From: a virus
Lineage: Duplodnaviria; Caudoviricetes
Virus record (IMG/VR): IMGVR_UViG_3300006115_000009
Span: 1-64,000 of that record
Length of the DNA: 64,000 nt
Reading direction: 5' to 3' (one strand)
Part shown: positions 1 through 64,000 of the stretch, piece after piece
Numbering within the stretch: position 1 is the first letter of the stretch
How the letters are laid out: every line of letters begins with the position of its first letter
Translations under genes and position numbers: made by a program
The notes under the pieces: generated by a model
What the model saw: only the letters and a program-made list of their open reading frames with translations
The model's database searches: none
Told to the model about the DNA's origin: nothing

Positions 1-245
1 GCGTCAAGCCACATAACCCAGTCGCCTGTTGTTTTGCTAAGAGCAAAATTACGAGCGGCAGAAAAGTCGTCAATCCATTTAAAATCGTAGACTTCAGCCC
101 CAAGACTTTTTGCTAACTCTTTTGTGCCATCAGTGCTTCCGGTGTCGACAATAATAATTTCGTCGACAAAAGTTTTTACGCTGTTAAAAGTGCGCTGCAA
201 TTTACGTTCAGAATTGCGCACAATCATGTGCAGCGAGAGTTTCAT
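1..245 (-). CDS. GT2-family glycosyltransferase, N-terminal part (truncated by window edge)
   Basis: Not in ORF track; my translation from ATG at 245 gives MKLSLHMIVRNSERKLQRTFNSVKTFVDEIIIVDTGSTDGT...FKWIDDFSAARNFALSKTTGDWVMWLDA, a typical GT-A fold start with a WLDA DxD-type motif. Confidence 0.88.
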   Translation of the reverse strand, partial: MKLSLHMIVRNSERKLQRTFNSVKTFVDEIIIVDTGSTDGTKELAKSLGAEVYDFKWIDDFSAARNFALSKTTGDWVMWLD

Positions 246-262
246 GGCACTAATTATACCAT

Positions 263-2521
263 TTAGGCTATGCGAACCGCAACTATTCCGGTTGTGGTAT
301 TTGCGGCGTAACCGTTTACGGGAGAAGACTGAACAATTGTGTATCCAGCGGTTCCAACGCTGTTGAAATAAACGCTGGTGGTGGAAACAAAGGATTGGAT
401 GGTCGTGATTGAAACAGTTTGAACCGTGTCGGTTGAAACAACCGTTGCCGCACCACTTGTATATGCGCTAGTTCCGCTTGCGCTGTTTGGTCCAAGCCAA
501 AGTTCAACCGTAGACGTGGCCGTACTGTATTTAACAACTGCTTGAGCCTGAATCAACCATGTACCGGTCGTTAAGGAAACGTTAGTAACGTTTACCGGAG
601 TTGTGCTGCCTCCACCGGCCGCCGAAATATAAGAAGTTACCTTTGAGCCAATTGACGCCCACGTTGGTGTTGACGCGATGCCTTGAGAAACAAGAATTTG
701 CCCAGTTGAACCAACAGTACTCCAAGTTGGAACATTTCCCAAAATGCTCAATACAGAGCCGGTGGCTCCAACTGGGCCACTCGACCACGCGGGAATTGTG
801 GCGTTGTTTGAATAAAGAACCGCTCCAGTAGCGCCAATTGCCAACCAAGAGGGCAAAGGGTTGGCTCCACTTGTAATAAATATAGAGCCGGTAGCACCAA
901 CGCTAAGAGGCGTATAGGCGGTGTTGCTTGAACCTACTGGGATTGCGCCTTTAGTGGGAGCCGTAGACGTATTAAGTCCACCGTTTGCTACATTCAAAAC
1001 ACCGGTAAGAACTATGTCGCCCGTTGTTGCTGTTGATGGGGAAAATCCCGTTGTGCCAGCAGAAAAAGATGAAACGTATGATGACGGGGTAGCGCCTTGA
1101 TAGCCTTGATATCCCTGGTTTCCCTGCGACCCATTTGTTCCGTTGGTTCCCGCGTTGCCTTGGTAGCCTTGATATCCTTGCGCGCCCTGAGAACCATTTG
1201 TTCCATTAGTGCCAGCGTTGCCCTGATATCCTTGATAACCTTGAGCGCCCTGTGAACCATTGGTGCCGTTGGTGCCCGCAATTCCTTGATATCCTTGCGG
1301 GCCTTGAGACCCGTTGGTGCCATTAGTGCCAGCGTTTCCTTGGTACCCCTGATAACCCTGCGAACCCTGAGAGCCGTTAGTGCCGTTTGTACCAGCGACT
1401 CCTTGATATCCCTGTGCGCCTTGAGTTCCGTTGGTGCCGTTTGTTCCGGCATTACCTTGATATCCTTGGTAGCCCTGAGAGCCGTTTGTCCCGTTTGAAC
1501 CAGCAACGCCTTGGTAGCCCTGAAAACCCTGCGTGCCCTGATATCCCTGCGCGCCTTGCGCTCCGTTTGAGCCGTTATTGCCTTGGTAGCCCTGAACGGA
1601 TGATTGGTATCCTTGTGGCCCCTGGTTTCCTTGGTACCCCTGAATACCCTGATATCCCTGAACACCTTGGGGGCCGGAAAAAGCAATCTGCTGAATGGCA
1701 AACAATACGGAGTCGCCCGCGGGAACGGTTGGGCCAGTTTGAGCCGGCACGGCGTAAATGCTAATGCTGCTTGAAGAAGGCGCCCAGCAAAGTTGATAGT
1801 AGTCTCCAGCATTTGCCGGAACGTTAAATGTTGCTATGCCCATAGCGGTGCCGTTTGTTCCGGAGTGCGCCCCGGGTACCGTTGTGTAGAGGTTGGTTGT
1901 GGGAATATCAACACCATTAAGGCGAATCCAAAGGTCGGCGTTGCCAATCTGCGAACCACTGTTGGCAAACATGACTTGATACGTTAGGGTGTAGTTACCC
2001 GCGTTTTGAATCTGCACGGCGGAGCCAGCAGTGGCCGCGTTGGTGCCAAACGTTGTTGAACCAGGGTTTAGAAGCGTAATGCCGTTGCCGAAAGCAGTGT
2101 TGTGAATGGCAACAAGGTTTACGGACGTTACAGAACCAGTTTGGCTTGTTGTGTCGTAAAAACCACCCCAGTAAGAGTTTGTTCCACCGGTACCTTGCGG
2201 GCCCTGCGGGCCTTGAGCCCCGCCAAAATTTACCAGCGAAAGAACAATGGCGTTATTGTCAACGGTAAACGCTACAACGCAAATAGTTCCGACGGGCGGA
2301 ATTGCGCTGCCCGGATATGGCATCGGTCCCCAAACGGTGTCGGGGCTCAGTGCCGAAATAACAACAGAAATCTGACCGCTTGGAATAGAGGCGGAAGTTG
2401 TTTCGTTTTGGTGAACAATGCCGTAATACACGCCCTCGTATTGTTTTGCAGGAATGAGGATGGGCGAGCCTTGCACTCGCATCATTGTCTGTAGTAATAC
2501 GTTGGGGTCGTTTGTGCGCAT
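263..2521 (-). CDS. Baseplate spike/tail-fibre protein: gpV-like N-terminus, C1q/BclA-like beta domain, collagen-like stalk, fibre repeats
   Basis: Follows the hub gene; N-terminal 'WGPMPYPGSAIPPVGTICVVAF' spike-type segment; long Gly-X-Y run; C-terminal GxxLxxxGxxxxPxW repeats. Confidence 0.7.
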   Translation of the reverse strand: MRTNDPNVLLQTMMRVQGSPILIPAKQYEGVYYGIVHQNETTSASIPSGQISVVISALSPDTVWGPMPYPGSAIPPVGTICVVAFTVDNNAIVLSLVNFGGAQGPQGPQGTGGTNSYWGGFYDTTSQTGSVTSVNLVAIHNTAFGNGITLLNPGSTTFGTNAATAGSAVQIQNAGNYTLTYQVMFANSGSQIGNADLWIRLNGVDIPTTNLYTTVPGAHSGTNGTAMGIATFNVPANAGDYYQLCWAPSSSSISIYAVPAQTGPTVPAGDSVLFAIQQIAFSGPQGVQGYQGIQGYQGNQGPQGYQSSVQGYQGNNGSNGAQGAQGYQGTQGFQGYQGVAGSNGTNGSQGYQGYQGNAGTNGTNGTQGAQGYQGVAGTNGTNGSQGSQGYQGYQGNAGTNGTNGSQGPQGYQGIAGTNGTNGSQGAQGYQGYQGNAGTNGTNGSQGAQGYQGYQGNAGTNGTNGSQGNQGYQGYQGATPSSYVSSFSAGTTGFSPSTATTGDIVLTGVLNVANGGLNTSTAPTKGAIPVGSSNTAYTPLSVGATGSIFITSGANPLPSWLAIGATGAVLYSNNATIPAWSSGPVGATGSVLSILGNVPTWSTVGSTGQILVSQGIASTPTWASIGSKVTSYISAAGGGSTTPVNVTNVSLTTGTWLIQAQAVVKYSTATSTVELWLGPNSASGTSAYTSGAATVVSTDTVQTVSITTIQSFVSTTSVYFNSVGTAGYTIVQSSPVNGYAANTTTGIVAVRIA
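1094..1675 (-). repeat. Collagen-like (Gly-X-Y)n coding repeat built from GYQ/GSQ/GTN/GNA triplets
   Basis: Visible in translation; higher-order 18-21 aa units such as GYQGYQGNAGTNGTNGSQGAQ. Confidence 0.95.
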
Positions 2522-3699
2522 TATTTAATTGCCAATGTTGTTGTGAGCGGGAACCCAGCAAGAGGCGCCGAGGTCGGGTTGTATACGGCAGAGAAAGGCA
2601 TCGGAACCTGAAGCGTCAAAGTGGCCTGCGGCAAGAACATGTCTCGCTGCATGCCGGAAATCATCCAGTATCCACTTCCGGGGCCAACACCCTGAACTTC
2701 AATAATCTGTCCTAGTTTGTATTGCCAATTGTCAAGCATGCAAGTAACAGTTGCTTGCGCGTAAGGCTTGTTAACGTCCCAGTCGTAGTCAATCAACTGA
2801 ACCGTTTCGGTGAACTCCCTAATGACGGGAACTTTGGCGTTCTTGATGTTTTGACCCGCGGCGGCAGTAACCAAAGCGTTCACGGGCGGGACTGCGTATT
2901 TTTTGCCATTGAACGTACGGATTTGGTCGGGAAGAATACCCAGCCAAAATTCGTCTGGGCCAAAGTAAATAATGTTGTCGTCTTCCCACAAACGCCAACC
3001 CACACCTGACGCCAACCGTGTCAAGCACGTCCAAGAGTCTTCAGCAGGGTCGGCTGTTGTTCCTCGACCGTAAGCAACGGGTGTCGCGGAACCTTTAGAA
3101 CCAGTAAGGTGTGCCCACTCTTGGGCGTAGTCCGGTCCAAGAAATCCGATGTGTTCGGCGGCAGGCAAAAAGGCGTTGGGGGCTTGAGCAAGGCTCTGCA
3201 TAAAGGCTGTTACACCAGTGGCGCTAACTTTTTGACCAATGACCCCACGCTGACTACGCAAAGTATTTACGGTTTGCGATTCAAAAACCAACTGAATCTG
3301 GTCCGACGCTTTTACAAACTGCGTCATTGTAAAATTGATTTTACGATTGTTTTCGTCTGTAATGCTGAGGGTAACGCCTTGCGAAATAATGCCGCCGTTA
3401 TTTATTTGCTGAACCAATTTGCGAAGCGGGTCGGTAAACTGCAACGTAATAGTCGACGTTCCCATTATCGTTTTTTGGATAATAGCGTTGTTTAGCCCCG
3501 CAATAAAGTCGGTGGGCATTTGCTGTACTTTTCGCGTCTTGGGGTCAGTCAAAGACAAAGAGTGCAAGTCAAACGGCCCAAACCCAATGGTTTTGTACGT
3601 GTAGGCGCCAAGGTCGACGGTAAGAGGAAGCGGATTGTTCGCAGATGCGTTAGGCTTTTTGCCCGACGAGTGTGCAGATGTTCGTGTCTTAGATGCCAT
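2521..3699 (-). CDS. Baseplate hub / late control protein D-like
   Basis: 392 aa, between LysM tube initiator and spike; C-terminal 'YKLGQIIEVQGVGPGSGYWMISGMQR' typical of gp27/gpD hubs. Confidence 0.7.
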   Translation of the reverse strand: MASKTRTSAHSSGKKPNASANNPLPLTVDLGAYTYKTIGFGPFDLHSLSLTDPKTRKVQQMPTDFIAGLNNAIIQKTIMGTSTITLQFTDPLRKLVQQINNGGIISQGVTLSITDENNRKINFTMTQFVKASDQIQLVFESQTVNTLRSQRGVIGQKVSATGVTAFMQSLAQAPNAFLPAAEHIGFLGPDYAQEWAHLTGSKGSATPVAYGRGTTADPAEDSWTCLTRLASGVGWRLWEDDNIIYFGPDEFWLGILPDQIRTFNGKKYAVPPVNALVTAAAGQNIKNAKVPVIREFTETVQLIDYDWDVNKPYAQATVTCMLDNWQYKLGQIIEVQGVGPGSGYWMISGMQRDMFLPQATLTLQVPMPFSAVYNPTSAPLAGFPLTTTLAIK

Positions 3700-3700
3700 G

Positions 3701-4552
3701 TTATGCGCTTGGCAGGATTATTGTTTGTCCAACAAGAGAGCCGTTGTAGAAAGAAGCCGGGTCCCGCAAGTTGTTTGCCGCCAAAAGTTTAGCAGCATAC
3801 GTCTGAATTGCAACTGAACCAGATACGACTCGACTCGCAATACCGTTAGGCGTATCACCTTGGCGCACAACGTACGAAGACATAGGCAACGTAAGAACGT
3901 TGGGGGCGTAAGAAGTTACCTGAACCGGAGTAGTTGTGGAGTTGTTGGTAATGTTTGCCGAGTAAACAGTGATTTGCGGGTTGTTGTTTTCCGGATTGTT
4001 TGTGTTTTGAACATTGGCAAGATTGTTTTGCGCCCAGGCTTTTGCCGGCGAATAGTTTTTGCTGTTGACAGACTGCCCTAGGGGCGAGTTGTATTCGTAC
4101 AGGGTGATGTGAGCATTTTGCTGAACACGCTGACCAATACCGTTACGAATGGCCTCCTTAAATTCAACGGAATAAAGAATCCAGTATCCGCTAACAACGT
4201 TATCGTTGGTGGGAAGCGGTCCGTCTACTTCAAGAATGGGGGGCTGGTACGTTCCGGGGACGGGAAGCAACCAACGCTCAATTTCTTGGCAACTTGCCTC
4301 AACCCCGCCAAAAGTATTAACGCCAACCCTTGGAGAATCAGTTACGCTTGCGCTCAAAATAATGTCAAATTCTAATTTGAACGGCGAACGGTCAAACCAT
4401 TGAACGGCGGCAACCTGTTTTGGACGGTCAATAACCTGCCAACCACCAGAAGTAAGGGGGCCAAAAGTTGCGTCTCCAGCCAATCCAGCGATTACTTGTG
4501 AGTAACCTTTTTGGGGCGGAATAAAAGTTACGATTCGATTGTTTTGAGACAT
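3701..4552 (-). CDS. Tail tube initiator-like protein with C-terminal LysM domain
   Basis: Directly after tape measure; 'YVVRQGDTPNGIA...AANNL...LVGQTIILP' LysM signature. Confidence 0.75.
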   Translation of the reverse strand: MSQNNRIVTFIPPQKGYSQVIAGLAGDATFGPLTSGGWQVIDRPKQVAAVQWFDRSPFKLEFDIILSASVTDSPRVGVNTFGGVEASCQEIERWLLPVPGTYQPPILEVDGPLPTNDNVVSGYWILYSVEFKEAIRNGIGQRVQQNAHITLYEYNSPLGQSVNSKNYSPAKAWAQNNLANVQNTNNPENNNPQITVYSANITNNSTTTPVQVTSYAPNVLTLPMSSYVVRQGDTPNGIASRVVSGSVAIQTYAAKLLAANNLRDPASFYNGSLVGQTIILPSA

Positions 4553-4560
4553 TTTAACCT

Positions 4561-7500
4561 TTAAGCGTTGCTAGTAGCGTTTTTTGCCCCAGTTACGGCG
4601 GCGGTGTGAATTACTTTGGTCCCCGCTGGGCTTGTAAGAGCGGATACCATTGCCGCGGCAAATTGCGAAGCGGTAAGGCCGAGTTCTGCGTAAACCTGCT
4701 TGTTTGCCGCAGCAGCCATGTTTGCAAAGTCCGAAATGGTCTTGGGGCTAAATTCCATCTTGCCGTCAATTGAACTAGCAATTGACTTGAGGTGCTTAGC
4801 GGCTTCCGCCAGTTTTTCGGACTGCTCCTTGTAGGCTTTTGCAACTGCGCCAGTAGAACTTTTGGCAAGAGCAGCGTCTTCCTTTGACTGCTTTGTCAAT
4901 GAAAGCGAATTAATCATTGCCTTCATGTAAGCAGAGTAAGCGCTGTTGGGGTCCTTGGCGCTAAAAGAGTAAGGGTTGTTAGTTACTGTTCCGTAACCAC
5001 GAGCACCGTGGAAAACGGTGCTGCTTGGCAACATGCTAGCAATGAGAGCATTGGCTGCAATTGCAGAACGCCCAGCCTTAATTGAGTTAAACCAGTTAGG
5101 GTCTTTCTTCATCAAAAACCCCTGGAAGTTGTTTTCCAGGCTTGACGCCAATTGGCCCCGAGTCCCGCCAAGGATGCTGTTGAAGTTAGCAAGGTTGTGT
5201 TGACCCAAAGCAGCCGACAAAGCCATTTGCGTTTGTGGGTCAAGATTCTTCATAAGCCCGCGCATTTTGATGTAACGCTGAAGTTCCTTCCACGAGCCAG
5301 CGTTGTTTCCGCGCCCGTGCCCCAGAATCTGATTCTCCAATTGCTTCATAGAAGTGGCGGAGGTGAACTGAGCGTAGGTCTTTTTGAATCCAGCCTCGCC
5401 GCTAAGACCGTTGTATACGCCTGTCAACGTGCTTACGTTTCCGCCGTACTTCTTAATGGCGGCAATGTCCGCAGTTGTGCTCTTACCGGCCATCAAGTCT
5501 GATGCGTACTTGCTTTGAGCGTTCTTAAGCGCAATTTGCGCGGCGGTTAGTTTGGCCTTAACGCTTGTAGGCGTAGCAACTGTAGGCGCGGCAGTGGGAC
5601 CGTGGCCACCAAAGAAACTAATAATGCTTCCGATGCCCTTGGTGATGTACGGCATAGCCATTGGCATCAGAACCGACATTGCGGCCATACCAAGAGGGCC
5701 ACCAAGCGCGCCAAGCCCGCTACCAAGAAGGTCGCCAACTCCCATTTCGCCAATACTGCCAAAACCGACTTTTTCAAGAAGGCTTGTGCCGGCCTTTTCA
5801 GCATCGCCGGCGATACCAGTGACGCCCTTCAACTTTGTGAAACTTGTTTCAATAAGGTTCTTGGCCTCGGAGCCGAATCCCTTACCCAAGTCGCTTCGAG
5901 TTGCGGTGTAGAGGTCACGCAAAGCAGCCTTAGTTACGGGGCCGCCCTCAGCATCCTTAAGCGCCTGACGCTCAACGGCGTTAAGCAACTTGCCGTCTAT
6001 TTCGTTCTTGGCCTTCTTTTCAATCTCGCTCTTGGCCTTGTTTTCAAGGTCTTTTTCAAGACGCTTTTCTACGCCCTTTGCGCCGCGGCCTCCGCCGCCT
6101 CCGCCTCCGCCAACGCCTCCGCGCTCTTCGGAGTAGACAAACTTATCCACAGCCCCGGCAAACACGTCGGTGTAGCGGCCGTAAAGCATACCGGCCTTTT
6201 CCAATTCGGTCTTGCCGGCCATGTCAGCGACTTCGCGGAAACGCTTACCGCCGCCACCCAATTCGTGAAGGGTGCGCTGCATAAGAGAGTCTTTAGGGAA
6301 TGCCTTAGCCAGAGTGTCCCAAATCTTGCCAGTTCCCTTGTAAATTCCTCCAAGGACCCTGTAACCTCCTAGGCCAACTTGGCCGATTTTAGCCAAACCT
6401 GCGGCGCCAAGAAAGACGCCAAGAAGGGATACGAGAGGGATTAAGACCGCCTTGGTCTTGGTCAGCCAGTTAACAACGTCCATGCCGTAGCCGGCAATCT
6501 TAAGGAACGTAGGAGTAATAGCCTCACCAATTTTGATAAGGTCAACTTGAAAACTCTCAACCAATCGACGCCATTTTGCGGCGGGAGTGTTAAGGGCCAT
6601 GTTAACGTCTTTGTTGTACGTTTTGGCGTTGGCGTTGGTCTTAATGTTGGATTCGATACCAAGAAGGCGGTTGTAGCCAGCAATAAGACTTTCAATGGTA
6701 GTGAACTGCTTAGTACCACCAAAAGCCTTAGTAAGAATCATTGTGTTGGCTTGCAACTGTTGAGTTTGCGTCAACTTGCCGGCCATCCACGCGTCAATAA
6801 ATCCCTTGGGGATTTGGTTTACGCCCCACGCCTCCAACTGATTAATGGCGCCCTGACGGCCACCGGCGCCCTTGTACTTGGGGTAGTTAGCAAACGGATT
6901 AAACGTCTGCATCGAGTTCCTAAGCAGGTCAGCAGCACCGGTAAGACCCGTAAGCCCGTTGTATGTGGCGTGGCCAGAAAGAATCTTCTGCATTTCGCCG
7001 GGAGCAATACCAATCATGGCAAGGGCTTTAGCACCTTGCGTACCCTGGTTTGTCAAAAGGTTAAGACCAGAACGCACGTACGTACCTGCCATTGGGCCGG
7101 GAGTACCCGTGGAAGTCAAAAGACCAATCCACGACAAAACGTCCTGCATGCTAACGCCGTTAGCGGCAGCGGAGAGCAAAACACCCTTACCCAAAGCAGA
7201 GGTCATTTCACTCTGGCGAATGTCCGATGCACCAACACCAGCGTTAATGTAAGCGGCTGCTTGCGCAAAGGCGTTAGGGTTGTAGTTTGCCGCGTGCGGG
7301 TTTGTTGACTGTCCTACGCCACGAAGGCCGGCGTTAACCACGGCACTCAAAACACGCGCAGACTGTTCGCTCGAGGCGCCACCCTGAATGTTACCAAGCA
7401 CGTCCATGTTGGCAACCTGATTCACAAGGCCAGCAAGTTGTTGCTTAGTCGCACCCTTACCGCCGTTCCAACCGGCAGTACCAGAAGCAATGCGGTAGTA

Positions 7501-8154
7501 AGCGTTGGCAATGTCGTTAAGGGCAACACCTGTGCGCTTAGCGGTGTCAAGGGCTTGGGCGTTAAGGAATGGCAGTTCGTTCTTGTTGACGCCGGCCTGT
7601 GTGACCATCTGCGTCATCAACTTGTTGAAGTCCATGTATTGCTTGATGGACTCGTAGGCAACCCCACCTACGCCCAGGGCAGACCAAGTAGCGGCCTTCA
7701 TAATGGCCGGGGTGCCCAAGGAACTTAACTTGGTAAGGTTATTGTAGGTTTTGCTGTAACCCTCGTTGGCAAGACGAAGGTTGGTGTGGGCGTCGACATA
7801 AGCCTGAGTAACGCGCGACTGGCTAAGGGCCGCACGGTCGGCCATCGTAATTTGCTTTTCTTTGGCAGCCGTGTTTTCGTTTGTAACGCGAGTGTTATTG
7901 GCAACCGCGGTGTTTTGGTCATCAACGGCAGTTGTGGTTCCGTCTACGCCAAGTTTTGCTTTAGTCTGAGCATCTTCATAACGAACAAGTGAGTTAATAG
8001 CCTTGTCGCTAATAACGATTTGGTCTTCAAGGGCTACCGTACCCTTTTCAACGTCATCAGCAAACTTTACGGCGGCATCACCAGCAGCATTAAATTCGTC
8101 TACTACCGGTTGTAAGTCGGCTTCACCTGTTATATGAATATTCTGTTCGTCCAT
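4561..8154 (-). CDS. Tape measure protein
   Basis: 1197 aa, Ala/Gly-rich helical protein downstream of tail chaperones. Confidence 0.9.
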   Translation of the reverse strand: MDEQNIHITGEADLQPVVDEFNAAGDAAVKFADDVEKGTVALEDQIVISDKAINSLVRYEDAQTKAKLGVDGTTTAVDDQNTAVANNTRVTNENTAAKEKQITMADRAALSQSRVTQAYVDAHTNLRLANEGYSKTYNNLTKLSSLGTPAIMKAATWSALGVGGVAYESIKQYMDFNKLMTQMVTQAGVNKNELPFLNAQALDTAKRTGVALNDIANAYYRIASGTAGWNGGKGATKQQLAGLVNQVANMDVLGNIQGGASSEQSARVLSAVVNAGLRGVGQSTNPHAANYNPNAFAQAAAYINAGVGASDIRQSEMTSALGKGVLLSAAANGVSMQDVLSWIGLLTSTGTPGPMAGTYVRSGLNLLTNQGTQGAKALAMIGIAPGEMQKILSGHATYNGLTGLTGAADLLRNSMQTFNPFANYPKYKGAGGRQGAINQLEAWGVNQIPKGFIDAWMAGKLTQTQQLQANTMILTKAFGGTKQFTTIESLIAGYNRLLGIESNIKTNANAKTYNKDVNMALNTPAAKWRRLVESFQVDLIKIGEAITPTFLKIAGYGMDVVNWLTKTKAVLIPLVSLLGVFLGAAGLAKIGQVGLGGYRVLGGIYKGTGKIWDTLAKAFPKDSLMQRTLHELGGGGKRFREVADMAGKTELEKAGMLYGRYTDVFAGAVDKFVYSEERGGVGGGGGGGGRGAKGVEKRLEKDLENKAKSEIEKKAKNEIDGKLLNAVERQALKDAEGGPVTKAALRDLYTATRSDLGKGFGSEAKNLIETSFTKLKGVTGIAGDAEKAGTSLLEKVGFGSIGEMGVGDLLGSGLGALGGPLGMAAMSVLMPMAMPYITKGIGSIISFFGGHGPTAAPTVATPTSVKAKLTAAQIALKNAQSKYASDLMAGKSTTADIAAIKKYGGNVSTLTGVYNGLSGEAGFKKTYAQFTSATSMKQLENQILGHGRGNNAGSWKELQRYIKMRGLMKNLDPQTQMALSAALGQHNLANFNSILGGTRGQLASSLENNFQGFLMKKDPNWFNSIKAGRSAIAANALIASMLPSSTVFHGARGYGTVTNNPYSFSAKDPNSAYSAYMKAMINSLSLTKQSKEDAALAKSSTGAVAKAYKEQSEKLAEAAKHLKSIASSIDGKMEFSPKTISDFANMAAAANKQVYAELGLTASQFAAAMVSALTSPAGTKVIHTAAVTGAKNATSNA

Positions 8155-8171
8155 AAGTCGCCTTAAATAGA

Positions 8172-8205
8172 GAAAACCGCTACCCCCGAAGGAATAGCGG
8201 TTCCC
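8172..8205 (-). terminator. Intrinsic terminator-like hairpin between tail chaperone and tape measure genes
   Basis: Minus strand AACCGCTATTCC-TTCG-GGGGTAGCGGTT followed by T-run. Confidence 0.65.
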
Positions 8206-8238
8206 GTTACCGCCCGTTAAATTTAGGCGGAAATGTGG

Positions 8239-8466
8239 TTAGAAGATTTTAGCAAGTGTTTTCGCGACTTCTAGGCCAGTCAATTCCGCAAGAACTTTAA
8301 TTTCTTCTACTTTTCTTTCGCTGCTCAACTTCAAAGCCTTTTGAAGCATTGCAACATCAATGAGATACTCGTCCCTGCCTCGTTCAAGGATTGCACGGTA
8401 GTCCATGCCCATGAGAATCGCGTATGCTCCCGTTTCTATATACGGGTCATCATCGAGGCTTTTTAA
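8239..8466 (-). CDS. Tail assembly chaperone extension (GT-type product, -1 frame)
   Basis: Open -1 frame LKSLDDDPYIETGAYAILMGMDY...AKIF* begins at slippery GTTTTTTAAAAA overlapping the upstream stop. Confidence 0.65.
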   Translation of the reverse strand, partial: LKSLDDDPYIETGAYAILMGMDYRAILERGRDEYLIDVAMLQKALKLSSERKVEEIKVLAELTGLEVAKTLAKIF

Positions 8467-9023
8467 AAAACTTCGTCGGCCTCATCGTTGGCAATGTTGC
8501 TCCAGCGGAACAACTTGTTTGCCGTGTCAATCAGGTCGCCTTCAGTCAGGTAAAGAGCAATGCAAGAGTCGATGGCGCGCTTTGCGTCAATGCCAAGTGC
8601 TTCCGCAAGGTCGGGGTCAAACTTGGTCCAAGGACCAGTTGGGTTGTCGACACGAAGTGAGTACTTGACTGTAGCGTCGTTGTTGAAAACGCCATAAATA
8701 CCGACGCAGGAGTCAACCAGCATGTCGGCGTTGGCCAAGAATGACCAGTCGTCAGCCTTTGAGTTGCGACGCTTCATAATTGCGGCGTTAAGACGCACGG
8801 CAGATACAGGCTTAAAGCGAACGTAAATCTCGGGCTCGTCCCAGCGAGGGACCTTAATGTCAACGTACATGTCGTTGACAATCTTCTTGCGACGGTCCTT
8901 GAGGGACAGAAGGGGGGTCGCGTCCTCAGCGATGTGTTCCTGGAACGCAACCACCCCTTCGGTCTCTACAGAAGGTGCATTTTCCCCGTTGTTGATGATA
9001 AATTCAGCCATAAGTTCCTCCAA
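8463..9023 (-). CDS. Tail assembly chaperone (gpG-like)
   Basis: Acidic 186 aa protein between tube and tape measure, ending at a slippery site. Confidence 0.75.
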   Translation of the reverse strand: MEELMAEFIINNGENAPSVETEGVVAFQEHIAEDATPLLSLKDRRKKIVNDMYVDIKVPRWDEPEIYVRFKPVSAVRLNAAIMKRRNSKADDWSFLANADMLVDSCVGIYGVFNNDATVKYSLRVDNPTGPWTKFDPDLAEALGIDAKRAIDSCIALYLTEGDLIDTANKLFRWSNIANDEADEVF

Positions 9024-9075
9024 TGACTAGTCGTTTGAAATTTTACTGCAAGGCTGCTAAAAAGCAACCATTTGG

Positions 9076-9567
9076 CTACACGCCAGCGTTAAGGGTGCCA
9101 GCAGGAGCCGCGATGGTCTCACCGATGGTCTCGACCGAAATGTCGACCTCGTACATACGAGCAGAGTTGCTCATTGAGTCGGCGTTACCGTCCTTAACGG
9201 CAATGATGCGGCCGTTGTAAGTGCGGGGGTTGCCCCAGTTGGCGCCGGTGTCGTCCAGGGGCTGCAAGGTCACCGTGGCAACAGTGTTGCCAACAAAGCG
9301 GTGCAGTTCTGAAACGCGGTCGTGGTCTCCCTGGGTTTCGTAAACCTTGGTCAGCGTAATGTCAGTGATTGTAGGCATTGACAGGTACGTGATTTCGGGG
9401 CCCATGCCTCCTGGACGGTACTTGATTGGTGACGCGGTGACGTCCCCACCCGTGAACTTGTCGAAGACCACGGAGGTGTTGTACGAACTGCCCGGAACCG
9501 AGAGAGTGATTAGCCACTGCTGCTCAGAACCGTAATTGTGCGTTGATGTTTGTGCTACATTAGCCAT
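9076..9567 (-). CDS. Tail tube protein
   Basis: 163 aa after sheath; 'FDKFTGGDVTA...YRPGGM...DITLTK' gp19-like pattern. Confidence 0.8.
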   Translation of the reverse strand: MANVAQTSTHNYGSEQQWLITLSVPGSSYNTSVVFDKFTGGDVTASPIKYRPGGMGPEITYLSMPTITDITLTKVYETQGDHDRVSELHRFVGNTVATVTLQPLDDTGANWGNPRTYNGRIIAVKDGNADSMSNSARMYEVDISVETIGETIAAPAGTLNAGV

Positions 9568-9594
9568 TGTATTCTCCTAGAGGATTAAAGTTTG

Positions 9595-11172
9595 TTAGAA
9601 CGTGGGCAGTGCCGAGGCGACTGAGTACTTGGTGACGTTGACTGTCACGTACTCGCCGAACGGAGACATGCGCAGGTTCACGGCAGCGTTAATTTGTCCA
9701 GCAGCAATTGTTGTGGGCGTGTTGATTTGAGTACCAGTGTTCACGCTGAAAGCATTCGTGGGCGTGTCGCCGTAGATGCTTCCGCGTGTCCAGTAACCCT
9801 GGCAAACGCCAGCAATTGCACCGTTCAACTTGGCAAAGATGTGGCCCTTGCCGTCGATTTCGTTGAAAACAAAGCCTTCAGCAACAATGTCAAGGTCCTT
9901 GATGACCTGCATGCGGAAACGCACGTTGTTGAGGTAGACCCAGTTGGGGTCCACGGCCGTCGAACGGAAACCGTAGATGCAGATGGTTCCAGTGTTGGGA
10001 ACAAGACGAATGACGTTGACGCCAGCGTTGTTCAGAGTCTGACGGTCGTTACCAGTTGTGCTGGTAGCGGGCCATGTCTGCGTCACGTTTGTGGCGTACA
10101 CCAAATTACCATTGTTGATACCAGCGGCAGGAACGTTGGCGTCGTTCTGTGTGTCGTTTGTGGCGCACTGAGCGGCAACAAAACCCGAAGGAGGTACTGT
10201 GCGGCTGAAAACGAATCCCGAGGTCTGAGAAGCGCTTGTAGCACCGATTCCGGGGATTGTGAGCCAAGGGGCGAAGATACCGGCGTATGAAGGGTCGGTA
10301 ACCGCAGCCTGAAGCGTAGTCACGGCAGAAATCAGCGTTGAGGCAGTGGCGGTGTTGGCACCGTCAAGGATGGCAACGCGGTTGAAAGTCGCGGCGTGGT
10401 TTGTCAAGTTGGCGTAAACAGTACCGCTGGTCGAACCAGGGAACGAAATCTGGCCGGGGCCGTAAACGTCGGTGAAGACGGCAAGCGCGGCAACAGAGTC
10501 GGCGTCAGCGGTGGCAACGTCCGTACCACCAGTGAGGTAGACGTTTACGGTCTGAGCAGTTGTCGACGGGAAGATTGTCGTACCTGACTGAGCAGAAGCA
10601 ACGCACATTGATTGGTAGGCGGGCAGCGAGTTGACCCAGTTAATAACGTCAGTGTCGTTACCGAGAGTAGGTGAAACAGCCAAAGTCTGACCGTTGTACG
10701 TAATTGTTGCGGTGGCAACAACTGTCGAGTTAACCGTGAAAGAGGTCAGTGTCAAAATAAGGCCGTTTGTCGAACCCGAAGCACTGTTAGCCCATGTACC
10801 AGCACCTTGAGCGGTCAGCAAGAACTTGCCCGAAGCGGTGGGTGACTTGGCGGTAACAGCGGTGCTCGAAACAACGCGTGAAACGTAGGCGTTGATTCCA
10901 CCCTCGCGGAAGAAAACGTCCAGCGAGTCGTACAGAAGCGTGCTGTCGATTGTGACAGAACCGGGTGTGACTGTGTAGCGACCAGTGATTTGGCCGTTGA
11001 CAGTCTGACCGAAGTACTTGTTGAAGTCGGCCATCGAGTTGATTGGAACGGCTACACCGGCAGGGCCCTGGGCTGTGCCGAGAACGAACCAAGTACCGGT
11101 GGACGCGTTGGTCTTGTTATTTGAAGTGCTGGCACTAACGTTAATGCTTACACCGGGGGCTGGATTAGCCAT
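9595..11172 (-). CDS. Contractile tail sheath protein
   Basis: 'PGVSINV' N-terminus, 'FFREGG...YVSRV', 'PPSGFVAA', 'LNNAGVNVIR', 'YLNNVR' sheath motifs. Confidence 0.93.
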   Translation of the reverse strand: MANPAPGVSINVSASTSNNKTNASTGTWFVLGTAQGPAGVAVPINSMADFNKYFGQTVNGQITGRYTVTPGSVTIDSTLLYDSLDVFFREGGINAYVSRVVSSTAVTAKSPTASGKFLLTAQGAGTWANSASGSTNGLILTLTSFTVNSTVVATATITYNGQTLAVSPTLGNDTDVINWVNSLPAYQSMCVASAQSGTTIFPSTTAQTVNVYLTGGTDVATADADSVAALAVFTDVYGPGQISFPGSTSGTVYANLTNHAATFNRVAILDGANTATASTLISAVTTLQAAVTDPSYAGIFAPWLTIPGIGATSASQTSGFVFSRTVPPSGFVAAQCATNDTQNDANVPAAGINNGNLVYATNVTQTWPATSTTGNDRQTLNNAGVNVIRLVPNTGTICIYGFRSTAVDPNWVYLNNVRFRMQVIKDLDIVAEGFVFNEIDGKGHIFAKLNGAIAGVCQGYWTRGSIYGDTPTNAFSVNTGTQINTPTTIAAGQINAAVNLRMSPFGEYVTVNVTKYSVASALPTF

Positions 11173-11426
11173 TAGAGTTCTCCTGTTGAGTTAGTAGGAG
11201 CAGTTTCCTGCGCCTTGAGATTCTTAGAGGGGGTTTTTGTTTCTTCTTTGTGCGGGGCAACTTCCGCGACAGGAGCGCTGTCGACAATTGTTGCAAACCC
11301 TTCAGAAATCAACTGCTGCAAAACAGCGTCGTCGCTAACCGTGTATTGGTAACACGGCGACATTGGACTGCCGTTACCGTCAAAAACGACGTTAGGGGCA
11401 GTGATAATGATTGTTTGATTAGCCAT
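11172..11426 (-). CDS. Small virion-operon protein
   Basis: 84 aa, translationally coupled to neighbours. Confidence 0.6.
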   Translation of the reverse strand: MANQTIIITAPNVVFDGNGSPMSPCYQYTVSDDAVLQQLISEGFATIVDSAPVAEVAPHKEETKTPSKNLKAQETAPTNSTGEL

Positions 11427-12093
11427 TTAGTTCTTCCTTTGAGACTTCAATGTTTGCCGTAAGCACTTCCGGCGGAACAATTGAAGGTTCCGTAGAGGGG
11501 CCTGTGTTTGCACCTGCGGGCGCATAGTCTGGCGATGGCGGACCACCGTACATATTCATTGCGCTACCAACGGTTACAGCAAAACGAAGATGAGCAATAC
11601 CCGTAGAACGGCCACTACTGTGTTCGCCTTCCATGTACTCTTCGCCGTCCCACATAACTGTTTCGGCAAAGCCTCCAAGGCTGCGTTGCTGGATAATGCA
11701 AGTTCGTACGCAAGCGGCGTATGCTTGCGTGAGGGCTTCAGTCTCTTGCCAATCTTTAGTGCCGTATACGTAAATCAATACCTCGGCGCGCCAATTGGTG
11801 CGGATTGCGTTGTTAAAGACCTCGGGAAGCCCGATAGTTGATGGAACGCTAACCAAAATCGCCGCTTGTGCGTTTCGTGGAAGGGTTCGGTATTCAGGGC
11901 GGTGACGATACTCAAACGGAAGTTGGAGAACATCGCTACCCAAGTTGCGGTTAACCGCGGCGATGTAAGTGGGGAGCCAAGTTTGCAAAGTTGTGTACAT
12001 TGCTTCTTGAACTGAGTTGCCACCGTAAACGGGACCGAAATAATCGTCTAAATAGGACAGATTCCAGTCTGTCCACCATTCGCGTTGTGGCAT
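11419..12093 (-). CDS. Tail terminator/completion protein
   Basis: Position upstream of sheath, size 224 aa. Confidence 0.55.
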   Translation of the reverse strand: MPQREWWTDWNLSYLDDYFGPVYGGNSVQEAMYTTLQTWLPTYIAAVNRNLGSDVLQLPFEYRHRPEYRTLPRNAQAAILVSVPSTIGLPEVFNNAIRTNWRAEVLIYVYGTKDWQETEALTQAYAACVRTCIIQQRSLGGFAETVMWDGEEYMEGEHSSGRSTGIAHLRFAVTVGSAMNMYGGPPSPDYAPAGANTGPSTEPSIVPPEVLTANIEVSKEELNG

Positions 12094-12998
12094 TAGCGCA
12101 TCCTCATTGATTGTTCGCTGCTTAAGTAGTGCGAGTATTCGGTCAGAACTTTTTGCGCCCCAGAAGCGACTTCTTTACTCAAGATTGCCCCATTGGAAAG
12201 TTTTTTGCCAATGTGAGCGGAAATATTGCCACCGGTCTCCTTTGAAATCATACGAGCGATTTCAAGGTTTTGGTTGTGCCTTTCAGGGCTTCCATTTGAA
12301 ACCCGTGACTTCCACGTCCCATAGTCCATTTCGGAGTGAACGTTTTCTTCGCGAGTTACCGCCGCTTCTCGAGCAGCAGCCCTTTCCTCACGCTTTTGCA
12401 CACGGACCCCGCGCTCCCGCTTAATATTTCGACGAGCGGCGGCGGCTTCAGCATTTGCTTGAGGGTGGGTTTTGTACTGGTTAGTAAACGAAGTAAACAG
12501 CCACTCTTCCGTCATCTCTCTTACCATTTTGCGAAATTGCGGGGTAATGGTAACAATCGGACGACGGGGGTTATTTCCCCAACCCTCTTGATGAAAAATG
12601 GCGTAGTTGTCGCCGTAACTGTTCAGGTAACCCTGAGGCATATTCCTGCGCTTGGTTACGTCAACTTCCATCTCAATCGCTTTTTTTCCAAACCTCTTAA
12701 CGCTTGGAGAAGTTGCGGCTTGCATAAGGAAGTGAAAAGCCTTCAAGGGCTGTTCGCTTGTAATCCCTTGAGACCTGCGGTTGTAAAGAGTTTTAGCGGC
12801 AAGTGGCTTCCAGCGAGTGGTAATACCAAACGTGGGAGAAGCGCCATTGTTAGAAAAACGCTCGTATTCCATCTCACCAAACAGCAAAACCATTTCGTTA
12901 AGCAAAGGTCCTGGTGACGCTGCTTTTTCAGCAACTAGGTGAAACTTGTGAGTCAGTTGGTCGATGCCTTCAATTTTTACGACGCTTTTTTTAGGCAT
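12093..12998 (-). CDS. Virion morphogenesis (tail completion) protein with basic C-terminal extension
   Basis: 'RWKPLAAKTLYNRR', 'YAIFHQEG...PRRPIV' resemble Mu gpG/P2 gpS family; likely start MPKKS at 12998. Confidence 0.6.
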   Translation of the reverse strand: MPKKSVVKIEGIDQLTHKFHLVAEKAASPGPLLNEMVLLFGEMEYERFSNNGASPTFGITTRWKPLAAKTLYNRRSQGITSEQPLKAFHFLMQAATSPSVKRFGKKAIEMEVDVTKRRNMPQGYLNSYGDNYAIFHQEGWGNNPRRPIVTITPQFRKMVREMTEEWLFTSFTNQYKTHPQANAEAAAARRNIKRERGVRVQKREERAAAREAAVTREENVHSEMDYGTWKSRVSNGSPERHNQNLEIARMISKETGGNISAHIGKKLSNGAILSKEVASGAQKVLTEYSHYLSSEQSMRMR

Positions 12999-12999
12999 G

Positions 13000-13686
13000 C
13001 TATCCGCGAATCCACGGAGCAATCAACATGTCAATTTGTTGGTCAATTTGGTCCAGGTTCATTTCGCGGCGTGTTTGTGGCTCGAACTCGAGGATAATAA
13101 ACTTTGCCGCTTGAAACAAGCAGGCGCGGCGTAGCGAAGCGGGGATACCTTCTGTGTATCCACCGCTGTAAATCACTTGCACGCGGGAACCTTCAGGGGC
13201 GAAAGTACCCAGACGAATCCAGACGTGACCGTCGGTTACATCCGGACCGCGGATGCCACCATTTTCAAAGTCAATAGGCTGGAAGTCGCCATACGTGCGA
13301 TAGATGTTAATGGACGAAATTGAGTACGTCCAAAGTTCCGGGTAAACCGGAGCAAACTGGTCAAGCCAAAAGTGGCGCACCAATGTAGATGCACCAAGAG
13401 CAATGGCTTGTGACATACCGAGTGAACCGTAAATGTCCATTGGCATGTCTGCGTTGTTGCCATATTCAGCAGGGTCAATGCCAAAAAGGCGGTCCTGATA
13501 AATGTGGTTAGTGAAGGGCGCTAAGCGACGACCCGTGCGGTCTTCTAGGTGAGACGTAGCCTCAACAAGAATGTCGGCCAAGGTTGTAGCCTCAATGTCG
13601 ACAACCAATTCAGGGTATCGCTTCTGGAGGTCTGCAACTGTGGCAAGTGAAACGGGGTCACTGTACTGTGAACCGTTATTTGCCAT
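13000..13686 (-). CDS. Head-tail adaptor/connector
   Basis: 'YSGGYTEGIPASLRRACL' adaptor motif; position after capsid genes. Confidence 0.75.
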   Translation of the reverse strand: MANNGSQYSDPVSLATVADLQKRYPELVVDIEATTLADILVEATSHLEDRTGRRLAPFTNHIYQDRLFGIDPAEYGNNADMPMDIYGSLGMSQAIALGASTLVRHFWLDQFAPVYPELWTYSISSINIYRTYGDFQPIDFENGGIRGPDVTDGHVWIRLGTFAPEGSRVQVIYSGGYTEGIPASLRRACLFQAAKFIILEFEPQTRREMNLDQIDQQIDMLIAPWIRG

Positions 13687-13691
13687 GTTAC

Positions 13692-13964
13692 TTACTCCCT
13701 AGTTGAGCGACGCTTAGTGGTGGGTGCAGCCTCAACGGCTACGGGTGCTTCTTCCTCGGTCGGAGTTTCCTCGACCTTGGCCTCGACCTTTTGTGCCTTT
13801 GGAGTAGCCTTTACGGGCTCCACGGCAAGAAAAAACTTGTTAGGAAAGTCTTTTATAATCTTCCATGCAGTAGCGTCATCAACAAAGATGGCACCTTCTG
13901 GACCGCCAGATTCCCACATGTATCCTGCGCAGCCGCAGGGTTCGTTAGATGAAACAAAAGCCAT
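13692..13964 (-). CDS. Small protein downstream of major capsid
   Basis: 90 aa, low-complexity acidic tail. Confidence 0.55.
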   Translation of the reverse strand: MAFVSSNEPCGCAGYMWESGGPEGAIFVDDATAWKIIKDFPNKFFLAVEPVKATPKAQKVEAKVEETPTEEEAPVAVEAAPTTKRRSTRE

Positions 13965-13990
13965 AATAAACCTTTAGTGGTAAATCCAGC

Positions 13991-14029
13991 GGGGCGGGCA
14001 GGGGAGGAACGAGGGAACCTACCCGCCCC
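13991..14029 (-). terminator. Hairpin after major capsid gene
   Basis: GGGGCGGGCAGG...CCTACCCGCCCC inverted repeat. Confidence 0.6.
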
Positions 14030-14051
14030 ACTGAAAATGGGACTACCTGTA

Positions 14052-15605
14052 CTAGTCGACCTTGAACGACTGTGTGTAACCGCTGTACGGAATACCGTTG
14101 CCGGCGTTCTGGTCCAGAGCAGCACGAACGTTCGCGAGGCGACCGATGTACTTAGGAGCGCGCACGGCCAGCGTGGTGTCCGCAACGAAGGCAAACGGCA
14201 GGCTGTCGGGCGAAGCGGTGGTCGGGAACACGTTGACAGGCTGCATCTCACGCACAAACGGGCGCACGATGTAGTTGGGGTCACGCGACATGAGGTAGAT
14301 GCTCTGTTCACCGTTTGAGGTGAGAGGCTTCAAGCCAGTGTTGCCGTACGTGTAGACAGAAGGCTGGTTAGTGGCAGTGTGCACGCCAGCGTCGCTGATG
14401 GTGAGTTTTGTACCGCTGTCGACAATCTGCGTAACAGGCCAGATGTTGCCCGACGAGTCAAGGAACGTGGCGTCCACGATACCCAGCAGGGTAACCGTAG
14501 TAGCCGAACCAGTGACGGTGTTGTCACGGTAGACCTTGTAGTGAGTGGGCTGTGAGCCTTCAGGACCCGTGGGGGTCGAGAACGTCAACTTGATTGACTG
14601 GGCCGTTGTGGTCACGGCGGTGAAAGGCGTGGCTGTTGAAGCCTGGATTTCACCAAAGCGAGCGATAACGGGAGCAATCTGGTAGTTGTAGACCGTACTG
14701 TTGGTCAAGGAACCGGTACCGCCAGCGGCGGCAGTGACGGAACCCATCTGGTTGGTGCGGGGTGACAAGAACGAAGTCTTGACAACGGGCACGCCACGGT
14801 AGGTAGGAACAATCAGACCAGCGGCAATCTCAACCTGGTCAACGAAGCGCTGCTGGTTGACGAGCAACTGCGACAGACGGCTGTTAGCGGCAGGTGACAT
14901 GAGGAACATCCACTCGGAGTTCTCAACGGGCTCAGCGACGTTGGACTCAACCAAGTCGATAAGCATGTCAAGGCTGCCAAGCGCAAGTTGGCCACCGGCC
15001 ATGTCAATGGCGTTCTGGTCAATTCCGTCAGTCCACGGGTTGAACGAGGGGTAACCCCAACCGGCTGACGTGTTGGCGCCACCGTAGTTGTCGATTGTAC
15101 CGCCACCGACACCCGTTGTAGGGCCACCAGTTGAAGCGTTCGAGAAGGATGAGCAGATAACGTCAAGACCGTCGAACTGCGGGTACGCGCCACCAGAGGT
15201 AGGTGCCTCGGCACCCCACAGGATAGCGGTCTCCAAGTCCCAGTAAAGACCGCGGGCAGCACCCTCGATTTCACGGGCACGCAGGTCACCAATCAGGTCT
15301 GCGGTAACAGCCTGTGAGTAACCGGTGACAGCACCGACGCTCTGGAGCAGACGAATCTGGAAGTTCTCCTGGGCGTAGTTAGAAGTTGAAACAGCGCGAG
15401 CACCACCGTCGGTTACGAAACCGCCCGAAGGAAGCGTTGTACGCTTGTTGAAGTAGTAAACAGTGGAGCCCCACTTGACCGTTGGCAGCGAGCGAACGAG
15501 CGGCGCGTAGCGACGCTGGTACTCAAGCAAAACCGGGTCAATCTGCTTTTGTACGAGTGCAGCAGCACCCGCGGCAGTAAGGGCCTCTTCCAAGTCATTA
15601 GCCAT
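14052..15605 (-). CDS. Major capsid protein (HK97-type fold) with an inserted beta-rich domain
   Basis: 517 aa after scaffold; 'FDGL' motif; Fn3-like insert 'YNYQIAPV...HYKVYR'. Confidence 0.88.
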   Translation of the reverse strand: MANDLEEALTAAGAAALVQKQIDPVLLEYQRRYAPLVRSLPTVKWGSTVYYFNKRTTLPSGGFVTDGGARAVSTSNYAQENFQIRLLQSVGAVTGYSQAVTADLIGDLRAREIEGAARGLYWDLETAILWGAEAPTSGGAYPQFDGLDVICSSFSNASTGGPTTGVGGGTIDNYGGANTSAGWGYPSFNPWTDGIDQNAIDMAGGQLALGSLDMLIDLVESNVAEPVENSEWMFLMSPAANSRLSQLLVNQQRFVDQVEIAAGLIVPTYRGVPVVKTSFLSPRTNQMGSVTAAAGGTGSLTNSTVYNYQIAPVIARFGEIQASTATPFTAVTTTAQSIKLTFSTPTGPEGSQPTHYKVYRDNTVTGSATTVTLLGIVDATFLDSSGNIWPVTQIVDSGTKLTISDAGVHTATNQPSVYTYGNTGLKPLTSNGEQSIYLMSRDPNYIVRPFVREMQPVNVFPTTASPDSLPFAFVADTTLAVRAPKYIGRLANVRAALDQNAGNGIPYSGYTQSFKVD

Positions 15606-15655
15606 GATGGCGTTCTCCTTATTGGATTTGGTTAGTTGGTTGGTTGGTTAATTGC

Positions 15656-17983
15656 TTAGAAGCCGCGGTCGGCTTGAGCAAACTTGTTTTGAAAGAATGG
15701 AGTTGAACCCCATGCTTCTACCTGGGCACGACGGAACGCAGCAGAGTTCATCTCGGCAAGCGCACGTGGGTCCAGTTCCTCCGACTCTGACAGGTCAGAG
15801 GCGTCGTTTCCGGTTGAGCCACCGACAAGACCCTTGCGGAAAGTGGTTGTACCACTCCGGTAGGACTCAACGGCACTCTTTTGGGCGGCGGCAACGGCTT
15901 CGGTGGCGGCCTTAGCGGCGGCCTCCGCAATCATTGCGGCAACCTGGTCGGCTGTGAAAACATTTTCAGACACAATGGTCTCCTTTTGTTCGATTGATTC
16001 TTCGGCGGCAACCTCAGCGGCGGCTTCCTCTTCCTCAGCGGCGGGCTCTGCGGCCACTTCCACTTCGGTGGGAGTTTCAGCCTCGGCTTCAGCCTCGGGC
16101 TCGGATTCTGTGGCCTTTGATTGGGCGGCAAGAATAAAGCCGGCCAAAGCCTTCAAGTCTGCGTCACTCATGGTGCGGGTAGCAGTCGATTCCTCGGCAG
16201 CAACCTCAACCGGAGCATCGGCAGTTGTGATTTCGTCAGACACTTCTGACTCCTTATCTTCAGTTGGGGCATTGTCTACTGACTCTGCCTGTGGTACGGG
16301 ATTGCCGCAAGTAGGGCAATACATGGCGTCTTGAGGAGCAGTCTCTCCGCAAGAAGCGCACTCTGGCGCGCTGCTGCTGGGCGTAGCGGAAACTACAGCA
16401 CCGCAGTTGGAGCAGAACATTGCGTCCTCAGCGCATTCCATATTGCACTCGGGGCAACTAAGACCCGTAGTGTTCGAAATTGGAGAAAGTTTTGCGCCGC
16501 AAAGGTGGCAGAATTCGGAACTCTCTGAGCACTCGGCTCCGCAAGAAGCGCACTCCATGTTGTTGTCGTCTGGTTGCATTTCGTCGTCATCCTCTGGCCC
16601 CATGCCGCTAGCATCGCCAGTAGCATCTACCTGTGACCAGTCAGGCTTAGAAAGGTAAATATCGCCGTCGTCGTCCGGGTCAATTGCGTGCATGGCAGCA
16701 ATTGCTCCAAAAGCGATGCGGTTTGCTACGACCTTGAGCAAGTGCGGGTCTTGTGTGTAGCCGGTGATGTTGATGCTGTCCATGTCATTGTTCAGAGCAA
16801 TCGAAGCGTAAGCCTCGAGAACTGACTCAATGTCCATTGCGAGGGCTTCTTGCTCGCTCACAATGTTGATTCCGAACTTCTTGGCGGCAGACTTAATGCG
16901 CGACTTAATGCGAGCAAGTTGGGCCGAGGTGTAAAGGTTGGCGTTGTCGCCTTGGTTGATGTATGACCAAGCGGCGCGAACGTGAGCAGCCGTGTTAATC
17001 GGGTAACGCTTCTTCTTGTCCTTCTGGTAACCAGGGTCAGCGTAAGCAACGTCGCCGTAAGGCTTCTTGGGTTCCTTGGCTTCAGCCAATTGCTCAAGAG
17101 CGGAGAAGGTCTCAACAACCTCTGCTTCGTCTACTGATTCGAAGACTGAGAGACGGCTGTTGGCAGATTCAGCAAGTTGTGCGTACTGTACTTCCGCACC
17201 TTCGACGCCGGGGCTGTTGGTGAAGTCAACGCCGTGAATGGCAAGGTCGTCAGCAGTCGTGGCCTCTTCGCCGTCCGAGTGCAGAGTTGTACGGGGCTCG
17301 CCCATCCACTCGCCGCGGATTGAAATGCCCTTAATAAACTTGCCGGCAGCGAGGTTGGCAATGTCACGGCCATACGTCGTATTGGCAATGTCAGCCTCAA
17401 AAGCGGCCGAGCCGTCAGGCATCAGGCTTACCTTAGTGATACGGCCTACTGTTGACGTAGCGTCATCCTTGAAGGCCGCTGCGTGGCTTGTAGCCATGTT
17501 CAGGGGCATTCCCTCGCCGCTTGCCAACTGCTGGCTCATGCGCTCAACAGCCTTAGCAATGTTGTTCTTTGTGTAAAGTCGACGGTTCTTAGAAACACCG
17601 GGCTTTAGGAAAATGCCGCGAATTGTTGCTGCCTTGGTTGAGGCCATTTCTTCAATCTCCCAGGATTCTTTGGCATTCAGTTGACGCATAATCCCGTTGA
17701 CCCAAGAGCGGCCTGCATCTCCACCCCAACCGAGCCAAGCAATGTAGCCAGCGGAAGGATTGGATTGGTTTGCCCAGTCCTTACCCTTCTTGTCAACTTC
17801 GTGACGGGCAAAGTATGAGTGCATGCGCTTAATGGTGTCAGCGGAAATGTGCTTACCATTGGACAAGTCTCGAGCGCGCGCAACACCTACGGCGGTCATA
17901 CCGCGACCGTGCTTCTTGCGAAGTTCCAGCGAGCGCGCAGCGTTCTTTCTAACTTGTTCGGGTGGTGAGAAACCGTCTGCCAT
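15656..17983 (-). CDS. Multidomain prohead protease/scaffold
   Basis: Central 'IKGISIRG...IHGVDFTNSPGV' protease core, three CxxC-CxxC double zinc ribbons, acidic Ala/Glu scaffold tail; lies between portal and capsid. Confidence 0.8.
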   Translation of the reverse strand: MADGFSPPEQVRKNAARSLELRKKHGRGMTAVGVARARDLSNGKHISADTIKRMHSYFARHEVDKKGKDWANQSNPSAGYIAWLGWGGDAGRSWVNGIMRQLNAKESWEIEEMASTKAATIRGIFLKPGVSKNRRLYTKNNIAKAVERMSQQLASGEGMPLNMATSHAAAFKDDATSTVGRITKVSLMPDGSAAFEADIANTTYGRDIANLAAGKFIKGISIRGEWMGEPRTTLHSDGEEATTADDLAIHGVDFTNSPGVEGAEVQYAQLAESANSRLSVFESVDEAEVVETFSALEQLAEAKEPKKPYGDVAYADPGYQKDKKKRYPINTAAHVRAAWSYINQGDNANLYTSAQLARIKSRIKSAAKKFGINIVSEQEALAMDIESVLEAYASIALNNDMDSINITGYTQDPHLLKVVANRIAFGAIAAMHAIDPDDDGDIYLSKPDWSQVDATGDASGMGPEDDDEMQPDDNNMECASCGAECSESSEFCHLCGAKLSPISNTTGLSCPECNMECAEDAMFCSNCGAVVSATPSSSAPECASCGETAPQDAMYCPTCGNPVPQAESVDNAPTEDKESEVSDEITTADAPVEVAAEESTATRTMSDADLKALAGFILAAQSKATESEPEAEAEAETPTEVEVAAEPAAEEEEAAAEVAAEESIEQKETIVSENVFTADQVAAMIAEAAAKAATEAVAAAQKSAVESYRSGTTTFRKGLVGGSTGNDASDLSESEELDPRALAEMNSAAFRRAQVEAWGSTPFFQNKFAQADRGF

Positions 17984-17995
17984 AATTTTTATTTT

Positions 17996-18478
17996 CTATC
18001 TTGGTGTGTACCGCTTGCCGCGATACTTCCAGTGGCTCAACTGCTTCATGCGGTGCGAGCGTTTAAATAGTCGTTTTTTAAAGGAGCCTTTGCGCGGGGC
18101 TCCCCACGCAGTCCTTCCCATGTAGCGTCCAGGGGAAAGTTGCTTCTTAAATTTCTTCGGGATACCAGAAATGCGAAGTTTGCGCATTTTCGCCCTTTTT
18201 TCGTATCGCATAAAGCGAACACCAAGCGGGTGAGTGTGCTCAAAAGCAATTTCTGCGTATCCATAACTGCGACGAGAAGAGGATGATTCGCGACTCTTTG
18301 CAGTTGAGCGACGGTGACCGTGATACGGAACAGACTTGGTGTGACGCATCTGTCCGCGTGCAGCACGCGCTTTTTGTAAGTTAAGACGTTCTGCCGCTAA
18401 CTGAGAGGCAGTTTGAGAACCGGCTGGGTACTTTTTGTGTACCTCGTAAGCACCGGCGCGACCTAAGTAGTTGCCCAT
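17996..18478 (-). CDS. Very basic 160-aa protein in head operon
   Basis: 43 Lys/Arg versus 6 Glu and no Asp by my count; coupled to neighbours. Confidence 0.7.
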   Translation of the reverse strand: MGNYLGRAGAYEVHKKYPAGSQTASQLAAERLNLQKARAARGQMRHTKSVPYHGHRRSTAKSRESSSSRRSYGYAEIAFEHTHPLGVRFMRYEKRAKMRKLRISGIPKKFKKQLSPGRYMGRTAWGAPRKGSFKKRLFKRSHRMKQLSHWKYRGKRYTPR

Positions 18479-18600
18479 TAGCCAACTTCTTTGCTAACGA
18501 GAGCAGCCGCCTTTTCAGCAGTCATTCCAGTAAAAGGAACTACGGGTTCGCCATCGCTGTAGAAAGGAACGCCGTTAATTTCAATCGGAGTTTGTGACAT
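18478..18600 (-). CDS. 40-aa protein
   Basis: MSQTPIEINGVPFYSDGEPVVPFTGMTAEKAAALVSKEVG; fills the gap exactly, stop/start overlap. Confidence 0.6.
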   Translation of the reverse strand: MSQTPIEINGVPFYSDGEPVVPFTGMTAEKAAALVSKEVG

Positions 18601-20147
18601 TATTCGGTTCCAGACGGTGGAGTTGGTGCCTTAAGGGGCGTTTCTGCCTGACTCGTCTTGCCACCGGACTTTTGCTTGTTAGCCTTGTCCTTGGCGGTTC
18701 GAGTTGTTGTCTTTGTAACGTTTGGCTGCGGATTTACCGTTGGCGCCACGGGGGCGTTCTTGGTAACAGCAGAACCTTCGCTGTCGGTTCCCATTCCCAT
18801 TGCGGCGCCTTGGCTCTGAACAACGGCAAGGTTGGCCTTAGAAAGAGCACCCAAGTCAGCCCACAGAACCATGTTCTGACGGTCAATAAGAACAGCGTCG
18901 TCGCCACCCTCAACAGGGGGCTCACCAATGTCTGCGCGGGCCTTGTTAAGAGTCCACGAACCATTGCGGATTCGCTGGTCACGAATTGTTTCGATAACTT
19001 CGTCGTCACGCCAGTCGACAACACCAAACTTAAGAATCCAGTCGGTAATGCCGTATGCCTGGTACATCAAAGCAAACGAGAACTTCTCAAGAACGAGTTC
19101 TTGGATGGGACCAACGGTGTTAACGCGGAAGGTTTTGTCTTGCGACGTACCAGTTCCACCACCGATGTTACCTGACTCAACAACGCCCACCTTTGACGGA
19201 GGCACACCGTAGCCGGAAAGAATTTCGTCACGACGCTGCTGAAGAGTGTTCAACCAATTAGTAATTTGGTTGGTGCCCATTTCCTGGACCATTGCGCCAC
19301 CCTTGGTCTCAAACAAGTTACCAATGTTGCGCGCACCCAGGTTGCGAATAGCGTATTGTTGCTGGAGACGCTTCATTTCCGATTCGGGAAGAGCGAGAGG
19401 CCAGTCAACGTGAGCGCGCATGGGGTCACCGCGCTTCATCGTTTCCTTAATCAAGGCAGCAGTAAAGAGCCAAGACGTAATAGGAAGAATGTTCTTTTGC
19501 GTAGGAGACACACCGTACAGAGTGTCACCAGGCGAGTCAAACTTAACGTGGATAACCTCGTTAGGCTTAAAGTGAGCAATGCGGTTAGTGGGCGTCTTTT
19601 GGACGTACCCTTTAATAACACCGTGCTCGTCGGAAAGAACGGTCATCGTTGTGGGGTCAAGCGGGTAGAGCGCAACAGGCTCACCCATAACCCAAACAAC
19701 TTCAGTGAAAGAGTCGCCGAAAATAAGAAGGTCGGTAATAACCGCACGCATCAATTGGCGAATGTCGTCGTGAGGATTCACGTACTTTAGAAGAGCCTGA
19801 ACCTTTTTAACAGCGTCGGGAGCCTCTGGAGTCTTCTTAGCGCCAGTAACACCGCCGTCGTAAATCACCTCGAGACCACCAGCAGTGGCGGTACGAGCGA
19901 TTGTGTCAATTGAGGCAGAAGCCCACGTGCAAGCCAAGTAAGCCTGCAAGAGTTGCTGCATAAACGTTGGGCGGTCAAGAGTACCGGCCGTGACGTTTTG
20001 CCCCGGATTTACTTCAGTGGTTCCGCCGATGGGAACGCCAGTAGCGTAACCAGCACGCTTGGGGCTGCTCTTTGGACGTGCTTCGGCAATTGCCTCATAC
20101 GCGGAGAACGTCTCTTCTATTCCCTTTTTAAAAGATGAAAAAGCCAT
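18600..20147 (-). CDS. Portal protein (HK97-like)
   Basis: 'DLLIFGDSFTEV', 'LYPLDP', 'LYGVSP', 'ILSGYGVPPSKVG', 'WTLNKARADIGEPPVEGGD'. Confidence 0.93.
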   Translation of the reverse strand: MAFSSFKKGIEETFSAYEAIAEARPKSSPKRAGYATGVPIGGTTEVNPGQNVTAGTLDRPTFMQQLLQAYLACTWASASIDTIARTATAGGLEVIYDGGVTGAKKTPEAPDAVKKVQALLKYVNPHDDIRQLMRAVITDLLIFGDSFTEVVWVMGEPVALYPLDPTTMTVLSDEHGVIKGYVQKTPTNRIAHFKPNEVIHVKFDSPGDTLYGVSPTQKNILPITSWLFTAALIKETMKRGDPMRAHVDWPLALPESEMKRLQQQYAIRNLGARNIGNLFETKGGAMVQEMGTNQITNWLNTLQQRRDEILSGYGVPPSKVGVVESGNIGGGTGTSQDKTFRVNTVGPIQELVLEKFSFALMYQAYGITDWILKFGVVDWRDDEVIETIRDQRIRNGSWTLNKARADIGEPPVEGGDDAVLIDRQNMVLWADLGALSKANLAVVQSQGAAMGMGTDSEGSAVTKNAPVAPTVNPQPNVTKTTTRTAKDKANKQKSGGKTSQAETPLKAPTPPSGTE

Positions 20148-20150
20148 CGG

Positions 20151-21683
20151 TTATCTTTCGTAAAAGGGACTCAGCCCAAGGTCTCCTACAAATTTACTGC
20201 CAAAATTGGGCATTGGCAAGGATTCGGCTACTTCCTCTCGCCCCATTACCATTGTGTCCGGAAGGCCAGTAGCAAAAACGGGAGACGATTCATAAATGAC
20301 AGGTCGAGCGTAATTGCCGGCGTACATACAAACATAACGAAGGGCGTCTGCAAGGTGGTCATCCACGTTGCGCGTCTCAGCGTCGTCAGGTTTTGAGGCG
20401 CTTCGGGGCAAAGCCGGAATCTGCTCAATAAACTGCGGGCACTTCTCTTCAAAAACGTGAAGCATTGGGCATTTCTCAAGACCCATTTGCTTGTGATATT
20501 CACAAGCGGGGCCGTCGTTGAGATACTGATGAACAATAGACCAGCCAATAATGCGGTCGTTGTCTGCCTTAATAATACCGCAACCATTCTGGCCATAAAT
20601 GTCAGCGATGGAAAGCGGTGTACCGCGATTACCCCACATAGAGGGGTCTGCAACGCGAATTACATCTTTTTCGCCGTGTGAGCGTTCTGTCTCCACAATA
20701 ATCTTGGCTTGGTCGTCGTTTTGGACGCCAGACACACAGATTTCGCGGTAAACCCAAATACGCCCGTCGTTGTCGACGGCAATCCAAACAACAGCGTAAG
20801 GGTCCCGGTAGCCCCAGTCAATCCCCGCATATCGCTGCCATTCTGGCGGCAAATCGAAGGCGGGAACAACGTGCTTAGAGAACTGCCATTGTTCAAAGAA
20901 TTGACCGACCATTGCATCCCAGTCACCGTCACGCATAGCAGCGCGGCGGCGGGGGTCTGGAATCGCATTAAGAACCGCTTCGTAATTTTCGTTAACGTGC
21001 GGGTTGTCGGTAACTTTAGCGGGAATGAACGCAACGGTTCGAGTCCACTTAGTGTCGTTAATCTGTTCGGTATAAAGTTGCTTGCCGCGCTTCGTCGGGT
21101 TGATGAAGCGGTCCTTAAGGTACTTGTGGCCCACGCCACCAGGGTTGGTAGCAAGGCGCAAGCCGATTACAGGAACAAGTTTATTACCGGAACGAAGACG
21201 CTCTTCAATGTGCTGGATAACTGCCGGCAACATCTGTGAGGCTTCGTCAATGTAGAAAGCCTGGTACTCACCACCGAGGATTCGGGATGCGTCAACAAGG
21301 TTTTCTGCGTAGGTGAAGTTGATGATTGAGTTGTTAGCGAACTTCAAGACCTTGTTGGTCGAGTTCCACTTTGCGCCCAAATCACGGCCGTAATTCCACT
21401 TAGCCAACTGTGAAAGAAAGGATTCTTCCAACTCGGGGTAAGAACGACGGAAACAGCCAATTCGCATTCCCGGATAGTTAGCAGCGTTGTATAACGCGTC
21501 CATCAAGAATGCAGCGGTTTTACCACCACCAGCAGCACCACCATACAAAATGGCGTCAATGCGCTCGGCAGAGGCTTCGTGAAATGCTACCTGCCTTGGA
21601 GTTGGTTCATAGCCAAGAATGCCAAAAACATCTACCTTCGGCGGTTGAACCGAATCGGATATGAACTTGCCAAAACTGGACAT
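20151..21683 (-). CDS. terL: Terminase large subunit
   Basis: Walker A GGAAGGGKT, Walker B 'FYIDEA', 'LATNPGG', nuclease 'GIDWG' and 'DDHLADALRY'. Confidence 0.96.
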   Translation of the reverse strand: MSSFGKFISDSVQPPKVDVFGILGYEPTPRQVAFHEASAERIDAILYGGAAGGGKTAAFLMDALYNAANYPGMRIGCFRRSYPELEESFLSQLAKWNYGRDLGAKWNSTNKVLKFANNSIINFTYAENLVDASRILGGEYQAFYIDEASQMLPAVIQHIEERLRSGNKLVPVIGLRLATNPGGVGHKYLKDRFINPTKRGKQLYTEQINDTKWTRTVAFIPAKVTDNPHVNENYEAVLNAIPDPRRRAAMRDGDWDAMVGQFFEQWQFSKHVVPAFDLPPEWQRYAGIDWGYRDPYAVVWIAVDNDGRIWVYREICVSGVQNDDQAKIIVETERSHGEKDVIRVADPSMWGNRGTPLSIADIYGQNGCGIIKADNDRIIGWSIVHQYLNDGPACEYHKQMGLEKCPMLHVFEEKCPQFIEQIPALPRSASKPDDAETRNVDDHLADALRYVCMYAGNYARPVIYESSPVFATGLPDTMVMGREEVAESLPMPNFGSKFVGDLGLSPFYER

Positions 21684-21964
21684 TACTTAAACCAAAGTAC
21701 AAAAGACCAAGCGACACCAAAAATAGTTGCTACGCCAACAGAAACCGCGCACATGCTACGGAGAAAGGCGTTTGATTCAATTGCGCGAATAATGGATGCT
21801 TCACGCTGTAGGGCAAGTCGGCTTGCGGCGTCGTGAAGTGCCATTAACTTTTCGTAGCGTTCGTTTCCCAAGGCTTCTCGCGCCTCAATTTCTTCGGTAC
21901 CAACAATGTTGCTCAATCCAGCAACGAGTTGTTCAAAGTTGTCGTTTTCATTTTCGCTGGGCAT
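21683..21964 (-). CDS. Hypothetical protein with C-terminal transmembrane helix
   Basis: 93 aa, hydrophobic C-terminus; coupled to terL. Confidence 0.6.
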   Translation of the reverse strand: MPSENENDNFEQLVAGLSNIVGTEEIEAREALGNERYEKLMALHDAASRLALQREASIIRAIESNAFLRSMCAVSVGVATIFGVAWSFVLWFK

Positions 21965-21973
21965 AAATGCTCC

Positions 21974-22174
21974 TTAAAAGAGGAAGTTATCAACGTCATC
22001 GTTAGACATGAGACGCCTTATAAACTCGTCGTGCGCTTCCCATTGTAAATCAACGGGTAGTTTCCTCATCAGCGAAATCTGCCATTTTTCAAAACCTAGA
22101 GTCGTTAACTCTTCGGTCGTTGGCATACAATTGCACACCTCTGGGGGTACACAATGATGGCGACTATTACTCAT
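21974..22174 (-). CDS. Hypothetical protein
   Basis: 66 aa in co-oriented run. Confidence 0.55.
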   Translation of the reverse strand: MSNSRHHCVPPEVCNCMPTTEELTTLGFEKWQISLMRKLPVDLQWEAHDEFIRRLMSNDDVDNFLF

Positions 22175-22199
22175 AAGGATACGCGCACTTTCTATAAAG

Positions 22200-22790
22200 T
22201 CAAGTATTTGACCTCTGGTGGCGCGCTGGCGGCTGCTCGGTGACGAGCGGGATGCCTTCGGAAGAGACTAAAGCGCGCTTATAAGCCTTCCAGCGAAAGC
22301 GGTCTGGCGCTCCATTGTCAATCCAATCCTTGTAGCAATCGATGCACATCGCTGTTTTAACAGCAGGAAGAATTACGCAGATTTCGCAAGGTTCACTGTC
22401 CGTGATTTTCTTCTTGCGCTCAACCACCTCGTCCATCGCATTGATGATTTCGTGGATTTGGCGGAGGTTTTCTTCGGAGTCGATAATCTTGCGCTCAATG
22501 CGCTTTACTGATTCTCGAACAGGGTCGTAAAGAGTTCCGCCCTTTTGCTCCCTCGCGATAACGGCGCGCTCCACAGACGAGGAGTCTGCTCGGCTGCCGG
22601 AGCGGGAAACGGCAAAACTTGAACCACCCGAAATGTGGGTTATTTCAATTTGGTCTCGACGGACCAATTCTTCTAGGATTTCAGCGCGGAGTCGGTTAGC
22701 AAATTTGTTTATGTTTTCTAAACTTTCCAGCATTCGCTTCAAACGTTGTTGCGAACGGCGGTTTAATTTGCTGGGCACCCAAGCCTCCAA
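22200..22790 (-). CDS. Hypothetical coiled-coil protein with CxxC-CxxC zinc finger
   Basis: 'CEIC...CIDC'. Confidence 0.65.
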   Translation of the reverse strand: MEAWVPSKLNRRSQQRLKRMLESLENINKFANRLRAEILEELVRRDQIEITHISGGSSFAVSRSGSRADSSSVERAVIAREQKGGTLYDPVRESVKRIERKIIDSEENLRQIHEIINAMDEVVERKKKITDSEPCEICVILPAVKTAMCIDCYKDWIDNGAPDRFRWKAYKRALVSSEGIPLVTEQPPARHQRSNT

Positions 22791-22854
22791 AAATCAAAGG
22801 GGCGCCGACATGGCGCCCACCTTGAATCTAGATTTGCACAGGGCTAAGGTAAAG

Positions 22855-23178
22855 TCAAGGATTTGTTGACTTCAGCAACTTCACGAATGACTCGAGAGAC
22901 ATGGTGACGTAAGCCTTGCTAACGTTTTTGCGAGCGCGCTTGTGTACAACTGCCCACAACTTTTTTGCCTTAGAGCCGGCGACTTCTGCTTGGTCGCACC
23001 ATTCGGAAAGCGCCATTGCCTTGTGATTCTTTGCTTCCAAGACAATTGGCAGGTTCTTAATATCGCCAAGGTCCATCTGCGCGCTTCCGTAACGCTCTGC
23101 GTCGGGAAAACCGTTGTCGTTAAGGTAGCGAACTACCTCGGTTTCGAAACTGGTTCCTTTTTGGCGGGCCTTGGACAC
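22855..23178 (-). CDS. Holliday junction resolvase (PD-(D/E)xK, Hjc-like)
   Basis: 'KGTSFETEVVRYL', 'DLGDI', 'LEAKNHK' match actinophage resolvases. Confidence 0.85.
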   Translation of the reverse strand: MSKARQKGTSFETEVVRYLNDNGFPDAERYGSAQMDLGDIKNLPIVLEAKNHKAMALSEWCDQAEVAGSKAKKLWAVVHKRARKNVSKAYVTMSLESFVKLLKSTNP

Positions 23179-23181
23179 TTG

Positions 23182-23433
23182 CTACTGCTTCAGTTCTTCA
23201 ATGAATTTGGCAACGCCGTGCCACAGAAGATTAAAAGGCCACGCGGCGGATGTAAGAAAAGCGCTTTGGAGATAGGAGCCCTGGTCGAAAGTAAGCGGCT
23301 CTTCGCCTTCTTCAAGCGCCTCGTTTAAACGCTCTGTCAAAATCTTTGCCCTGCGAATTAGTTGCGCGTAACGCAAAAATAAAGCAACACAACAAAATGC
23401 GTAAACGGCCAGCACGGCCAAGATGGTTGTCAT
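23182..23433 (-). CDS. Small membrane protein
   Basis: Hydrophobic N-terminus, 83 aa. Confidence 0.55.
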   Translation of the reverse strand: MTTILAVLAVYAFCCVALFLRYAQLIRRAKILTERLNEALEEGEEPLTFDQGSYLQSAFLTSAAWPFNLLWHGVAKFIEELKQ

Positions 23434-23630
23434 TCTTTCACCTTTGATAACTCTTTTTTGTATGCTGCGGCAGTAGCCCAGGCAAGGTTGAGTCTAGCAC
23501 ACAGCCACTCAACGTCGCAACTAATTTGGTCGAGCAGGTCGGTGATGATTGGATTGACGCCTTCCAACCCATAAATGATATGGGAGCGCTCGATGATGGC
23601 GATTACTCGCTCTTCCTCAAGGTGCGTCAT
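23430..23630 (-). CDS. Hypothetical protein
   Basis: 66 aa, ATGA overlap with next gene. Confidence 0.55.
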   Translation of the reverse strand: MTHLEEERVIAIIERSHIIYGLEGVNPIITDLLDQISCDVEWLCARLNLAWATAAAYKKELSKVKE

Positions 23631-23798
23631 GTGTCCACCCGTCGAATTCCAACGAGATTGGACGGTCGCAAATAATGCAGAAGTCGCTCAATTCGCCCGT
23701 GCGAAAAGTTGGCGCAGCCTCGTGCGGCTCACCGTTGACTTCTGTGAAGATACCCATAAAACAAGCGTACACCTGCCCCCGCCAAAATCAACGATTAC

Positions 23799-23827
23799 TT
23801 GACACCGCGCAAAAAAATGTGTAGTCT
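23799..23827 (+). promoter_or_regulatory. sigmaA-type promoter
   Basis: TTGACA-N17-TAGTCT upstream of AGGAG RBS and ORF 23864. Confidence 0.75.
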
Positions 23828-23863
23828 CTTGAGGCGGAAACTCCGCACCCTATAGGAGTAACA

Positions 23864-24115
23864 ATGACTAATACGTCAGCAATTTTGGCCATCGCTGCGT
23901 CTTGGCTGGGTACCGCCGGTGGCGGCGTCACCCTGTTTATCAAGACAGTGAAGAAGTACGAGGCAGAGGCAATTAAATACCTCAACGAGATTGACAACTT
24001 GGTTAACGAGGTTCAGGCTTTGACCGACCAAGTTACAAAGGCAATCCCCGCCCCTGCGCCCGCTCCCGCTAAGGCAGTGGCAAAGAAGGCTCCCGCTAAG
24101 CGCAACCTGCGCTAA
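23864..24115 (+). CDS. Membrane-anchored coiled-coil protein with Pro/Ala/Lys tail
   Basis: Good RBS; N-terminal hydrophobic helix; C-terminus PAPAPAPAKAVAKKAPAKR. Confidence 0.75.
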   Translation: MTNTSAILAIAASWLGTAGGGVTLFIKTVKKYEAEAIKYLNEIDNLVNEVQALTDQVTKAIPAPAPAPAKAVAKKAPAKRNLR

Positions 24116-24145
24116 ATAGCGGTGCTGCCGTAAGTGGCAGCATGT

Positions 24146-24220
24146 TCCGGGGTAGTTCAGTGGCAGAACAACCGACTGTTAATCGGTATGTCGCAGGTTC
24201 GACCCCTGCCCCCGGAGCCA
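24146..24220 (+). tRNA. tRNA-Asn(GUU)
   Basis: TCCGGGG/CCCCGGA acceptor stem, anticodon arm CCGAC-TGTTAA-TCGG, GGTTCGA T-loop, encoded CCA. Confidence 0.93.
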
Positions 24221-24223
24221 CTG

Positions 24224-24298
24224 TGAGGGATGGTGTAATTGGCAACACAGGAGGTTTTGGTCCTCTCGTTCTGGGTTCGAGTCCTAGTCCCTCAGCCA
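24224..24298 (+). tRNA. tRNA-Gln(UUG)
   Basis: TGAGGGA/TCCCTCA acceptor stem, loop TTTTGGT, GGTTCGAG, encoded CCA. Confidence 0.92.
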
Positions 24299-24846
24299 TG
24301 GAAAACATTGTCATTGGAATAGCGGGTTTTGCGGGGGCCGGCAAGGACACCCTTGCCATCCAAATGGTAGAAAGGCTTGGCTTTAAGCGTCTAGCCTTTG
24401 CGGACCCAATGCGTGAGTCTCTTTACGCAACTAACCCCATCGTCCACGCCGACACCATGAATAAATTTTTTCGCCTTCAGCAAATTGTTGACGCTATCGG
24501 TTGGGACGCTGCTAAGCGCGAATACAAAGAGATTCGTCGTTTGCTGCAAACTTTTGGCACCGAAGGCGGCCGAAACGTGCTGGGCAAGAACATTTGGATT
24601 GACACGCTTAGCAACAAGTACGAGGGCGGAAAATTAGTGGTGCCAGACGTTCGTTTTGTTGACGAAGCACAACGCATCAAAGACATGGGTGGTTTCGTTC
24701 TTCGCATTGTTCGCGATGGCTACGAACCAGTAAATTCTCACGTTTCCGAAACCGCCTACGAAGGCTACGACTACCTTTTGAGCAATAACGAAAGCCCTGA
24801 AAAACTTTTTGAAAGTTTTTGCGAAATCTACTTGACACTGACCTAG
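24298..24846 (+). CDS. Deoxynucleoside monophosphate kinase
   Basis: 'IGIAGFAGAGKDTLA', 'FADPMR', 'RRLLQTFGTEGGR', 'VVPDVRFVDEA' (T4 gp1-like). Confidence 0.9.
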   Translation: MENIVIGIAGFAGAGKDTLAIQMVERLGFKRLAFADPMRESLYATNPIVHADTMNKFFRLQQIVDAIGWDAAKREYKEIRRLLQTFGTEGGRNVLGKNIWIDTLSNKYEGGKLVVPDVRFVDEAQRIKDMGGFVLRIVRDGYEPVNSHVSETAYEGYDYLLSNNESPEKLFESFCEIYLTLT

Positions 24847-24861
24847 CAACGAGGTTATCTT
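24832..24861 (+). promoter_or_regulatory. sigmaA-type promoter for whiB
   Basis: TTGACA-N18-TATCTT a few bases before the whiB ATG (probably leaderless or short leader). Confidence 0.6.
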
Positions 24862-24868
24862 CTTCCGC

Positions 24869-25294
24869 ATGGATAAATTCAACTGGATGGAAGAAGCGAC
24901 ATGCCGCGGTATGGACGTAAATATTTTTATGCCGGACGACGAGGGAAAGATTTCGTTGCCCAAGTTGCGTGCGGCGCAGAAAATATGCGCAGAGTGTCCA
25001 GTGAAGCAAGAGTGCCTACAATACGCAATCGACCTTGATATTACAGTTGGCATTTATGGCGGGATAAGTAACAAGGCTCGGCGTGAATACAAGAGCGGCA
25101 AGAAAAAAGCCACCTACAACAAGCCAGTCCGCAAGAAATCTTACGAAGAACTAAAGCATGGCACCATGAACGCTTACAGCCGTCACGGTTGCCGTTGTGA
25201 ACCCTGCAAGGAAGTTGCGCGTATTCACTGGCAGGAAATGGGAAAGAAAAACCGTCAAGCAGCACAGGCAAAAGCAAAGGAGTCAGCAGCATGA
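24869..25294 (+). CDS. whiB: WhiB-family Fe-S transcription factor with C-terminal HGT..CRC..C extension
   Basis: 'WMEEATCRG', 'ICAECPVKQECLQYA', 'GIYGG'. Confidence 0.9.
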   Translation: MDKFNWMEEATCRGMDVNIFMPDDEGKISLPKLRAAQKICAECPVKQECLQYAIDLDITVGIYGGISNKARREYKSGKKKATYNKPVRKKSYEELKHGTMNAYSRHGCRCEPCKEVARIHWQEMGKKNRQAAQAKAKESAA

Positions 25295-25482
25295 TTGATT
25301 TTTGGGCGGCGGTTATGCGGGGTCACCAACTCCACATTGAATACGCCAAGAGACTTCCTCGCAAGAAAAAGAAGTTCATCAAGAGCATCTTTAAAATTGC
25401 GGGGGACCTAGCAGGAGACTTCGCAATAGTCTCCATGGAATTTGACCGACAAGTAAGTATCCAGACGAGGGGTGACCGATGA
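25291..25482 (+). CDS. Hypothetical protein
   Basis: 63 aa, ATGA overlap. Confidence 0.55.
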   Translation: MIDFWAAVMRGHQLHIEYAKRLPRKKKKFIKSIFKIAGDLAGDFAIVSMEFDRQVSIQTRGDR

Positions 25483-25558
25483 ATATCCAAGTAGCACACG
25501 TTTTGCTTGCTTTTGCTGCCGGCTATTGGTTGCGCGCATTTATTACTCGGGGTCACTA

Positions 25559-25654
25559 ATGGAAGAAAAGTGCGACTGTCGCGAGGTTTTACGCGATTGG
25601 CCCGGTTGGGAATACAAGTACGACTACTGCCCTGAGTGCGGAGAGAAATTATGA
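25559..25654 (+). CDS. 31-aa zinc-finger peptide (YCPECGEKL module)
   Basis: MEEKCDCREVLRDWPGWEYKYDYCPECGEKL; coupled by TAATG and ATGA overlaps. Confidence 0.6.
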   Translation: MEEKCDCREVLRDWPGWEYKYDYCPECGEKL

Positions 25655-25944
25655 GTCAATTTACATTTAATGAATTAGAAATGATTTCGGAGGCCCTTTA
25701 TGCCAAGTGGGAACGGCTTAAGGAAACCGAACATCAAGTCTATTCCAACGCTATTCGTGGTCTAATGAATAGAATTACCAAAAAAAAGGATGCCCTTTGG
25801 GATGCGGAGCCTTCAAAAATAGAGCCCTCAACCCCCCTGAACTGCGAACACTTGACCGAGGGCTACGTTTTTATAAACCCGTTCAAAGAGGTCTACGGAA
25901 CTATTGACTTCACCTACTGCCCGACCTGCGGAGAGAAACTATGA
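25651..25944 (+). CDS. Zinc-finger protein ending YCPTCGEKL
   Basis: Start at ATGA overlap 25651. Confidence 0.7.
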   Translation: MSQFTFNELEMISEALYAKWERLKETEHQVYSNAIRGLMNRITKKKDALWDAEPSKIEPSTPLNCEHLTEGYVFINPFKEVYGTIDFTYCPTCGEKL

Positions 25945-26078
25945 GCCCCGAAGAACTAAAGCCTAACGACCTCAAAGTTAAAGTTGAGTGCGACCACGCC
26001 ATTGCCATTGCCCTTCACGGAACCGACCCAGTTGGTATCAACTTCAACTACTGCCCCAAGTGCGGAGATAGCCTATGA
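25941..26078 (+). CDS. 45-aa zinc-finger peptide ending YCPKCGDSL
   Basis: Not in ORF track; MSPEELKPNDLKVKVECDH...; ATGA overlaps on both sides. Confidence 0.65.
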   Translation: MSPEELKPNDLKVKVECDHAIAIALHGTDPVGINFNYCPKCGDSL

Positions 26079-26359
26079 CCCCCGACGAACGCCAAGCCCT
26101 ACGAGAGAAGCACGGCAGATTTAAGTTTCGCGATAACCGAACCTTTTGTGTTTTTTGCCTAGATGATTACGGATTGGACAAGCCCCACCCTTGCGACGTA
26201 ATCAAGGTACTGGACGCTACCGAAGAACTAAAGCCTAACGACCTAAAAACTAAAGTTGAGTGCGACCACGTTACCGGTTCGTGGATACCAACGGGTGCAG
26301 AGGACGATGAAATGTGGCTTGAGTTCACCTACTGCCCTAAGTGCGGAGAGAAACTATGA
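26075..26359 (+). CDS. Chimeric two-module zinc-finger protein
   Basis: ERQALREKH..CxxC..PCDVIKVLD module fused to EELKPNDLK..CDH..YCPKCGEKL module. Confidence 0.75.
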   Translation: MTPDERQALREKHGRFKFRDNRTFCVFCLDDYGLDKPHPCDVIKVLDATEELKPNDLKTKVECDHVTGSWIPTGAEDDEMWLEFTYCPKCGEKL

Positions 26360-26634
26360 GTGAACGTTCGGCCACAGAAAACGCTAGTGAACGTTTGGCC
26401 ACTTTGACCTCTTTCAAAAATTGCCAAAACAGTAACAAAGCCATTACGGAATTGACAACTTCTAAAGACTTTCTAGAGGGAATGCGTAAAAAGCATGTGC
26501 CCATCTTTCAAAACCGAGGCAAAAAGGGCAACATCAACTACTGCGTAGGTTGCAAGGGCCCAAATGATACGTTAATTCAAAATTGGCCTTGCGATGTTGT
26601 GCGGGTGCTTATTTACTTGGAGAAACAGGAATGA
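26356..26634 (+). CDS. Zinc-finger protein (KKH..CxxC..PCD module)
   Basis: 'MRKKH...YCVGC...WPCDVVRVL'. Confidence 0.65.
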   Translation: MSERSATENASERLATLTSFKNCQNSNKAITELTTSKDFLEGMRKKHVPIFQNRGKKGNINYCVGCKGPNDTLIQNWPCDVVRVLIYLEKQE

Positions 26635-26900
26635 TTGAAAGAATGGCTATTGCGGCACAAAACCGCGCAGAGGAACTCCTGCTAGAACTCATCTCCGAAC
26701 GACTACTCAAGCACAAGCCACCATCAAAGGAAGAAGTCGAAGCCGACGACAAGCGCATGACTGCTCTTGGCTACCCACCCAGTGAAATCGAACTGGCGCA
26801 CCGCAAAGGGTACGACATGGGATGGTGGGAATGCTACGAAGTGCTCAGCAACCTCATCACCGCACACAACGATGAGAACGACTACCGTAGGCAACGGTAA
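26631..26900 (+). CDS. Hypothetical protein
   Basis: ATGA overlap, 89 aa. Confidence 0.6.
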   Translation: MIERMAIAAQNRAEELLLELISERLLKHKPPSKEEVEADDKRMTALGYPPSEIELAHRKGYDMGWWECYEVLSNLITAHNDENDYRRQR

Positions 26901-27181
26901 ATAACGAACAAGCGTCTACAGATAACGCTATGTGTACACAGTTAGAAACAGGTGAAATGTAATGTTAGAACAAGGAAACTACTCATACCTCAACCCAGCC
27001 GAGGACTTTTCACTGAACTGTCAAGCCTGCGGATTTACCGAGGAAGAAGAACAAGCCATCGTCAAGTTCTTTGCGTACATACGCCAAGCCGAGGAACTGA
27101 AGCGAGCGAGCGAAAGGCTATTCAGCGAATGACCCTCGACACTCGTGACACATACATCACAACCAACAGAAAGGACGCATT

Positions 27182-27412
27182 GTGACAAATCTGTCACCCG
27201 AAGAACGCCAAAAATTGCGAGAAAAGCACGCCAAATGCTCTTGTGGACATTGCACCTCTAACGAGTGCTCCGCCGGTTGTGTTGGCGATTACCCCTGCGA
27301 CGCACTTCGCGTACTTGACGTACTTGAAAAAACAGAAAAGAAACTGACTCACTACAGGCGCCAAAGAACCCTGCTTAGAGATTTAGTGACCGAGATGCTG
27401 GAGAAGCAATGA
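27182..27412 (+). CDS. Zinc-finger protein (ERQKLREKH..PCD module)
   Basis: GAAAGGA RBS; paralogous to 26075 N-terminus. Confidence 0.7.
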   Translation: MTNLSPEERQKLREKHAKCSCGHCTSNECSAGCVGDYPCDALRVLDVLEKTEKKLTHYRRQRTLLRDLVTEMLEKQ

Positions 27413-27669
27413 ACTCTGCCGAACGCCAAGCCCTACGAGAGAAGCACCGTCAGTACGGCTCCTACTGCTTTACCTGCGGATACTGGAACGAAGAGGTGGG
27501 CGATTACGACTCAGCCTCCTACCCCTGCGACGTAATCAAGGTACTGGACGTTTGGGAGGCAAATAGCAAGAAAGCCCTTGACGCTCTCGACCACATCAAC
27601 ACAATGCGAGTAGATGAAGACGACTTCGAGTGGATAGAGACTGCTGAAAACATTCTAAACGGAGAGTAA
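27409..27669 (+). CDS. Zinc-finger protein (ERQALREKH..PCD module)
   Basis: Shares near-identical DNA blocks with 26075. Confidence 0.7.
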   Translation: MNSAERQALREKHRQYGSYCFTCGYWNEEVGDYDSASYPCDVIKVLDVWEANSKKALDALDHINTMRVDEDDFEWIETAENILNGE

Positions 27670-27670
27670 G

Positions 27671-28084
27671 TTGAACGTTCACTTTTCATCCCAGCACGCA
27701 AACTGGCGTACTCCCGAGGGAATCTACAACCAACTCAACGAAGAGTTTGGGTTCAACTTTGACCCCTGCCCTCTTTACGGGGAGTTCTACGCCGAACAAA
27801 ACGGGGCGGTAGACGGCCTGAAAGTTAATTGGGGGTACACCACCTTTTGTAACCCGCCTTATGGCAAAGAGATAAGTAAGTGGACTGCCAAAGCCCGGGA
27901 AGAAGCCGAGAAGAACAAGACCGTTGTTTTGCTTGTCCCCAGCCGCACCGATACCGCGTGGTGGCACGATGATATTATGAAGGCGGACGAAATCCGGTTC
28001 ATTCGTGGCCGGTTAAAATTTGGCGGGGCAACTAGCGACGCTCCGTTCCCTAGCGCAGTTGTTATTTGGAGGAAAGAGGACTAA
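27671..28084 (+). CDS. Phage DNA N6-adenine methyltransferase (Dam-like, PF05869 type)
   Basis: 'WRTP', 'FNFDPC', 'FCNPPYG', 'LLVPSRTDTAWW', 'IRGRLKFGG', 'APFPS'. Confidence 0.9.
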   Translation: MNVHFSSQHANWRTPEGIYNQLNEEFGFNFDPCPLYGEFYAEQNGAVDGLKVNWGYTTFCNPPYGKEISKWTAKAREEAEKNKTVVLLVPSRTDTAWWHDDIMKADEIRFIRGRLKFGGATSDAPFPSAVVIWRKED

Positions 28085-28323
28085 TGGAGATTCAGACAAA
28101 ATTTAAGTTGGGGGACGTGGTTACCAACCACCTCGACGAAAAGGGACCCGTAACCATCATCGAAACAGTTACGCTGCGCACAGACCGCGGGGCGCAGGAA
28201 ACGTGGGTGACCTACACCTACAACGGGCTTAAAGGCAGCGGTACGGAGTTCTACGGCCAAGAAGAAGATTTAACACTTGTCGAAACGGCCCCCAGCGCCT
28301 ATACTGACGTTGACCCGAAGTAG
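28084..28323 (+). CDS. Hypothetical protein
   Basis: TAATG coupling; 79 aa. Confidence 0.6.
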   Translation: MEIQTKFKLGDVVTNHLDEKGPVTIIETVTLRTDRGAQETWVTYTYNGLKGSGTEFYGQEEDLTLVETAPSAYTDVDPK

Positions 28324-28336
28324 GAAGGAAGAGAAA

Positions 28337-28486
28337 TGACCGACGAAAACACCACCCGCATCAAGTTGGACTTCACCGCGGACGAACTCGAGCAGATTGT
28401 GGCCGGTATGCGAGCAAGCGGGCTCAAGTTTGACGAGTTCTTACAACTCGCGCACGACATGGTGAAACAACAAAATCAACAATAAT
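28337..28486 (+). CDS. 49-aa hypothetical protein
   Basis: GGAAGGA RBS; MTDENTTRIKLDFTADELEQ... Confidence 0.55.
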
Positions 28487-28812
28487 TATCGGCCGCTGTA
28501 AACAATACAATTTGCTGTTCTACAGAAAAGCCTAATTAGCAAACAAAGGTCCAACGCTACTTACGGGGACCTTTAAAAAATTTTTCCCAGAAAAATCGTC
28601 ATTACGCCGCTTCGCGGGAATAATGCTGCACACAGCGAACATTAACCACGTTAACGTTCTATATATAGAGAATATAGTGCTGAAGAGTGGTTAGAAGGCT
28701 GGGTACCTCGAGACCATGCCACGGAAAGACGTGGCTGCCCCCGGATTAAAAATCTCGGCTAAACGAGGCCAGCACAATCCCCACGACAATTATTGCCATC
28801 ACTACAAACGCG

Positions 28813-29562
28813 TCAATCAAGCCCGCGCCACCGGTTCAAACCGTAGGGGTTCTTTGCAGCCTCTGACTTCCACACAACGATAGAACCGTCAGGCAACTTT
28901 ATAAACCTGTCTCCCAGGGTCGCGTACGCAGTGCCCCAGTAACTTTCTGACTCAATTCGTACGCCCTCTAGAACCCGCGAACCGTTCTTGTAGACCCAAG
29001 TTACCTCAAAGGTGGCAGAGGGCGCGAGAAACGATTCTAGGGCCTTCTCATCGAAGTCTGTGTCAATAGGCAATACGTCTACCGTAATCTTGGTGTCGTC
29101 GGTGTCAAATGCGGGCTTGCACTTGGCACAGTTCCCCCCGCAATTTTTTTTGGCACTAGGGGTACTCTTCAAAAGTGAGTCCCCCCACCCCTTCAAACTT
29201 TTGTCTTCCTTCTTGTTGAAGTGGATGTTGTCGATGTTCTTGACGAAATACTTCTCAAAGCCAGAAAGGGACTGAACTGTAGGCACTTTGTCCGTGGCCA
29301 CAATATAGCCGTTCTTGTCGACAAACTCGGTCATGTAGAACTCGCCCTTCTTATAGATGCGTAGTTCCAAACGTTGACGCTGAGCGGTGTCAAGAGCAGT
29401 AAGGATGACGACGCTGTAGTCGGTCACCCCCGCGAAAATTTTTGAAACCTGCTCGATGTTATTGCCCTTCCATACCGCATACTGGAAGATTTCGCCGTCT
29501 GAGATTCGCTTGCACTGTGCCATAGGTACATAGTGTACCAGAAGCCGCCGAAACCTGTCCAC
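28813..29562 (-). CDS. Hypothetical protein
   Basis: 249-aa ORF with normal composition; start uncertain (GTG 29562 or ATG 29523). Confidence 0.6.
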   Translation of the reverse strand: MDRFRRLLVHYVPMAQCKRISDGEIFQYAVWKGNNIEQVSKIFAGVTDYSVVILTALDTAQRQRLELRIYKKGEFYMTEFVDKNGYIVATDKVPTVQSLSGFEKYFVKNIDNIHFNKKEDKSLKGWGDSLLKSTPSAKKNCGGNCAKCKPAFDTDDTKITVDVLPIDTDFDEKALESFLAPSATFEVTWVYKNGSRVLEGVRIESESYWGTAYATLGDRFIKLPDGSIVVWKSEAAKNPYGLNRWRGLD

Positions 29563-29576
29563 TCTTTGTGCTGAAT

Positions 29577-29590
29577 TGAACAGATGTTCG
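29577..29590. promoter_or_regulatory. Candidate LexA (SOS) box
   Basis: TGAAC-AGAT-GTTCG matches the Gram-positive/actinobacterial GAAC-N4-GTTC core, between divergent genes. Confidence 0.5.
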
Positions 29591-29740
29591 GATATATGGC
29601 AATGAATTATATGCGTGTTGGTACCGGGCCGATCTAGTCGTGTTACCGCTTCGCGTCGCTGGCGCGTTATGCTGGTCGCGTAGCGACAACCCCGCTACCG
29701 GCGCGACAAGCGCGCCGCACAGCACAGAAAGGTGACACCT

Positions 29741-30538
29741 ATGTCACGTACTAACAACAACAACAGCACGCGCAAGGCGTGCGGAACTGTATTTACAGAA
29801 CCGACAACGCTTAGCGCGTTTGTCTACAACAACGACGGCGCAACACCGGACGATGACACACAAGCGTTAGTGTCCGTGTCGGTGGAGACTGGCGCGCTAT
29901 TGGCGAACGTCGCGGACGCGGTGTCGTTGTCCGTCGCGGACGCAACGTCCGCTATCGGTAACCGCACCGGCGCGGACGCACAGCGCGCCTATGTCGGCGC
30001 GCTGTTGTCTGGCGCGTGGTCTAGTGCCGTCGCGGACGAAGCGCGCCGACACAGCGGTAACGCGTGGAAGTTCACAACGGCCTGCGTCGTAGACAACGCG
30101 CTCGCGTCGCTTACCATTAACGCGGAAGTAGAAACCGGCGGACACGATGGCAATAACCGGACGTTGTACCTTGTCGCTACTGTGTCTACGTTCGACACCG
30201 GCGCGGAAGTTGTCCACCACGTTCACAGCGCGCGCAACGCTACGCGCATCACCGCGTCGTGCGGTTGCGTTAAGGCTTATCGCGGTGTTGTTGTCGGTGA
30301 TGCGCTAACGCTAGGTGTTCACGATGTAGCGCGCGCTATCCGCGCGTTGCGTGTCGCGGTTGCCGGTAGCGGTACTGTGTCCGCTATCCTGAACGCGGTT
30401 AAGGCACAGGAACAGCACAGCGCGGAACAGTTGTCGAACGTGCCAAACATTTGGACTGGTGGCGTAATCCGTCGCGATAAGGCGCGCGTGTCCGGTGTCG
30501 CGTTGTCGGAAGTGGCGCGCGAGATAGCGACGCGCTAA
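29741..30538 (+). CDS. Hypothetical Ala/Val/Thr-rich protein encoded in strongly purine-pyrimidine-alternating DNA
   Basis: TATGCT -10 at 29668, 5' hairpin, GAAAGG RBS, ATG 29741, downstream perfect hairpin. Confidence 0.65.
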   Translation: MSRTNNNNSTRKACGTVFTEPTTLSAFVYNNDGATPDDDTQALVSVSVETGALLANVADAVSLSVADATSAIGNRTGADAQRAYVGALLSGAWSSAVADEARRHSGNAWKFTTACVVDNALASLTINAEVETGGHDGNNRTLYLVATVSTFDTGAEVVHHVHSARNATRITASCGCVKAYRGVVVGDALTLGVHDVARAIRALRVAVAGSGTVSAILNAVKAQEQHSAEQLSNVPNIWTGGVIRRDKARVSGVALSEVAREIATR

Positions 30539-30545
30539 CCGGCGC

Positions 30546-30580
30546 GGATAACCGGCGCGGAAGTTGCGCGCCGGTTATCC
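30546..30580 (+). terminator. Perfect 14-bp hairpin
   Basis: GGATAACCGGCGCG-N7-CGCGCCGGTTATCC right after the stop codon. Confidence 0.65.
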
Positions 30581-30640
30581 GGTGGCGCGTGTCCGGCGCG
30601 CGTGTCCGTAATGGGCGCGCGCGCCGGTTGCGTGTCCGGC

Positions 30641-30822
30641 GCGACGTGGGCGCGTGGGCGCGCGACGTGGGCGCGTGGGCGCGTGGGCGCGTGGGCGCGT
30701 GGGCGCGTGGGCGCGTGGGCGCGCGACGTGGGCGCGTGGGCGCGTGGGCGCGTGGGCGCGTGGGCGCGTGGGCGCGTGGGCGCGTGGGCGCGTGGGCGCG
30801 CGACGTGGGCGCGTGGGCGCGT
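30641..30822. repeat. Tandem array (GGGCGCGT)n with interspersed GGGCGCGCGACGT variants
   Basis: About 20 units read directly. Confidence 0.95.
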
Positions 30823-30826
30823 GTCG

Positions 30827-30870
30827 TTGTCCACAACTTATCAACAAGTAATCCACAGGGCTGTGGATAA
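30827..30870. promoter_or_regulatory. Cluster of four DnaA boxes
   Basis: TTGTCCACA 30827, TTATCAACA 30838, TAATCCACA 30849, TGTGGATAA 30862 (reverse TTATCCACA); 11-bp spacing of the first three. Confidence 0.8.
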
Positions 30871-30960
30871 CCCTCGATCGGCCCCTATCGCGCCCGTGTA
30901 TGCGCGTGCGCCGAGAGCGTTTCAGGAAATTCCCCGTGTGCGCGATGTATTTCAGGGGTG

Positions 30961-31132
30961 GTCACGCGTGCGTAATCGCGCCCGTGTGCGCGTGCGCGCC
31001 CGTGTGCGCGTGCGCCTGCGCGCCCGTGTGCGTGCGTGCGTGTGCGCGCCATCGCGCGTATGCGTGCGCCTGCGTGTGCGCGTGTGCGCGCGTGCCATCG
31101 CGCGCGTGTGTGAGCGCGCGTGCGAGCGCGCG
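30961..31132. repeat. Degenerate (GTGCGC)n microsatellite
   Basis: Alternating purine-pyrimidine tract read directly. Confidence 0.85.
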
Positions 31133-31199
31133 ATAATTCTGTAAATACGCGCCACGCGTGAGAGAAATTTAGGGAATTGCCCGACGTGCGAATGTGTTC

Positions 31200-31400
31200 C
31201 TGGAAATCGCGCGCGTGTGTGAGGGAATTCCAGGAAATCCTCGCGTGTGTGCGTACACTACGCGCGGAGGCGCATCAGGAAATCGCGCAAGTGTGTGGGA
31301 AATCCTTTTTTTCCCGCGCGCAAACCCTTTTTTTACGCGTGCGCGCAACTCCTTTTTTTTCGCGCGCGTATGCGGGCAGCATTTTTTTTCGCGCGCGATA
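31200..31400. repeat. GGAAATC..CGTGTG iteron-like repeats and four T7-8 tracts separated by CGCG blocks
   Basis: GGAAAT-led copies near 30924, 31202, 31231, 31278, 31298; T-tracts near 31306, 31327, 31353, 31382. Confidence 0.65.
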
Positions 31401-31521
31401 AATCGTGCTGACCAATCGCGCGACGGCGCACACCACCGTCACCAGGAAAATTCACGGAATTCTCTGTGGTGGAATTGTATAGTGGGGTGGTATCGCGCTC
31501 GAGGTGGCACTACCACCTCCC

Positions 31522-31671
31522 CTATTCGGGGAGGCGGCGTGCGCTTGGGTGACGGCGCTTGGCCTGTTCGACGGCCTCGGCCTCGGCCAACTGAAGGGCG
31601 GCCTCCTGCCAGTTCCAGACCAGAGCGACCACGCCGTTGCTGGCGTTCTTGCGGTGTTCGGACTTCTTCAT
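31522..31671 (-). CDS. 49-aa protein, leftward cassette
   Basis: -10 TAATCT, hairpin, GAAAGGA RBS, MKKSEHRKNASNGVVALVWNWQEAALQ... Confidence 0.7.
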   Translation of the reverse strand: MKKSEHRKNASNGVVALVWNWQEAALQLAEAEAVEQAKRRHPSARRLPE

Positions 31672-31815
31672 AGTGTTCCTTTCACTTAGCGGGCTTGTCC
31701 CGCTGAAACCAGATTAACACAACGGCTCGCATCGCGCACGCGCGATTCGATCGGCCAGTGATATGCTGGATTTCGTCAGGGGGCAAGCCCCTGCCAATAC
31801 CCCAAGGGGATACTA

Positions 31816-31959
31816 ATGGCTTTCACTCAGCGACTTCAGGGCGACGTTTCAACCGGCAACGGAATGGGCGTAAACGCTTTCGGGCAAGAGGTGCGTATTG
31901 AGTTCTGCTGTCGGAACAACGCCGACGGCTACGACTGCGGTTGCGGAGAGGAGTGGTGA
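31816..31959 (+). CDS. 47-aa Cys-containing protein
   Basis: Cassette promoter and RBS; MAFTQRLQG...FCCRNNADGYDCGCGEEW. Confidence 0.65.
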   Translation: MAFTQRLQGDVSTGNGMGVNAFGQEVRIEFCCRNNADGYDCGCGEEW

Positions 31960-32058
31960 GAGGGGCAATCGCGCGCATACGCAATCGCGCCCGCGCGATG
32001 GAACCGGCTTAGTAATCTGTTGATGTAGTGATGTTGCTACCTTACGAAAGGATTTATT

Positions 32059-32157
32059 ATGTGCGAACACGGCGAGAAGTCATCAGAGCAGGTCTGCGGT
32101 ATCTGCTGGGGTGAGCCTACCCCCACCCTTGTCGCTCTCCTCGGTTGGGGGGAGTGA
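32059..32157 (+). CDS. 32-aa CxH..CxxC peptide
   Basis: Cassette promoter, GAAAGGA RBS; MCEHGEKSSEQVCGICWGEP... Confidence 0.55.
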   Translation: MCEHGEKSSEQVCGICWGEPTPTLVALLGWGE

Positions 32158-32502
32158 TGGGGGTCATCGCGCACGTGTACGCGTATGGGCGCGATGGTCA
32201 TCGTGTTTATGAAATCGTGCGCCCGCAAATGGTAAGTTCTCGGAAGCATTTCATAAAACGTTTGTGACGCAGATTTGTTTCATCGCGCTAAAAAAAATGC
32301 CTTATCGCTTTTCCACGCCCCGATTTGATTTTATCGCTATTTGGGGTAGGCGGACAGCAAGACTAAGGCATAACCCGAGGACGCAGTGCCGGTGGGCATA
32401 CCAACAGTGTAGCACAGGGGGAAGCATCGCGCTCGCGCGATTAGAAGCGTTTCTGGTATTCTGGTGGTGTTCCGGCGAAAGGCGTCGGGCGGAAAGGTAG
32501 TT

Positions 32503-32724
32503 ATGTCGGTTCCACGTCACCACCGCAACGCGGTCTTGGCTCAGTTGTTTGAGTTCCTTACTCTCGTTGTGGGTGCTATTACCCTTGTTCTCACTGAGAC
32601 TGTGTTGTTCTGGCAATACTCAGGCAACGAGTTCGGTGCGTTCCTGCTGTTCTTGCTGTTCTTCGTGGCCGGTGGGGTTCTCATCCCTATCATCGTAAAG
32701 CGGTTTAGGGCTCTGTTCCTGTAA
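32503..32724 (+). CDS. Small two-TM membrane protein
   Basis: Cassette promoter, GAAAGGT RBS; two hydrophobic segments. Confidence 0.7.
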   Translation: MSVPRHHRNAVLAQLFEFLTLVVGAITLVLTETVLFWQYSGNEFGAFLLFLLFFVAGGVLIPIIVKRFRALFL

Positions 32725-32880
32725 GGGGTCGGTGGGGTGGGTGGTCTAGGCCACCTGCCCCGCCGATTTTTTTGACCATTTGCCTATCGCGCCCGCTCGA
32801 TTATTGCGGGAATCGCGCGCCCTTACTTGGCAGCAACGCCAAAACATTTCATAAAAATCGCGCGTGAAGAAAGTATTTCG

Positions 32881-32930
32881 GAAAGCCGGCCACGTTTTCG
32901 CAAGACTTCCGCGTTCGTGACCGGCTTTCT
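32881..32930 (-). ncRNA. Candidate small structured RNA from the leftward side of the 32958 palindrome
   Basis: TACAAT -10; nested stems whose G-U wobbles work only on the minus strand. Confidence 0.45.
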
Positions 32931-33034
32931 ATTTCCATTGTAGCAAAGTCGGCTCTAATCGCGCTCGCGCGATTTGGACCGCTTCTGGTATTCTGGGGGG
33001 GCAAGGGGAGATGCCCCGAGCGAAAGGCAAGGCT

Positions 33035-33160
33035 ATGAACGGATACGACGAGCAGACACAGCGCATTCTCTCCAACCTTGAGGGCGTGGACTTCACCACC
33101 TTGAGTTTGTGGGAGTTCGAGGACTTGTTCGAGGACCGAGACCCCTTCGAGTTCATTTAG
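33035..33160 (+). CDS. 41-aa acidic peptide
   Basis: MNGYDEQTQRILSNLEGVDFTTLSLWEFEDLFEDRDPFEFI; cassette promoter and RBS. Confidence 0.65.
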   Translation: MNGYDEQTQRILSNLEGVDFTTLSLWEFEDLFEDRDPFEFI

Positions 33161-33275
33161 GCGGTGAGGGGCGGGGGCGCAAGCCCTCGCCCTTTATCCC
33201 CGCAACTCGTATCGCGCACGCGCGATTAGAACCGGATTTGTTATGCTGGGGGGGTAGCCAAACGAAAGGGAGATT

Positions 33276-33467
33276 ATGGCATACAGCGAGACAATAGAGA
33301 GCCGTAGGGGCGAGGTTCTAAAGGGCGCACAGATTACAGAGGTGCTAAAGGCTCACGGCTTAGGCATACAGGGGTTTGCGTCGTTCCTAGATGACATTGG
33401 CGGCCTAGAGGAATACAACGAGGGCGGCATCCTTTGGGAAGAACTGATGGGGTGGTTGGGCTACTAG
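33276..33467 (+). CDS. 63-aa acidic protein
   Basis: Cassette promoter and RBS. Confidence 0.7.
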   Translation: MAYSETIESRRGEVLKGAQITEVLKAHGLGIQGFASFLDDIGGLEEYNEGGILWEELMGWLGY

Positions 33468-33566
33468 CCCAATCACTTCACCCATCGCGCGTATACAGGT
33501 TCTTATCGCGCCCGCGCGATTTGGGGAGTTTTGTTATGCTGGAAACGTCAGAGAGAAAGGACACCA

Positions 33567-33770
33567 ATGAAACTGACACTGAGAGGCAAAAGGGTAGTTG
33601 TGTGGGGCGTTGCGCTGTTGGCGTATGCGCTGGCGTACTTCCACTTCGATAGCGAGATACCGCTAGACAACGTGGACGTTGTGCGTCAATGGGTGGCGGT
33701 CGGCCAGTCGCTACTAGTGGCGGTTCCGGTGCTGTTCGCCGGTGCTTACTTCGCAACACGGAAGGAGTAA
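33567..33770 (+). CDS. Small two-TM membrane protein
   Basis: GAAAGGA RBS; MKLTLRGKRVVVWGVALLAY... Confidence 0.7.
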   Translation: MKLTLRGKRVVVWGVALLAYALAYFHFDSEIPLDNVDVVRQWVAVGQSLLVAVPVLFAGAYFATRKE

Positions 33771-33859
33771 GCAGTACCCTTATCGCGCACGCGCGATTAG
33801 GGGGTCGCTGTGTTATTCTGGATTTGTCGGGGAGACGCCCCGCGGGAAAGGCAACAACA

Positions 33860-34132
33860 ATGGCAACACACACGAGCAACCGAGAGGCGTGGCGTTTCAT
33901 CGCCGAGCGCAAGCCGTTTCAGGGTAGCAACCTACGAGCGGAATACACGCTAGGGGACTACCTTATCTATTCCTACTCAACGCTAGTTGCATACATCGCT
34001 AAGACCGGCGAAACGTGGATTACGCCCGAGAAGTACAGCCAGACAACCGGACGGCACAAGTCGCACATTCGCCGAGGGTTCGAGGCGTACAAGGACAAGC
34101 ACGACACGCCCGAGAAGGTCGCAAGTCTGTAA
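33860..34132 (+). CDS. Phage early hypothetical protein (YSYxTLVA...YSQTTGRH type)
   Basis: Cassette promoter and RBS; motif pattern common in small phage proteins. Confidence 0.7.
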   Translation: MATHTSNREAWRFIAERKPFQGSNLRAEYTLGDYLIYSYSTLVAYIAKTGETWITPEKYSQTTGRHKSHIRRGFEAYKDKHDTPEKVASL

Positions 34133-34291
34133 GTCTGCTAGGGGTCGGGGTGGGTTGCCCTGCCCCCTAGCAACACCCCCCATCGCGCGTTTTGATTTCT
34201 ATACTCTTTCTTCCATCGCGCCCGCGCGATTTGAGCCGTCTGTGTTATTCTGGAAGCAACGGGGAAACGCCCCGAGGGAAAGGCAGGCATT

Positions 34292-34471
34292 ATGTCTGAA
34301 GCACGCACGTCGGTATTCCTCACCGACGTAAAGCCCGAGACGGTTTACGTCTCAGTTAGCCTAGAGGACGATTTGGTCGTTCTCGACCTTGACGGCCTCA
34401 CGGTTTATTCGCCGGTAGCGGTCATCAAGGAAGTTCTGGCTCAGGCTGCCGAGCGCAAGTTGGCCGAGTAG
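34292..34471 (+). CDS. 59-aa protein
   Basis: Cassette promoter and RBS; not in ORF track. Confidence 0.65.
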   Translation: MSEARTSVFLTDVKPETVYVSVSLEDDLVVLDLDGLTVYSPVAVIKEVLAQAAERKLAE

Positions 34472-34593
34472 TCCGAGGGTGGGTCGGGGGGAAACCCCCG
34501 ACCTAGCCCACCACTGCCATCGCGCCCGCGCGATAGAACCCGATTTGTTATGCTGGAAACGTAGGGGGCAAGCCTCTGCGGGAAAGGGTACAA

Positions 34594-34758
34594 ATGTACA
34601 GGTTAATTATTTGCAAGGACGGCTCTATTGAGTCGGAGGTCAAGTTCGACAACTATTCTTCGGCGGTGACGCTCTGTGAGCACCTTCGCCAGCAGGCTTG
34701 GAAGCACGAGGAAGTGGACTCGGAGTACTACGTCACTCGCACTGAAGTCGTGTATTAG
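34594..34758 (+). CDS. 54-aa protein
   Basis: Cassette promoter and RBS; not in ORF track. Confidence 0.65.
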   Translation: MYRLIICKDGSIESEVKFDNYSSAVTLCEHLRQQAWKHEEVDSEYYVTRTEVVY

Positions 34759-34914
34759 GAAAGGTCGGGGTGCAGTTTTGCCCCGCCCTTTTTTATCGCG
34801 CACGACTTTTCCCCATAATAGTCCAGTAATTTCTATCGCGCCCGCGCGATTCGGCCCTTGTTGGGCTAATCTGGGTGTGTTGCCGGAGACGCCGGCGACG
34901 TGGAAGGGGTTCCT

Positions 34915-35298
34915 ATGCTTACAGCAACTAAAGTTGTGGAAGCGGTCAAGGCTAATGGCGGTGTATCGCTGAACATTGACGGCGCAGCGCCCACTAGCGG
35001 TTTTATGGTGTCGCTGGGTGCTAAGTGGTCTTACGTTGCCAGCGCGGACGTGTTGGACGACATTGCCAGCGCCGTGAACGTTGTGGGCGGTTTTCTCAAC
35101 CGGCACAAAGTAGAGTTGTCCGCTAAGACTAACTATCTCGGTGCGTGGTTGTATGAAGGTCAGGTGTACCTAGACGTATCGGAATGCGTGAGCGACATTG
35201 ACGACGCGGTGAACGCCGGCATTGAACGTAATCAAATCGCAGTCTGGGACGTTGTCGCCGGTGCGGAAATCGCCACCGGCGGAAATGGGGAGGTGTGA
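34915..35298 (+). CDS. Phage hypothetical protein (GFMVS...YLGAW...YLDVS...QIAVWD)
   Basis: Cassette promoter; motif pattern recurrent in actinophage early genes. Confidence 0.72.
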   Translation: MLTATKVVEAVKANGGVSLNIDGAAPTSGFMVSLGAKWSYVASADVLDDIASAVNVVGGFLNRHKVELSAKTNYLGAWLYEGQVYLDVSECVSDIDDAVNAGIERNQIAVWDVVAGAEIATGGNGEV

Positions 35299-35638
35299 AT
35301 GCCCCAAATCCTAAATCGCGCACATATTAATCGCGCTCGCGCGATGGAGAAATCCAGCAAATCCCTAGTCGCGCGCGGCACGCCAGGAAAACTTTCATAA
35401 AAACTCCGTGATGAAAGTGTGTTTCTATGAGCGTCTTAGTCGCTCGCTTCGGCGTTCCCTGTTCTCCGGTGTCTAAGAACCTTACCGGCAGTGTCCGTTC
35501 TCACTGTTTGCTACATACCTTTCCTTCCCTCTGTTGCCAATAAGTATAAGCCAAATGTCCCATCGCGCTCGCGCGATTTAGGGATTTCTGGGCTATTCTG
35601 TTTGGGCAGGGGGAAACGCCCCCAGCGAAAGGAAAGAA

Positions 35639-36052
35639 ATGGCAACCATCAACCTAAAGGTGTCGAAGGCGAAACTCGTCTCGGCACTCGAAACCAAGTT
35701 AGAGCAAATCAAGACTAACAAGGCTAACGAAAAGAAGGCACTTCAGGTTCACGAGAAGGCTGTAGAGGCGTGGCGTAAGAAGGTCTTGGCGAGTATCCCC
35801 AAGACCCGAAAGCCGGACGAGTTCTCAGTCTGTACGCTCGGCTACGGCTCGTTCGCTGGCAAGACTAAGGTAGAAATCACCTACTACCTCGACAAAGCCC
35901 CCGAACGTCCTGAGAACGACGTGGAAGCGTTGCCGGACTACGCCTACCGCGAAACAGTGTCGGACATTGAGAGTGCGCTTCGTATCCTCGCCCTGAGCGA
36001 CGAGGAGACAGTCAGCACTAGCACCTACAAGTCTGTGGCTAAGTACCTTTAG
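35639..36052 (+). CDS. Hypothetical basic protein
   Basis: Cassette promoter and RBS, 137 aa. Confidence 0.75.
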   Translation: MATINLKVSKAKLVSALETKLEQIKTNKANEKKALQVHEKAVEAWRKKVLASIPKTRKPDEFSVCTLGYGSFAGKTKVEITYYLDKAPERPENDVEALPDYAYRETVSDIESALRILALSDEETVSTSTYKSVAKYL

Positions 36053-36187
36053 CCCAGCCAAAGGAGTGGGTCGGGGTTCTGCCCCGACCCACTCCGCCTT
36101 TCCCCCTAGGGCATCGCGCACGCGCGATTGGGGGGATTTCTGCTAATCTGGAGTTGTCGGGGGCAAGCCTCGACGGAAAGGGAAACA

Positions 36188-36319
36188 ATGGAAACCATCT
36201 GGCAGTCAGTATTGACAAGCGAGTTCGTATCGGGTCTCGACCCTGACAACTTGCCTTACCTTATCCGCGACTTGGAAAAGTCTGTGGAAGCAGTCTGCCG
36301 TGAGTGGGGGTTGCTCTAA
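36188..36319 (+). CDS. 43-aa protein
   Basis: Cassette promoter and RBS. Confidence 0.6.
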   Translation: METIWQSVLTSEFVSGLDPDNLPYLIRDLEKSVEAVCREWGLL

Positions 36320-36606
36320 TGGGTAGCCTTCACGCTCACGAGTTCGCAGAGTTGGCCGGCGAGGGGGTGATTAGCCTAGAGCAGTCTATCGCTGTTCATC
36401 TCACCAGCAACCACTATCCGCCCGTGCCAACGTCAATGGTGCCGGCCTGTATTCAGGCCATCGAAGCCTGTAACGAGGACGAAGCCGACCGCCTTATCGA
36501 CTTGCCCGACGGCGTGTTCTGGCGTCTGGGGGCAACGTCTGCGCCAGCGTGGGCAGTCGTTGAGGGGCATCACCTAGAGCCGTGGGTCTACTACGACGAG
36601 GACTGA
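36319..36606 (+). CDS. Phage hypothetical protein (HLxSNHYPPVP...HHLEPW)
   Basis: TAATG coupling; conserved-looking His motifs. Confidence 0.7.
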   Translation: MGSLHAHEFAELAGEGVISLEQSIAVHLTSNHYPPVPTSMVPACIQAIEACNEDEADRLIDLPDGVFWRLGATSAPAWAVVEGHHLEPWVYYDED

Positions 36607-36765
36607 GGGGTGGCGGGGCGAAAGCCCTGCCATTCCCCCCACCTAATCGCGCACGCGCGATAATCCAGTAATTGTGGGACAATAAACGTATCGCGCCCGC
36701 GCGATTTAGCAGTCTTTGGTGTATCATTGAGGTATCGGGGAAGCGCCCCGATAGGAAAGGAAGTT

Positions 36766-36981
36766 ATGGCAGAGCGTTCTGACGCACGAGTTAGCACCGA
36801 TATCCACTTGCGAGGTATCGAGACCGAAATTGAGGTCACCTACTACGACAACTTTGTCACTGTTGAGTTCGGCAACTGGCGCAACGGCACGACCAAGTTG
36901 TATCTGACCAAGGAGCAAGCACAACTGCTCTCCAACAAGATTGCCCAAACCGCCCTTGCGGATATCTACGCTGTAGCGTAG
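36766..36981 (+). CDS. 71-aa protein
   Basis: Cassette promoter and RBS. Confidence 0.7.
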   Translation: MAERSDARVSTDIHLRGIETEIEVTYYDNFVTVEFGNWRNGTTKLYLTKEQAQLLSNKIAQTALADIYAVA

Positions 36982-37103
36982 TCGGTGGGTGGGTCGGGGG
37001 AAACCCCGACCTACCTACTACCCCCCTATCGCGCCCGCGCGATTTAGGGTTCCCTGTGATACGCTGTTGGTGTTCCGGAGAAGCCGGAGCAGGAAAGGTA
37101 AGT

Positions 37104-37436
37104 ATGGAAGCAATTGAGATTACAGTTAAGACTTCTGTTAACGCACAGGAGTTCTGGGATGAAGTTACCGGCTGTGCTTGGGAAACGTGGGACTGGTGGA
37201 CTGGCGTTCACTTTGACTCTCCCCTCGGTGCGGAAATTGGTGCAATTAGCATCGACTACATCGACCCCGAGACCGACGAGGAGTGCGAGGAAACTCGTGT
37301 CATCACCATTCACGACTTGGTGTCGGCCTACGAGAAGGCGTCTGCGGCTCACTATATTGACTGGCAGAACCTCGACGCCTCGTCCGGTGACGTTATCTTC
37401 CAGTACGCCATCTTTGGCGAGGCCGTCTACGGCTAA
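37104..37436 (+). CDS. Acidic phage hypothetical protein (DASSGDVIFQYAIFGEAVYG)
   Basis: Cassette promoter and RBS. Confidence 0.72.
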   Translation: MEAIEITVKTSVNAQEFWDEVTGCAWETWDWWTGVHFDSPLGAEIGAISIDYIDPETDEECEETRVITIHDLVSAYEKASAAHYIDWQNLDASSGDVIFQYAIFGEAVYG

Positions 37437-37437
37437 T

Positions 37438-37453
37438 TGTTTCACGTGAAACA
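37438..37453. other. parS site (perfect chromosomal consensus)
   Basis: TGTTTCACGTGAAACA, one base after a stop codon. Confidence 0.85.
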
Positions 37454-37688
37454 TCTCCCCGGGGCCGGTTGGGTTGGCTGGCCCCGGGGATATTACCCCC
37501 CCCCATCGCGCGAGCGCGATAGGAATAGTCCAGGGATTTCCCTACGCGCGGATGCGGCTGCGCGCCACAAACGTTTTGGGAAAGTTCTGTGATGCGAATG
37601 TGTTTTTAACGCATCGCGCGCGCGCGATTAGACCAGTGATTTGGTATGCTGGGTGTGTTCCGGAAACGCCGGCACAAGAAAGGTAGAA

Positions 37689-38102
37689 ATGGGTCTCGAC
37701 CAATACGCATACAAGGTGGATGCTAATCCACTAAACACCGACTTCTCGTTTGAGCGTGAGGATGACGAGGGTGTCACCATCTACAGCGAAATCGCCTACT
37801 GGCGTAAGCACCCCAACCTTCAGGGCTTTATGGAAGCCCTGTGGAACCACAAGCGCATCGAACAGCCCAACAACGGCGTGGATGAGGACGCTTGGTTTAA
37901 CTGCCAGCCGGTTCGCCTCACCCTAGAGGACTTGGCCGACTTGGAGAAGTGCGTCAAGAACAAGTTGCTTCCCAGCACCACTGGCTTCTTCTTCGGTGAT
38001 GACGGAGACGATTATTACAAGAAGGATGACCTTAAGTTCATTAAACAGGCTCGTAGTGCCATCAAGGACGGCTACGAGGTCTATTATGATAGTTGGTGGT
38101 AA
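37689..38102 (+). CDS. Phage hypothetical protein (MGLDQY...YWRKHPNLQGFM)
   Basis: Cassette promoter and RBS. Confidence 0.75.
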   Translation: MGLDQYAYKVDANPLNTDFSFEREDDEGVTIYSEIAYWRKHPNLQGFMEALWNHKRIEQPNNGVDEDAWFNCQPVRLTLEDLADLEKCVKNKLLPSTTGFFFGDDGDDYYKKDDLKFIKQARSAIKDGYEVYYDSWW

Positions 38103-38258
38103 CCATACTGACGGCTAGTTTGCGGCCGTCACAGGGCGTTCTAGGGGTCTCTCAGAGGCTTCTAGAACGCCCACCTTTCCAACCATCGCGCACGCGCGAT
38201 TGGGAAGGTTTCTGTTATTCTGGTTTCGGCGGGGAAAAGCCCCCCAAGAAAGGTAAGT

Positions 38259-38570
38259 ATGCCAACTTTACAGCAATACATTGAGGCGTGTGAGGAAACC
38301 GCACCAGAGGGCGCCGTTGTCGCTTTCTACAACAACGACCCTTATTGGGCAACGTATGAGAAGGCCGACGTCGACGACTTTCGGCGCTCACTAGAGGACA
38401 GTTATCGGGGAGCGTATGACAGCGGTGAGGAATACGCTGAGGAGTTGACTAGTCAGTATTACATCATCCCCGATGGTTTGGAAGCGTACATTGACTACGA
38501 AAGTATGTGGACTGATATGCGTTATGGGGGCGCTTGGTTCGTTGACGGCTACGTCTTTGTTCCCTGCTGA
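38259..38570 (+). CDS. ArdA-like acidic antirestriction protein (C-terminal-domain type)
   Basis: Highly acidic; 'YRGAYDSGEEYAEE...IPDGLEAYIDYESMWTD' resembles ArdA C-terminus. Confidence 0.6.
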   Translation: MPTLQQYIEACEETAPEGAVVAFYNNDPYWATYEKADVDDFRRSLEDSYRGAYDSGEEYAEELTSQYYIIPDGLEAYIDYESMWTDMRYGGAWFVDGYVFVPC

Positions 38571-38685
38571 GCCGGCCGGTCTCGAAGTTTGAGGCCGGTG
38601 GCTTCTATCGCGCCCGCGCGATTGGGGAGACGTTTGGTAATCTGGGTTCGCAAGGGGAAACGCCCCGAGCAAGAAAGGAAACACA

Positions 38686-38952
38686 GTGGCAACGCAATAC
38701 GCAGTGACCCTAGATTTGGGCAACCTAAAGGGCCCAGACGGAAACGCCTTGTCTATCGTGGCTAAGGCTAAGTCAGCACTAAGTCAGTTGGGCGAGTCTC
38801 GTCAAGAGATTGACAACTTTATCAGTGAGGCACTTAGCGGTGACTACGACCACGTTATCGAGACTGTGCGCAGTCGCTTCCACTACGTCACTTGGACTGG
38901 CTACAGTCTGGGCGAGGACAGTGGGGATGAGTGGGATGATGACGATGAGTGA
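38686..38952 (+). CDS. Hypothetical protein (GPDGNALSI...SGDYDH)
   Basis: GTG start, cassette promoter and RBS. Confidence 0.7.
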   Translation: MATQYAVTLDLGNLKGPDGNALSIVAKAKSALSQLGESRQEIDNFISEALSGDYDHVIETVRSRFHYVTWTGYSLGEDSGDEWDDDDE

Positions 38953-39091
38953 GGGGCTGTCGGAATACGAACGCCTTTTGCTCATTGAGAACCTAAGAGA
39001 CTTGCGTGGTCGTATCGGCAACGATGCCAACGAGCAACTGGCTACGGCTATCGGGTCGCTTATCTGGTCTATAGGTGGCGGAGATGAGTAA
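38945..39091 (+). CDS. 48-aa protein
   Basis: Overlap-coupled. Confidence 0.55.
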   Translation: MSEGLSEYERLLLIENLRDLRGRIGNDANEQLATAIGSLIWSIGGGDE

Positions 39092-39371
39092 GTACGTTTA
39101 TCAGGCAAGGGTAGTGCTGGAGTTCTTTGTTGAGGCTACCAGCGCCGAGGAAGTCGAACCAGCGGTTCAGGTCTTTATGAACCACATAGCCGAGGCCGAC
39201 CAGTTACTAGAAAGCCCCTATTCTTGGGAGTTTGCCGACTGGCAGATAACCGAGGTGGCCGATGAGGACGAACTTGGCGAGTGCGACACCTGTGGAAAGT
39301 CGTATGATTTGGCTAGTCGTGACGGCCGGTGCGGAGACTGTGGCAACTGCTCCGACCACTGTACCGATTAG
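39084..39371 (+). CDS. Acidic protein with C-terminal Cys cluster
   Basis: 'CDTC...CGDCGNCSDHC'. Confidence 0.65.
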   Translation: MSKYVYQARVVLEFFVEATSAEEVEPAVQVFMNHIAEADQLLESPYSWEFADWQITEVADEDELGECDTCGKSYDLASRDGRCGDCGNCSDHCTD

Positions 39372-39482
39372 CCGGTGGCTACCCCGAAGTTTGGGGTAGT
39401 TGCCACCCATCGCGCCCGCGCGATTAGGGGATTTGTTGATACACTGTTGGCATACCGGAAACGCCGGTTAGGAAAGGAAACA

Positions 39483-39773
39483 ATGTCGGAACACGAACAC
39501 AACCACGAGGGCTTCATCATCAACGAGAAGGAGTTTGAGTTGCTGGGCGGTGCTGTCTTGCTGGCTACGGCAGGTGCTTACGTTGAGTGGCAGGCTGACG
39601 AGAACGACTTGGCACTTCAGTTTATTGCCAACGACTACCGCGACCTGCTCAACAAGTTGGCACCTTACTCAAATATCATCCAGTCAACTTTCACTAGCGA
39701 CGAGTTCACTCGGAACATCAACAAGCAGATTGAGGAACGCAAGGCGCAGAAAGCGCAAGAAGCGCAGGGTTAG
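39483..39773 (+). CDS. Hypothetical protein
   Basis: Cassette promoter and RBS. Confidence 0.7.
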   Translation: MSEHEHNHEGFIINEKEFELLGGAVLLATAGAYVEWQADENDLALQFIANDYRDLLNKLAPYSNIIQSTFTSDEFTRNINKQIEERKAQKAQEAQG

Positions 39774-39897
39774 CCGGTGCGACAGGGTGGGGAAACCCAC
39801 CCTGTCGTATCCCCCGAACATATCGCGCGCGCGCGATTTGGGGAACCAACTGATACGCTGTTTGTGTGCCGGAAACGCCGACACGGAAAGGGATGAA

Positions 39898-40785
39898 ATG
39901 AACGCCTACGAAGTAGTGGCCCAGACGATTATTGACCAACTCGCAGAAGGTACCGCACCTTGGCGTAAGGAGTGGGTGGCGAGTGGATACGTGCCTAAGT
40001 CGCTGTCCTCACGCAAGCGGTACAACGGCATTAACCACTGGCTTCTGTCGTTCTCCGCATATGCCAAGGGCTACAACTCGCCTTGGTGGGGTACGTACAA
40101 GCAGATTACCGAACTTGGTGGCAACGTCATCAAGGGCGAGAAGGGTACGCCGGTAGTTCTGTGGCGTCAGTTGGAGACCGAGGACGCCGACGGCAAGCCC
40201 AAGAAGGCAGTGGTGATGCGTTACTTCACTGTCTTTAACGCCGAACAAGCGGAATGGGAGAAGGGAGCGCCCAAGTACGAAGCGCCGTTCTCTCGCCCAG
40301 ACTTCGAAATTATCGAAGGTGCTCAGCGAGTTGTAGGGGATTACTTCGGGCGAGAGGGTGCGCCTAAGTTGTCGTATGACGGAGATAGGGCTTTCTACTC
40401 GCCGTTGACCGATAGCATCACGTTGCCCGAGCGAACCAAGTTCACTACCGACCACGGCTTCTACGCCACTTCTTTCCACGAGATTGCCCACTCAACTGGT
40501 CACAAGAACCGGCTCAACCGAGAGGGTGTCGTTGAGGGTCACGGCTTCGGTTCGGCACGCTACTCAGAGGAAGAGTTGGTGGCAGAGTTCACCGCTGCTT
40601 TCCTGTCCGCCGAGACTGGCATTCTGCCAGAAACGCTGGACAACTCAGCGTCCTACGTGGCGAGTTGGTACAAGGTGCTTAAGAACGACCCGAAGTTGTT
40701 GGTCAAGGCAGTGGCACGAGCACAGAAGTCGGCGGACTACGTGCTGAACCGCAAGGCAACCGAGACCGAGGGGGCGGTGGAGTAA
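39898..40785 (+). CDS. ardC: ArdC-like antirestriction protein (ssDNA-binding N-domain plus zincin-like domain)
   Basis: 'APWRKEW', 'YNGINHWLL', 'WGTYKQ...KGEKG', 'YFTVFNAEQ', 'AFYSP..D.ITLP', 'HEIAHSTGH', 'YSEEELVAE'. Confidence 0.88.
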   Translation: MNAYEVVAQTIIDQLAEGTAPWRKEWVASGYVPKSLSSRKRYNGINHWLLSFSAYAKGYNSPWWGTYKQITELGGNVIKGEKGTPVVLWRQLETEDADGKPKKAVVMRYFTVFNAEQAEWEKGAPKYEAPFSRPDFEIIEGAQRVVGDYFGREGAPKLSYDGDRAFYSPLTDSITLPERTKFTTDHGFYATSFHEIAHSTGHKNRLNREGVVEGHGFGSARYSEEELVAEFTAAFLSAETGILPETLDNSASYVASWYKVLKNDPKLLVKAVARAQKSADYVLNRKATETEGAVE

Positions 40786-40990
40786 TCCACCGCTTTCCCC
40801 CAATCGCGCACGCGCGATGGCGGCGTCAATAAATCCTAAAGAAACGCGCGGGCGGCACGACCTCGGAAAAGTTTCACAAAAACTTCGTGTCGAAAGAGTA
40901 TTTCGCGTATCGCGCCCGCGCGATTTTCGGGGGTTATGTTATTCTTGTATTGGTTGGGAAAGCCCTGGCCAAATTTAGATAGGAGTAAAT

Positions 40991-41311
40991 ATGTGTGAAG
41001 AGACAGAACCAAAGGAGTTCACTAGCAACGAGTTGGTGTATATCGCTAAAGATGGCGGTTATGGTGATGCTATCGGTATGTTGTTACTAGACCCCCGAAC
41101 GATTGGTGAGGGCGGACTGGAGCAACTTAACAATGCTGTTCGAAACGGAGAGAGTCTGTGGGAGTTTGTTCTGCGTCAACACGACGAGGGTAATGCTATC
41201 CAGGCAGGCGTGCACGTTATTTATGAGAACGGATACGTCTTTGGCGGGGACTTCTTTAAGCAGATACCGGCCGTCCTGAGCAAACTCAACCCCGAGTTGT
41301 TCCCTAGTTAA
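40991..41311 (+). CDS. Hypothetical protein
   Basis: Cassette promoter, AGGAG RBS. Confidence 0.7.
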   Translation: MCEETEPKEFTSNELVYIAKDGGYGDAIGMLLLDPRTIGEGGLEQLNNAVRNGESLWEFVLRQHDEGNAIQAGVHVIYENGYVFGGDFFKQIPAVLSKLNPELFPS

Positions 41312-41432
41312 TAGGTATCCCCTGAGTAATTCAGGGGAGACCTATGGCATCGCGCGCGCGCGATTAGACCCCGAAATGCTACACTGGATTTGTCGAGGAG
41401 ATGCCTCGGCAGGTATGAAAGGAAACAAACCT

Positions 41433-41702
41433 ATGGGCAAGCCCCAAGCAGTACCGGAAGTAATCTGGCAGGAACCGCCAGTAGCAACTAAAAACTCACG
41501 CAAGGGAAACGGCAAGTACGCACTCATTGAGTTGTCGCTACGTGCCAACCCCGGCCAGTGGGCTTTGGTTCAGGAGAGCGAGAAGTCCGTTGGTGGACTG
41601 CCTCGCTTCGCAGGCCCCGACTTCGAGCGTGCGTACCGCACAGTTCGAGAGGGTATCCGAACCTTCAACCGCTACTACGTTCGCTTCGTCGGGCGTAAGT
41701 AG
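41433..41702 (+). CDS. Small basic protein (LRANPGQWALV), possible DNA-binding
   Basis: Cassette promoter, GAAAGGA RBS. Confidence 0.65.
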   Translation: MGKPQAVPEVIWQEPPVATKNSRKGNGKYALIELSLRANPGQWALVQESEKSVGGLPRFAGPDFERAYRTVREGIRTFNRYYVRFVGRK

Positions 41703-41977
41703 CGAAAGGTCAGGCTGTTAAAGGGTACCTTTCCCCGCCCACCGCAACTCTCTAGCAGGGTTGCGGTGGGTCAGCCGCTTCTCTATTTTTTTGTGGCCGA
41801 TACCATCGCGCTCGCGCGATAGTTCAGGCATTTGCTAATGTGGTGTATCGCGCTGGCGCGAGGCGAATTTCAGGAAATTTCTGATATGGTTTGGGTATCG
41901 CGCCCGCGCGATTAGGGGGTCTATCCCCTACACTGGATACGTCGAGGGAAACGCCCCCGACAACGAAAGGAAAGAAT

Positions 41978-42706
41978 ATGCCGTATAACAACAACACAGG
42001 TCTGCCACTCGCACAGTGCTGGCAGGACTTCCACGATGTATTGGACGCCGGTATTAACAAGGTCGTTCTCTACGGCCCCCCCGGTACTGGCAAGACCTAC
42101 GCCGGTCTCACCTACGGACTGGGTGACCGACCAGCGTTCCGTCTCCCTTGTACTGAGGATATGACGGACAGCGAGGTTCGTGGTGCTTGGATGCCCAGCG
42201 AGACTGGTGCGTTTGTCTGGCACAACGGACAGGGTACTAGGGCGTGGGCTACCGGCGGTCGCTTGGTCGTGGACGAGGTAGACCGAGCCAGCGGTGACGT
42301 TCTGTCGCTTCTGCTTGCCTACACCGACAGCGAGGCTTCGGCTTCGGTGGACTTGCCTACCGGCGAGACTATCCGACCCTATGACGGCTTCTCGGCTATC
42401 CTGACTTCCAATATCGAAAGTCCTGATGACTTGCCGACAGCGTTGCGTGACCGCTTTCCGGTTGCCCTGAACATTAACGTTCCGCACCCCGAAGCGTTGA
42501 TGACGTTGCCCGAACACTTGCGGACTGTCGCTACGGCGGTAGTGTCTGCCGAGCCTCACCGCCGAGCGTCGTTGCGAGCGTTCTACGCCTACGACACGCT
42601 TATCAAGGGCGGTCTGTCGCAAGAGCGTTCGGCAGAACTCACGTTCGGCAAGGTACGTGCCGAGGCGATTATCGAAGCACTGCGCTTCGGTCGCTTGGGA
42701 GCGTAG
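41978..42706 (+). CDS. MoxR/CbbQ/CobS-type AAA+ ATPase
   Basis: GPPGTGKT Walker A, 'LVVDEVDRAS' Walker B, 'ALRDRF' sensor. Confidence 0.9.
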   Translation: MPYNNNTGLPLAQCWQDFHDVLDAGINKVVLYGPPGTGKTYAGLTYGLGDRPAFRLPCTEDMTDSEVRGAWMPSETGAFVWHNGQGTRAWATGGRLVVDEVDRASGDVLSLLLAYTDSEASASVDLPTGETIRPYDGFSAILTSNIESPDDLPTALRDRFPVALNINVPHPEALMTLPEHLRTVATAVVSAEPHRRASLRAFYAYDTLIKGGLSQERSAELTFGKVRAEAIIEALRFGRLGA

Positions 42707-42707
42707 T

Positions 42708-42723
42708 TGTTTCACGTGAAACA
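42708..42723. other. parS site (perfect chromosomal consensus)
   Basis: TGTTTCACGTGAAACA, one base after a stop codon. Confidence 0.85.
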
Positions 42724-42865
42724 ATGGTCGGTAGGGGCGGTGGTAACACACCGCCCCTGCCTACCAGCCACCCAGCCCTAATCGCGCCCGCGCGATTTGG
42801 GGGGTTCTGGGCTACAATGGATACGTACCGGAAACGCCGGTACATCAGTGAAAGGGAATATCACT

Positions 42866-44302
42866 ATGGCAACAAAGAAGCAAGAGATAACTAACGTTAT
42901 CTATCCAGAGTTGGTGGAAGCACTGCGCAAGGACACCGAGGGAGTACAGACGTGGAAAGTCCGAGCCGGTGGCTCAAGCCGAGGGGAAGCCTTTACCGAC
43001 TTCGGTACTCACACTATCCAAGTGCCGTTCGGCAACGAGGACGCGGTGCGGTTGGTGCGAGCGCACGAACTCGCTCACACTCGCATTAGCCCTACCGACC
43101 ACGAGGCGTTAGCAGAGTGGGCGGAGTTTAACGGAATATCTGACCGAGTATTATCTTGCGCCGAGGAGTGGCGAGTTAATGCCGTTGTCGGCAAACTTGG
43201 CTACGACCTCGACCTACTTGCGGACGGCACAGAGAGCGCACTAGGCAAGCGTATTGCCGAGACCAATACGCCCGAAGCCTTTAACGAGATGGTGGCTTTC
43301 GGTGCTGGCTTGGTCGGTACTAAGGCGTTTAACGCCTACAAGCGTGGGGTGAACTCCGTGAACAAGGAGTGGGCTACTGTTCTGGGCGAGTTGTCGAAGC
43401 AGGTTAAGAAAGTTGTTAACAAGTACGATACTGTTCGCAATATCGGAGACACCGAGTTAATCCACTTTAAGTCGGACAGTGACACTACCTTGCCACGTGG
43501 CTTTATCAACTACACCGGCAAGGTGGCGGAGATTATCGCTAGTTTCCAGCGTCCTATCTCTCAGGACGAGAGCAAGGGGTCTAGTGGCGTGAACTACGAC
43601 ACCGGCTTTCAGGCAGGTCAGTTCGCACCGCTAAAGGTGGACACAGTTCACCGCCCAGACAAGCAGGTTAAGGGTCACTTGGCTAAGAAGCGTATCTACT
43701 CGACGAGTGGCAAGGCGGTTCGCAACGCCTCTCGCCTACTTACCGACCCCCAGAAGCGTATCTTTTCACGGAAAGTTCGTGCCAACGGCGGTATTGTTGT
43801 AATCGACTTGTCTGGCTCAATGGATTTGTCTAGCGACCAACTCGACCAACTGCTCGACGCAAGCCCCGGTGCGCTGGTCGTGGGCTACACTCACGGCAAG
43901 AAAGTGGCTCACAAGCCTAACTTCTGGGTGCTGGCGGAGAAGGGCAAGCGTATTAGCGACTTGTCTAAGGTTGGTGGCAATATCGGCAACGGCGTGGACG
44001 GCCCAGCGTTGGAGTGGGCTATCGCTCACCGCCGAGGTAGCGAGCCGATTATCTGGGTCTGCGACGGACAGGTGACGGACAGTCAGGACAAGGCTTTCAC
44101 GCTGGGTGCGTATCTCTGCGCTCAAATGATGATTAAGCACCGCATTATCCAACAGCCGACTGTTGAGGGTGCTATCAAGGTCTTGTCTAATCCCAGCAGT
44201 GCTAAGTCCGAATACGCTGGTCGTGTGTCGTACTTTATCCCAGCAAGTCGGAACTACAACGCTACCTACGTCGCTAAATACAAGGACGGCTACGCCGAGT
44301 AG
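42866..44302 (+). CDS. HExxH metallopeptidase-like plus vWA domain protein (CobT-like AAA partner)
   Basis: 'RAHELAH' N-terminal; MIDAS 'IDLSGSM', later 'VCDG'. Confidence 0.82.
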   Translation: MATKKQEITNVIYPELVEALRKDTEGVQTWKVRAGGSSRGEAFTDFGTHTIQVPFGNEDAVRLVRAHELAHTRISPTDHEALAEWAEFNGISDRVLSCAEEWRVNAVVGKLGYDLDLLADGTESALGKRIAETNTPEAFNEMVAFGAGLVGTKAFNAYKRGVNSVNKEWATVLGELSKQVKKVVNKYDTVRNIGDTELIHFKSDSDTTLPRGFINYTGKVAEIIASFQRPISQDESKGSSGVNYDTGFQAGQFAPLKVDTVHRPDKQVKGHLAKKRIYSTSGKAVRNASRLLTDPQKRIFSRKVRANGGIVVIDLSGSMDLSSDQLDQLLDASPGALVVGYTHGKKVAHKPNFWVLAEKGKRISDLSKVGGNIGNGVDGPALEWAIAHRRGSEPIIWVCDGQVTDSQDKAFTLGAYLCAQMMIKHRIIQQPTVEGAIKVLSNPSSAKSEYAGRVSYFIPASRNYNATYVAKYKDGYAE

Positions 44303-44842
44303 CACAAGGTCAGGAGATTAAAGGGTTCACCCTTTCCCCCGCCCCACTCACCGGCTTCGGCTGGTGGGTGGGGTTCTCCGCTTCCCCCATATCGCGCGGG
44401 CGCGATGAGTAATTCTAGAACTACCTAGTAATCGCGCTGGCGCGATGGCCACATATCGCGCATAAAAAACGCCTGGGCGCAGTAGGTCGAGGAGAAAGTT
44501 TCATAAAATCTCTGTGACAGAAATGTATTTTTGACGACGTGGCCGACGTCGATGCCATCGCGCGGGCGCCATCACAACGTATCGCGTTAAAGAAACGCCC
44601 GGATGTGGCCGCGAAGGGCCAGACGTTTACTGAAAATGCCTGTGAAAAAAGTGTATTTTAAACCTTATTAACTACTCATTAATGACAATAAGGTACATTA
44701 AGGGTTAGTTACTGTAGGGTTTGTGGCCTTAAAAGTACACATACGCGCGTGAAATCGCATTTAGACAGGCGAAAACGGCATACTTTTCTCCCCAAACATC
44801 AATAATTGCTTGGAAGATGTAGGGGAAAGGTACTTTCCGGTA

Positions 44843-45142
44843 CTACTCTGGACGCAAGACAGCCAGAATGCCGTCCCACGTTACCGTTACGTAGTCTTTA
44901 CCCTCTAACTGTATTCCATAAGCCTTAGCGTGGTCGAAGACAATCTCATCTCCTACCTGTACCGGGCTGGTGAGTACGTTGCCCTTGTCGTCCTTAGTGT
45001 CTGCCCCCACCGAAATTACGGTGGCGGTCTTTGGCAATGGTTGAGTGTGCTTAGGTAGGACGAAGCCGGACTCTGTTACCTTGTCCTCGTGGACCAATTC
45101 AATAATGACTCGGCCCGGGGTGCTTTTAAACGTGTCGCTCAT
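44843..45142 (-). CDS. groES: Co-chaperonin GroES (Cpn10)
   Basis: 'GRVII', 'TESGFVLP', 'VISVG', 'VQVGDEIVF', 'EGKDY...ILAVL'. Confidence 0.92.
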   Translation of the reverse strand: MSDTFKSTPGRVIIELVHEDKVTESGFVLPKHTQPLPKTATVISVGADTKDDKGNVLTSPVQVGDEIVFDHAKAYGIQLEGKDYVTVTWDGILAVLRPE

Positions 45143-45585
45143 AGACGACCGTTCTTCTTAGGGTCTACTCCATCGGTGAGGTCGAGGATGTAGTCGATTG
45201 CATCCTGTACTCCTGCGAAGTATTCTCCGCTGCCTTCGTGCCTGTCCTGTAGTGACTGGAGGAGTTCGACTGTGTTCTCTAGGTCCTCGATACTGAAACG
45301 TGGTTGACGCCGCGGGTCCAAGGCGGTTTCGTTCCCCCCCAAAAATTTTTTGAAGGGCTCGATATCGAAGGTGTCAACCTCTTTTTGAATCTTCTGAAGC
45401 GCACCGAGTTGCTCGACAACGCTGCGAATGCTCTCAACCTCGTCGTTAAAGTGAGCGAAGTTCTTGTTAACGTCGTCAAAGTTGGCGTTTACACCATCAA
45501 ATGCGGTGTGCAGGCTCTCGATAATGTTGTGGCAGACCGTTTCTAACTCGAGAACCTTGGCCTCTAGGCGCTTATTCTTCCTCAT
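45139..45585 (-). CDS. Hypothetical coiled-coil protein
   Basis: 148 aa, coupled run. Confidence 0.65.
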   Translation of the reverse strand: MRKNKRLEAKVLELETVCHNIIESLHTAFDGVNANFDDVNKNFAHFNDEVESIRSVVEQLGALQKIQKEVDTFDIEPFKKFLGGNETALDPRRQPRFSIEDLENTVELLQSLQDRHEGSGEYFAGVQDAIDYILDLTDGVDPKKNGRL

Positions 45586-45778
45586 TGCTAATTCCTTCGC
45601 TCTGGTTTAGGTACTGCTGGATGAATTCGTCGAAGGCGGCCACAACTTCAACGCGGTGCTCGTTGTTTTCCGCGATGTTTTGGGCGTCAAAGCCTTCGAT
45701 AACTGCCGCCAAAGCGCCCAGAATGATGGACGACTCCTGTTTGGTGATGTGATAGACGTACTTTTCGTCTTGACTCAT
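45572..45778 (-). CDS. Hypothetical protein
   Basis: 68 aa, coupled. Confidence 0.6.
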   Translation of the reverse strand: MSQDEKYVYHITKQESSIILGALAAVIEGFDAQNIAENNEHRVEVVAAFDEFIQQYLNQSEGISNEEE

Positions 45779-45960
45779 TGGAATAGTCCTGTCTGCTTGC
45801 GGATTAAATTGCTGGTTGTTTTGTTTACTTCAAAAAGGCTCTTGGTAACCGGGTCAATCTTGTACTCGTCCATCTGGTCAAGCATTGTGCCGGTGGTCTC
45901 CAAAGACCCTAGGACCATCATAACTTGCTCGTGGTCCAAAGTAATGGTGTATTGAGTCAT
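45775..45960 (-). CDS. Hypothetical protein
   Basis: 61 aa, coupled. Confidence 0.6.
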   Translation of the reverse strand: MTQYTITLDHEQVMMVLGSLETTGTMLDQMDEYKIDPVTKSLFEVNKTTSNLIRKQTGLFQ

Positions 45961-45962
45961 CG

Positions 45963-46106
45963 CTACTTCTTCCGACGAAGAACGGTCGCGACAAACTTAC
46001 CCTTTTGGAAGTAGCCCTGCTTGACTCCCTTGCGCCACATTCGAATGAAATTCAGTAGCAACGCAATTGCTAAGGCTGGGAATAAGAACACTAACACTGC
46101 ACTCAT
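45963..46106 (-). CDS. 47-aa single-TM protein
   Basis: GAGG RBS; MSAVLVFLFPALAIALLLNF... Confidence 0.6.
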   Translation of the reverse strand: MSAVLVFLFPALAIALLLNFIRMWRKGVKQGYFQKGKFVATVLRRKK

Positions 46107-46319
46107 TGTTTCCTCTTTTCCGGGGATTTCCCCCGCCAAAAATGTTACCACTAATACGCCGTAAAAGTCAACTATCATGCCGACTTTTTGAAAGTACCAT
46201 GACATGCGCCGGTACCCCATAGCCCAGAAGTTATATTCCCTGGTCACAAGGGGTGCGCAAAAGTACCCGAAAAGTACCCGCAGGGTATACTTTGACGTAC
46301 CTGCTACAATATTTTTGTA

Positions 46320-46393
46320 GCCCTTGTAACTCAGTTGGCCAGAGTACCACCCTTGTAATGTGGGAGTCGGCGGTTCGAATCCGTCCGGGGGCA
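46320..46393 (+). tRNA. tRNA-Thr(UGU)
   Basis: GCCCTTG/CGGGGGC acceptor stem, loop CTTGTAA, GGTTCGAAT; one mismatch in anticodon stem. Confidence 0.85.
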
Positions 46394-46445
46394 CGTTTTA
46401 AGTTCTGGTAGTCAATGCCGGAGAGATGTGCGCACAACATTGACG

Positions 46446-46533
46446 GGAAGCGTGGCAGAGCGGCCGATTGCGTCAGTCTTGAAAACTGAAGGGTGTCATA
46501 GCCCCGTGAGTTCAAATCTCACCGCTTCCTCCA
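46446..46533 (+). tRNA. tRNA-Ser(UGA)
   Basis: GGAAGCG/CGCTTCC, TCAGT-CTTGAAA-ACTGA, long variable arm, CCA. Confidence 0.93.
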
Positions 46534-46534
46534 T

Positions 46535-46619
46535 GGAGTTGTGGCTGAGAGGCTAAAGGCACCGGTTTGCTAAACCGGCAGCGGTCCGCCGCTCGTAGGT
46601 TCGAATCCTACCAACTCCG
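46535..46619 (+). tRNA. tRNA-Ser(GCU)
   Basis: GGAGTTG/CAACTCC, CCGGT-TTGCTAA-ACCGG, variable arm. Confidence 0.92.
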
Positions 46620-46858
46620 CCCAAATCTGTTAGGGAAATACAAAACCCCCGGGCATGACTCCGGGGGTCCTGTGGCGGGTTAGCCTCGAGGGTGCAACCT
46701 TGTACTCAACCTGTTGACGCAGAGGGCTCTCTAGTCTTTTGCACCGTCTAGAGGATTAATGCCAGTCGTTGTCAAGCCGCTGTAAATTATCTTAGCACAT
46801 CCATCGCGGTCGTGCCAAGTTCCCTCGGGAACCCACTCGCCGCAACTGGGGCACATCA

Positions 46859-47017
46859 TTACTTGACGGCCTCAATCATAAACTTCATATCTTGAAGCGC
46901 CATGGCGTAGCCACGCTCGTATGAATCCTTTGCGTGATTCTGCGAGCCCAACCGGCTCATTGACTCGCGCAGTGCGACTTCAATCCGTGACTCAACTAAG
47001 TTCAGTTTCCTGCCCAT
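46859..47017 (-). CDS. 52-aa protein
   Basis: AGGAG RBS; MGRKLNLVESRIEVALRES... Confidence 0.55.
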   Translation of the reverse strand: MGRKLNLVESRIEVALRESMSRLGSQNHAKDSYERGYAMALQDMKFMIEAVK

Positions 47018-47670
47018 TTAACTATCTCCTTTATCGGTGTAATGCGATTTGCTGGCACTGCCATCCTACGCCTGTCGTTGTTGTACGGCGTGCCTAGGTG
47101 CCACAGTTCGGCTGCGTTTCCCCCGCCCAAAATTCTGACAGTGGTGTGTTGGTGGCGCTTTGTCGGCGCACAATAGTTACACTCGCAACCATACGGCTCG
47201 CCAAGTTTACTCTCAACCCATAGAACAAGTCGGCCAGCCTCGGCGTCTTTTAGGTCAACCGGCATGTTCTTACCAGAACGTCGCCATTTAATCTCTAGTT
47301 CTCGTGAACTCCACAGGCCATCCGGCAGTTCGCTGTAAAGTGAGTGGTCCTCAGCGGGCCATACTCCGGAGTAACAATAAGCGCCTAATACCTTGCATGC
47401 CCCGATTTCGGCCGCTGCGGCGTGGATGTTGGCCAATCCGTTATCGGCCATAAGTTTGCTGGCATCATAAGAAACACGGTCAGACTTGCCTTCGTTCTGC
47501 TCCGTTCGACCGATGCCTACGCGCTTGGCAAGGTCGTCTTCCCAGGGAAGCAAGAACGTCCATAGCGATTCGTTTTGCAGGGCCTCTATATCCACGTTAA
47601 TTATCGTAACACAAACAGAAGACCCCCGCCACATTTCTGCGACGGGGGCTCTTCTGCGAAAGGAGGGCAA
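47002..47670 (-). CDS. Hypothetical protein (possible nuclease-like fold)
   Basis: 'AAAEIGACKVLG', 'ELEIKW'; true start probably downstream of 47670. Confidence 0.55.
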   Translation of the reverse strand: MPSFRRRAPVAEMWRGSSVCVTIINVDIEALQNESLWTFLLPWEDDLAKRVGIGRTEQNEGKSDRVSYDASKLMADNGLANIHAAAAEIGACKVLGAYCYSGVWPAEDHSLYSELPDGLWSSRELEIKWRRSGKNMPVDLKDAEAGRLVLWVESKLGEPYGCECNYCAPTKRHQHTTVRILGGGNAAELWHLGTPYNNDRRRMAVPANRITPIKEIVKWAGN

Positions 47671-47777
47671 TGCAAGATGAAGAACAGGTTGGTGGGCTCT
47701 TCGTTAAATAGTATAGCAACTGGAGTTGCGCCAATTCAACTATTTGCGCTAATATTTTTGAAGGAAAGGGGAAACAC

Positions 47778-48116
47778 GTGTTTCTTGTGAAGAAGATGGT
47801 TAAAGAGATGGACACGCTCGAGTTTGAGTTGTTGTTCCCGGACAAGATTGAAATGCTTTCGGGATACTATTTCGAGATGAACGAGGTCTTTAAGAACGGG
47901 AATTGGGAGGGCGTCATCGTCATGCCCGACGGCAGAGAGATTGAGATGATTTACTTTGCCGACTCCGGGAAGACTAAGTACGAAAAGAACGATGCCTACT
48001 ACGACTTTGTTGAAGAGGCCAAGAAGATTTATCCGCTTGACAGTTGCGCCATTGACACCATGTCTGCGCTGCTGGTAATGATTTACTCCAACATTTGGGA
48101 AGAAGTTGAAGACTAA
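47778..48116 (+). CDS. Acidic hypothetical protein
   Basis: AT-rich insert, opposite strand to flanks. Confidence 0.65.
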   Translation: MFLVKKMVKEMDTLEFELLFPDKIEMLSGYYFEMNEVFKNGNWEGVIVMPDGREIEMIYFADSGKTKYEKNDAYYDFVEEAKKIYPLDSCAIDTMSALLVMIYSNIWEEVED

Positions 48117-48595
48117 TGCACTTTTTCGAAACTGAGGGTAAATGGACTATTGCCCTTTACGAAAAAAGGTTTCGGGTCTATAACGAAATAGGCGTTTTCT
48201 TTGAGGAAAATAACGTTTTGCCGGAAGAGGCTTTTGAAGCCTTTAGCGAAATTGTTTCCGCGTCCCCGCCTTTTCAAGCAGTGGAATACTTGGCCGATTC
48301 GTTGCCGCTGGAAGAAGGCGAACGCACCCCAGAGTACGAGTTGCGTTTGATTGACCCTAACAGCAGGGTTGTGGCCACTGTTTTGTGGGACCACTCGGTT
48401 GTTAAGGAATGCCTGGACCATTACCTTGCCCTTGAAACAAAGCAGTACGACGTTAGGGCCAAGATAAGTTTGACGCTTGAGGAAGCAGAAATAGACCCAG
48501 AATTGTGGGATTGGGAAACACTTGTTTTATCAGGTCGGGTTAAAGTATGCTTTGTAGAGGCGGAACTCGTACCGAAAGAAGAGGCCAGTGAATAG
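48116..48595 (+). CDS. Acidic hypothetical protein
   Basis: TAATG coupling; Glu-rich. Confidence 0.7.
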   Translation: MHFFETEGKWTIALYEKRFRVYNEIGVFFEENNVLPEEAFEAFSEIVSASPPFQAVEYLADSLPLEEGERTPEYELRLIDPNSRVVATVLWDHSVVKECLDHYLALETKQYDVRAKISLTLEEAEIDPELWDWETLVLSGRVKVCFVEAELVPKEEASE

Positions 48596-48743
48596 ATTCA
48601 TCTGCCCTAAGTGCAAACTTGTAGTAGATGCTATTGCAAGTTCCGCCGCTCACAAATGCCCATCCAACAAAAGTTTGATGACGGCGTTTGAATTGGCTGG
48701 CCCTGCACCATCAAAAAGAAAAAAAGAAGTAGACTAGATTCAG

Positions 48744-48777
48744 AGCGGGGTAGGCCCAGGAACGAACCTACCCCGCT
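48744..48777. terminator. Bidirectional terminator-like hairpin between convergent genes
   Basis: AGCGGGGTAGG...CCTACCCCGCT. Confidence 0.7.
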
Positions 48778-48780
48778 TTG

Positions 48781-49485
48781 TTAATCTACAACGTCGGCGT
48801 CAATAACGCCAAGAGCCCAAGACGGCTCCATTGCTCCGCCTAGTTCGGACATTCGCTCAGCGAACATCCGTCGGGCTTGACTAATCTGACCTTCGGACAA
48901 CTTAAGGTCCTTGCTAAGAATGATGGCCATAAACGCAGCGCCAACAAGATTGGCCTGATGTTCTTCAAGTTCAATCACTCGCTTGCGCAAGTCGTACTTC
49001 AGCATGAATTCGAGTGCGCCTTGATAACGCTCCCACGCACGCTCAACAATTTCAATCAGCGCGCGCACGTGTTCTACGCCGGCTTTGTCGGTCACCTCAA
49101 GAATACCGTTGAGTTCGCCCAACTTTTGCTCAAGCGCAACAGACCACGCTTTCATCTTTGACGCAAGTTGAAGCGCCTCGATTTCTGGCGGCCCCAAAGG
49201 TTCCGGCTCACCAAGTTGCTCAGCAATGGTGGCCAGTTCTTTTTTCATAACTTTTTGGACAGCACCCTTGACGTGATTGGGCGCATTGCCAAAGTGCCAC
49301 TTACACGTACCCTCACCAAAGTGATTGGTGCCCATGCCGGCGGTCTTCACGCAATAGCGGTCAATGCCAAGTTCCTTGAGTTCCTTGTTGCGGAGTTTTG
49401 CTCCGCACTTGCCTTCTTGGGGTGATTCACTACCGGGGATTTTTGTTTCCGGATAGTGCTCAGCCCAAAGTTCTTCGTGAGTCAT
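48781..49485 (-). CDS. terS: Probable terminase small subunit (HGGxSTG-like Zn knuckle)
   Basis: 'CGAKLR...YCVKTAGMGTNHFGEGTCKWHFG' followed by helical region, like actinophage small terminases. Confidence 0.65.
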   Translation of the reverse strand: MTHEELWAEHYPETKIPGSESPQEGKCGAKLRNKELKELGIDRYCVKTAGMGTNHFGEGTCKWHFGNAPNHVKGAVQKVMKKELATIAEQLGEPEPLGPPEIEALQLASKMKAWSVALEQKLGELNGILEVTDKAGVEHVRALIEIVERAWERYQGALEFMLKYDLRKRVIELEEHQANLVGAAFMAIILSKDLKLSEGQISQARRMFAERMSELGGAMEPSWALGVIDADVVD

Positions 49486-49599
49486 TAGTCCCTCGGATTC
49501 AAACGGAACTCAACAACCTTGCCGGTTCGGTCAATCTTGTCTTTTGAGTACTCCCAAATTTTGGGGGCCACAATTTCTTTGAAAAAAGATTTCTTCATT

Positions 49600-49968
49600 T
49601 CATACTTTCTGTTTTGCTCGACGACTCTGCAAGCATTCTTTGCAGGCCGCTTGACCGCGTTTGCGGTGCATGTGATAACCACGCGTCGTTCCGTGAGGAA
49701 TGTCGGGGTCTTGAATTGGCTTGAAGTATGCGTTCATCAAACGCTCGGGCGTAGGCTTGGGGAAGCCTGCTTTTTTGCGCAATACTTGTCGCTCGTCTGG
49801 CGTGGTGCCCGCCCAAATGTCGTATTCCTCATGCTCGATAGCGTGCTTCAAGCATTCTTCCCGCACCGGGCAGGCACCACACAGACTTGCTATTTCGGGG
49901 GTAACTTCCTTAACCAGAAAGTTAACGCCAGAATCACGACAAATGGCTTTCTTGGCCCAACCCCACAT
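49600..49968 (-). CDS. whiB: WhiB-family transcription factor with HGT..C..C extension
   Basis: 'WAKKAICRD', 'LCGACPVREECLKHA', 'IWAGTTPDER'. Confidence 0.88.
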   Translation of the reverse strand: MWGWAKKAICRDSGVNFLVKEVTPEIASLCGACPVREECLKHAIEHEEYDIWAGTTPDERQVLRKKAGFPKPTPERLMNAYFKPIQDPDIPHGTTRGYHMHRKRGQAACKECLQSRRAKQKV

Positions 49969-50186
49969 TATTCAACATCCTCATTGAACCACCAACCGGG
50001 CAATTCCCAGTCAGATGGAGTGCCCAAACGGACAACAACTTGGCAAGGGTCACCACCCTCTTCCCAAGCCCGCTCCTCCGTTTCGTGCATTGGCATTCCA
50101 TCGTGGACGCAACACACCGGGGCGGAGCAAAAGCCGTTTTCGACTCCAAACTGCAACCACTCTTCGTAATTCATCTTTTCCCTCAT
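49968..50186 (-). CDS. Phage hypothetical protein (GFCSAPVCCVHDG...GGDPC)
   Basis: 72 aa, coupled. Confidence 0.65.
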   Translation of the reverse strand: MREKMNYEEWLQFGVENGFCSAPVCCVHDGMPMHETEERAWEEGGDPCQVVVRLGTPSDWELPGWWFNEDVE

Positions 50187-50189
50187 TTC

Positions 50190-50597
50190 TTAGCAGTCAC
50201 CCCTCCACTCGGGGTTAAAGCCATTGTTCCTATCATAGTAGTAAGCGGCTACTTTAAACTGCTCGCTCACCGTTGCTTGTTGCGCGTACATTGTACGTAT
50301 GTGCAACTGACCTGCGGCGTACTGCCAGATGTACGGGACAAACTGGAATATGCCACCTGCGCCACTTGACGGATTGTAATCCGTCGTGTTCAACTTGGTC
50401 GGGGTTGAACGTGACTCCACCCACATTATGCACGTAAATCCCTGGCGACTTGTTGCTGGAAGCATTGTCATTGGGCTTACGTGGTGAACGCGGGGTACTG
50501 CTTTTGTTGTGTTGATAATGTGATGCTTTTCTACGCCGGTGGCGCTTGGAGCAAAAACTAACGAACTTACAACAGCCAAAGTGGTTAAGAACTTCAT
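50190..50597 (-). CDS. Secreted Rpf/transglycosylase-like protein
   Basis: Signal peptide; 'C...ES', 'GAGGIFQF', 'W...A.QAT..EQ..VA', terminal W..C. Confidence 0.78.
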   Translation of the reverse strand: MKFLTTLAVVSSLVFAPSATGVEKHHIINTTKAVPRVHHVSPMTMLPATSRQGFTCIMWVESRSTPTKLNTTDYNPSSGAGGIFQFVPYIWQYAAGQLHIRTMYAQQATVSEQFKVAAYYYDRNNGFNPEWRGDC

Positions 50598-50607
50598 CAG
50601 TTCCCTT

Positions 50608-51108
50608 CTACTTAGCGACGCAATGAATACTTTTCACTGGTCCCATTACAGACGGAACATACTTGGCTGCAATTTCCACAGCCTTCGTAAGTTCTGCCTC
50701 GCCAATACGTCGACACGACTCGAGATACCCGAGCGCGTACGGCGCACCTGAACCAATGGCCATAAATGGCCGGTCGTACTCAATGATGGCGAAATCACTG
50801 TGCACTATGGTTATCGGTCTGTTCGGCCACACAAGCAGGACTTCACTGCTCTTAACGGCTTCTTCTTCGCCCTTCATGTTGCGAAGTGCTTCTACGACCA
50901 TTTTACCACCGCAACGTCGCTTTTGCAAGGAGTTAAGGACATTAATTACGCGCCACGAACCGGCGGTGCCAATTGCTCCATTACCCGCGTGTTTAACGGC
51001 TTTTGGCGTAGATGACACCATAATCGACGAACCGTCTTCCGTCATTGCGGCGGAATCTGATACCATCCACGACTCTCGGCTGTTTGTGTAAGCGATAACT
51101 ACGGTCAT
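50608..51108 (-). CDS. Ntn-hydrolase peptidase (HslV/proteasome-beta-like)
   Basis: Start M-T(1)VVIA, 'SDS', 'PK', 'GTAG', 'AIGSGAPYALGYL'. Confidence 0.82.
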   Translation of the reverse strand: MTVVIAYTNSRESWMVSDSAAMTEDGSSIMVSSTPKAVKHAGNGAIGTAGSWRVINVLNSLQKRRCGGKMVVEALRNMKGEEEAVKSSEVLLVWPNRPITIVHSDFAIIEYDRPFMAIGSGAPYALGYLESCRRIGEAELTKAVEIAAKYVPSVMGPVKSIHCVAK

Positions 51109-52331
51109 TAGAGACCCCCATCCCATACTCCTTCAACGAGCCAAGTCTTGTCTCGCATGATACGGTCAGGCCACGAAACGCCCTGAAGTCGGTCGCCACG
51201 GTAACGGCGAACGTGCATCGTGGTTGGGTCACGGCCATCCTTGTACAACGAAATGCCTACTTCGGGCCACGCCATCCAACGCTGAGAGCCCATCGGAGAC
51301 AACTCGCGTCGCTCGCCGGCCTTACCCTTGGCCGCGTGGTGCTCCATAATCAAAGCAAAACCATACTTGGTGCGCAGTTCGTCAAGAACGGCCATCGCTT
51401 CGTCGGCCGAGTCTTCGTACGATTCGTTTGCTCCACGGCGGTACATCTTGTAGATAGGTCCGATACAGACCAACTGTGGCCGATGGAAAGCAATCTCACG
51501 CTGAATCTCACTACGAGCCGCAAGCGTACGAATGTCGATACCGGCGGGTCGTCGGAAGAACCGCAGTCGCTCAGGGTCAAAGTCGTGCGTGCCAAATGCC
51601 TCACTGCGAGAGCGGAGCATGTCCATATACGGAACGGCGGTCTGCGTAATTGCCTGCGTAGGGTTCTCGAGGTCGATAACCAAAGCGCGCACCGGCTCAA
51701 TACGCTGGTGACTGAATGGGTGGTAGCCCTGCGACGCGGCCATTGCGATGGTACGCAAGAGCAACGACTTACCGCTACCTTCTTCGGCCACCACAATTGT
51801 GCGGTAATCCGTGTTCATCATGCCGGGGATAACCACCGGTGCAATGGCGTCGGCGTTCGCTTCCAGTTCGTACAGAGTCATTGACTCCGGACCGCCAGCG
51901 TTTATGTTGCCGATGCTGTTAATGAACTTCTCTACCGAGTTTGCCCTATCGAATGGGTCGCCACCGGAACGAATGTCATCGACGGCGCTCTCCAGTTCCT
52001 TGCTCATCGAACGAGCAACGCTGTGCTTGTAGACAATCTCCGCGTAGTTCACAACCGAGTTGGAGTTGGGAACGTCCATACTGGCGCTGATTAGATAACT
52101 AACGTCATCCGAGTTGCCGGTAATGTCGGCGATGGTAATGGGGTCAACGACCTTGCCCTCGCCGGCCAACTTGACCATTGCGCGGAAGATTGATGCGTTG
52201 CGGGGGCTGTAGAAGTCAGTCTCTACAATCACCCCGCCCGCTTCGTACACGTTGTCCTTGTTCATAATGATTGAACCAAGCACACTTCTCTCGGCAACCA
52301 AATCGTGCGGAATCTTTAACTCGCCCACCAA
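51108..52331 (-). CDS. Replicative helicase: DnaB N-terminal domain plus AAA_25/RecA-like ATPase
   Basis: 'PHDLVAERSVLGSII', 'DFYSPRNASIF', Walker A 'AEEGSGKS'. Confidence 0.85.
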   Translation of the reverse strand: MVGELKIPHDLVAERSVLGSIIMNKDNVYEAGGVIVETDFYSPRNASIFRAMVKLAGEGKVVDPITIADITGNSDDVSYLISASMDVPNSNSVVNYAEIVYKHSVARSMSKELESAVDDIRSGGDPFDRANSVEKFINSIGNINAGGPESMTLYELEANADAIAPVVIPGMMNTDYRTIVVAEEGSGKSLLLRTIAMAASQGYHPFSHQRIEPVRALVIDLENPTQAITQTAVPYMDMLRSRSEAFGTHDFDPERLRFFRRPAGIDIRTLAARSEIQREIAFHRPQLVCIGPIYKMYRRGANESYEDSADEAMAVLDELRTKYGFALIMEHHAAKGKAGERRELSPMGSQRWMAWPEVGISLYKDGRDPTTMHVRRYRGDRLQGVSWPDRIMRDKTWLVEGVWDGGL

Positions 52332-52341
52332 CTTTTCCTTT

Positions 52342-53235
52342 CTATTCGCTTACGTACTTGCGCTTACCGCTAGCCGTATCCAACTCGTATGGGGCCCCAT
52401 TCGCATCTACCAACTGCCCCATTGAGTTGACAGGACGATTGTAGCCATGCTTGGCGGGGTTGTCAATAAGAACTTTTCCATTCTTGTCGGCCCACTTGCC
52501 GGAGCGGTCGTAATCGTCGTAAATATTCGCTGATACGCGGTCTTCGATGCTCATCTTTTCGACCACCGGCAGGTAATCACGCCAGCGTTCGTCTGGGCCA
52601 AAAAAGGTAGCGCCGTGAAGAGTAAACGCTTCTTCCTTGCCCTCACGTTGCTTGGCGTACTCGGCCACTGCGTTAATCAAATCGCAGACAGACACGCCAC
52701 GCTTCACTGTTGCGCAGTACGCCTTGTAGGCACCGCCCTTGTTGATGCGACGCGGGTATACCTTCCACACCTCGTCGAAGTCTGCCGTGTAATCAACCTT
52801 CTTGTTTTTGCGCTTCGTCGCAGAAACTTCAGAGTTAGTTGTGGTTCCTTCTTTTGTGGTTCCTTCATGTGTCCGCACCGGTGCGGCTAGGGTGGCCGCA
52901 ACCATGCGGCTAGGTGGGGGCACCTGTGCGGCTACCTGGAGGCCAAGGTGCGGCCACACGTAGTAAAGCGAACTGCTGTACGAACCGTCTTCCCGCTGTC
53001 GACGTTCAATGTTGATGGCACCAATGTCAACTAGTTCCTTAAGTGCTCGGTCAAGGCTGTCAACTGAGCAGTTAATCCGCCCAGCCATAGTCGTACGTGA
53101 TGGCCACGCTGAATCGTTGGCACCCACATAGCGAGACAGGATGCTAAAAACACGCACAGCCCGGTCGCTAATCTCGGCGTCCAAAACCCACTCGGGGACA
53201 ACGGCGTACCGATACCCAATTACTTCGTCGTTCAT
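52342..53235 (-). CDS. Replication initiator (N-terminal winged HTH)
   Basis: 'AWPSRTTMAGRINCSVDSLDRALKEL', 'FDEVWKVYPRR', 'HGATFFGPDERW'. Confidence 0.82.
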   Translation of the reverse strand: MNDEVIGYRYAVVPEWVLDAEISDRAVRVFSILSRYVGANDSAWPSRTTMAGRINCSVDSLDRALKELVDIGAINIERRQREDGSYSSSLYYVWPHLGLQVAAQVPPPSRMVAATLAAPVRTHEGTTKEGTTTNSEVSATKRKNKKVDYTADFDEVWKVYPRRINKGGAYKAYCATVKRGVSVCDLINAVAEYAKQREGKEEAFTLHGATFFGPDERWRDYLPVVEKMSIEDRVSANIYDDYDRSGKWADKNGKVLIDNPAKHGYNRPVNSMGQLVDANGAPYELDTASGKRKYVSE

Positions 53236-55277
53236 TTCCTACCTCGTTCCGTTAGTTCCCTAACTAATCCATCCATAACACTGCCACCCTCTACTTCTTT
53301 GCCGTCAGTAACGGCGTCAACAACAACCTTCTTCTTTTCTAACAGGTCGTACATGGTCTCGTCAATAGTTCCTGAAACGAGTAGATACCATGCGGTTGCG
53401 CCGTGCATGTCGTTGGCTCGGGCGTAGCACCGGCTAACACACTGTTCGTGAAGAGCAGGTGTCCATCCTAGTTCACAAAATATTACATCGCTCGCGGCGG
53501 TCAATGTCAAGCCTTCGCTGGCCGAGGTCATGTTGGCTATGAATAAGCGCACGCTGGGGTCGTTCTGGAAACTTTCAACCGCCTTCTGCCGGTCATCCAC
53601 CGACACCCCGCCACGAATTTTTACGGCGATTTTCTTGTAACGGTCGTACAGTCGCTCGACAAAATCGATGTGCTCGGCAAAGATGATTACCTTTTCGCCG
53701 TCGCCGGCCTCCAAGAAGTTGTCAATCCACTCAATAGCGGCGTCGTACTTAATCTTGGATACCACGTCACGCAAACCGGTGATTTTCACAAGACTCTGCG
53801 CCGCCTCAAGACGAATACGCTTCTGCCAATACGCGTCGGTTCCGTCACTGCCTTCTTCTTCCGCCAACGCTTGTGCTCGCTGGGCAAAGTACTCAACAAC
53901 GTCGACCTCAACACGTTGGTATTCCTTCATGTTGGTTTTGCTGACCTCAAGGTACTGAACGGCGTTGCGCAGTTCCGGCAGTTCGTCGAAAACGTCTTCT
54001 TTGCGCCGGCGCACAAAGCACAACTCGCGGAGTTTCAAGTTTAGTTCGGTGGTGTTACGAGCAATGTTGCGCTTCGGGGCGTAGCGGTTCTTGAATCGCC
54101 ACGGGCCACCAAACGCGTCAAGTCGGCCGACCGCTTCTAACTGCGGAATCAACTCGTCGGGGCGATTGGTAATCGGCGTACCGGTCAACAACAGCACAAA
54201 ATTTTCCGGGGGCAGAGCCTTCGCCAACTGCATCACCGCCGCAGTCCGTCGAACAGTCCAAATCTCTAGCGGACGTTCACACGCAGTATTGCACGCATAA
54301 CACATCTTGGAATTCGCACGCAACGACGCACCGCACGATGGACAACCATGTTTCTTCTGCCCATTCTTGATGGCGTGAGACTCGTCAACAACGAGCGAAC
54401 GATACCCGTGCTCAAAAATGTCAGTGTTTCGTTCCAAGCAAATGTCGTAATTTACAATGATTACGTCGGAAGGCTCGATTTTTTGAGATGTTTTGCCCGA
54501 AAGGACGGAGACCGTTAATTTTGGGAAAAATTTTTTAATCTCGCGCTGCCAATTTAATTTCAATGTATTTGGACATACAACAACCATAGGGAACTGGCCT
54601 TCTGAGGCGACTGTCGCAATAGCCTGTGCTGTTTTACCAAGACCGGGCTGGTCTCCGATAATGCCACGCCGCACGCGTTTCATGTAGGAAACCCCCGCCC
54701 GCTGATACGGCAACAGGGGGATGGCAATGCCTGGGATTTCCACGTCCGCGTCAATTGCTTGAGAGGCGTTGAGTAGTGCGATGGACTGTTCCATTACCTC
54801 TGAGGCACGGTCAACAAGTTCCTCGCTCATGCGCAGCCTGTTTTCCACCGCAAATTTCAAGGCGTCGGGGGAGTTTTTAATTGGACAGCGCCACACCTTG
54901 TTCTTACCATCCCAGCGGACTGACGGGATAAACATCCGCACCGCTTCAATCATGCTGGGGTTGTAGTCAAAACGGATGACAATTTCGTCTCCCTCAAGGG
55001 TTACGTTGTAACGCTCCCCCGAATCGGAGAAATGCTTGCCGTCGTCTACCTTGTTTAACTCGGCCGGCAGGGATATGTTGTACTTAGATGCCAAAGCCTT
55101 AACCATTGGCGTTGAAGATAACGGGAAGGCGTTTACTTTTTTGTCCGCAATCCAGCGCCGGCCTTCAATTGCACGGCAATCCTGCAAAAACGCTTGGCTG
55201 AAACGAGCGTCAACGTAAATCTCCTCCCCGACAATCCAGGCGGTATTGCGTTTTGCGTAAAAGAATTTTGGGTTCAT
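53232..55277 (-). CDS. SNF2-family (HARP-like) helicase
   Basis: 'LLPYQ', 'DQPGLGKT', 'VDESH', 'LTGTP', 'SEGLTLT', HARP-like N-terminal repeats. Confidence 0.92.
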   Translation of the reverse strand: MNPKFFYAKRNTAWIVGEEIYVDARFSQAFLQDCRAIEGRRWIADKKVNAFPLSSTPMVKALASKYNISLPAELNKVDDGKHFSDSGERYNVTLEGDEIVIRFDYNPSMIEAVRMFIPSVRWDGKNKVWRCPIKNSPDALKFAVENRLRMSEELVDRASEVMEQSIALLNASQAIDADVEIPGIAIPLLPYQRAGVSYMKRVRRGIIGDQPGLGKTAQAIATVASEGQFPMVVVCPNTLKLNWQREIKKFFPKLTVSVLSGKTSQKIEPSDVIIVNYDICLERNTDIFEHGYRSLVVDESHAIKNGQKKHGCPSCGASLRANSKMCYACNTACERPLEIWTVRRTAAVMQLAKALPPENFVLLLTGTPITNRPDELIPQLEAVGRLDAFGGPWRFKNRYAPKRNIARNTTELNLKLRELCFVRRRKEDVFDELPELRNAVQYLEVSKTNMKEYQRVEVDVVEYFAQRAQALAEEEGSDGTDAYWQKRIRLEAAQSLVKITGLRDVVSKIKYDAAIEWIDNFLEAGDGEKVIIFAEHIDFVERLYDRYKKIAVKIRGGVSVDDRQKAVESFQNDPSVRLFIANMTSASEGLTLTAASDVIFCELGWTPALHEQCVSRCYARANDMHGATAWYLLVSGTIDETMYDLLEKKKVVVDAVTDGKEVEGGSVMDGLVRELTERGRK

Positions 55278-55313
55278 GGCGATAGCCTAATTATTTTTTT
55301 TAACGGCGTCCAC

Positions 55314-55343
55314 TTGCGCGTTGTACATTTGTTCTGCTATGCT
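55314..55343 (+). promoter_or_regulatory. recA promoter with candidate SOS box in the spacer
   Basis: TTGCGC-N18-TATGCT; GTAC-ATTT-GTTC at 55323-55334 (one mismatch to GAAC-N4-GTTC). Confidence 0.55.
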
Positions 55344-55366
55344 GGCTAAACAAACAAAGGAGATGT

Positions 55367-56398
55367 ATGGCTCGAAAATCAACAGCGTCAACCAGTGGTT
55401 CGCTGGAGTCTGTATTGCAAGACATTAATAAGCAGTTTGGTGCTGGCTCAATTATGCGCCTGACCGGGGAAGACATTAAGCCCGTCGAAACAATTCCTAC
55501 CGGCATTTTGCCACTGGACTTGGCGCTGGGCGTAGGTGGTTTGCCCAAGGGTCGCATTGTTGAGATGTACGGTCCGCCGTCGTCTGGCAAGTCCACGCTG
55601 TCGCTTCACTGTATTGCTGAGGCGCAAAAGGAAGGTTTGGTCTGTGCTTACATTGACGTAGAGCACGCTTTTGACCCCAACTACGCAACCGCCATTGGCG
55701 TTGACGTAACTTCGCTTATCTTCTCTCAGCCGGGGAATGCTGAGCAGGCGTTGGAGTTTGCCATTCGCTTGATTGAGAGCGGAGAAATTGGCGTTGTTGT
55801 TATCGACTCCGTGGCCGCTTTGGTTCCGCGCGCTGAACTGGAAGGCGAAGTCGGCGATGCTTTCGTCGGTCTCCAGCCACGCATTATCGGTCAAGCGATG
55901 CGCAAGATTACTGGCGCGGCGTCCAAGACCAACACGCTTGTAATCTTCATCAACCAGTTGCGTGAGTCAATTGGCAAGATTTACGGCCCTTCGGAATACA
56001 CCCCTGGCGGCAAGTCGCTCGGCTATGCGGCTTCTGTGCGTCTTGACATTCGACGCATTAAGACAATTAAACAGGGCGAGGAAGCAACCGCTAACCGCAC
56101 TCGTGTCAAGGTTGTCAAGAACAAGGTTGCTCCGCCTTACCGTGAGGCAGAGTTCGACCTCGAGTACGGCGTAGGCGTGCCAAAGTCAAACGTTCTGCTT
56201 GATTGCGCCATCGAACTTGGCGTTTTGCGTCAGTCGGGTGCTTGGATTTACTATGAAGGTGAGCAGTTTGCCAACGGTCGCAATAAGGCGAAGTTGAAGA
56301 TTGAGTCCAGCGAAGAGTTGTACGAAGAGTTGTACGTTCGCGTGAAGGCTTTGTCCGGCAACCTGACGATGGAAGTGGTGGAAGATGACGAGCGCTAA
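55367..56398 (+). CDS. recA: RecA recombinase (bacterial type, full length)
   Basis: 'GGLPKGRIVEMYGPPSSGKST', 'IDSVAAL', 'FINQLRE', 'KVVKNKVAPP'. Confidence 0.97.
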   Translation: MARKSTASTSGSLESVLQDINKQFGAGSIMRLTGEDIKPVETIPTGILPLDLALGVGGLPKGRIVEMYGPPSSGKSTLSLHCIAEAQKEGLVCAYIDVEHAFDPNYATAIGVDVTSLIFSQPGNAEQALEFAIRLIESGEIGVVVIDSVAALVPRAELEGEVGDAFVGLQPRIIGQAMRKITGAASKTNTLVIFINQLRESIGKIYGPSEYTPGGKSLGYAASVRLDIRRIKTIKQGEEATANRTRVKVVKNKVAPPYREAEFDLEYGVGVPKSNVLLDCAIELGVLRQSGAWIYYEGEQFANGRNKAKLKIESSEELYEELYVRVKALSGNLTMEVVEDDER

Positions 56399-56627
56399 AG
56401 AAAAACTCAACCGTCAAAAAGTTAATCGAAAGGCACTTGCGGACGCCGTTCGTGAGTGGTATCGTGGTCACAACTACGGACCGAGTTACCGTGATTTGTC
56501 GGTTGCGACTGGCATGTCACTAGGCACGGTTTATAGTGTGTGTCAGGAACTTCGTGAACTAGGCGTTCTCGACTTCCAAGACAATGTTGCAAGAACAATC
56601 AAACTAAGAAAGAAGGAAAGCAAGTGA
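56385..56627 (+). CDS. LexA-like winged-helix DNA-binding domain only
   Basis: 'YGPSYRDL...SLGTV...L..LGVL...NVARTI' matches LexA N-domain; no Ala-Gly cleavage site or S24 peptidase domain. Confidence 0.75.
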   Translation: MTSAKEKLNRQKVNRKALADAVREWYRGHNYGPSYRDLSVATGMSLGTVYSVCQELRELGVLDFQDNVARTIKLRKKESK

Positions 56628-57646
56628 ACAAGGTATCAGTAATCCCCGTTTGGGGTAAGACCATGAAGGAATGGGAAGAGATTCGCAGTGGCCTTCGTGG
56701 ACTTGGTGGGTCTGACGCAGGCACCGTTTGTGGTGTCAACAAGTACAAGTCACCATACGCTCTGTGGGGCGAGAAGACTGGCATTATTCCCAGCGACTTT
56801 GAGGGCAACGAGGCAACTAAGTGGGGTCACCGCTTGGAGCGCACCATTGCCGAAGCGTACGCTGAGGACTACAACGCGGCTGTTGTCGCTTGGCCGGTTA
56901 TCCTCGTGTCCGAGGAAAACCCGTTTATGTTTGCCAACCTCGACTTTGTAATTGTCGAGCCCAGCGAGAACTTCCCCGCCGGTGTTGTTACCGACTGGGA
57001 AAGCGTTATCGAGCCTAACGGCGTACACGGCATTCTCGAAGTTAAGACCGCCGGCATCGCAAGCCCCGGAAACCCCGGCGCTTGGGCAAACAACGCAATT
57101 CCGCTCAGTTACATGCTCCAGGGATACCACTACGGCATCACTACCGGTTGGAAGAACATTACTTTTGCCGCATTGGTCGGCGGTTCTGGGCTTCAGGTTC
57201 GCCACATGGATTGGGATGAAGAAGTCGCCGAAAACCTTGTTGTAAACGAGTCGCAGTTCTGGGACCTTGTAGAGATGCAGATTGCCCCAGACACCGATGG
57301 TAGCGAGGCAACCGAAAGTGCGCTTTCTGCACGTTACCCACGCCACGAAGCAGGTGTTGGCGTTGAAGGTGGAACCGAGTTGGCCGAGTTGTGGCGTGAG
57401 TTCAACGAAGCCAAGGAGCAGGCCGACGAAGCCGACACCAAGCGCAAGGCTTTGCGCGCCAAGATTCTTGAGATTGTCGGTAGCGCCGAGTACGCCACTG
57501 TTGACGGAAAGCCAATTCTGTCGTACAAGGCAAACAGCGACAGCGAAGTCTTGGACGCCAAGGCTTTGAAGGAAGCCATGCCAGAGGTTTACTCGCAATT
57601 TGCCAAGACCCGTGCGGGCGCACGAGTATTGCGAGCAATCAAGTAA
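56624..57646 (+). CDS. YqaJ/lambda-exonuclease-family recombination nuclease
   Basis: 'LGGSDAG', 'WGHRLE', 'ANLD', 'LEVKT', 'YMLQ'. Confidence 0.9.
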   Translation: MNKVSVIPVWGKTMKEWEEIRSGLRGLGGSDAGTVCGVNKYKSPYALWGEKTGIIPSDFEGNEATKWGHRLERTIAEAYAEDYNAAVVAWPVILVSEENPFMFANLDFVIVEPSENFPAGVVTDWESVIEPNGVHGILEVKTAGIASPGNPGAWANNAIPLSYMLQGYHYGITTGWKNITFAALVGGSGLQVRHMDWDEEVAENLVVNESQFWDLVEMQIAPDTDGSEATESALSARYPRHEAGVGVEGGTELAELWREFNEAKEQADEADTKRKALRAKILEIVGSAEYATVDGKPILSYKANSDSEVLDAKALKEAMPEVYSQFAKTRAGARVLRAIK

Positions 57647-59214
57647 TGGCTCCGCACGTCGTGTGGCATGTCCTCGTCAGAAATGGCGAGGACATGCTAC
57701 CGCTGTACCTTCAGTGCCTACAGGAACAGGATTACCCAAAGGAAGACATAACCCTTTACGTCCGCACCAACGACAACACTGATGCCACGGAAAGCATTAT
57801 TGAAAGTTGGCTTAGGTGGCATGGCGGTGAATATCGCGACGTTATTTACGACAACAGCCCTTCGCTGTTTCGCCCCGAGTTTTACGGCAACCACAATTGG
57901 GACGGGGGCCGAGTAGACCTTATGCGTCACTTGCGAGACAAAGGTTTGATGACGGCTCGAGACTTAAACGCCGACTTCTTCTTTACTTGCGACGTTGACA
58001 ACTTTATTCTGCCGGAAACACTTTCGTCTTTAGTCGAATTAAATCTTCCAGTTGTGGCACCATTGTTGCGCTACGCAGTCAACCCATTGGAGTGCGCGGA
58101 AATCCCGCCGTATCTTCTAAAGGGAACAGACTACACAAGCGCCAATTTTACTAACGTTGTCACTCACTACGGAGATACGCAAAACCTTCTTGAAGGCGGC
58201 GAAGAGCGATTCCCCGAAGGCTATATGGATTTGCTGTATAGGCGCAACCCCGGAGTTCACCCAGTCGACCTTGTGCATTGTTGCTATTTGGTTCATCGAG
58301 ATGTGTTTGGTCGCATCTCGTACCAGAACGGCGTAATGGGCGGATACGAGTACATCACGTTTGGCTTTAATCTGCGCTACAACGGAATCCAGCAGTACCT
58401 AGACAATCGTAAGAATTATGGGTGCCTTACAATGGCGTCCACGGCTCGAACGGCGTCGCTGTTCATGTTCGAACTTGGCGATGGGACTCTTCCTATTGAG
58501 TGGAAACCTCGCACTCCCGATATGTCAAAGACACCGCTAGGTTGGCCTGACGTTAATTTTCATCGCTTTGTCAACTTAGTAAAAGAATTGCTTGGCGAGG
58601 AAAAAGTTGAGCGCGTCTTGGACATTGGTGCCTGTAATGGTAACGAAAGTTACTTTATGCGGGACGCCTTCCCCAACGCTGAGATTATTGCGTTTGAGCC
58701 CAACCCTTACCAAAACGCCGTTTGTCGAGAAACGTTGGAGCAGTTAAGTAACGTCAAGGTGGAGCAACTCGCTTTGACCGATGCCAACGGCGAGATGAAG
58801 TTTTTTGCTTCAACAAATTTGGCGGGGTGTAGTTCGCTTTTAAAGCCGATGGACGACTTTGACGTGTTTCCCATCAACTACGTTGAGACAACTGTTGAGG
58901 CTAAGCGTTACGACGATTATAAATCCGACAACGGTTTGTTCAGCAAAAAAACTGTCATTTGGATGGACGTGCAGGGCAATGAGTTAAACACGCTCAAGGG
59001 TTTTGGCGACGCCATCGATGACGTAGAAATCATCTACACCGAGGTTGGGCTTAAGCCGTATTACGAAGGCCACACCCTTGCCCAAGACATTCAGAATTAC
59101 CTCGAGACCAGGGGTTTTGTTTTGCACACGGCTATCGGTTATTGGGAGTATGAAGCCAACGCAATTTTTGTCAAAAAGTATTTGACACCGCCTAGCGACG
59201 ATGCTAGTATTTAA
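57646..59214 (+). CDS. Fusion of collagen-galactosyltransferase-like GT-A domain and FkbM methyltransferase
   Basis: N-half 'VLVRN...L..QDYPK...DNTD.T..I...W...DVDNF...LPVVAPLL'; C-half 'LDIGAC...AFEP...MDVQGNE'. Confidence 0.8.
   Translation: MAPHVVWHVLVRNGEDMLPLYLQCLQEQDYPKEDITLYVRTNDNTDATESIIESWLRWHGGEYRDVIYDNSPSLFRPEFYGNHNWDGGRVDLMRHLRDKGLMTARDLNADFFFTCDVDNFILPETLSSLVELNLPVVAPLLRYAVNPLECAEIPPYLLKGTDYTSANFTNVVTHYGDTQNLLEGGEERFPEGYMDLLYRRNPGVHPVDLVHCCYLVHRDVFGRISYQNGVMGGYEYITFGFNLRYNGIQQYLDNRKNYGCLTMASTARTASLFMFELGDGTLPIEWKPRTPDMSKTPLGWPDVNFHRFVNLVKELLGEEKVERVLDIGACNGNESYFMRDAFPNAEIIAFEPNPYQNAVCRETLEQLSNVKVEQLALTDANGEMKFFASTNLAGCSSLLKPMDDFDVFPINYVETTVEAKRYDDYKSDNGLFSKKTVIWMDVQGNELNTLKGFGDAIDDVEIIYTEVGLKPYYEGHTLAQDIQNYLETRGFVLHTAIGYWEYEANAIFVKKYLTPPSDDASI
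59182..59210 (+). promoter_or_regulatory. sigmaA-type promoter upstream of ERF gene
   Basis: TTGACA-N17-TAGTAT in the last codons of the GT-FkbM gene. Confidence 0.65.
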
Positions 59215-59248
59215 TAGTCGTAAAGAAGCGACACGAAAGAAGGAATAT

Positions 59249-59917
59249 ATGCAAAGCGATTCAATCAAGGAATTGGTGACCGCACTCGTTTCCGCACAGG
59301 GCGAGTTCTCGGCTATCCCCAAGACTTCTGACAACCCATTCTTCAAGTCAAAGTACGCGGCTCTGCCAGACGTTGTTCTTCAGGCCACGCCCATTTTGAC
59401 CAAGAACGGTTTGTCGGTTATGCAGTTTGTTGGTTACGACGACGCCAACAACGACACTCTTACCACGTACCTTGCTCACACCTCCGGCGAGTACATCGTT
59501 CACACGATGAAGTTGCACCTGCCGAAGAATGACCCTCAGGGTCAGGGCTCGGCTATTACGTATGCGCGTCGTTACGCCTACATGTCGGCACTTGGCCTTG
59601 TTGCGGACAACGACGATGACGGCAACTACGCAAGTCTCCCCAAGAGCGCACCACAGCAGTCGTCCGCTGTGGCACCTAAGTCAGCAAACAACAGCCTTAG
59701 TGGCAAGGTTGCTTCTGCTACCGGTGGCAAGATGGCAACTGACGGAATGACCAAGATGATTTGGGCCATTACGCACAAGAGCCTGAACTGGGACGACGCA
59801 ACGATGTACGACACCATAGACACGCTTGTTGGCCGTAAGGTCGACAAGTTGACTGACCTGACCTTTGACGAGGCCAAGTTGGTCATTGACCACCTGAAGT
59901 CGCTTCAGGAACAATAG
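59249..59917 (+). CDS. ERF-family single-strand annealing protein
   Basis: 'NPFFKSKYAAL', 'PQGQGSAITYARRYA'. Confidence 0.9.
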   Translation: MQSDSIKELVTALVSAQGEFSAIPKTSDNPFFKSKYAALPDVVLQATPILTKNGLSVMQFVGYDDANNDTLTTYLAHTSGEYIVHTMKLHLPKNDPQGQGSAITYARRYAYMSALGLVADNDDDGNYASLPKSAPQQSSAVAPKSANNSLSGKVASATGGKMATDGMTKMIWAITHKSLNWDDATMYDTIDTLVGRKVDKLTDLTFDEAKLVIDHLKSLQEQ

Positions 59918-59929
59918 AAAGGAATCCAC

Positions 59930-60328
59930 ATGGGTTCATCAATCACAATTACCGGCAACCTTACTCGCGACCCTGAGTTGAAGTTCACCGACAGCGGTAT
60001 GGCTCGAGTTCGTTTTGGCGTTGCCGAGACTCGCAAGGTAAAGGACAAGGAAACCACCTCGTTCTACGACGTTGTGGCCTTCGGTAAGACTGCCGAAAAC
60101 ATCAGCGCATCTCTCGCTAAGGGCAGTGGCATTATTGTCACCGGCCGTCTTGAGGTTCGTCAGTACGACAAGAACGACGGCACCAAGGGTACCGCTGTTG
60201 AAATCGTCGCCGACGACGCGGGTGCACTGTTGCGTTTTGCAACGGCAAGCATCTCAAAGAACGAGAAATCTGGTGGCGCTCCATCACAGTCTCGCTCATC
60301 GTACGAATACGACGAAGAGCAGTTTTAA
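59930..60328 (+). CDS. ssb: Single-stranded DNA-binding protein
   Basis: 'ITITGNLTRDPELKFT', actinobacterial SSB pattern, acidic tail. Confidence 0.95.
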   Translation: MGSSITITGNLTRDPELKFTDSGMARVRFGVAETRKVKDKETTSFYDVVAFGKTAENISASLAKGSGIIVTGRLEVRQYDKNDGTKGTAVEIVADDAGALLRFATASISKNEKSGGAPSQSRSSYEYDEEQF

Positions 60329-60331
60329 CCA

Positions 60332-60703
60332 ATGACCGACGGCCCCGACTACTCGGCTCCGCTTAGTTATTCGCACATTGAAAACGCTATGCGTCATGCC
60401 ATCGACCAAATGGAAACGCTCACGAAGGATTTTGCGGTAACGGCAGACGAGTTCGGGGCCGCCGAGTCTTTGTATAAGGTTGCTTTTGCTAAGAGTCGGC
60501 TCATTGCTCGCACTTCTGGCGAAGGCAAAAAAGTCACTGCCGACGCCGCAGAAGACATTGCCACTGTAGAAACGGAAACGGAAAAGTTTGCGATGGAAGC
60601 AGCAAAAGCAAAGCACGACGCAACTAGACAGGCTTTAATGTCGGTGCGTAGTAAACTTGAAGCGTTGCGCAGTCTTATGGCTTCATACCGAGAGGTGAGT
60701 TAA
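60332..60703 (+). CDS. Helical hypothetical protein (common next to actinophage ssb)
   Basis: 123 aa coiled-coil. Confidence 0.65.
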   Translation: MTDGPDYSAPLSYSHIENAMRHAIDQMETLTKDFAVTADEFGAAESLYKVAFAKSRLIARTSGEGKKVTADAAEDIATVETETEKFAMEAAKAKHDATRQALMSVRSKLEALRSLMASYREVS

Positions 60704-60859
60704 ATTGTCATACGAAAGAGAAATAGAGCAATACATTACTGCTATTGAAACAGAAAATGCTGAACTCTCCAAAGAGGTAACGAATTTGCGACTTGAGTTG
60801 CGTCGTTACCGCCGGCTTGTTTCAATACTTGATTCGCAGCAGCAGCACACTGATTAGTA

Positions 60860-61252
60860 GTGGAACGACGCAAGCCCTTAAAAGCAAACAGCGAACTTAA
60901 GAAAACAGCATTAAAAGCAACGTCATCTTTAAAAGCAAAAAAGGGGCTATCAGCAACTAAGTCACTGAAGCCCCGCTCCAAAAAGATGAAAGATATATAT
61001 AAGCAACGCTCCGTCTTCGTGGCGGAGTTTTTGTCTAAGCACCCCCAATGTCAGGCGTACTGGGACGACAATTGCTTTGGTCGTTCCGTTGACGTGCACG
61101 AAATACTTCCGCGTAGTGCTGGTGGTAAAATCGTGAGCGACGACCTGTCGAACTTTATGGCAGTATGTCGTTACTGCCACACACAAATTACAGTCAACCC
61201 CGAAGAGGCTCACCGCCGAGGATTTAGGAAATGGTCATGGGAAAACCCGTAG
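60860..61252 (+). CDS. HNH endonuclease-like protein
   Basis: 'CQ...C...DVHEILPRSAGG...NFMAVCRYCH'. Confidence 0.8.
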   Translation: MERRKPLKANSELKKTALKATSSLKAKKGLSATKSLKPRSKKMKDIYKQRSVFVAEFLSKHPQCQAYWDDNCFGRSVDVHEILPRSAGGKIVSDDLSNFMAVCRYCHTQITVNPEEAHRRGFRKWSWENP

Positions 61253-61423
61253 AAACACACAGCGTAGAGATTGGCCCTGTCAAAAACGAATACTCCATTA
61301 AATGTTCTTGCGGAAGAAGCGCAAATGTTGCGACTCGCAACGAAGCCTATGTCCGCGGTCATCAACACATTGTAAATGTTGGTATTGGTAACCCAAGTGT
61401 CATTTAATTTTACCGAGTTTGAA

Positions 61424-61714
61424 ATGGCTGAGTTTTTGTCTCAGTTCATAACAAGACCTAAATTTTACAAACGCGCTGCGTGCAAGGGTATGGGGTTTAA
61501 CGACTTTTTTCCGGGGCGGGGTCAGTCTGGATTAGTACAGAAATCCATCAAAGTTTGCGAAAACTGTCCTGTGCGTTTTGACTGCTTTGACTATTCGCTT
61601 ACCGAAAAGATTGAGTATGGCGTATGGGGTGGAACGACGCCAGAACAACGCCTTGAAGTTACATCACTTGGACTAGACACGGAGTCTGCGTGGCAGCACC
61701 TAAATCTAGAATAA
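61424..61714 (+). CDS. whiB: WhiB-family transcription factor
   Basis: 'FYKRAACKG', 'VCENCPVRFDCFDY', 'GVWGGTTPEQR'. Confidence 0.9.
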   Translation: MAEFLSQFITRPKFYKRAACKGMGFNDFFPGRGQSGLVQKSIKVCENCPVRFDCFDYSLTEKIEYGVWGGTTPEQRLEVTSLGLDTESAWQHLNLE

Positions 61715-61999
61715 AGAGATTTTCGCTTCTTCTGCTCTTTGTTTTTTTAATTCTTTGACGCGGGCCGGGTAGGTTTCGTCCAACGTGCAAGTCATGTGCA
61801 CACTGTCGTAACGACAGTAGGGCTCACGGTCTTTTGATTGCGGGCAAAGGTCTCCGCAAACAATACAGGGCACCCAGGTAATCCCCTTGTATTGCTCTTT
61901 GTACTTGCGCACCATTTTTTTAACGTGCGCTACGTTCTGTGGCTCTTTGTTCTTCTTCACTAAAGAATTTGCAGGTCGCTCCAACCGAGGACACCGCAC
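61706..61999 (-). CDS. Cys-rich hypothetical protein
   Basis: 'CIVCGDLC...C...H..C'. Confidence 0.55.
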   Translation of the reverse strand: MRCPRLERPANSLVKKNKEPQNVAHVKKMVRKYKEQYKGITWVPCIVCGDLCPQSKDREPYCRYDSVHMTCTLDETYPARVKELKKQRAEEAKISLF

Positions 62000-62955
62000 C
62001 CCTTTCCGACGAGTAATGTTAGCATACCCGGCGGATAGTTATTTCCAGTAACGCTGGTGTACCAAGTGCTACCGCCATCAGACGCCGGCGACATAAATAC
62101 GTGACGCCCCGTTGCTCCTGACGCTACAAAGTGATGCAGGTGGCCGCAGAACAAAAGGTCGGCCTGAGCAATTGGCTGGCGACCCATTGCTTGGCCAAGC
62201 CACCACGATTCAATCTTGCCAATAGTTCCATTGGTCTTTACCCAGTTCTTGTTGCTTCCATTGCGGAACATGTGGCCATGAGCAAATCCACAGTTGATGC
62301 CAGCAATATTCAACGTAAGCGTTAAGTCATCTGCAATAGCGCCAAGTGGAACTTCTACGTTCTTGTAGCGCGCCTTGTTGTGAGATATTACCTCATTAAC
62401 GCCGTCAAAAATGGCAAGGTCGTCATTGTCGGTCCACGTTGTGTATGCGCGTCCGTAGGCATTGCGGTTCTCACCGTGGTTACCGGGCACAGCGCCCAAT
62501 ACAACGCGATATCCAGAGTCCACAAGAAGGTCAACAAAACGCAAAACCATGCGACGAGCCAAACGCATTTGTTCTCGGCGGTCTAAATCCGTCATGGCGG
62601 TCTGCATGTCGTAGTGTCCCGAGCATTGCTCGATAAGGTCACCCAGACCTACAAGGTACACGGTGGTAATTGCCTTGCCAATTTTTCTTAAATCAGCCAA
62701 GCGCATAAGCGTACGGTCTTGAAAGGTACAAATGCGGTCAGCAATTGCTTCGCTGCCGCCTCCTTCTTTTTTTCCCATTTGCCAGTCACTTAAGAGGCAA
62801 AGCATTGCCATGTCGCCCTCGGGGCCACTAACCGCCTTGGCTGGCTTACGCTTCATAACCGCTTCGCACAAAGCGTCAATGTCGGTGTTGTCAATCTCCA
62901 CCGGACGCAAACGTGTGCGATAAAATTCGGTTAGGTCAATTTTTTTGGACGCCAT
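61960..62955 (-). CDS. Calcineurin-like metallophosphoesterase (Mre11/SbcD-like)
   Basis: 'LSDWQ', 'GDLIE', 'GNHGE', 'HGH', 'GHLHH'. Confidence 0.88.
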   Translation of the reverse strand: MASKKIDLTEFYRTRLRPVEIDNTDIDALCEAVMKRKPAKAVSGPEGDMAMLCLLSDWQMGKKEGGGSEAIADRICTFQDRTLMRLADLRKIGKAITTVYLVGLGDLIEQCSGHYDMQTAMTDLDRREQMRLARRMVLRFVDLLVDSGYRVVLGAVPGNHGENRNAYGRAYTTWTDNDDLAIFDGVNEVISHNKARYKNVEVPLGAIADDLTLTLNIAGINCGFAHGHMFRNGSNKNWVKTNGTIGKIESWWLGQAMGRQPIAQADLLFCGHLHHFVASGATGRHVFMSPASDGGSTWYTSVTGNNYPPGMLTLLVGKGCGVLGWSDLQIL

Positions 62956-63178
62956 AACAGATACATTCCTTTTTGCGGTGACGAAGTAGTGCCGGATGCT
63001 TGGCGTCAATGCCACGTTTGTTTATAAAGCGCACAATGGAGGCAGCGTCAATAGACGACTCTTCTAGTGCGGCGACAACTTTCTCCTTGTCTTCAGGAGT
63101 AAGTTTTTCAATCAATTGGTCGGCGATGCACCGACGTTTTGGTTTCTCAAAAAACTCGGACAAATCGGGCTTAGCCAT
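62936..63178 (-). CDS. Small protein preceding the phosphoesterase
   Basis: 80 aa, AGGAG RBS. Confidence 0.7.
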   Translation of the reverse strand: MAKPDLSEFFEKPKRRCIADQLIEKLTPEDKEKVVAALEESSIDAASIVRFINKRGIDAKHPALLRHRKKECICYGVQKN

Positions 63179-63209
63179 TAACGACTCCTATAGTCTGCAA
63201 ACCACACAG

Positions 63210-63250
63210 ATTATACACCGATATCCACAGGTTTTCAACAGTTATCCCAT
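63210..63250 (-). promoter_or_regulatory. Near-consensus sigmaA promoter overlaid by DnaA boxes
   Basis: Minus strand TTGAAA-N17-TATAAT; boxes TTATACACC 63211, ATATCCACA 63221, TTTTCAACA 63232. Confidence 0.7.
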
Positions 63251-63646
63251 TGAGAAAGATGCTGGGGTTACAATCACTTGATTTTCAACACGCACCTTTG
63301 TTTTGGTAGCGTCGTGATTAACGGTTGATTTTGGCTCGCAAGCAATGCTGTAGACCCAAACGCCGGTTGGATAACTGCTTGTGTCAATTACTGCTTGGTA
63401 AGTTCCAAGACCGAGGCGAACAATTGTCCCCGTGGGGTCGCCCGTTCCGTACGTGTAGGTAAACGTGTAGGTTTGCGAGGTGATACCATCGACCTGAAAA
63501 CCAAAAAGAACTAGGTCTGGGTCTACTACTGTGACCCCATCCGTTGCGGTAAATGGCTCGCTGGTGGCAAATGTGATTGCCGTACCTTGTACGTACGAAT
63601 TAGTAACGAGTGTTTGTGTCATAAGAATCCTCGGGGATTGAGTCAA
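63242..63646 (-). CDS. Beta-rich (Ig-like) probable virion protein
   Basis: Thr-rich 134 aa at the end of a minus-strand run. Confidence 0.6.
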   Translation of the reverse strand: MTQSPRILMTQTLVTNSYVQGTAITFATSEPFTATDGVTVVDPDLVLFGFQVDGITSQTYTFTYTYGTGDPTGTIVRLGLGTYQAVIDTSSYPTGVWVYSIACEPKSTVNHDATKTKVRVENQVIVTPASFSMG

Positions 63647-63827
63647 CAGTGTTTAGAACTGCCGAAAAATCAATTGCTTGCAATTTTGCACCAAAATTGG
63701 ATTGCGATACTGTTGCTGAAATGTCTTTAATTACGACCGTCCCCGGTTGCGGGACAAGACTAACGGTGTTTGAGCCTTGAAAAAATCCCGGGTTTGCGTT
63801 TGAGTAGGAATTAGTAAAAAACTTCAT
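63600..63827 (-). CDS. Hypothetical protein
   Basis: 75 aa, coupled to upstream gene. Confidence 0.5.
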   Translation of the reverse strand: MKFFTNSYSNANPGFFQGSNTVSLVPQPGTVVIKDISATVSQSNFGAKLQAIDFSAVLNTVDSIPEDSYDTNTRY

Positions 63828-64000
63828 TATTTAATCTCGCTGGCAGCAATTACCTGCAATGCAATAAGAGCATCTGCTAAGCCTTGTGCAAGGGTCACTA
63901 CTCCTTGCACCGTACGGGCAAGGATAGGAGCAAGTGCGTCCGTCGAGGCGTTGAGGGCAGCGAGGTCAGTTTGTGCTTGAGCGAGTGATGGGGCCATCTG
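63827..64000 (-). CDS. C-terminal part of a protein truncated by the window edge
   Basis: Open frame QMAPSLAQAQTDLAALN...ASEIK* with TAATG coupling. Confidence 0.5.
   Translation of the reverse strand, partial: QMAPSLAQAQTDLAALNASTDALAPILARTVQGVVTLAQGLADALIALQVIAASEIK

What the first reader, a model, noticed from the sequence alone, without database searches (positions are those of the whole stretch)
30538..31400. Origin-like block: DnaA-box cluster fused to a G-quadruplex-competent tandem array, iterons and T-tracts
Seen: about 20 GGG tracts spaced by 5 nt ((GGGCGCGT)n, a canonical G3N5 G4 pattern) end 4 bp before four DnaA boxes, including the actinobacterial TTGTCCACA and a reverse TTATCCACA. 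A (GTGCGC)n Z-DNA-prone tract, GGAAATC..CGTGTG repeats and four T7-8 tracts follow. The window encodes an initiator and helicase but no DNA polymerase, consistent with host replisome use. Inference: a hybrid origin (host DnaA plus phage Rep) or a datA-like DnaA sink, with non-B DNA aiding unwinding or marking the packaging/entry end.
Basis: partly seen in the sequence, partly recalled or inferred. Interest (0 to 1): 0.75.

Follow-up and report, generated by a model that had tools for sequence, protein, structure and literature searches.

The report
Phage DnaA-box repeat block, not origin
An uncultured phage of Actinobacteria has a 0.9-kb gene-free repeat block with four neatly phased binding sites for DnaA, the host's replication starter protein. 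The block looks less like the phage's own replication origin than like the DnaA-box-bearing "injection stop" repeat region of phage T5, whose function is still unsolved.

Summary
The block holds 21 GGG runs (17 perfect GGGCGCGT units), then four DnaA boxes in 44 bp, three of them at exact 11-bp phase. It also holds 12 of the genome's 37 long alternating purine-pyrimidine runs, five GGAAATC..GTGTG units and four T7-8 tracts.

The origin reading is weakly supported:
- The Rep gene 22 kb away carries its own lambda-like origin: three iterons at 22-bp spacing next to a weak, easily melted stretch.
- The Rep iteron motif is absent from the block.
- The DnaA boxes lie against the most stable duplex in the genome, with no unwinding element.
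- The "iterons", split palindromes and T-tract units are copies of elements dispersed through the adjacent early-gene island.
- Syntenic relatives keep a strongly conserved repeat block but have no DnaA boxes and no G-array.

The quartet itself is far beyond chance. Its inverted pair matches a motif found in 88 bacterial species genomes, many of them Actinomycetota. Similar DnaA-box clusters sit in long untranslated repeat regions of T5-like phages (the iss region), Streptomyces phage Comrade and C. difficile phage phiCDHM19.

Best reading: a boundary element that docks host DnaA without unwinding, acting as a sink, tether or roadblock. The same quartet was also noted earlier in this scan on this genome (e1-5907044).

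The parts
29741..30538 (+). Last gene of the upstream operon (P0002, 265 aa, unknown function). It neighbours the block in two lineages.
   Evidence: A 100% identical protein is seen on 15 contigs, and a homologue at 39% identity (P0003) keeps conserved motifs. No Pfam or PHROG hit. AF2 model pLDDT 65.6, with no convincing fold match.
30545..30581 (+). Strong hairpin (18-nt arms, 94% complementary), taken as the terminator of the upstream operon.
   Evidence: Inverted repeat I7. It starts 7 nt after the stop codon at 30536-30538.
30645..30823 (+). G-rich minisatellite (GGGCGCGT)n: 17 perfect units plus 3 variants of 13 nt, about 84% G+C.
   Evidence: It is the most stable duplex of the region, at -1.9 kcal/mol per step. 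G4Hunter is about 1.0-1.2. It is absent from relatives.
30827..30870 (.). DnaA-box quartet: three direct boxes at 11-bp phase plus one inverted perfect box. Boxes 3 and 4 form a near-perfect 24-bp palindrome.
   Evidence: The inverted pair with its GGGC spacer recurs in 88 bacterial species genomes.
30887..31136 (+). Split halves of the early-island palindrome (ATCGCGC ... GCGCGAT) pushed apart by GTGCGC-type alternating purine-pyrimidine filler.
   Evidence: The ATCGCGC half-site occurs 51 times in the genome: 8 in the block, 43 in the island and 0 elsewhere. GTGCGC outnumbers GCGCAC 11 to 1. Alternating runs reach 25 nt.
30913..30963 (+). First copy in the block of the island's ~42-bp dispersed element (GTTTCA-GGAAAT..GTG..ATGTATTTC).
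   Evidence: Aligns collinearly with six island copies (alignment A4).
31157..31305 (+).
   Evidence: (family D8).
31306..31398 (+). Four T7-8 tracts, each followed by a CGCGCG-type stretch; the last ends in a palindrome half-site (GCGCGAT).
   Evidence: Start-to-start spacing of 22, 25 and 29 nt is not in helical phase. A similar T-tract + ATCGCGCG unit occurs in the relative L132.
31500..31540 (-). Two hairpins at the 3' end of the small minus-strand gene, so the block lies between two convergent 3' ends.
   Evidence: Read directly from the sequence.
31522..31671 (-). A 49-aa minus-strand gene with a ribosome-binding site. It is transcribed from the first island palindrome (31731-31746) towards the block.
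   Evidence: A small minus-strand gene sits at the same place in L132.
52830..52945 (-). Candidate Rep-dependent origin inside the rep gene: TAGCCGCAC x3 at about 22-bp spacing, then GAAGGAACCACAA x2 in a low-stability stretch.
   Evidence: Its stability is among the weakest 3.4% of 30-mers in the window. Rep is lambda-O/DnaD-like.
37438..37453 (.). Perfect host-type parS.
   Evidence: None in island-bearing relatives.
42708..42723 (.). Perfect host-type parS.

Best explanation
The block is the untranslated upstream border of the phage's early-gene island. It lies between the terminator hairpin of a host-promoter-driven operon (about 23.8-30.5 kb) and the 3' end of a small minus-strand gene.

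**Conserved core.** The core is made of the island's own repeat vocabulary: split ATCGCGC/GCGCGAT palindromes, tandem copies of a ~42-bp dispersed element, and T-tract/CGCGCG units.

**Lineage-specific additions.** This lineage has added two things: a slippage-type GC-rich 8-mer minisatellite, and directly beside it a quartet of helically phased host DnaA boxes.

**Proposed mechanism (inferred).** Host DnaA oligomerises on the quartet. The quartet is clamped by hyperstable GC duplex and has no unwinding element, so the complex does not open DNA. It acts as a DnaA dock. The dock would hold DnaA away from the host origin as phage copies multiply (a datA-like sink). It could also hold this part of the phage DNA at DnaA-rich sites, or block transcription read-through into the island.

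This is the logic proposed, and still unproven, for the DnaA boxes of the T5 injection-stop repeat region. The phage's own Rep-driven origin is most likely the iteron set inside the rep gene at about 52.9 kb.

**Shown:** the anatomy, the significance of the quartet, the absence of a DUE, the absence of Rep iterons from the block, the homology of the repeats to island elements, and conservation of the core in relatives. **Inferred:** DnaA binding and its consequence.
For: - **Quartet beyond chance.** Four boxes in 44 bp, three at exact 11-bp phase. This never occurred in 150 simulated genomes; Poisson expectation about 4e-6.
- **Host-type motif.** The inverted pair plus spacer (ATCCAC-A-GGGCTGTGGATAA) recurs in 88 bacterial species genomes against about 9 expected. 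34 of the 80 titled records are Actinomycetota. Some lie in multi-box oriC-like clusters, and one lies upstream of dnaX.
- **Host.** A WhiB-like gene supports an actinobacterial host.
- **No melting element.** Duplex stability is -1.9 kcal/mol per step in the flanking array. No 30-mer in the block is beyond the genome's weakest 5%.
- **Rep origin elsewhere.** Iterons and a weak stretch lie inside rep, and that motif is absent from the block.
- **Block belongs to the island system.** All 51 ATCGCGC half-sites of the genome lie in the block (8) or the island (43). The GGAAATC..GTGTG units align with the island's dispersed element.
- **Homologous block in relatives.** The syntenic relative L132 has a block with the same vocabulary and orientation: 31 shared 9-mers against 5.4 +/- 3.6 in shuffles. 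Across three strains that block has 4 variable columns of 430, against 50 of 509 in the flanking genes; Fisher p = 4e-10.
- **Precedents.** Phased DnaA-box clusters sit in long untranslated repeat regions of a T5-like Klebsiella phage, Streptomyces phage Comrade and phiCDHM19.
- **Literature.** Davison 2020 (bioRxiv 10.1101/866236) describes the T5 iss region. It is conserved more than the ORFs, carries paired DnaA boxes including the TTATCAACA variant, and lies away from the replication origins.
- **Other host origin-region sites.** The genome also carries a second DnaA-box trio and two perfect parS sites. So it collects cis sites of the host origin region.
Against: - No binding or functional data exist.
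- The relatives that share the block's core lack DnaA boxes. G004 has a single perfect box. The boxes therefore cannot explain why the core is conserved, and they may be a recent, even dispensable, addition.
- A quartet per genome copy may be too few sites to titrate DnaA unless copy number is high.
- The T5 model itself is an untested hypothesis from a preprint.
- The physical genome ends and any terminal redundancy are unknown.
- The second DnaA trio lies inside a coding sequence and could be coincidental.
Confidence: 0.4

Rival explanations
1. The block is an auxiliary, host-DnaA-dependent replication origin (oriC-like). It would be used besides or before the Rep origin, with non-B DNA (Z-DNA, G4, cruciforms) taking the place of an AT-rich unwinding element.
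For: - A phased DnaA quartet of oriC type.
- The phage has no DNA polymerase and must recruit the host replisome.
- The block is dense in Z-prone and G-rich tracts, which absorb negative supercoils.
- The strong strand asymmetry would favour R-loops if the block is transcribed rightwards.
- P1 oriR and many plasmids combine DnaA boxes with other elements (established knowledge).
Against: - There is no DUE and no DnaA-trio next to the boxes, and the flanks are the most stable DNA in the genome.
- A complete lambda-type origin exists inside rep.
- Rep iterons are absent from the block.
- The block's 'iterons' are dispersed island elements.
- Relatives keep the block without boxes.
- In T5-like phages similar boxes are not at the origins.
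Confidence: 0.15
2. The block is a regulatory super-site and insulator for the early island. It is a concentrated cluster of the sites used singly across the island (palindrome halves, ~42-bp element). It buffers the island's regulator and stops read-through between two transcription units. On this reading the DnaA boxes and the G-array are minor or neutral add-ons.
For: - Half-sites occur only in the block and the island.
- The element copies are homologous.
- The block lies between convergent 3' ends, with hairpins on both sides.
- The core is under strong purifying selection in relatives that lack DnaA boxes.
- A WhiB-HTH candidate regulator is encoded in the upstream operon.
Against: - It does not explain a quartet whose phasing and sequence are far beyond chance and match a widespread bacterial DnaA motif.
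- The split palindromes have half-sites 20-50 bp apart, which a dimer fitted to a 2-bp spacer should not bind.
Confidence: 0.2
3. The block marks a physical landmark of the virion DNA: the inner edge of a long terminal repeat, an injection-stop site as in T5, or a packaging or concatemer-junction region.
For: - Its architecture parallels T5 Repeat Region 3: about 1 kb untranslated, many direct and inverted repeats, DnaA boxes, next to host-takeover-type genes.
- The upstream operon, from the divergent promoter region at about 23.7 kb to the block, is about 8.5% of the genome, close to T5's 7.9% first-step DNA (a loose analogy).
- In one unrelated contig the same 8-mer array lies about 380 bp upstream of terS.
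Against: - The record is a circular assembly with only a 120-bp overlap, and no reads were available.
- TerL is not T5-like.
- terL and the candidate small-terminase genes are 8 kb away.
- Contigs of relatives do not break at the block.
- Two-step injection is known only in T5-like phages.
Confidence: 0.12
4. The block is mostly neutral junk: replication-slippage expansions of CG-rich motifs in a tolerant intergenic gap, possibly with the array length distorted by short-read assembly.
For: - GC-rich 8-mer arrays are common in viral contigs. A control with the unit read backwards gives 6 contigs, against 3 for the real unit.
- The G-array and the GTGCGC filler are absent from relatives.
- The array is 179 bp, near short-read length.
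Against: - The DnaA quartet cannot be slippage.
- The homologous core is conserved more strongly than the neighbouring genes.
- The phage was assembled independently several times at nearly the same length: 15 contigs, longest 78,940 bp.
Confidence: 0.08

Closest known systems
T5-type untranslated Repeat Region 3 / injection stop signal (iss) of Demerecviridae (Heusterspreute 1987 as cited in, and Davison 2020, bioRxiv 10.1101/866236)
   Same: Both are untranslated blocks of about 1 kb packed with direct repeats, inverted repeats and palindromes. Both carry closely spaced consensus and one-mismatch DnaA boxes, including the same TTATCAACA variant. Both lie next to a region of small early or host-takeover genes and away from the phage's replication origin. 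In T5-likes the non-coding sequence is conserved more than the neighbouring ORFs. Here the same holds for the repeat core of the block's counterpart in the relatives L131, L132 and L134.
   Different: There is no sequence homology, and the terminase lineage and host phylum differ. T5 boxes come in pairs 3 bp apart inside two large inverted repeats. Here there is a single quartet with 2-bp spacers (11-bp phase), plus a trio 31 kb away (the shorter way round the circular map). A terminal repeat, two-step injection and A1/A2-like genes are not shown. The G-rich minisatellite and the Z-prone filler have no T5 counterpart.
E. coli datA (DnaA-titrating / DnaA-ATP-hydrolysis locus)
   Same: Both are clusters of a few high-affinity DnaA boxes with no unwinding element, so DnaA would bind without initiation.
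   Different: datA needs IHF and a defined box spacing for DDAH. Nothing comparable can be tested here. This element is on a phage that multiplies, and it is flanked by repeats of a phage regulatory system.
Bacterial oriC and DnaA-assisted plasmid or phage origins (P1 oriR, pSC101, RK2)
   Same: Phased DnaA boxes of consensus type. The inverted pair is identical to a motif found in bacterial chromosomes, including multi-box oriC-like clusters.
   Different: There is no DUE, no DnaA-trio and no adjacent Rep iterons. The Rep gene with its own iterons lies 22 kb away.
DnaA-box clusters in untranslated regions of cultured phages (Streptomyces phage Comrade NC_048728 at about 121.98-122.19 kb; C. 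difficile phage phiCDHM19 next to int)
   Same: Comrade has an inverted pair with a nearly identical spacer (TTATCCAC-GGGC-TGTGGATAA) in a 1.46-kb gene-free stretch. phiCDHM19 has four boxes at 11- to 12-bp steps.
   Different: These phages are unrelated and their flanking elements differ. I found no literature on these clusters. Their function is unknown.
Lambda ori (iterons inside gene O)
   Same: This applies to the Rep-gene element at 52830-52945, not to the block. Repeats at two-turn spacing sit in the linker-coding part of an O/DnaD-like initiator gene, followed by a weak A-rich stretch.
   Different: Three iterons rather than four, with no sequence similarity, and untested.

Membership tests
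oriC-type DnaA-dependent origin | Cluster of DnaA boxes | tested here: met
   Four boxes with up to 1 mismatch in 44 bp, three at 11-bp phase.
oriC-type DnaA-dependent origin | AT-rich DNA unwinding element next to the boxes | tested here: not met
   Nearest-neighbour stability profile: the flanks are at -1.7 to -1.96 kcal/mol per step, and no 30-mer in the block is beyond the genome's weakest 5%.
oriC-type DnaA-dependent origin | DnaA-trio repeats beside a box | tested here: not met
   Direct reading of both flanks. The left flank is the 8-mer array. The right flank is CCCTCGATCGGCCCC..., with no tandem TAR trinucleotides.
oriC-type DnaA-dependent origin | Supports DnaA-dependent initiation | not testable with these tools
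   Needs a minireplicon or marker-frequency analysis.
Iteron/Rep origin (lambda ori, P1 oriR type) | Binding repeats of the element's own initiator within the origin | tested here: not met
   The repeat inside rep (CTAGCCGCAC) has its three clustered copies there, a few scattered chance-level 1-mismatch hits elsewhere in the window and none in the block. The block's own repeats are copies of a dispersed island element.
Iteron/Rep origin (lambda ori, P1 oriR type) | Origin inside or adjacent to the rep gene | tested here: not met
   The block is 22 kb from rep.
datA-like DnaA sink | Several high-affinity boxes without an unwinding element | tested here: met
datA-like DnaA sink | Lowers available DnaA-ATP (titration or DDAH with a bending protein) | not testable with these tools
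   Needs in vivo or in vitro assays.
T5-type iss repeat region | Untranslated region of about 1 kb dense in direct repeats, inverted repeats and palindromes | tested here: met
   34 direct-repeat families and 52 inverted pairs in the 2.5 kb searched around the block (29500-32000). No credible ORF, Rfam family or sigma-70 promoter lies in the block.
T5-type iss repeat region | Closely spaced consensus and variant DnaA boxes | tested here: met
   For comparison, see the T5-like Klebsiella phage and the description.
T5-type iss repeat region | Lies at the inner edge of a long terminal repeat that enters the cell first | not testable with these tools
   The record is a circular assembly with a 120-bp overlap; no reads.
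T5-type iss repeat region | Non-coding sequence conserved more than neighbouring ORFs | tested here: inconclusive
   True for the homologous core in three strains of a relative (4/430 against 50/509 variable columns). Those strains lack the DnaA boxes, and closer relatives of this phage could not be fetched.
T5-type iss repeat region | Homology to T5-like phages (terminase, A1/A2) | tested here: not met
   No T5-like (Demerecviridae) phage appears among the 85 TerL relatives listed of the 717 matching records; those listed are Arthrobacter, Roseobacter, 9g-like and PaMx-like phages. A1/A2 were not searched.
G-quadruplex-forming tandem repeat | At least 4 G3 tracts with loops of 1-7 nt | tested here: met
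   10 overlapping canonical starts, all inside the array.
G-quadruplex-forming tandem repeat | G4 propensity above the usual G4Hunter thresholds (1.2-1.5), without a stronger competing fold | tested here: inconclusive
   Mean 1.02, maximum 1.2. A hairpin of -72 kcal/mol competes with it.
Z-DNA-prone tract | Long alternating purine-pyrimidine GC-rich runs | tested here: met
   12 runs of 12-25 nt within 480 bp, out of 37 in the genome. Actual Z formation is not testable here.

The most novel reading that the evidence does not exclude
The phage has assembled a mimic of the host's chromosomal origin neighbourhood. It consists of a phased DnaA-box quartet, a second DnaA-box trio, and two perfect parS sites 6.6 and 11.8 kb from the quartet. 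None of the parS or the quartet is found in its island-bearing relatives. The mimic would capture the host's origin-organising proteins (DnaA and ParB). That could arrest host initiation and free the replisome for a polymerase-less phage. It could also position or segregate the phage DNA with the host origin region. A T5-like DnaA-dependent pause of DNA entry in a Gram-positive host is a rarer version of the same idea.
Probability: 0.3. Interest if true: 0.75.

Novelty: new variant of a known kind. Interest (0 to 1): 0.5.

Why it matters
DnaA-box clusters in long untranslated repeat regions now turn up in unrelated phages: T5-likes, a Streptomyces phage, a C. difficile phage and this actinophage. 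Their role is unsolved even in T5, nearly 40 years after they were first seen.

This genome offers a compact case for study. It has four phased boxes with no unwinding element, a separate Rep origin and orphan parS sites. That would let origin, sink, tether and roadblock functions be separated experimentally. If phages commonly dock host DnaA without using it to initiate, that is an under-appreciated route of host take-over. It is also a caution against calling origins from DnaA boxes alone, as Ori-Finder-type predictions on phages do.

Tried and rejected
- **Chi-site array.** The unit contains GCGCGTG, recalled from memory as the Lactococcus Chi. There is no genome-wide excess or orientation skew of that 7-mer or of any rotation of the unit outside the block. 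Dropped.
- **Recurrence of the G-array as a sign of function.** (GGGCGCGT)x3 occurs in 3 unrelated viral contigs. The unit read backwards gives 6. Recurrence is therefore not special.
- **DnaA boxes conserved at the island border in relatives.** The perfect boxes in G001 and G003 lie inside a conserved small membrane-protein ORF. This is a coding coincidence. Only G004 has one box in the non-coding border.
- **Close relatives.** Megablast against phages found nothing. The exact quartet pattern found nothing in viral contigs. So the 15 contigs encoding P0002 could not be fetched, and array-length polymorphism could not be checked.
- **Function of the neighbouring gene P0002.** No Pfam or PHROG hit, and only 12 representatives. 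The AF2 model is of medium quality. Foldseek against PDB and BFVD gave nothing. The best VIA Z of 7.3 is within that tool's background.
- **Known RNA families and promoters.** No Rfam family reached its gathering score, and there is no sigma-70-type promoter inside the block.
- **GC skew.** It follows gene orientation and island composition and does not help to locate an origin.
- **Genes flanking the bacterial copies of the inverted DnaA pair.** Most ORFs I picked in the high-GC genomes gave no family. Only a Kribbella copy upstream of dnaX was informative.
- **Literature on DnaA boxes in actinophages.** None found.
Full report
**What the window is.** The window is the first 64 kb of a 78,902-bp IMG/VR virus record. 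Its ends overlap by 120 bp, so it is a circular assembly of about 78.8 kb. It is a tailed phage.
- TerL (20151-21683) and portal lie on the minus strand. The replication genes are a lambda-O/DnaD-like initiator (52342-53235), a DnaB-like helicase and a second helicase.
- No family A, B or C DNA polymerase is found anywhere in the genome.
- A WhiB-like regulator with a C-terminal HTH (24869-25294) points to an actinobacterial host. So do TerL's best cultured relatives, Arthrobacter phages at about 33% identity.

- *G-array.* Between the stop codon of gene 29741-30538 and about 31500 there is no credible gene. TRF reports a period-8 array at 30645-30823. It parses into 17 perfect GGGCGCGT units in blocks of 1, 6, 8 and 2, separated by three 13-nt variants, giving 21 GGG runs. 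All ten canonical G3N1-7 x4 starts on the plus strand of the genome lie inside it.
- *DnaA boxes.* Four nucleotides after the array come TTGTCCACA (30827), TTATCAACA (30838) and TAATCCACA (30849) at exact 11-bp steps. An inverted perfect TTATCCACA follows at 30862.
- *Significance.* The window's total of boxes with up to one mismatch is what chance gives. Four within 44 bp never appeared in 150 Markov-1 genomes (largest cluster 2), and the Poisson expectation is about 4e-6.
- *Other features.* Twelve of the genome's 37 alternating purine-pyrimidine runs of 12 nt or more lie in 30895-31374. GGAAATC occurs 4:0 on the plus strand. Four T7-8 tracts lie at 31306-31389.
- *Qualifications.* G4Hunter for the array is about 1.0 (maximum 1.2), and the G strand can form a hairpin of -72 kcal/mol. 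G4 competence is therefore formal only.

**Context.** The block lies between convergent 3' ends.
- Upstream, an operon starts at a host-type promoter (TTGACA-17-TAGTCT near 23.8 kb). It ends with gene P0002 and an 18-nt-arm hairpin at 30545-30581.
- Downstream, a 49-aa minus-strand gene (31522-31671) ends in hairpins at 31500-31540.
- To the right begins an island in which the 16-bp palindrome ATCGCGC-NN-GCGCGAT occurs 33 times between 31731 and 44572 and nowhere else. Earlier notes of this scan describe these as promoter-heading palindromes.

**The block is built from the island's vocabulary.**
- The half-site ATCGCGC occurs 51 times in the genome: 8 in the block, 43 in the island, none in the other 65 kb.
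- In the block the two halves are pushed 20-50 bp apart by GTGCGC-type filler.
- They are therefore not origin-specific repeats.

**Is it the Rep origin? No.**
- Inside rep, in the part encoding the linker between the N-terminal DNA-binding domain and the DnaD-like domain, TAGCCGCAC occurs three times at about 22-bp spacing. A direct repeat GAAGGAACCACAA x2 follows, in a stretch whose duplex stability is among the weakest 3.4% of the window. This is the lambda ori layout.
- That iteron motif is absent from the block, which is 22 kb away.

**Is it a DnaA-only origin? Unlikely.**
- The quartet is flanked by the most stable duplex in the genome, at -1.9 kcal/mol per step.
- No 30-mer in the block is beyond the genome's weakest 5%.
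- There are no DnaA-trio repeats next to the boxes.

**Relatives.** Several metagenomic phages share the palindrome island.
- None has a tight DnaA-box cluster.
- The perfect boxes near the island border in two low-GC lineages lie inside a conserved small ORF.
- G004 has one perfect box in its 630-bp non-coding border.

Gene P0002 is real. An identical protein is seen on 15 contigs, and there is a homologue at 39% identity. Through that homologue I reached a syntenic lineage, L131/L132/L134. Its layout is:
- gene, hairpin, two small genes, hairpin;
- a 430-bp non-coding block;
- a small minus-strand gene, then the first palindrome.

That block has split palindromes, GGTTTTCC..TGTGTG units and T-tract + ATCGCGCG units, but no DnaA box and no G-array. 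It shares 31 9-mers with the right part of our block on the same strand, against 5.4 +/- 3.6 in shuffles and 11 on the opposite strand. Across the three strains it has 4 variable columns of 430, against 50 of 509 in the flanking genes; Fisher p = 4e-10.

So the repeat core is a selected cis element. The G-array and the DnaA quartet are additions of this lineage.

**The G-array.** The same unit repeated three times occurs in three unrelated viral contigs, always in non-coding DNA and once about 380 bp upstream of terS. The unit read backwards gives six contigs, so such GC-rich minisatellites are ordinary. No Chi-like skew of its 7-mers exists elsewhere in the genome. I take it as a slippage product whose effect, if any, is that of a rigid GC spacer.

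**The quartet is a genuine DnaA-type module.** The inverted pair with its spacer was searched as ATCCAC-N0-1-GGGCTGTGGATAA. It occurs in 88 species genomes of 185,579, against about 9 expected for 19 fixed bases.
- 34 of the 80 titled records are Actinomycetota.
- Many are extended palindromes, and some lie inside clusters of 11-15 boxes.
- One lies upstream of dnaX.

**Precedents in phages.** BLAST of the 54-bp quartet led to three cases:
- *T5-like phages.* Klebsiella phage AmPh_EK80 has a 1.8-kb gene-free stretch full of repeats. It carries TTATCCACA-gac-TTATCAACA-gg-TTATCCTAC.
- *Streptomyces phage Comrade.* It has a 1.46-kb gene-free stretch with TTATCCAC-GGGC-TGTGGATAA and two further boxes.
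- *C. difficile phage phiCDHM19.* It has four boxes at 11- to 12-bp steps next to int.

For T5, Davison (bioRxiv 10.1101/866236) reports the following:
- The 1.2-kb untranslated Repeat Region 3 lies at the inner edge of the left terminal repeat and is the presumed injection stop signal.
- It carries paired DnaA boxes (TTATCCACA, TTATCAACA, TTATCCCCA) in all 25 T5-like phages compared.
- It is conserved more than the neighbouring ORFs.
- It lies far from the replication origins.
- He proposes, without test, that membrane-bound DnaA holds the entering DNA there.

This is the closest known analogue in architecture. There is no homology, and TerL is not T5-like.

**Other host origin-region sites.** The genome has a second cluster of three boxes at 78355-78392, outside the window and inside a minus-strand ORF whose translation I read by eye as a GT2 glycosyltransferase with TPR repeats (no family search was run). 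A cluster of three also never appeared in the simulations. It also has two perfect parS sites at 37438 and 42708. These are absent from the island-bearing relatives and from Comrade.

**Conclusion.**
- Most likely (0.4): the block is the border element of the early island, onto which this lineage has grafted a non-unwinding DnaA dock, acting as a sink, tether or roadblock.
- Rivals: an auxiliary DnaA origin (0.15), a regulator super-site with incidental boxes (0.2), a physical terminus or injection-stop landmark (0.12), and neutral expansion or assembly artefact (0.08).
- Nothing here is shown biochemically.
- Tools that failed or were closed, and leads that died, are listed under Tried and rejected.

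Noticed in passing
L235:2356-2393 (genome 78355-78392, outside the window): A second DnaA-box cluster: TAATCCACA, TTTTCCACA and TTATCAACA within 38 bp. It lies inside a minus-strand ORF that I read by eye as a GT2 glycosyltransferase with TPR repeats; no family search was run. The ORF's paralogue next door lacks the boxes. A trio in 60 bp never occurred in 150 simulated genomes.
   Followed up: partly
window 52830-52945 (-): A lambda-ori-like element inside the rep gene: TAGCCGCAC x3 at about 22-bp spacing, then GAAGGAACCACAA x2 in a low-stability stretch. It lies in the linker-coding part of the O/DnaD-like initiator.
   Followed up: partly
window 24869-25294 (+): A WhiB-like protein with a C-terminal HTH, in the operon driven by a host-type promoter (TTGACA-17-TAGTCT at about 23.8 kb). 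It is a candidate activator for the island's palindrome-headed promoters, which lack a -35 box, and for the half-sites in the block.
   Followed up: no
window 37438-37453 and 42708-42723: Two perfect host-type parS sites (TGTTTCACGTGAAACA). None is found in the island-bearing relatives G001, G003 and G004.
   Followed up: partly
L147-L234 (88 bacterial species genomes): The 22-bp inverted DnaA-box pair TTATCCACA-GGGC-TGTGGATAA recurs across phyla, often with extended palindromic flanks and as an isolated intergenic element. It is about ten times commoner than chance and is enriched in Actinomycetota. I do not know what these isolated palindromes do.
   Followed up: partly
L145:1491-1537 (Clostridium phage phiCDHM19, LK985322 at about 33.93 kb): Four DnaA boxes (TTATCCACA, TTTTCCACA, TTATCCCCA, TTATCCACA) at 11- to 12-bp steps. 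They lie between the 3' ends of the integrase gene and a regulator gene, beside ATGTCAGT-type repeats.
   Followed up: no
L144:1311-1535 (Streptomyces phage Comrade, NC_048728 121.98-122.19 kb): A 1.46-kb gene-free stretch with a convergent DnaA-box pair, a third box next to it and a perfect box 190 bp away. No literature on it was found.
   Followed up: partly
window 27671-28084 (+) and 22855-23178 (-): A phage Dam-type N6-adenine methyltransferase (PF05869) and a RusA-like Holliday junction resolvase (phrog_244).
   Followed up: no
L128:210-840 (G004, 96-kb relative): The non-coding border of this relative's palindrome island has one perfect TTATCCACA and three to four copies of a 26-bp TAGTAGGAAAT-type repeat.
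   Followed up: partly

Follow-up and report, generated by a model that had tools for sequence, protein, structure and literature searches.

A lytic-looking, uncultured myophage infecting Actinobacteria places about two dozen small, putatively early genes under one shared 16-bp palindrome, a new sequence set on an architecture known from other phages. The window analyzed here (64,000 nucleotides) belongs to its complete genome of 78,902 bp. The palindrome stands where the promoters of these genes lack a -35 box, and the island they form is most likely an early-gene module for anti-restriction and host takeover. We consider the chances about even that the palindrome serves both as the shared operator of one dimeric or oligomeric regulator, most likely a repressor, and as a seam for cassette shuffling. 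A sequence-only reading had stated that no such system is described. This holds for the palindrome sequence and not for the architecture, which has precedents in composite terminator-promoter cassettes and in the multi-copy palindromes of actinophages (PMC2839356, PMC4122927, PMC4351075).

The palindrome and its distribution

A scan for ATCGCGCNCGCGCGAT with up to two mismatches allowed returned 33 sites, all within 31731–44572 (chance expectation 0.25; maximum of 2 in 100 shuffles) and no copy elsewhere in the 78,902-bp genome, bearing out the initial estimate of about 30 copies restricted to a 13-kb island. Written as ATCGCGC-NN-GCGCGAT, 30 of the 33 sites are perfect and three carry one mismatch. 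The arms are invariant, including the terminal AT at either end, while the centre (NN) varies freely. Promoters are linked to 23 sites; the remaining ten are auxiliary palindromes without a -10, located 40–50 or 106–126 bp from promoter palindromes, and extra half-sites are also present. On this point the sequence-only reading is corrected. Invariant arms, a free centre, auxiliary copies and additional half-sites are what a protein operator, one of the readings first proposed, would show. The auxiliary elements and the island borders are as follows.

31522–44672, whole island: 24 promoter cassettes, ten auxiliary palindromes and seven copies of "element B"
30887–31498, plus strand, upstream non-coding block: eight same-orientation ATCGCGC half-sites and four element-B-like copies; adjoins DnaA boxes and a (CGTGGGCG)n array
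32786–32801, auxiliary palindrome: one mismatch, no -10, followed by element B
32847–32876, plus strand, element B core (TTTCATAAAAA..GTG..GAAAGTRTTT); further cores at 32249, 35392, 37574, 40872, 44499, 44626 and 30920
35330–35345, auxiliary palindrome: no -10, followed by element B
36646–36661, auxiliary palindrome: 44 bp upstream of promoter palindrome 36690
37505–37520, auxiliary palindrome: 108 bp upstream of 37613
40803–40818, auxiliary palindrome: 106 bp upstream of 40909
41805–41862, auxiliary palindrome pair 41805 and 41847: 42 bp apart, 41847 lying 50 bp upstream of 41897
44391–44572, terminal palindromes 44391, 44431 and 44557: no -10; two element B copies lie among them; the island's right border

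Promoter cassettes without a -35 box

A TAnnnT hexamer lies 13–16 nt 3' of the palindrome at 23 sites (24 if 41805 is counted), compared with a background rate of 5%, in agreement with the sigmaA-like -10 boxes reported after at least 23 copies. Gaps of 15 nt (11 cases) and 16 nt (nine cases) predominate. A TGn extension precedes 17 of the 23 hexamers (consensus TGnTAnnCTGG), and 19 have G and three have A at the predicted start, 7 nt past the hexamer. The arrangement TTGACN-N16-19-TAnnnT occurs 16 times outside the island and never inside it, which upholds the observation that TTGACA-type -35 boxes are confined to the rest of the window. These data support the assignment of the units as promoter cassettes without a -35 box. 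Mirror-image -10s were found at four palindromes (31731, 32426, 32958 and, weakly, 34835), at least the first of which drives a second cassette leftwards.

The leaders average ~34 nt and end in GAAAGG-type ribosome-binding sites. A 5' hairpin with a 5–8-bp GC stem and an A-rich 5-nt loop (AAACG, AGACG, GCAAG) is present in 20 of the 23 leaders (mean z-score of -2.3 vs shuffles); the leader hairpin noticed earlier is thus real, and its loops are pentaloops rather than the GAAA/GCAA tetraloops of the GNRA type. The succession of ribosome-binding site, small ORF and GC-rich terminator hairpin was likewise recovered, with at least 17 of 23 units closed by a GC hairpin (-22 to -48 kcal/mol). A T-run is mostly absent from these hairpins, and a scan for canonical T-tailed terminators gave no enrichment (14 vs 13.8 expected). 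The cassettes encode, among others, ArdA-like and ArdC-like proteins.

31522–31746, minus strand, leftward cassette: mirror side of palindrome 31731; TGT.TAATCT 14 nt away, hairpin, GAAAGG, 49-aa ORF (31522–31671)
31731–31959, plus strand, cassette 1: palindrome 31731–31746; -10 TGA.TATGCT at 31762–31767; 47-aa ORF (31816–31959)
31984–32157, plus strand, cassette 2: palindrome; -10 TAATCT at 32013; 32-aa ORF
32426–32724, plus strand, cassette 3: palindrome; TGG.TATTCT; 73-aa membrane-like ORF; minus-strand mirror -10 TGC.TACACT
32958–33160, plus strand, cassette 4: palindrome; TGG.TATTCT; 41-aa ORF; minus-strand mirror -10 TGC.TACAAT
33211–33467, plus strand, cassette 5: 63-aa ORF
33505–33770, plus strand, cassette 6: 67-aa ORF
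33782–34132, plus strand, cassette 7: 90-aa ORF with homologues in relatives G001 and G005
34215–34471, plus strand, cassette 8: 59-aa ORF
34519–34758, plus strand, cassette 9: 54-aa ORF
34835–35298, plus strand, cassette 10: 127-aa ORF; weak mirror -10 TATTAT
35562–36052, plus strand, cassette 11: 137-aa ORF
36113–36606, plus strand, cassette 12: two ORFs (36188–36319, 36304–36606)
36690–36981, plus strand, cassette 13: 71-aa ORF; auxiliary palindrome 36646 upstream
37028–37436, plus strand, cassette 14: 110-aa ORF
37613–38102, plus strand, cassette 15: 137-aa ORF; auxiliary palindrome 37505 upstream, element B in between
38185–38570, plus strand, cassette 16: 103-aa ArdA-like antirestriction protein
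38607–39371, plus strand, cassette 17: two ORFs (38686–38952, 39075–39371)
39409–39773, plus strand, cassette 18: 96-aa ORF
39822–40785, plus strand, cassette 19: 295-aa protein, ArdC-N and zincin metallopeptidase
40909–41311, plus strand, cassette 20: 106-aa ORF; auxiliary palindrome 40803 upstream, element B in between
41349–41702, plus strand, cassette 21: basic 89-aa ORF (41433–41702)
41897–42706, plus strand, cassette 22: 242-aa AAA_5 ATPase; auxiliary palindromes 41805 and 41847 upstream
42781–44302, plus strand, cassette 23: 478-aa protein, phrog_33218

Comparison with related phages

The motif scan across relatives that had been suggested found the same palindrome in at least five related uncultured phages, with one island per genome. 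Its 14 arm bases are identical in five phage lineages with GC contents of 43–53% and core proteins only 40–80% identical. The distance to the -10 varies by lineage (11, 12, 14, 15 or, in G001, 24–27 bp); measured from the proximal arm, the gap is 11–12 bp in G005 and G002 and 14–16 bp in G003 and in the phage studied here (G000). Within each genome the gap is constant to ~1 bp even though the spacer sequences are unrelated, as in G002, where it is exactly 12 bp at 20 of 27 sites. The arms of G005 either abut or stand 2 bp apart with the distance from proximal arm to -10 unchanged, which hints that the proximal arm itself acts as a promoter element. In G001, a TTGACA or TTGACC -35 is retained directly downstream of the palindrome together with an extended -10. 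The sister lineage G008 lacks the motif; its cassettes share the design and are preceded by TTGACA-N17-TGnTAnnnT promoters, and the palindrome thus truly replaces the -35 box. Outside this phage family the palindrome is not promoter-linked: of 97 viral contigs with a single hit, one has a -10 at a compatible distance. When metagenomes were scanned for palindromes in a promoter setting, 57 loci came up. The single-site loci are mostly high-GC and apparently coding, with no ribosome-binding site and start codon, and the remaining low-GC loci resemble fragments of this family.

Comparison of cassette content showed that cassette order is permuted among relatives while the core genome is syntenic. 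The order f-h-j in G000 reads j-h-f in G001, block permutations occur in G003 and G005, whose homology patches are bounded by palindromes, and the relatives' assemblies break at island borders. This pattern fits the earlier suggestion that the repeated units let cassettes be gained and lost by recombination; the terminator-operator-promoter modules may have a second role as homology seams for swapping cassettes between related phages. T4-type phages have PeSL (promoter-early stem-loop) cassettes that are permuted likewise, and their shuffling has been attributed to general homologous recombination between repeated modules (PMC2839356).

Regulation of the cassettes

Each cassette starts with the GC-rich hairpin terminator of the previous unit, followed by the 16-bp palindrome at about -43 to -28 (the normal place of the -35 box), a 13–16-bp gap and the extended -10 TGnTAnnCT, which the host housekeeping sigma factor would recognize. 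Transcription would begin at the G 7 nt past the -10, placing the hairpin at the extreme 5' end of the mRNA as a possible stabilizer ahead of the GAAAGG ribosome-binding site and one or two small ORFs. We infer that one sequence-specific dimeric protein binds the palindromes, probably cooperatively, and all cassettes would therefore switch together. Anti-restriction genes of the ArdA and ArdC type must be produced at once upon DNA entry, and the cassette promoters would fire unaided at that moment. The accumulating regulator would then shut them off, helped by auxiliary operators 40–50 and ~106 bp away and by the half-sites. A repressor is favoured because the promoters look complete without a regulator, given the frequent TGn extension (17 of 23) and the full -35 plus extended -10 in G001, and because auxiliary operators exist in the form of the ten -10-less palindromes. 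The extra half-sites and the immediate need for anti-restriction also favour it, and half-helical-turn differences in gap between lineages appear easier to accommodate by steric occlusion than by a fixed contact between activator and polymerase. Against a repressor, an activator or sigma adaptor would call for the kind of ~1-bp precision that the gap shows within genomes, and a phage-encoded repressor would not usually keep an identical operator across such divergent phages; the stoperators of cluster A drift along with their repressors (PMC6550527).

Two helix-turn-helix proteins are common to all motif-bearing genomes, and neither stood up as the binder: the N-terminal domains of the HTH_36 initiator are swapped among these genomes, and the 80-aa winged-helix protein (ORF 56385, an early candidate) has a different recognition helix in motif-bearing G002. 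ORF 41433, also proposed, is not present in all motif-bearing genomes.

An activator or sigma adaptor is a tentative alternative, in which a palindrome-bound dimer replaces -35 recognition by sigma region 4 and the cassettes form a factor-dependent promoter class, resembling sigma appropriation by T4 MotA/AsiA and mycobacterial sigma adaptation by PafBC. The MotA box lies 11–13 bp from its -10. The palindrome sits exactly in place of the missing -35 box, with proximal-arm gaps close to the MotA spacing and too short for a normal -35; the near-constant gap per genome, its preservation in G005 under either arm spacing and the four palindromes with mirror-image promoters point the same way. An early activator could be expressed from the canonical TTGACA promoters that precede plus-strand genes at 23799 and 24832, and a factor in place of -35 recognition has precedent in Actinobacteria (PMC8635444). 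The G001 promoters, however, should need no activator because they have both a full TTGACA -35 and an extended -10, and their palindrome lies upstream of these. The lineage shifts around the same site, the promoterless palindromes and the immediate-early expression expected of anti-restriction genes also count against this reading, and a scan of ~70 proteins gave no MotA, AsiA, WYL-domain or sigma-factor family. Slightly more doubtful is docking of a conserved host protein, repressing or activating, as at phage-borne DnaA boxes and parS sites. This would account for an identical sequence in phages whose own regulators diverged or were swapped; no gene was found in every motif-bearing genome yet absent from the (incomplete) motif-lacking contigs, and perfect host-type parS sites (37438, 42708) and DnaA boxes (30827–30870) occur in the G000 genome. 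Yet close relatives from the same sample series (portal 73–77% identical) do without the motif, the single-site metagenome loci mostly look like coding sequence, the low-GC remainder like fragments of this family, and we know of no actinobacterial regulator with an ATCGCGC-NN-GCGCGAT site.

A DNA structural switch in need of no dedicated protein, flipping to Z-DNA or extruding a cruciform and making the promoters supercoiling-dependent, was part of the original proposal and is very improbable. Some sites can be written in AT(CG)nAT-like form (the 14-bp form of G005, the 10-bp form of G007 near an origin-like region and three perfect AT(CG)6AT sites in G000), but the Z-DNA version fails because centres such as CC, TC, TG, GG and GA interrupt purine-pyrimidine alternation in 23 of the 33 G000 sites. 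The cruciform stem, put at 7 bp, is only 6 bp with a 4-nt loop, and its -5.4 kcal/mol per strand is small compared with a 16-bp GC-rich duplex; neither structure requires the invariant terminal AT or the exact arm sequence. It is equally hard to credit that the palindromes have no role in transcription and serve solely in recombination or mobility, whether as attC-like sites or as sites recognized by a site-specific enzyme. Permuted cassette order and palindrome-bounded homology patches speak for it; the fixed distance to the -10 within each genome speaks against it, scans covering part of the ORFs gave no integrase or site-specific recombinase, ERF, RecA and YqaJ being functions of general recombination, and general homologous recombination suffices to explain the shuffling, as for PeSLs.

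Palindrome-tagged cassettes in a single island

Scanning the whole genome (G000) returned 33 copies of the palindrome ATCGCGC-NN-GCGCGAT at two or fewer mismatches, as compared to 0.25 expected, and 30 of these match perfectly if any base is allowed at the two central positions. Every copy falls within 31731-44572 and none lies elsewhere; all are intergenic and confined to one 13-kb island. A TAnnnT hexamer follows 13-16 nt downstream in 23 of the 33 (15 or 16 nt in 20 of them), where the background frequency is 5%, and the consensus near this -10 box is TGnTAnnCTGG. A purine is found 7 nt past the hexamer in 22 of these 23 sites. If transcription starts there, 20 of the 23 leaders would open with a GC hairpin of 5-8 bp and a 5-nt A-rich loop. 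The leader hairpin is followed by GAAAGG and then ATG, giving a mean leader of ~34 nt, and a very stable GC hairpin (-22 to -48 kcal/mol), mostly without a T-run, ends at least 17 of the 23 units. GC hairpins lacking a T-run are the usual terminator form in Actinobacteria.

TTGACN-N16-19-TAnnnT promoters number zero in the island versus 16 outside it, and a consensus promoter scan of the island found three where 6.3 were expected. An Rfam scan of the island gave nothing above threshold. The sequence-only reading had described an array of self-contained cassettes, each with the palindrome in the position of a -35 box. That description stands in its motif excess, in-register -10, leader hairpin, GAAAGG and missing -35, and we add to it ten palindromes with no promoter link. 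A full cassette that reads leftward, with a 49-aa ORF (31522-31671), is also headed by palindrome 31731. Mirror-image extended -10 boxes are present on the minus strand 14-15 nt from palindromes 31731, 32426, 32958, and 34835, and three or four are counted beyond the one at 31731.

The 26 cassette ORFs are mostly tiny (median ~90 aa) and many are acidic. Pfam families were assigned to only three of them: ArdA, ArdC-N plus peptidase, and AAA_5. Cargo of this ArdA-like, ArdC-like, and AAA_5 type is the kind expected of an early anti-defence or host-takeover region.

Related phages form a spacing series

A scan of IMG/VR identified many palindrome copies in nine other contigs, and five of these genomes were fetched. 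Their structural and replication genes are 40-80% identical at the amino-acid level and syntenic outside the island, and in each fetched genome the palindromes cluster in one island. The gap between palindrome and -10 is set by lineage and is tight inside each genome.

Palindrome-to-(-10) gaps in motif-bearing genomes
Genome: gap
G005: 11 bp
G002: 12 bp (20 of 27 sites)
G003: 14 bp
G000: 15 bp (a 14-16 bp range covers G003 and G000)
G001: 24-27 bp

In G001, a good -35 box (TTGACA, TTGACC, or GTGACA) directly follows the palindrome, which looks like an intermediate arrangement. In the G005 island (contig L138), seven of the promoter-linked sites are 14 bp long, ATCGCGCGCGCGAT, their arms abutting with no spacer (positions 813, 1086, 1797, 3744, 4770, 8532, and 9447). 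Seven 16-bp sites occur alongside them, and the gap from the proximal arm, the one nearer the -10, is equal in both kinds.

The sister lineage G008, G024, and G025 has a portal 73-77% identical to that of G000, closer than that of G001 or G002, and contains no copy of the palindrome. Its small-gene cassettes instead have TTGACA-N17-TGnTAnnnT promoters of the canonical kind, and share the leader hairpin and ribosome-binding site. These canonical promoters indicate that the palindrome does substitute for the -35 box. The relatives can thus be arranged as stages, from a canonical -35 (G008) through a palindrome beside the -35 (G001) to a palindrome replacing it (G000, G003, G002, and G005). Outside this family of related phages only single palindrome copies were found, mostly in high-GC contigs, and a compatible -10 accompanied 1 of 97. 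A literature search with the motif string returned unrelated primers only.

The window covers the first 64 kb of the source record of G000, which is 78,902 bp long with 120-bp terminal repeats and is rated 100% complete. Its minus strand codes for the tail sheath, tape-measure protein, portal, and large terminase; the replication and recombination module comprises a DnaB-like helicase, an HTH_36 protein, an SF2 helicase, a RecA-like protein, YqaJ, ERF, and SSB. Three WhiB-family proteins identify the host as an actinobacterium. The closest cultured phages are Arthrobacter myophages, at only ~33% protein identity, and the palindrome is missing from four of the nearest of these. In megablast searches against 50,697 GenBank phages, neither the island nor the structural region had a match.

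Repeat elements within and beside the island

Directly upstream of the island lies a non-coding block that looks like an origin.

30540-31500, non-coding block, 64% GC
30540-31500, 23.5 copies of CGTGGGCG
30827-30870, DnaA-box-like sequences, TTGTCCACA and inverted TGTGGATAA
30540-31500, GTGCGCGC-type repeats and four T7-8 tracts
30540-31500, eight same-orientation ATCGCGC half-sites and four element-B-like copies

The equivalent block of a related phage, G007, contains three copies of TGTGGATAA and 10-bp ATCGCGCGAT palindromes.

Element B is a conserved sequence of ~35-60 bp, TTTCATAAAAA-N5-GTG-N4-GAAAGTRTTT, located between paired palindromes.

32249, 32847, 35392, 37574, 40872, 44499, and 44626, element B cores
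30920, ~31160, and ~31445, further element B copies

Neither strand of element B shows a conserved RNA fold, which argues for an element acting at the DNA level. On its opposite strand, it shares homology with the tandem AATACGTTTTTTTGAC..TGYTACYAG repeats in the palindrome-less G008 and G025 and with an element beside the G001 palindromes. Conceivable roles for element B are a second promoter class and a protein-bending site. The mirror-image -10 boxes at 32426 and 32958 would give antisense transcripts through copies of it.

Two perfect 16-bp host-type parS sites, TGTTTCACGTGAAACA, are positioned directly after the stop codons of two cassettes.

37438-37453, parS site after cassette 14
42708-42723, parS site after cassette 22

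The G001 island carries two near-perfect parS copies, at 10369 and 11243. Of the integrase and partition genes that would mark a temperate life style, neither an integrase nor a ParAB family was found among ~70 proteins scanned. With no parAB seen, the parS sites could mean that host ParB is recruited or that the phage has a plasmid-like carrier state. By way of its DnaA boxes and parS sites, G000 appears to recruit host proteins.

Candidate readers of the palindrome

Several features of the palindrome suggest that a symmetric protein binds there: the invariant arms and free centre, the strict confinement to intergenic DNA, additional copies at 40-50 bp and ~106 bp from those in promoters, and further half-sites, including the eight of the origin-like block. 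The structural switch that the sequence-only reading had offered in place of an operator fares less well in both of its forms. Z-DNA is disfavoured by an interruption of purine-pyrimidine alternation in 23 of the 33 sites, and a cruciform by its 6-bp stems, worth only -5.4 kcal/mol.

T4 middle promoters combine a MotA box and AsiA with a sigma70 -10, often TGn, and no -35. Mycobacterial PafBC works by 'sigma adaptation', in which an accessory factor reads a conserved element upstream of a -10 without a -35 (PMC8635444). The island promoters resemble both in having a -10 without a -35, and may resemble them in having a conserved element nearer the -10 than a -35 would be. As a yardstick, boxes in sigma appropriation sit 8-13 bp upstream of the -10. 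The gaps here come to 11-12 bp for G002 and G005, to 14-16 bp for G000 and G003, and, alongside a -35, to 24-27 bp for G001.

With about even confidence, we favour a repressor as the protein that binds the palindrome. The promoters look complete unaided, with an extended -10 (TGn in 17 of 23 in G000) and, in G001, a full -35; from one lineage to another the site moves by half a helical turn with respect to the -10; the auxiliary sites that lack a promoter hint at looping or at cooperative binding; and anti-restriction genes should be made immediately on entry. It is possible, if rather less probable, that the palindrome is read by an adaptor standing in for sigma region 4, in the manner of T4 MotA/AsiA or PafBC (PMC8635444). 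Such a factor would account for a gap held to a single base within each genome although the spacer sequences are unrelated, for the short gaps in G002 (12 bp) and G005 (11 bp), and for a proximal arm that stays in place in G005. The MotA and PafBC boxes are asymmetric, whereas the site here is a palindrome that is also found where there is no promoter and that, in G001, stands beside a normal -35. MotA/AsiA and WYL-domain PafBC-type Pfam/PHROG families were absent among the scanned phage proteins. In a more specific version, which we consider unlikely, a dimeric factor on the palindrome, maybe host-encoded or co-injected with the DNA, would replace sigmaA region 4 recognition of the -35 box, making the palindrome a symmetric 'sigma adaptation' site for the phage's whole early regulon. 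If true, the series from G008 to G005 would record the evolution of such a promoter class.

A cognate repressor gene that tracks the operator was not found among the phage genes. Presence-absence profiling of G000 genes across motif-bearing and motif-lacking loci, whose contigs are incomplete, returned none that tracks the motif. The 297-aa HTH_36 initiator (52342-53235) is excluded as the binder by swapping of its N-terminal domain. The C-terminal two thirds of this protein are kept, and the N-terminal DNA-binding domain is exchanged within the phage family among three or more unrelated types. Motif-bearing genomes have at least three unrelated versions of it, and that of G001 is also found in the motif-lacking G024. 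The 80-aa winged-helix protein (ORF at 56385), put forward earlier, is an unsupported candidate for this role, as its recognition helix differs in the motif-bearing G002 and resembles that of the motif-lacking G024. Its Pfam matches are weak (E ~1e-3) and no PDB relative was found. Two further genes, the 249-aa gene diverging from the island (28813-29562) and a conserved 234-aa gene (48781-49485), have no family and no repressor-like atlas neighbours. Binding by a conserved host protein is also in play, given a site perfectly conserved across very divergent phages and the use of host-type DnaA boxes and two perfect parS sites by the same genome. A metagenome scan for the palindrome gave only chance-looking matches.

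Cassette shuffling and comparison with known systems

Orthologous cassettes in G000, G001, G002, G003, and G005 keep their orientation and change their order between genomes, while the core is syntenic. The order 37689 / 38686 / ArdC in G000 is ArdC / 38686 / 37689 in G001, blocks are permuted in G003 and G005, and G002 has yet another order. When G003 is compared with G005, the homologous patches are single cassettes with palindromes at both bounds. The related contig L407 is collinear with G000 at 98.7% identity, and a clean junction at a palindrome was not found in any pair of close relatives. Two other relatives, G006 and G007 (loci L213-L220), were assembled to 74-78% completeness, and their contigs stop exactly at the island borders. 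Short-read assemblies thus seem to break at an island that is repeated or hypervariable, and such islands may be under-represented in viral catalogues.

An integron array consists of a tyrosine integrase and 57-141-bp attC sites around promoterless cassettes. The present array differs in having no integrase found among ~70 proteins scanned, 16-bp sites, and a promoter of its own in each cassette.

The permuted cassette order is consistent with the shuffling described for the promoter-early stem-loop (PeSL) mobile regulatory cassettes of T4-type phages (PMC2839356, PMC4122927). In PeSLs, modules of a terminator hairpin and an early promoter lie between small, mostly orphan genes of a hyperplastic region. 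It is at these modules that genes are reordered, gained, and lost between relatives, and excised mini-circles belong to the type (PMC2839356, PMC4122927). Here, too, a composite of terminator stem-loop and early promoter fills the gaps of a variable region (GC hairpins before at least 17 of 23; 23 in-register promoters), and the modules flank small genes that mostly have no assigned function (only three Pfam families). PeSL promoters, however, are ordinary strong sigma70 promoters with a -35 and no operator, whereas an invariant 16-bp palindrome replaces the -35 in the island. The actinobacterial host and the 5'-terminal leader hairpin of each unit are further differences.

Cluster O mycobacteriophages carry more than 30 copies of a 17-bp dyad repeat, TGTTCGGNNNCCGAACA, with a 7-3-7 layout, invariant arms, and a free centre (PMC4351075). 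A dimeric regulator is suspected with no known binder, and recombination between copies makes indels (PMC4351075). These repeats are scattered genome-wide, about one third inside genes and mostly away from promoters, and the authors doubted a transcriptional role (PMC4351075). The present site shares with this repeat the actinophage setting, more than 30 copies, inverted 7-bp arms that are invariant, a free centre, and a suspected regulator. The site here is nonetheless another sequence, 7-2-7 (7-0-7 in G005) rather than the 7-3-7 of TGTTCGGNNNCCGAACA, and all copies are intergenic in one island, with 23 of 33 in register with a -10.

Stoperators of Cluster A phages are asymmetric 13-14-bp sites that are monomer-bound, orientation-dependent, and genome-wide, and that act on elongation (PMC9283540, PMC6550527). 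Through these many operators one repressor silences numerous transcription units. Those phages are temperate, their repressor gene is known, and the motif co-evolves with the repressor (PMC9283540, PMC6550527). Both systems place many copies of one site by the transcription units of an actinophage, but the palindrome is symmetric, located at the promoter, and invariant across lineages. Particular to the present system is a CG-only palindrome that overlaps and replaces the -35 in an actinobacterial phage, with relatives that show stages of the replacement.

If this reading holds, the cassette unit would be a compact, portable control element for Actinobacteria, with a 16-bp operator in a -35-less extended -10 promoter, an mRNA-stabilising leader, and an insulating terminator, and the island a natural library of ~24 standardised expression units. 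The relatives would then provide a comparative series of a phage turning ordinary early promoters into a single regulon, and promoter-terminator modules would serve, as one more example of this, as gene-shuffling seams of an anti-defence region in a new host phylum. The identity of the binder would tell if a conserved host protein is recruited by uncultured actinophages of the freshwater type.

Genes flanking the island

Four further ORFs lie to either side of the island.

24142-24846, dNMP-kinase-like ORF
27671-28084, phage Dam-type N6-adenine methyltransferase
29732-30538, 268-aa ORF in very GCGC-rich DNA
44843-45142, minus strand, GroES-like co-chaperonin

The annotated 5' end of the dNMP-kinase-like ORF overlaps tRNA-Asn and tRNA-Gln, so its real start is probably further downstream. 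The 268-aa ORF, which has the divergent 249-aa gene on one side and the origin-like block on the other, has no family match, and a homologue was seen only in L066; it has an island-type -10, TATGCTGG, and no palindrome. The co-chaperonin gene adjoins the island on the right.

Follow-up and report, generated by a model that had tools for sequence, protein, structure and literature searches.

Two chromosomal-type parS sites in the early region of a large phage without recognisable partition genes: candidate recruitment of host ParB

The window analysed here is a stretch of 64,000 nt of an uncultured phage with a complete genome of 78,902 bp (~79 kb). Its early region carries two parS sites, each next to the stop codon of a gene and followed by a hairpin, within the following arrangement:

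30827..30870, strand (.): cluster of DnaA boxes within a repeat block resembling a replication origin
31731..44572, + strand: early-gene cassette array with 33 CG palindromes, containing both parS sites
37104..37436, + strand: 110-aa ORFan gene, its TAA stop (37434-37436) one base 5' of site 1
37438..37453, strand (.): parS site 1, exact TGTTTCACGTGAAACA
37456..37490, + strand: GC-rich terminator-like hairpin, directly 3' of site 1
37505..37520, + strand: CG palindrome ATCGCGCNNGCGCGAT, at the head of the region that follows site 1
38259..38570, + strand: ArdA-like anti-restriction gene, between sites 1 and 2
39535..40785, + strand: ArdC-like gene (ArdcN and zincin peptidase), between the sites, its true start probably inside the ORF
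41978..42706, + strand: AAA_5 (MoxR-like) ATPase gene, its TAG stop (42704-42706) one base 5' of site 2
42708..42723, strand (.): parS site 2, exact TGTTTCACGTGAAACA
42726..42765, + strand: GC-rich terminator-like hairpin, directly 3' of site 2
42781..42796, + strand: CG palindrome, at the head of the cassette that follows site 2 and contains the 478-aa gene

Both sites match the 16-bp palindrome TGTTNCACGTGAAACA of chromosomal-type parS at 16 of 16 positions and, as claimed in the first-pass annotation, begin one base past a stop codon, the intervening base being a T in either case. The complete genome contains exactly these two copies; no further copy with up to three mismatches occurs in the window, and none with up to one mismatch in the whole 78,902 bp. 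Under a first-order Markov model 6.3e-5 exact copies are expected per genome, in agreement with the earlier statement that two such 16-mers are very unlikely to arise by chance. The flanks of the sites are unrelated (the shared stretch is only ~17 nt), so that the pair is not a recent segmental duplication; since the upstream genes are unrelated as well, the two sites were placed separately. In five other samples, phage copies with 99.9-100% identity retain site 1, and a 99.07% identical strain from another sample (L128) retains site 2. All available copies of the phage are 99-100% identical, and the population is nearly clonal.

The 110-aa protein encoded upstream of site 1 has no homologue and no Pfam match. 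The segment with site 1 and its hairpin (37434-37504) has a folding energy of -37.4 kcal/mol, and the corresponding segment at site 2 folds at -41.8 kcal/mol (z = -5.2). By itself, the parS hairpin is weak as RNA (-3.9 kcal/mol, with 17 of 200 shuffles folding equally well), and in the variant TGTTCCACGTGAAACA, found in the relative G077, it is not formed in the minimum-energy fold. Thus parS lacks the stable, structurally conserved stem-loop expected of a structured 3'-UTR or intrinsic terminator; the terminator hairpin proper is a separate element, 3' of parS. A link between parS and one particular gene was considered and rejected, as the three genes followed by stop, one nucleotide and parS are unrelated.

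CG palindromes occur 33 times in the array, with 0.35 expected, and the parS palindrome has the same 7-2-7 architecture. The DnaA-box cluster spans 44 bp, in which one box is perfect and three have one mismatch each, and lies 6.6 kb from site 1 and 11.9 kb from site 2. The first-pass annotation had noted DnaA boxes about 7 kb away; the cluster is real, but the number of such boxes across the window (10, with 10.1 expected) is not above chance. Family-wide, DnaA-box clusters are present even in members without parS. An enrichment of SOS boxes in the studied phage was also considered and rejected (GAAC-N4-GTTC, three matches vs 1.2 expected).

The absence of parAB from the region first inspected extends to the complete genome, where six-frame HMM searches gave no match to ParB_N, HTH_ParB, AAA_31 or CbiA at E <= 1. 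A cognate ParB encoded elsewhere in the phage, as an explanation for the sites, was thus looked for and not found, and there is no parA-parB operon of the self-encoded parABS type (P1, N15, mycobacteriophage). Neither a tyrosine nor a serine recombinase (integrase) was found in the six frames of the genome, although a divergent or unfamiliar module may exist. On these searches we reject the idea that the phage encodes a ParB, a ParA or an integrase. No repressor or maintenance module marking a carrier state was identified.

Because the phage encodes three WhiB proteins and its relatives encode Rpf-like transglycosylases, its host is, judged by gene content, actinobacterial; the nearest relatives of its RecA are Actinomycetota RecAs. 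Ilumatobacteraceae, Acidimicrobiales and Microbacteriaceae genomes with the RecA closest to that of the phage contain the exact parS and the TGTTCCACGTGAAACA variant in tight chromosomal clusters. Exact or one-mismatch parS was present in 8 of 12 genomes from the lineage with the nearest cellular RecA, mostly clustered. The first-pass identification of the 16-mer as a chromosomal parS is borne out in these candidate host lineages, which are probably non-spore-forming.

The region has no match in INPHARED (megablast, blastn), the neighbouring 478-aa protein has no tblastn match among known phages, and TerL is only ~33% identical to that of known phages, so that no cultured relative or host can be deduced from this comparison. 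Nor did a search of IMG/VR with the 478-aa protein yield a relative; relatives were reached via RecA and protein clusters, and the parS scan covered these apart from several complete ones (P0006, P0015 and P0019 contigs). The complete relative G077 (TerL 74%, major capsid protein 69% identical) carries two sites of the natural variant TGTTCCACGTGAAACA (15/16), at non-orthologous positions in the early array, bracketing a DUF3846 cassette. One of them follows a stop codon by one nucleotide, precedes a hairpin and lies 26 bp from two perfect DnaA boxes; the other is inside a coding sequence. Three of the four sites in the two phages thus lie one nucleotide past a stop codon and before a terminator. 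The proximity of variant parS and perfect DnaA boxes in G077 lends some support to the oriC-like association proposed in the first-pass annotation, the origin itself being putative. Most relatives with the early region covered do without parS: it is absent from G054, G059/G062, L123/L124, L127 and L125/L126, and it is not found after the AAA_5 gene of relatives. Cassette order is shuffled among relatives, and the distribution of parS is patchy. Because it is missing from most of the covered relatives, parS is dispensable, an accessory trait that was probably gained more than once.

In IMG/VR, at least 119 contigs contain exact parS, compared with two for a reversed control palindrome, an over-representation of at least 60-fold, and ParB_N is missing in 48 of 50 parS-bearing contigs checked. 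A composite pattern (parS, 35-65 nt, ATCGCGC) proved too unspecific in IMG/VR and the metagenome collection; among the matches listed from these sources, the full CG palindrome was absent from the composite-pattern loci.

For phi29 and Nf, which are virulent phages of Bacillus, host-type parS sites have been described (Meijer et al., 2005, via PMC2731898). According to PMC2731898, these ParB-less phages carry several copies of the host chromosomal parS, and binding of host Spo0J/ParB leads to segregation of the phage genome by the host machinery; the five sites of phi29 serve segregation into the prespore and act jointly with Spo0A boxes in spore entrapment. Similarly, the phage studied here has more than one host-type parS and no ParB or ParA of its own, and it appears lytic, with no integration module. 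In contrast to the protein-primed podovirus phi29, with its 19 kb and its spore-forming Firmicute host, it is a 79-kb myovirus-like phage of Actinomycetota, with two sites in an early array near DnaA boxes and no evident sporulation link. As the candidate hosts are probably not spore-formers, the phi29 rationale is not directly transferable.

The 16-bp sequence is identical to that of the chromosomal parS/ParB-CTP/SMC loading system of Actinobacteria and Firmicutes, from which the phage sites differ in their viral location and in having no cognate ParB encoded nearby. Genomes of the candidate host lineages have one to five sites in tight clusters, roughly 1 per Mb, whereas the density in the phage is ~25 per Mb. 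In extrachromosomal mycobacteriophage prophages, parABS cassettes maintain the phage DNA (PMC7157519). The studied phage shares with them an actinobacterial host range and, putatively, ParB/parS-based maintenance; unlike these phages, which encode ParA, ParB and phage-specific parS repeats (PMC7157519), it lacks both proteins and relies on the chromosomal consensus of the host instead. Dependence of a mobile element with only a cis site on the ParAB of another replicon is also known from SGI1, whose own parS hijacks the parABS of IncC plasmids (PMC10954446), although SGI1 is an integrative mobilisable element of Gammaproteobacteria and its parS is of the plasmid type, not the chromosomal consensus.

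With somewhat more confidence than doubt, we favour the view that the host-type parS sites are genuine, that selection maintains them on an actinophage of virulent appearance without partition genes, and that they recruit host ParB. We read them as host-type parS because two exact copies occur at so low an expectation, because variant sites recur in G077 at non-orthologous positions, and because genomes of the candidate host lineages use the same sites in clusters. The same reading is supported by the actinobacterial host signal, by the lack of a phage ParB, ParA-type ATPase or integrase, by the weakness of the site as an RNA hairpin and its disruption in the G077 variant, and by the phi29 precedent together with the enrichment of parS without ParB in IMG/VR. 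Against it count the lack of parS in most covered relatives, the failure to find a repressor or maintenance module, and candidate hosts that probably form no spores. After injection, host chromosomal ParB would load at both sites as a CTP clamp and spread across the early region, so that the phage DNA would be treated like origin-proximal chromosome. By analogy with phi29, the most likely benefit would be positioning and co-inheritance of the phage DNA with the host segrosome. This would be of use in a slow or stalled lytic cycle, for instance a carrier or pseudolysogenic state when hosts grow slowly. Recruitment of host ParB, as proposed in the first-pass annotation, thus agrees with the data as regards host-type parS without phage ParAB, while ParB binding at the phage sites and all downstream effects are what we infer from sequence.

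Titration offers a different role for bound ParB: the parS sites of the replicating phage would soak up host ParB, and hence SMC loading, while its DnaA boxes soak up DnaA, disrupting host segregation, initiation and division. Such a decoy would fit the finding that two phages combine parS and DnaA boxes in their early regions, with a spacing of 26 bp in G077, and the many genes for host takeover and anti-restriction nearby (ArdA, ArdC and DUF3846). Yet each genome has only two sites, most relatives do without them, and a replication origin explains the DnaA-box clusters better than a decoy does, given that they also occur in family members lacking parS, so that we regard titration as unlikely. 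Bracketing of ArdA and ArdC here, and of the DUF3846 cassette in G077, might alternatively suggest shielding or insulation, in which ParB clamps coat the 5.3-kb anti-restriction cluster and block nucleases or SMC-type restriction (MksBEFG/Wadjet-like), or modulate early transcription; the location of three of the four sites within a transcription unit, between stop codon and terminator, would also fit. However, canonical ParB silences transcription only weakly, and no precedent for an anti-defence parS was found in the literature searched, leaving this proposal a slim chance.

That same fixed position before the terminator hints at a role in transcription or RNA, and with the resemblance to the CG palindromes it could mean that the element is a 3'-UTR RNA or DNA hairpin, or the operator of a phage regulator, and its identity to parS coincidental. 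We consider such a coincidence decidedly improbable: the full match occurs twice, at a ~1e-5 level of improbability per site, the G077 variant is a natural form of parS that weakens the hairpin, one G077 site lies within a coding sequence, and the RNA hairpin is of low stability. Patchiness among relatives, shuffled cassettes and a nearly clonal population would be expected of a functionless passenger, recently captured from origin-proximal patches of the host or from cassettes of other phages. Against such a capture, the sites share little more than their own length and are flanked by unrelated genes, two phages have two sites each, and parS is strongly enriched across viral contigs; its probability seems very slight. 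A further proposal extends borrowing from the host to an episomal, oriC-mimicking carrier state, in which DnaA would fire the origin, ParB/ParA would partition the phage DNA via parS and LexA would silence the early genes of G077 via SOS-box-like palindromes. We give it little credence; if true, it would amount to plasmid-like lysogeny without a phage-encoded integrase, repressor or ParAB.

Under the favoured reading, recruitment of host ParB, the orphan parS sites described here are a further example of the phi29 precedent rather than a new principle. Should host ParB load at them, the centromere-only trick of phi29 would extend to large phages of environmental, probably non-sporulating Actinomycetota. 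Together with the enrichment of parS in viral contigs, nearly always without ParB, this suggests that segrosome borrowing is widespread and under-studied. The studied phage and G077, with two sites that the sister lineage placed elsewhere, form a compact test pair, and the question matters for pseudolysogeny and carrier states where natural hosts grow slowly.

The chromosomal parS 16-mer TGTTTCACGTGAAACA is present as two exact copies in the window, with no further copy at up to three mismatches. Nor is there a third copy of the 16-mer elsewhere in the genome; the IMG/VR record spans 78,902 bp, has terminal repeats of 120 bp and is rated 100% complete by CheckV. The sites are located as follows:

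37438-37453, parS site 1, as TAA-T-parS, 3' of a gene for a 110-aa ORFan
42708-42723, parS site 2, as TAG-T-parS, 3' of an AAA_5 ATPase gene

The first-pass annotation had described two perfect copies, each one base after a stop codon and improbable by chance, and all of this is borne out: a first-order Markov model gives an expectation of 6.3e-5 exact copies per genome. The paired exact parS is a real observation, far beyond chance. Similarity between the two sites is limited to approximately 17 nt; the sequences on either side cannot be aligned.

Both sites lie within an early region on the plus strand, at about 31.7-44.6 kb, in which small cassettes follow a highly regular plan: the CG palindrome ATCGCGCNNGCGCGAT is followed after 16-17 nt by a -10-like hexamer, then by a short hairpin in the 5'-UTR, a ribosome-binding site (GAAAGG) and the gene, and each cassette closes with a GC-rich terminator hairpin. 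The array contains:

31731-44572, 33 copies of the CG palindrome (0.35 expected), nearly all followed after 16-17 nt by a -10-like hexamer, at the head of self-contained cassettes
38259-38570, ArdA-like gene
39535-40785, ArdC-like gene (ArdcN and zincin peptidase)

The palindrome is shared with the relatives G054, G059/G062, G060, G077, L123 and L127, and is not found in G053 (RecA 80% identical). In most cassettes the stop codon directly adjoins the terminator hairpin; at both sites, parS is inserted between the two. In an alignment with relatives, the AAA_5 stop codon of the relatives runs directly into the hairpin, so that parS is an extra element of approximately 17 nt in this lineage. Two independent short contigs (L129 and L130, first 25 bases), from a strain with a 478-aa protein 88% identical to the phage's own, both stop within the terminator hairpin, immediately 3' of the expected position of site 2; assemblies seem to break there.

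The phage belongs to a family of metagenomic phages, 50-84 kb in length, defined by RecA homologs at 62-81% identity. The survey of related phages that the first-pass annotation had suggested was performed on 49 IMG/VR records of this family, allowing up to two mismatches; it yielded variant sites in G077 (L216) and no match in the other records. G077 (78,430 bp, terminal repeats, rated complete; TerL 74% and major capsid protein 69% identical) carries two TGTTCCACGTGAAACA sites, 874 bp apart, within its own CG-palindrome early array. One follows a 95-aa gene (TAG-A-parS) and precedes a hairpin, after which come two perfect DnaA boxes along with a T9 run; the second is internal to a cassette gene of 96 aa, and the pair brackets a DUF3846 gene:

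L216 10601-10990, DUF3846 gene in the early array of G077

As the AAA_5 gene of G077 is 5 kb from its sites and has no parS 3' of it, the site positions are non-orthologous between the two phages. No parS-like site is present in G054, G059/G062, L123/L124 or L127, members of the CG-palindrome clade in which the AAA_5 region is covered. These comparisons make parS an accessory trait that was acquired on more than one occasion or relocated from one cassette to another, which speaks for selection rather than for chance or simple inheritance. Copies of the phage from other samples keep the sites, at an identity (99.07-100%) too high to be informative.

The ArdA-like and ArdC-like genes, with DUF3846 in G077, form a set typical of the anti-defense leading regions of conjugative plasmids. 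G077 also carries, at 8089-16895, eight copies of the LexA/SOS-box-like motif CGAACNNNNGTTCG, five embedded in GC-rich cassette terminator hairpins and three adjoining a perfect DnaA-box pair at 16829/16841. GAAC-N4-GTTC occurs 11 times in G077 (1.1 expected); the motif is not enriched in the phage studied here.

Upstream of the parS sites, an origin-like block is found:

30540-31400, long (GGGCGCGT)n-type tandem repeats, DnaA-type boxes, GC-rich imperfect repeats and several T7-T8 tracts
30827-30870, four DnaA-type boxes within 44 bp

The proposal that the region mimics oriC gains some support from G077, in which 26 bp separate parS from perfect DnaA boxes. However, DnaA-box clusters are also present in relatives that lack parS, and therefore fit better with a family-wide origin, to which parS is an optional add-on.

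The structural genes (sheath, tape measure, major capsid protein, portal, TerL) indicate a contractile-tailed phage. INPHARED contains no nucleotide match to it, and its TerL is only approximately 33% identical to those of known phages. It encodes three WhiB-family proteins:

24884-25087, plus strand, WhiB-family gene
49783-49959, minus strand, WhiB-family gene
61469-61654, plus strand, WhiB-family gene

WhiB and Rpf-like transglycosylase genes also occur in relatives. The closest cellular RecA proteins (53-60% identity) nearly all belong to Actinomycetota, led by Ilumatobacteraceae and Acidimicrobiales. The host is thus actinobacterial. Of the twelve genomes with RecA closest to that of the phage, eight have the 16-mer, exactly or with one mismatch, at 1-5 mostly tightly clustered sites per 1.7-5.4 Mb, compared with two exact sites in 79 kb of phage DNA; one Ilumatobacteraceae MAG has three exact parS within 100 bp, and the variant TGTTCCACGTGAAACA occurs among these genomes too. 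The absence of phage parAB, noted in the first-pass annotation for the sequence in view, extends to the complete genome: six-frame HMM searches gave no match to ParB_N, HTH_ParB, ParA-type ATPases (AAA_31, CbiA), tyrosine integrases or serine recombinases.

A reading based on host ParB is reasonable from these sequence data, and we lean towards the view that host ParB would load at both sites and spread across the early region. The phage would most likely benefit by having its DNA positioned or inherited with the host segrosome during a slow or stalled infection. Host takeover by titration of ParB/SMC and DnaA is unlikely. A hairpin or operator function without any link to ParB, slightly less probable again, would accord with the placement of three of the four sites in this phage and G077 (stop codon plus 1 nt, upstream of a terminator). 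The three genes that precede these sites are unrelated to one another. The RNA fold of the parS hairpin itself is weak (-3.9 kcal/mol), and it is the neighboring hairpins that bring the site segments to -37 and -42 kcal/mol.

The interval between the sites encodes the ArdA-like and ArdC-like anti-restriction proteins and several ORFans, and a ParB coat could shield or insulate this cluster, which we regard as improbable. Least probable is a neutral passenger.

Recruitment of host ParB would follow a principle already known from phi29, a lytic phage without ParB whose five host-type parS are, as summarized in PMC2731898 (citing Meijer et al., 2005), bound by host Spo0J and serve to partition its genome into the prespore. 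SGI1 likewise carries parS alone and relies on the ParAB of another replicon (PMC10954446), whereas actinophages with parABS systems supply both ParA and ParB themselves (PMC7157519). No description of chromosomal-type parS on actinophages was found in the literature.

The principle recurs in many viral contigs. Exact parS is present in at least 119 IMG/VR contigs (L004-L122), compared with two for a reversed control palindrome, and at least 17 of 80 contigs among the matches listed have two to five copies each. ParB_N is absent from 48 of 50 parS-bearing records checked, and WhiB is present in three. Dense arrays occur in L024 and L063 (five copies within about 0.8-0.9 kb), and L009, L023, L067, L073 and L075 have three to four copies. 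One record of 16 kb, with several sites and inverted terminal repeats, resembles a small podovirus and is consistent with a phi29-like phage. L067 and many contigs of 15-18.6 kb from sample 3300045988 (e.g., L077, L230-L287) make up a large group of small phage contigs with conserved parS, several with inverted terminal repeats; capsid, tail and packaging ATPase (~340 aa) matches of L067 fit a small, possibly phi29-like, podovirus. Three WhiB-encoding, actinophage-like records, G010 (L029), G021 (L047) and G026 (L055), each have an exact parS; G010 and G021 gave no ParB_N match, and G026 a single sub-threshold, TGA-interrupted one. Orphan parS is thus recurrent among viral contigs, and the phage described here adds a case from a new group of phages and hosts.
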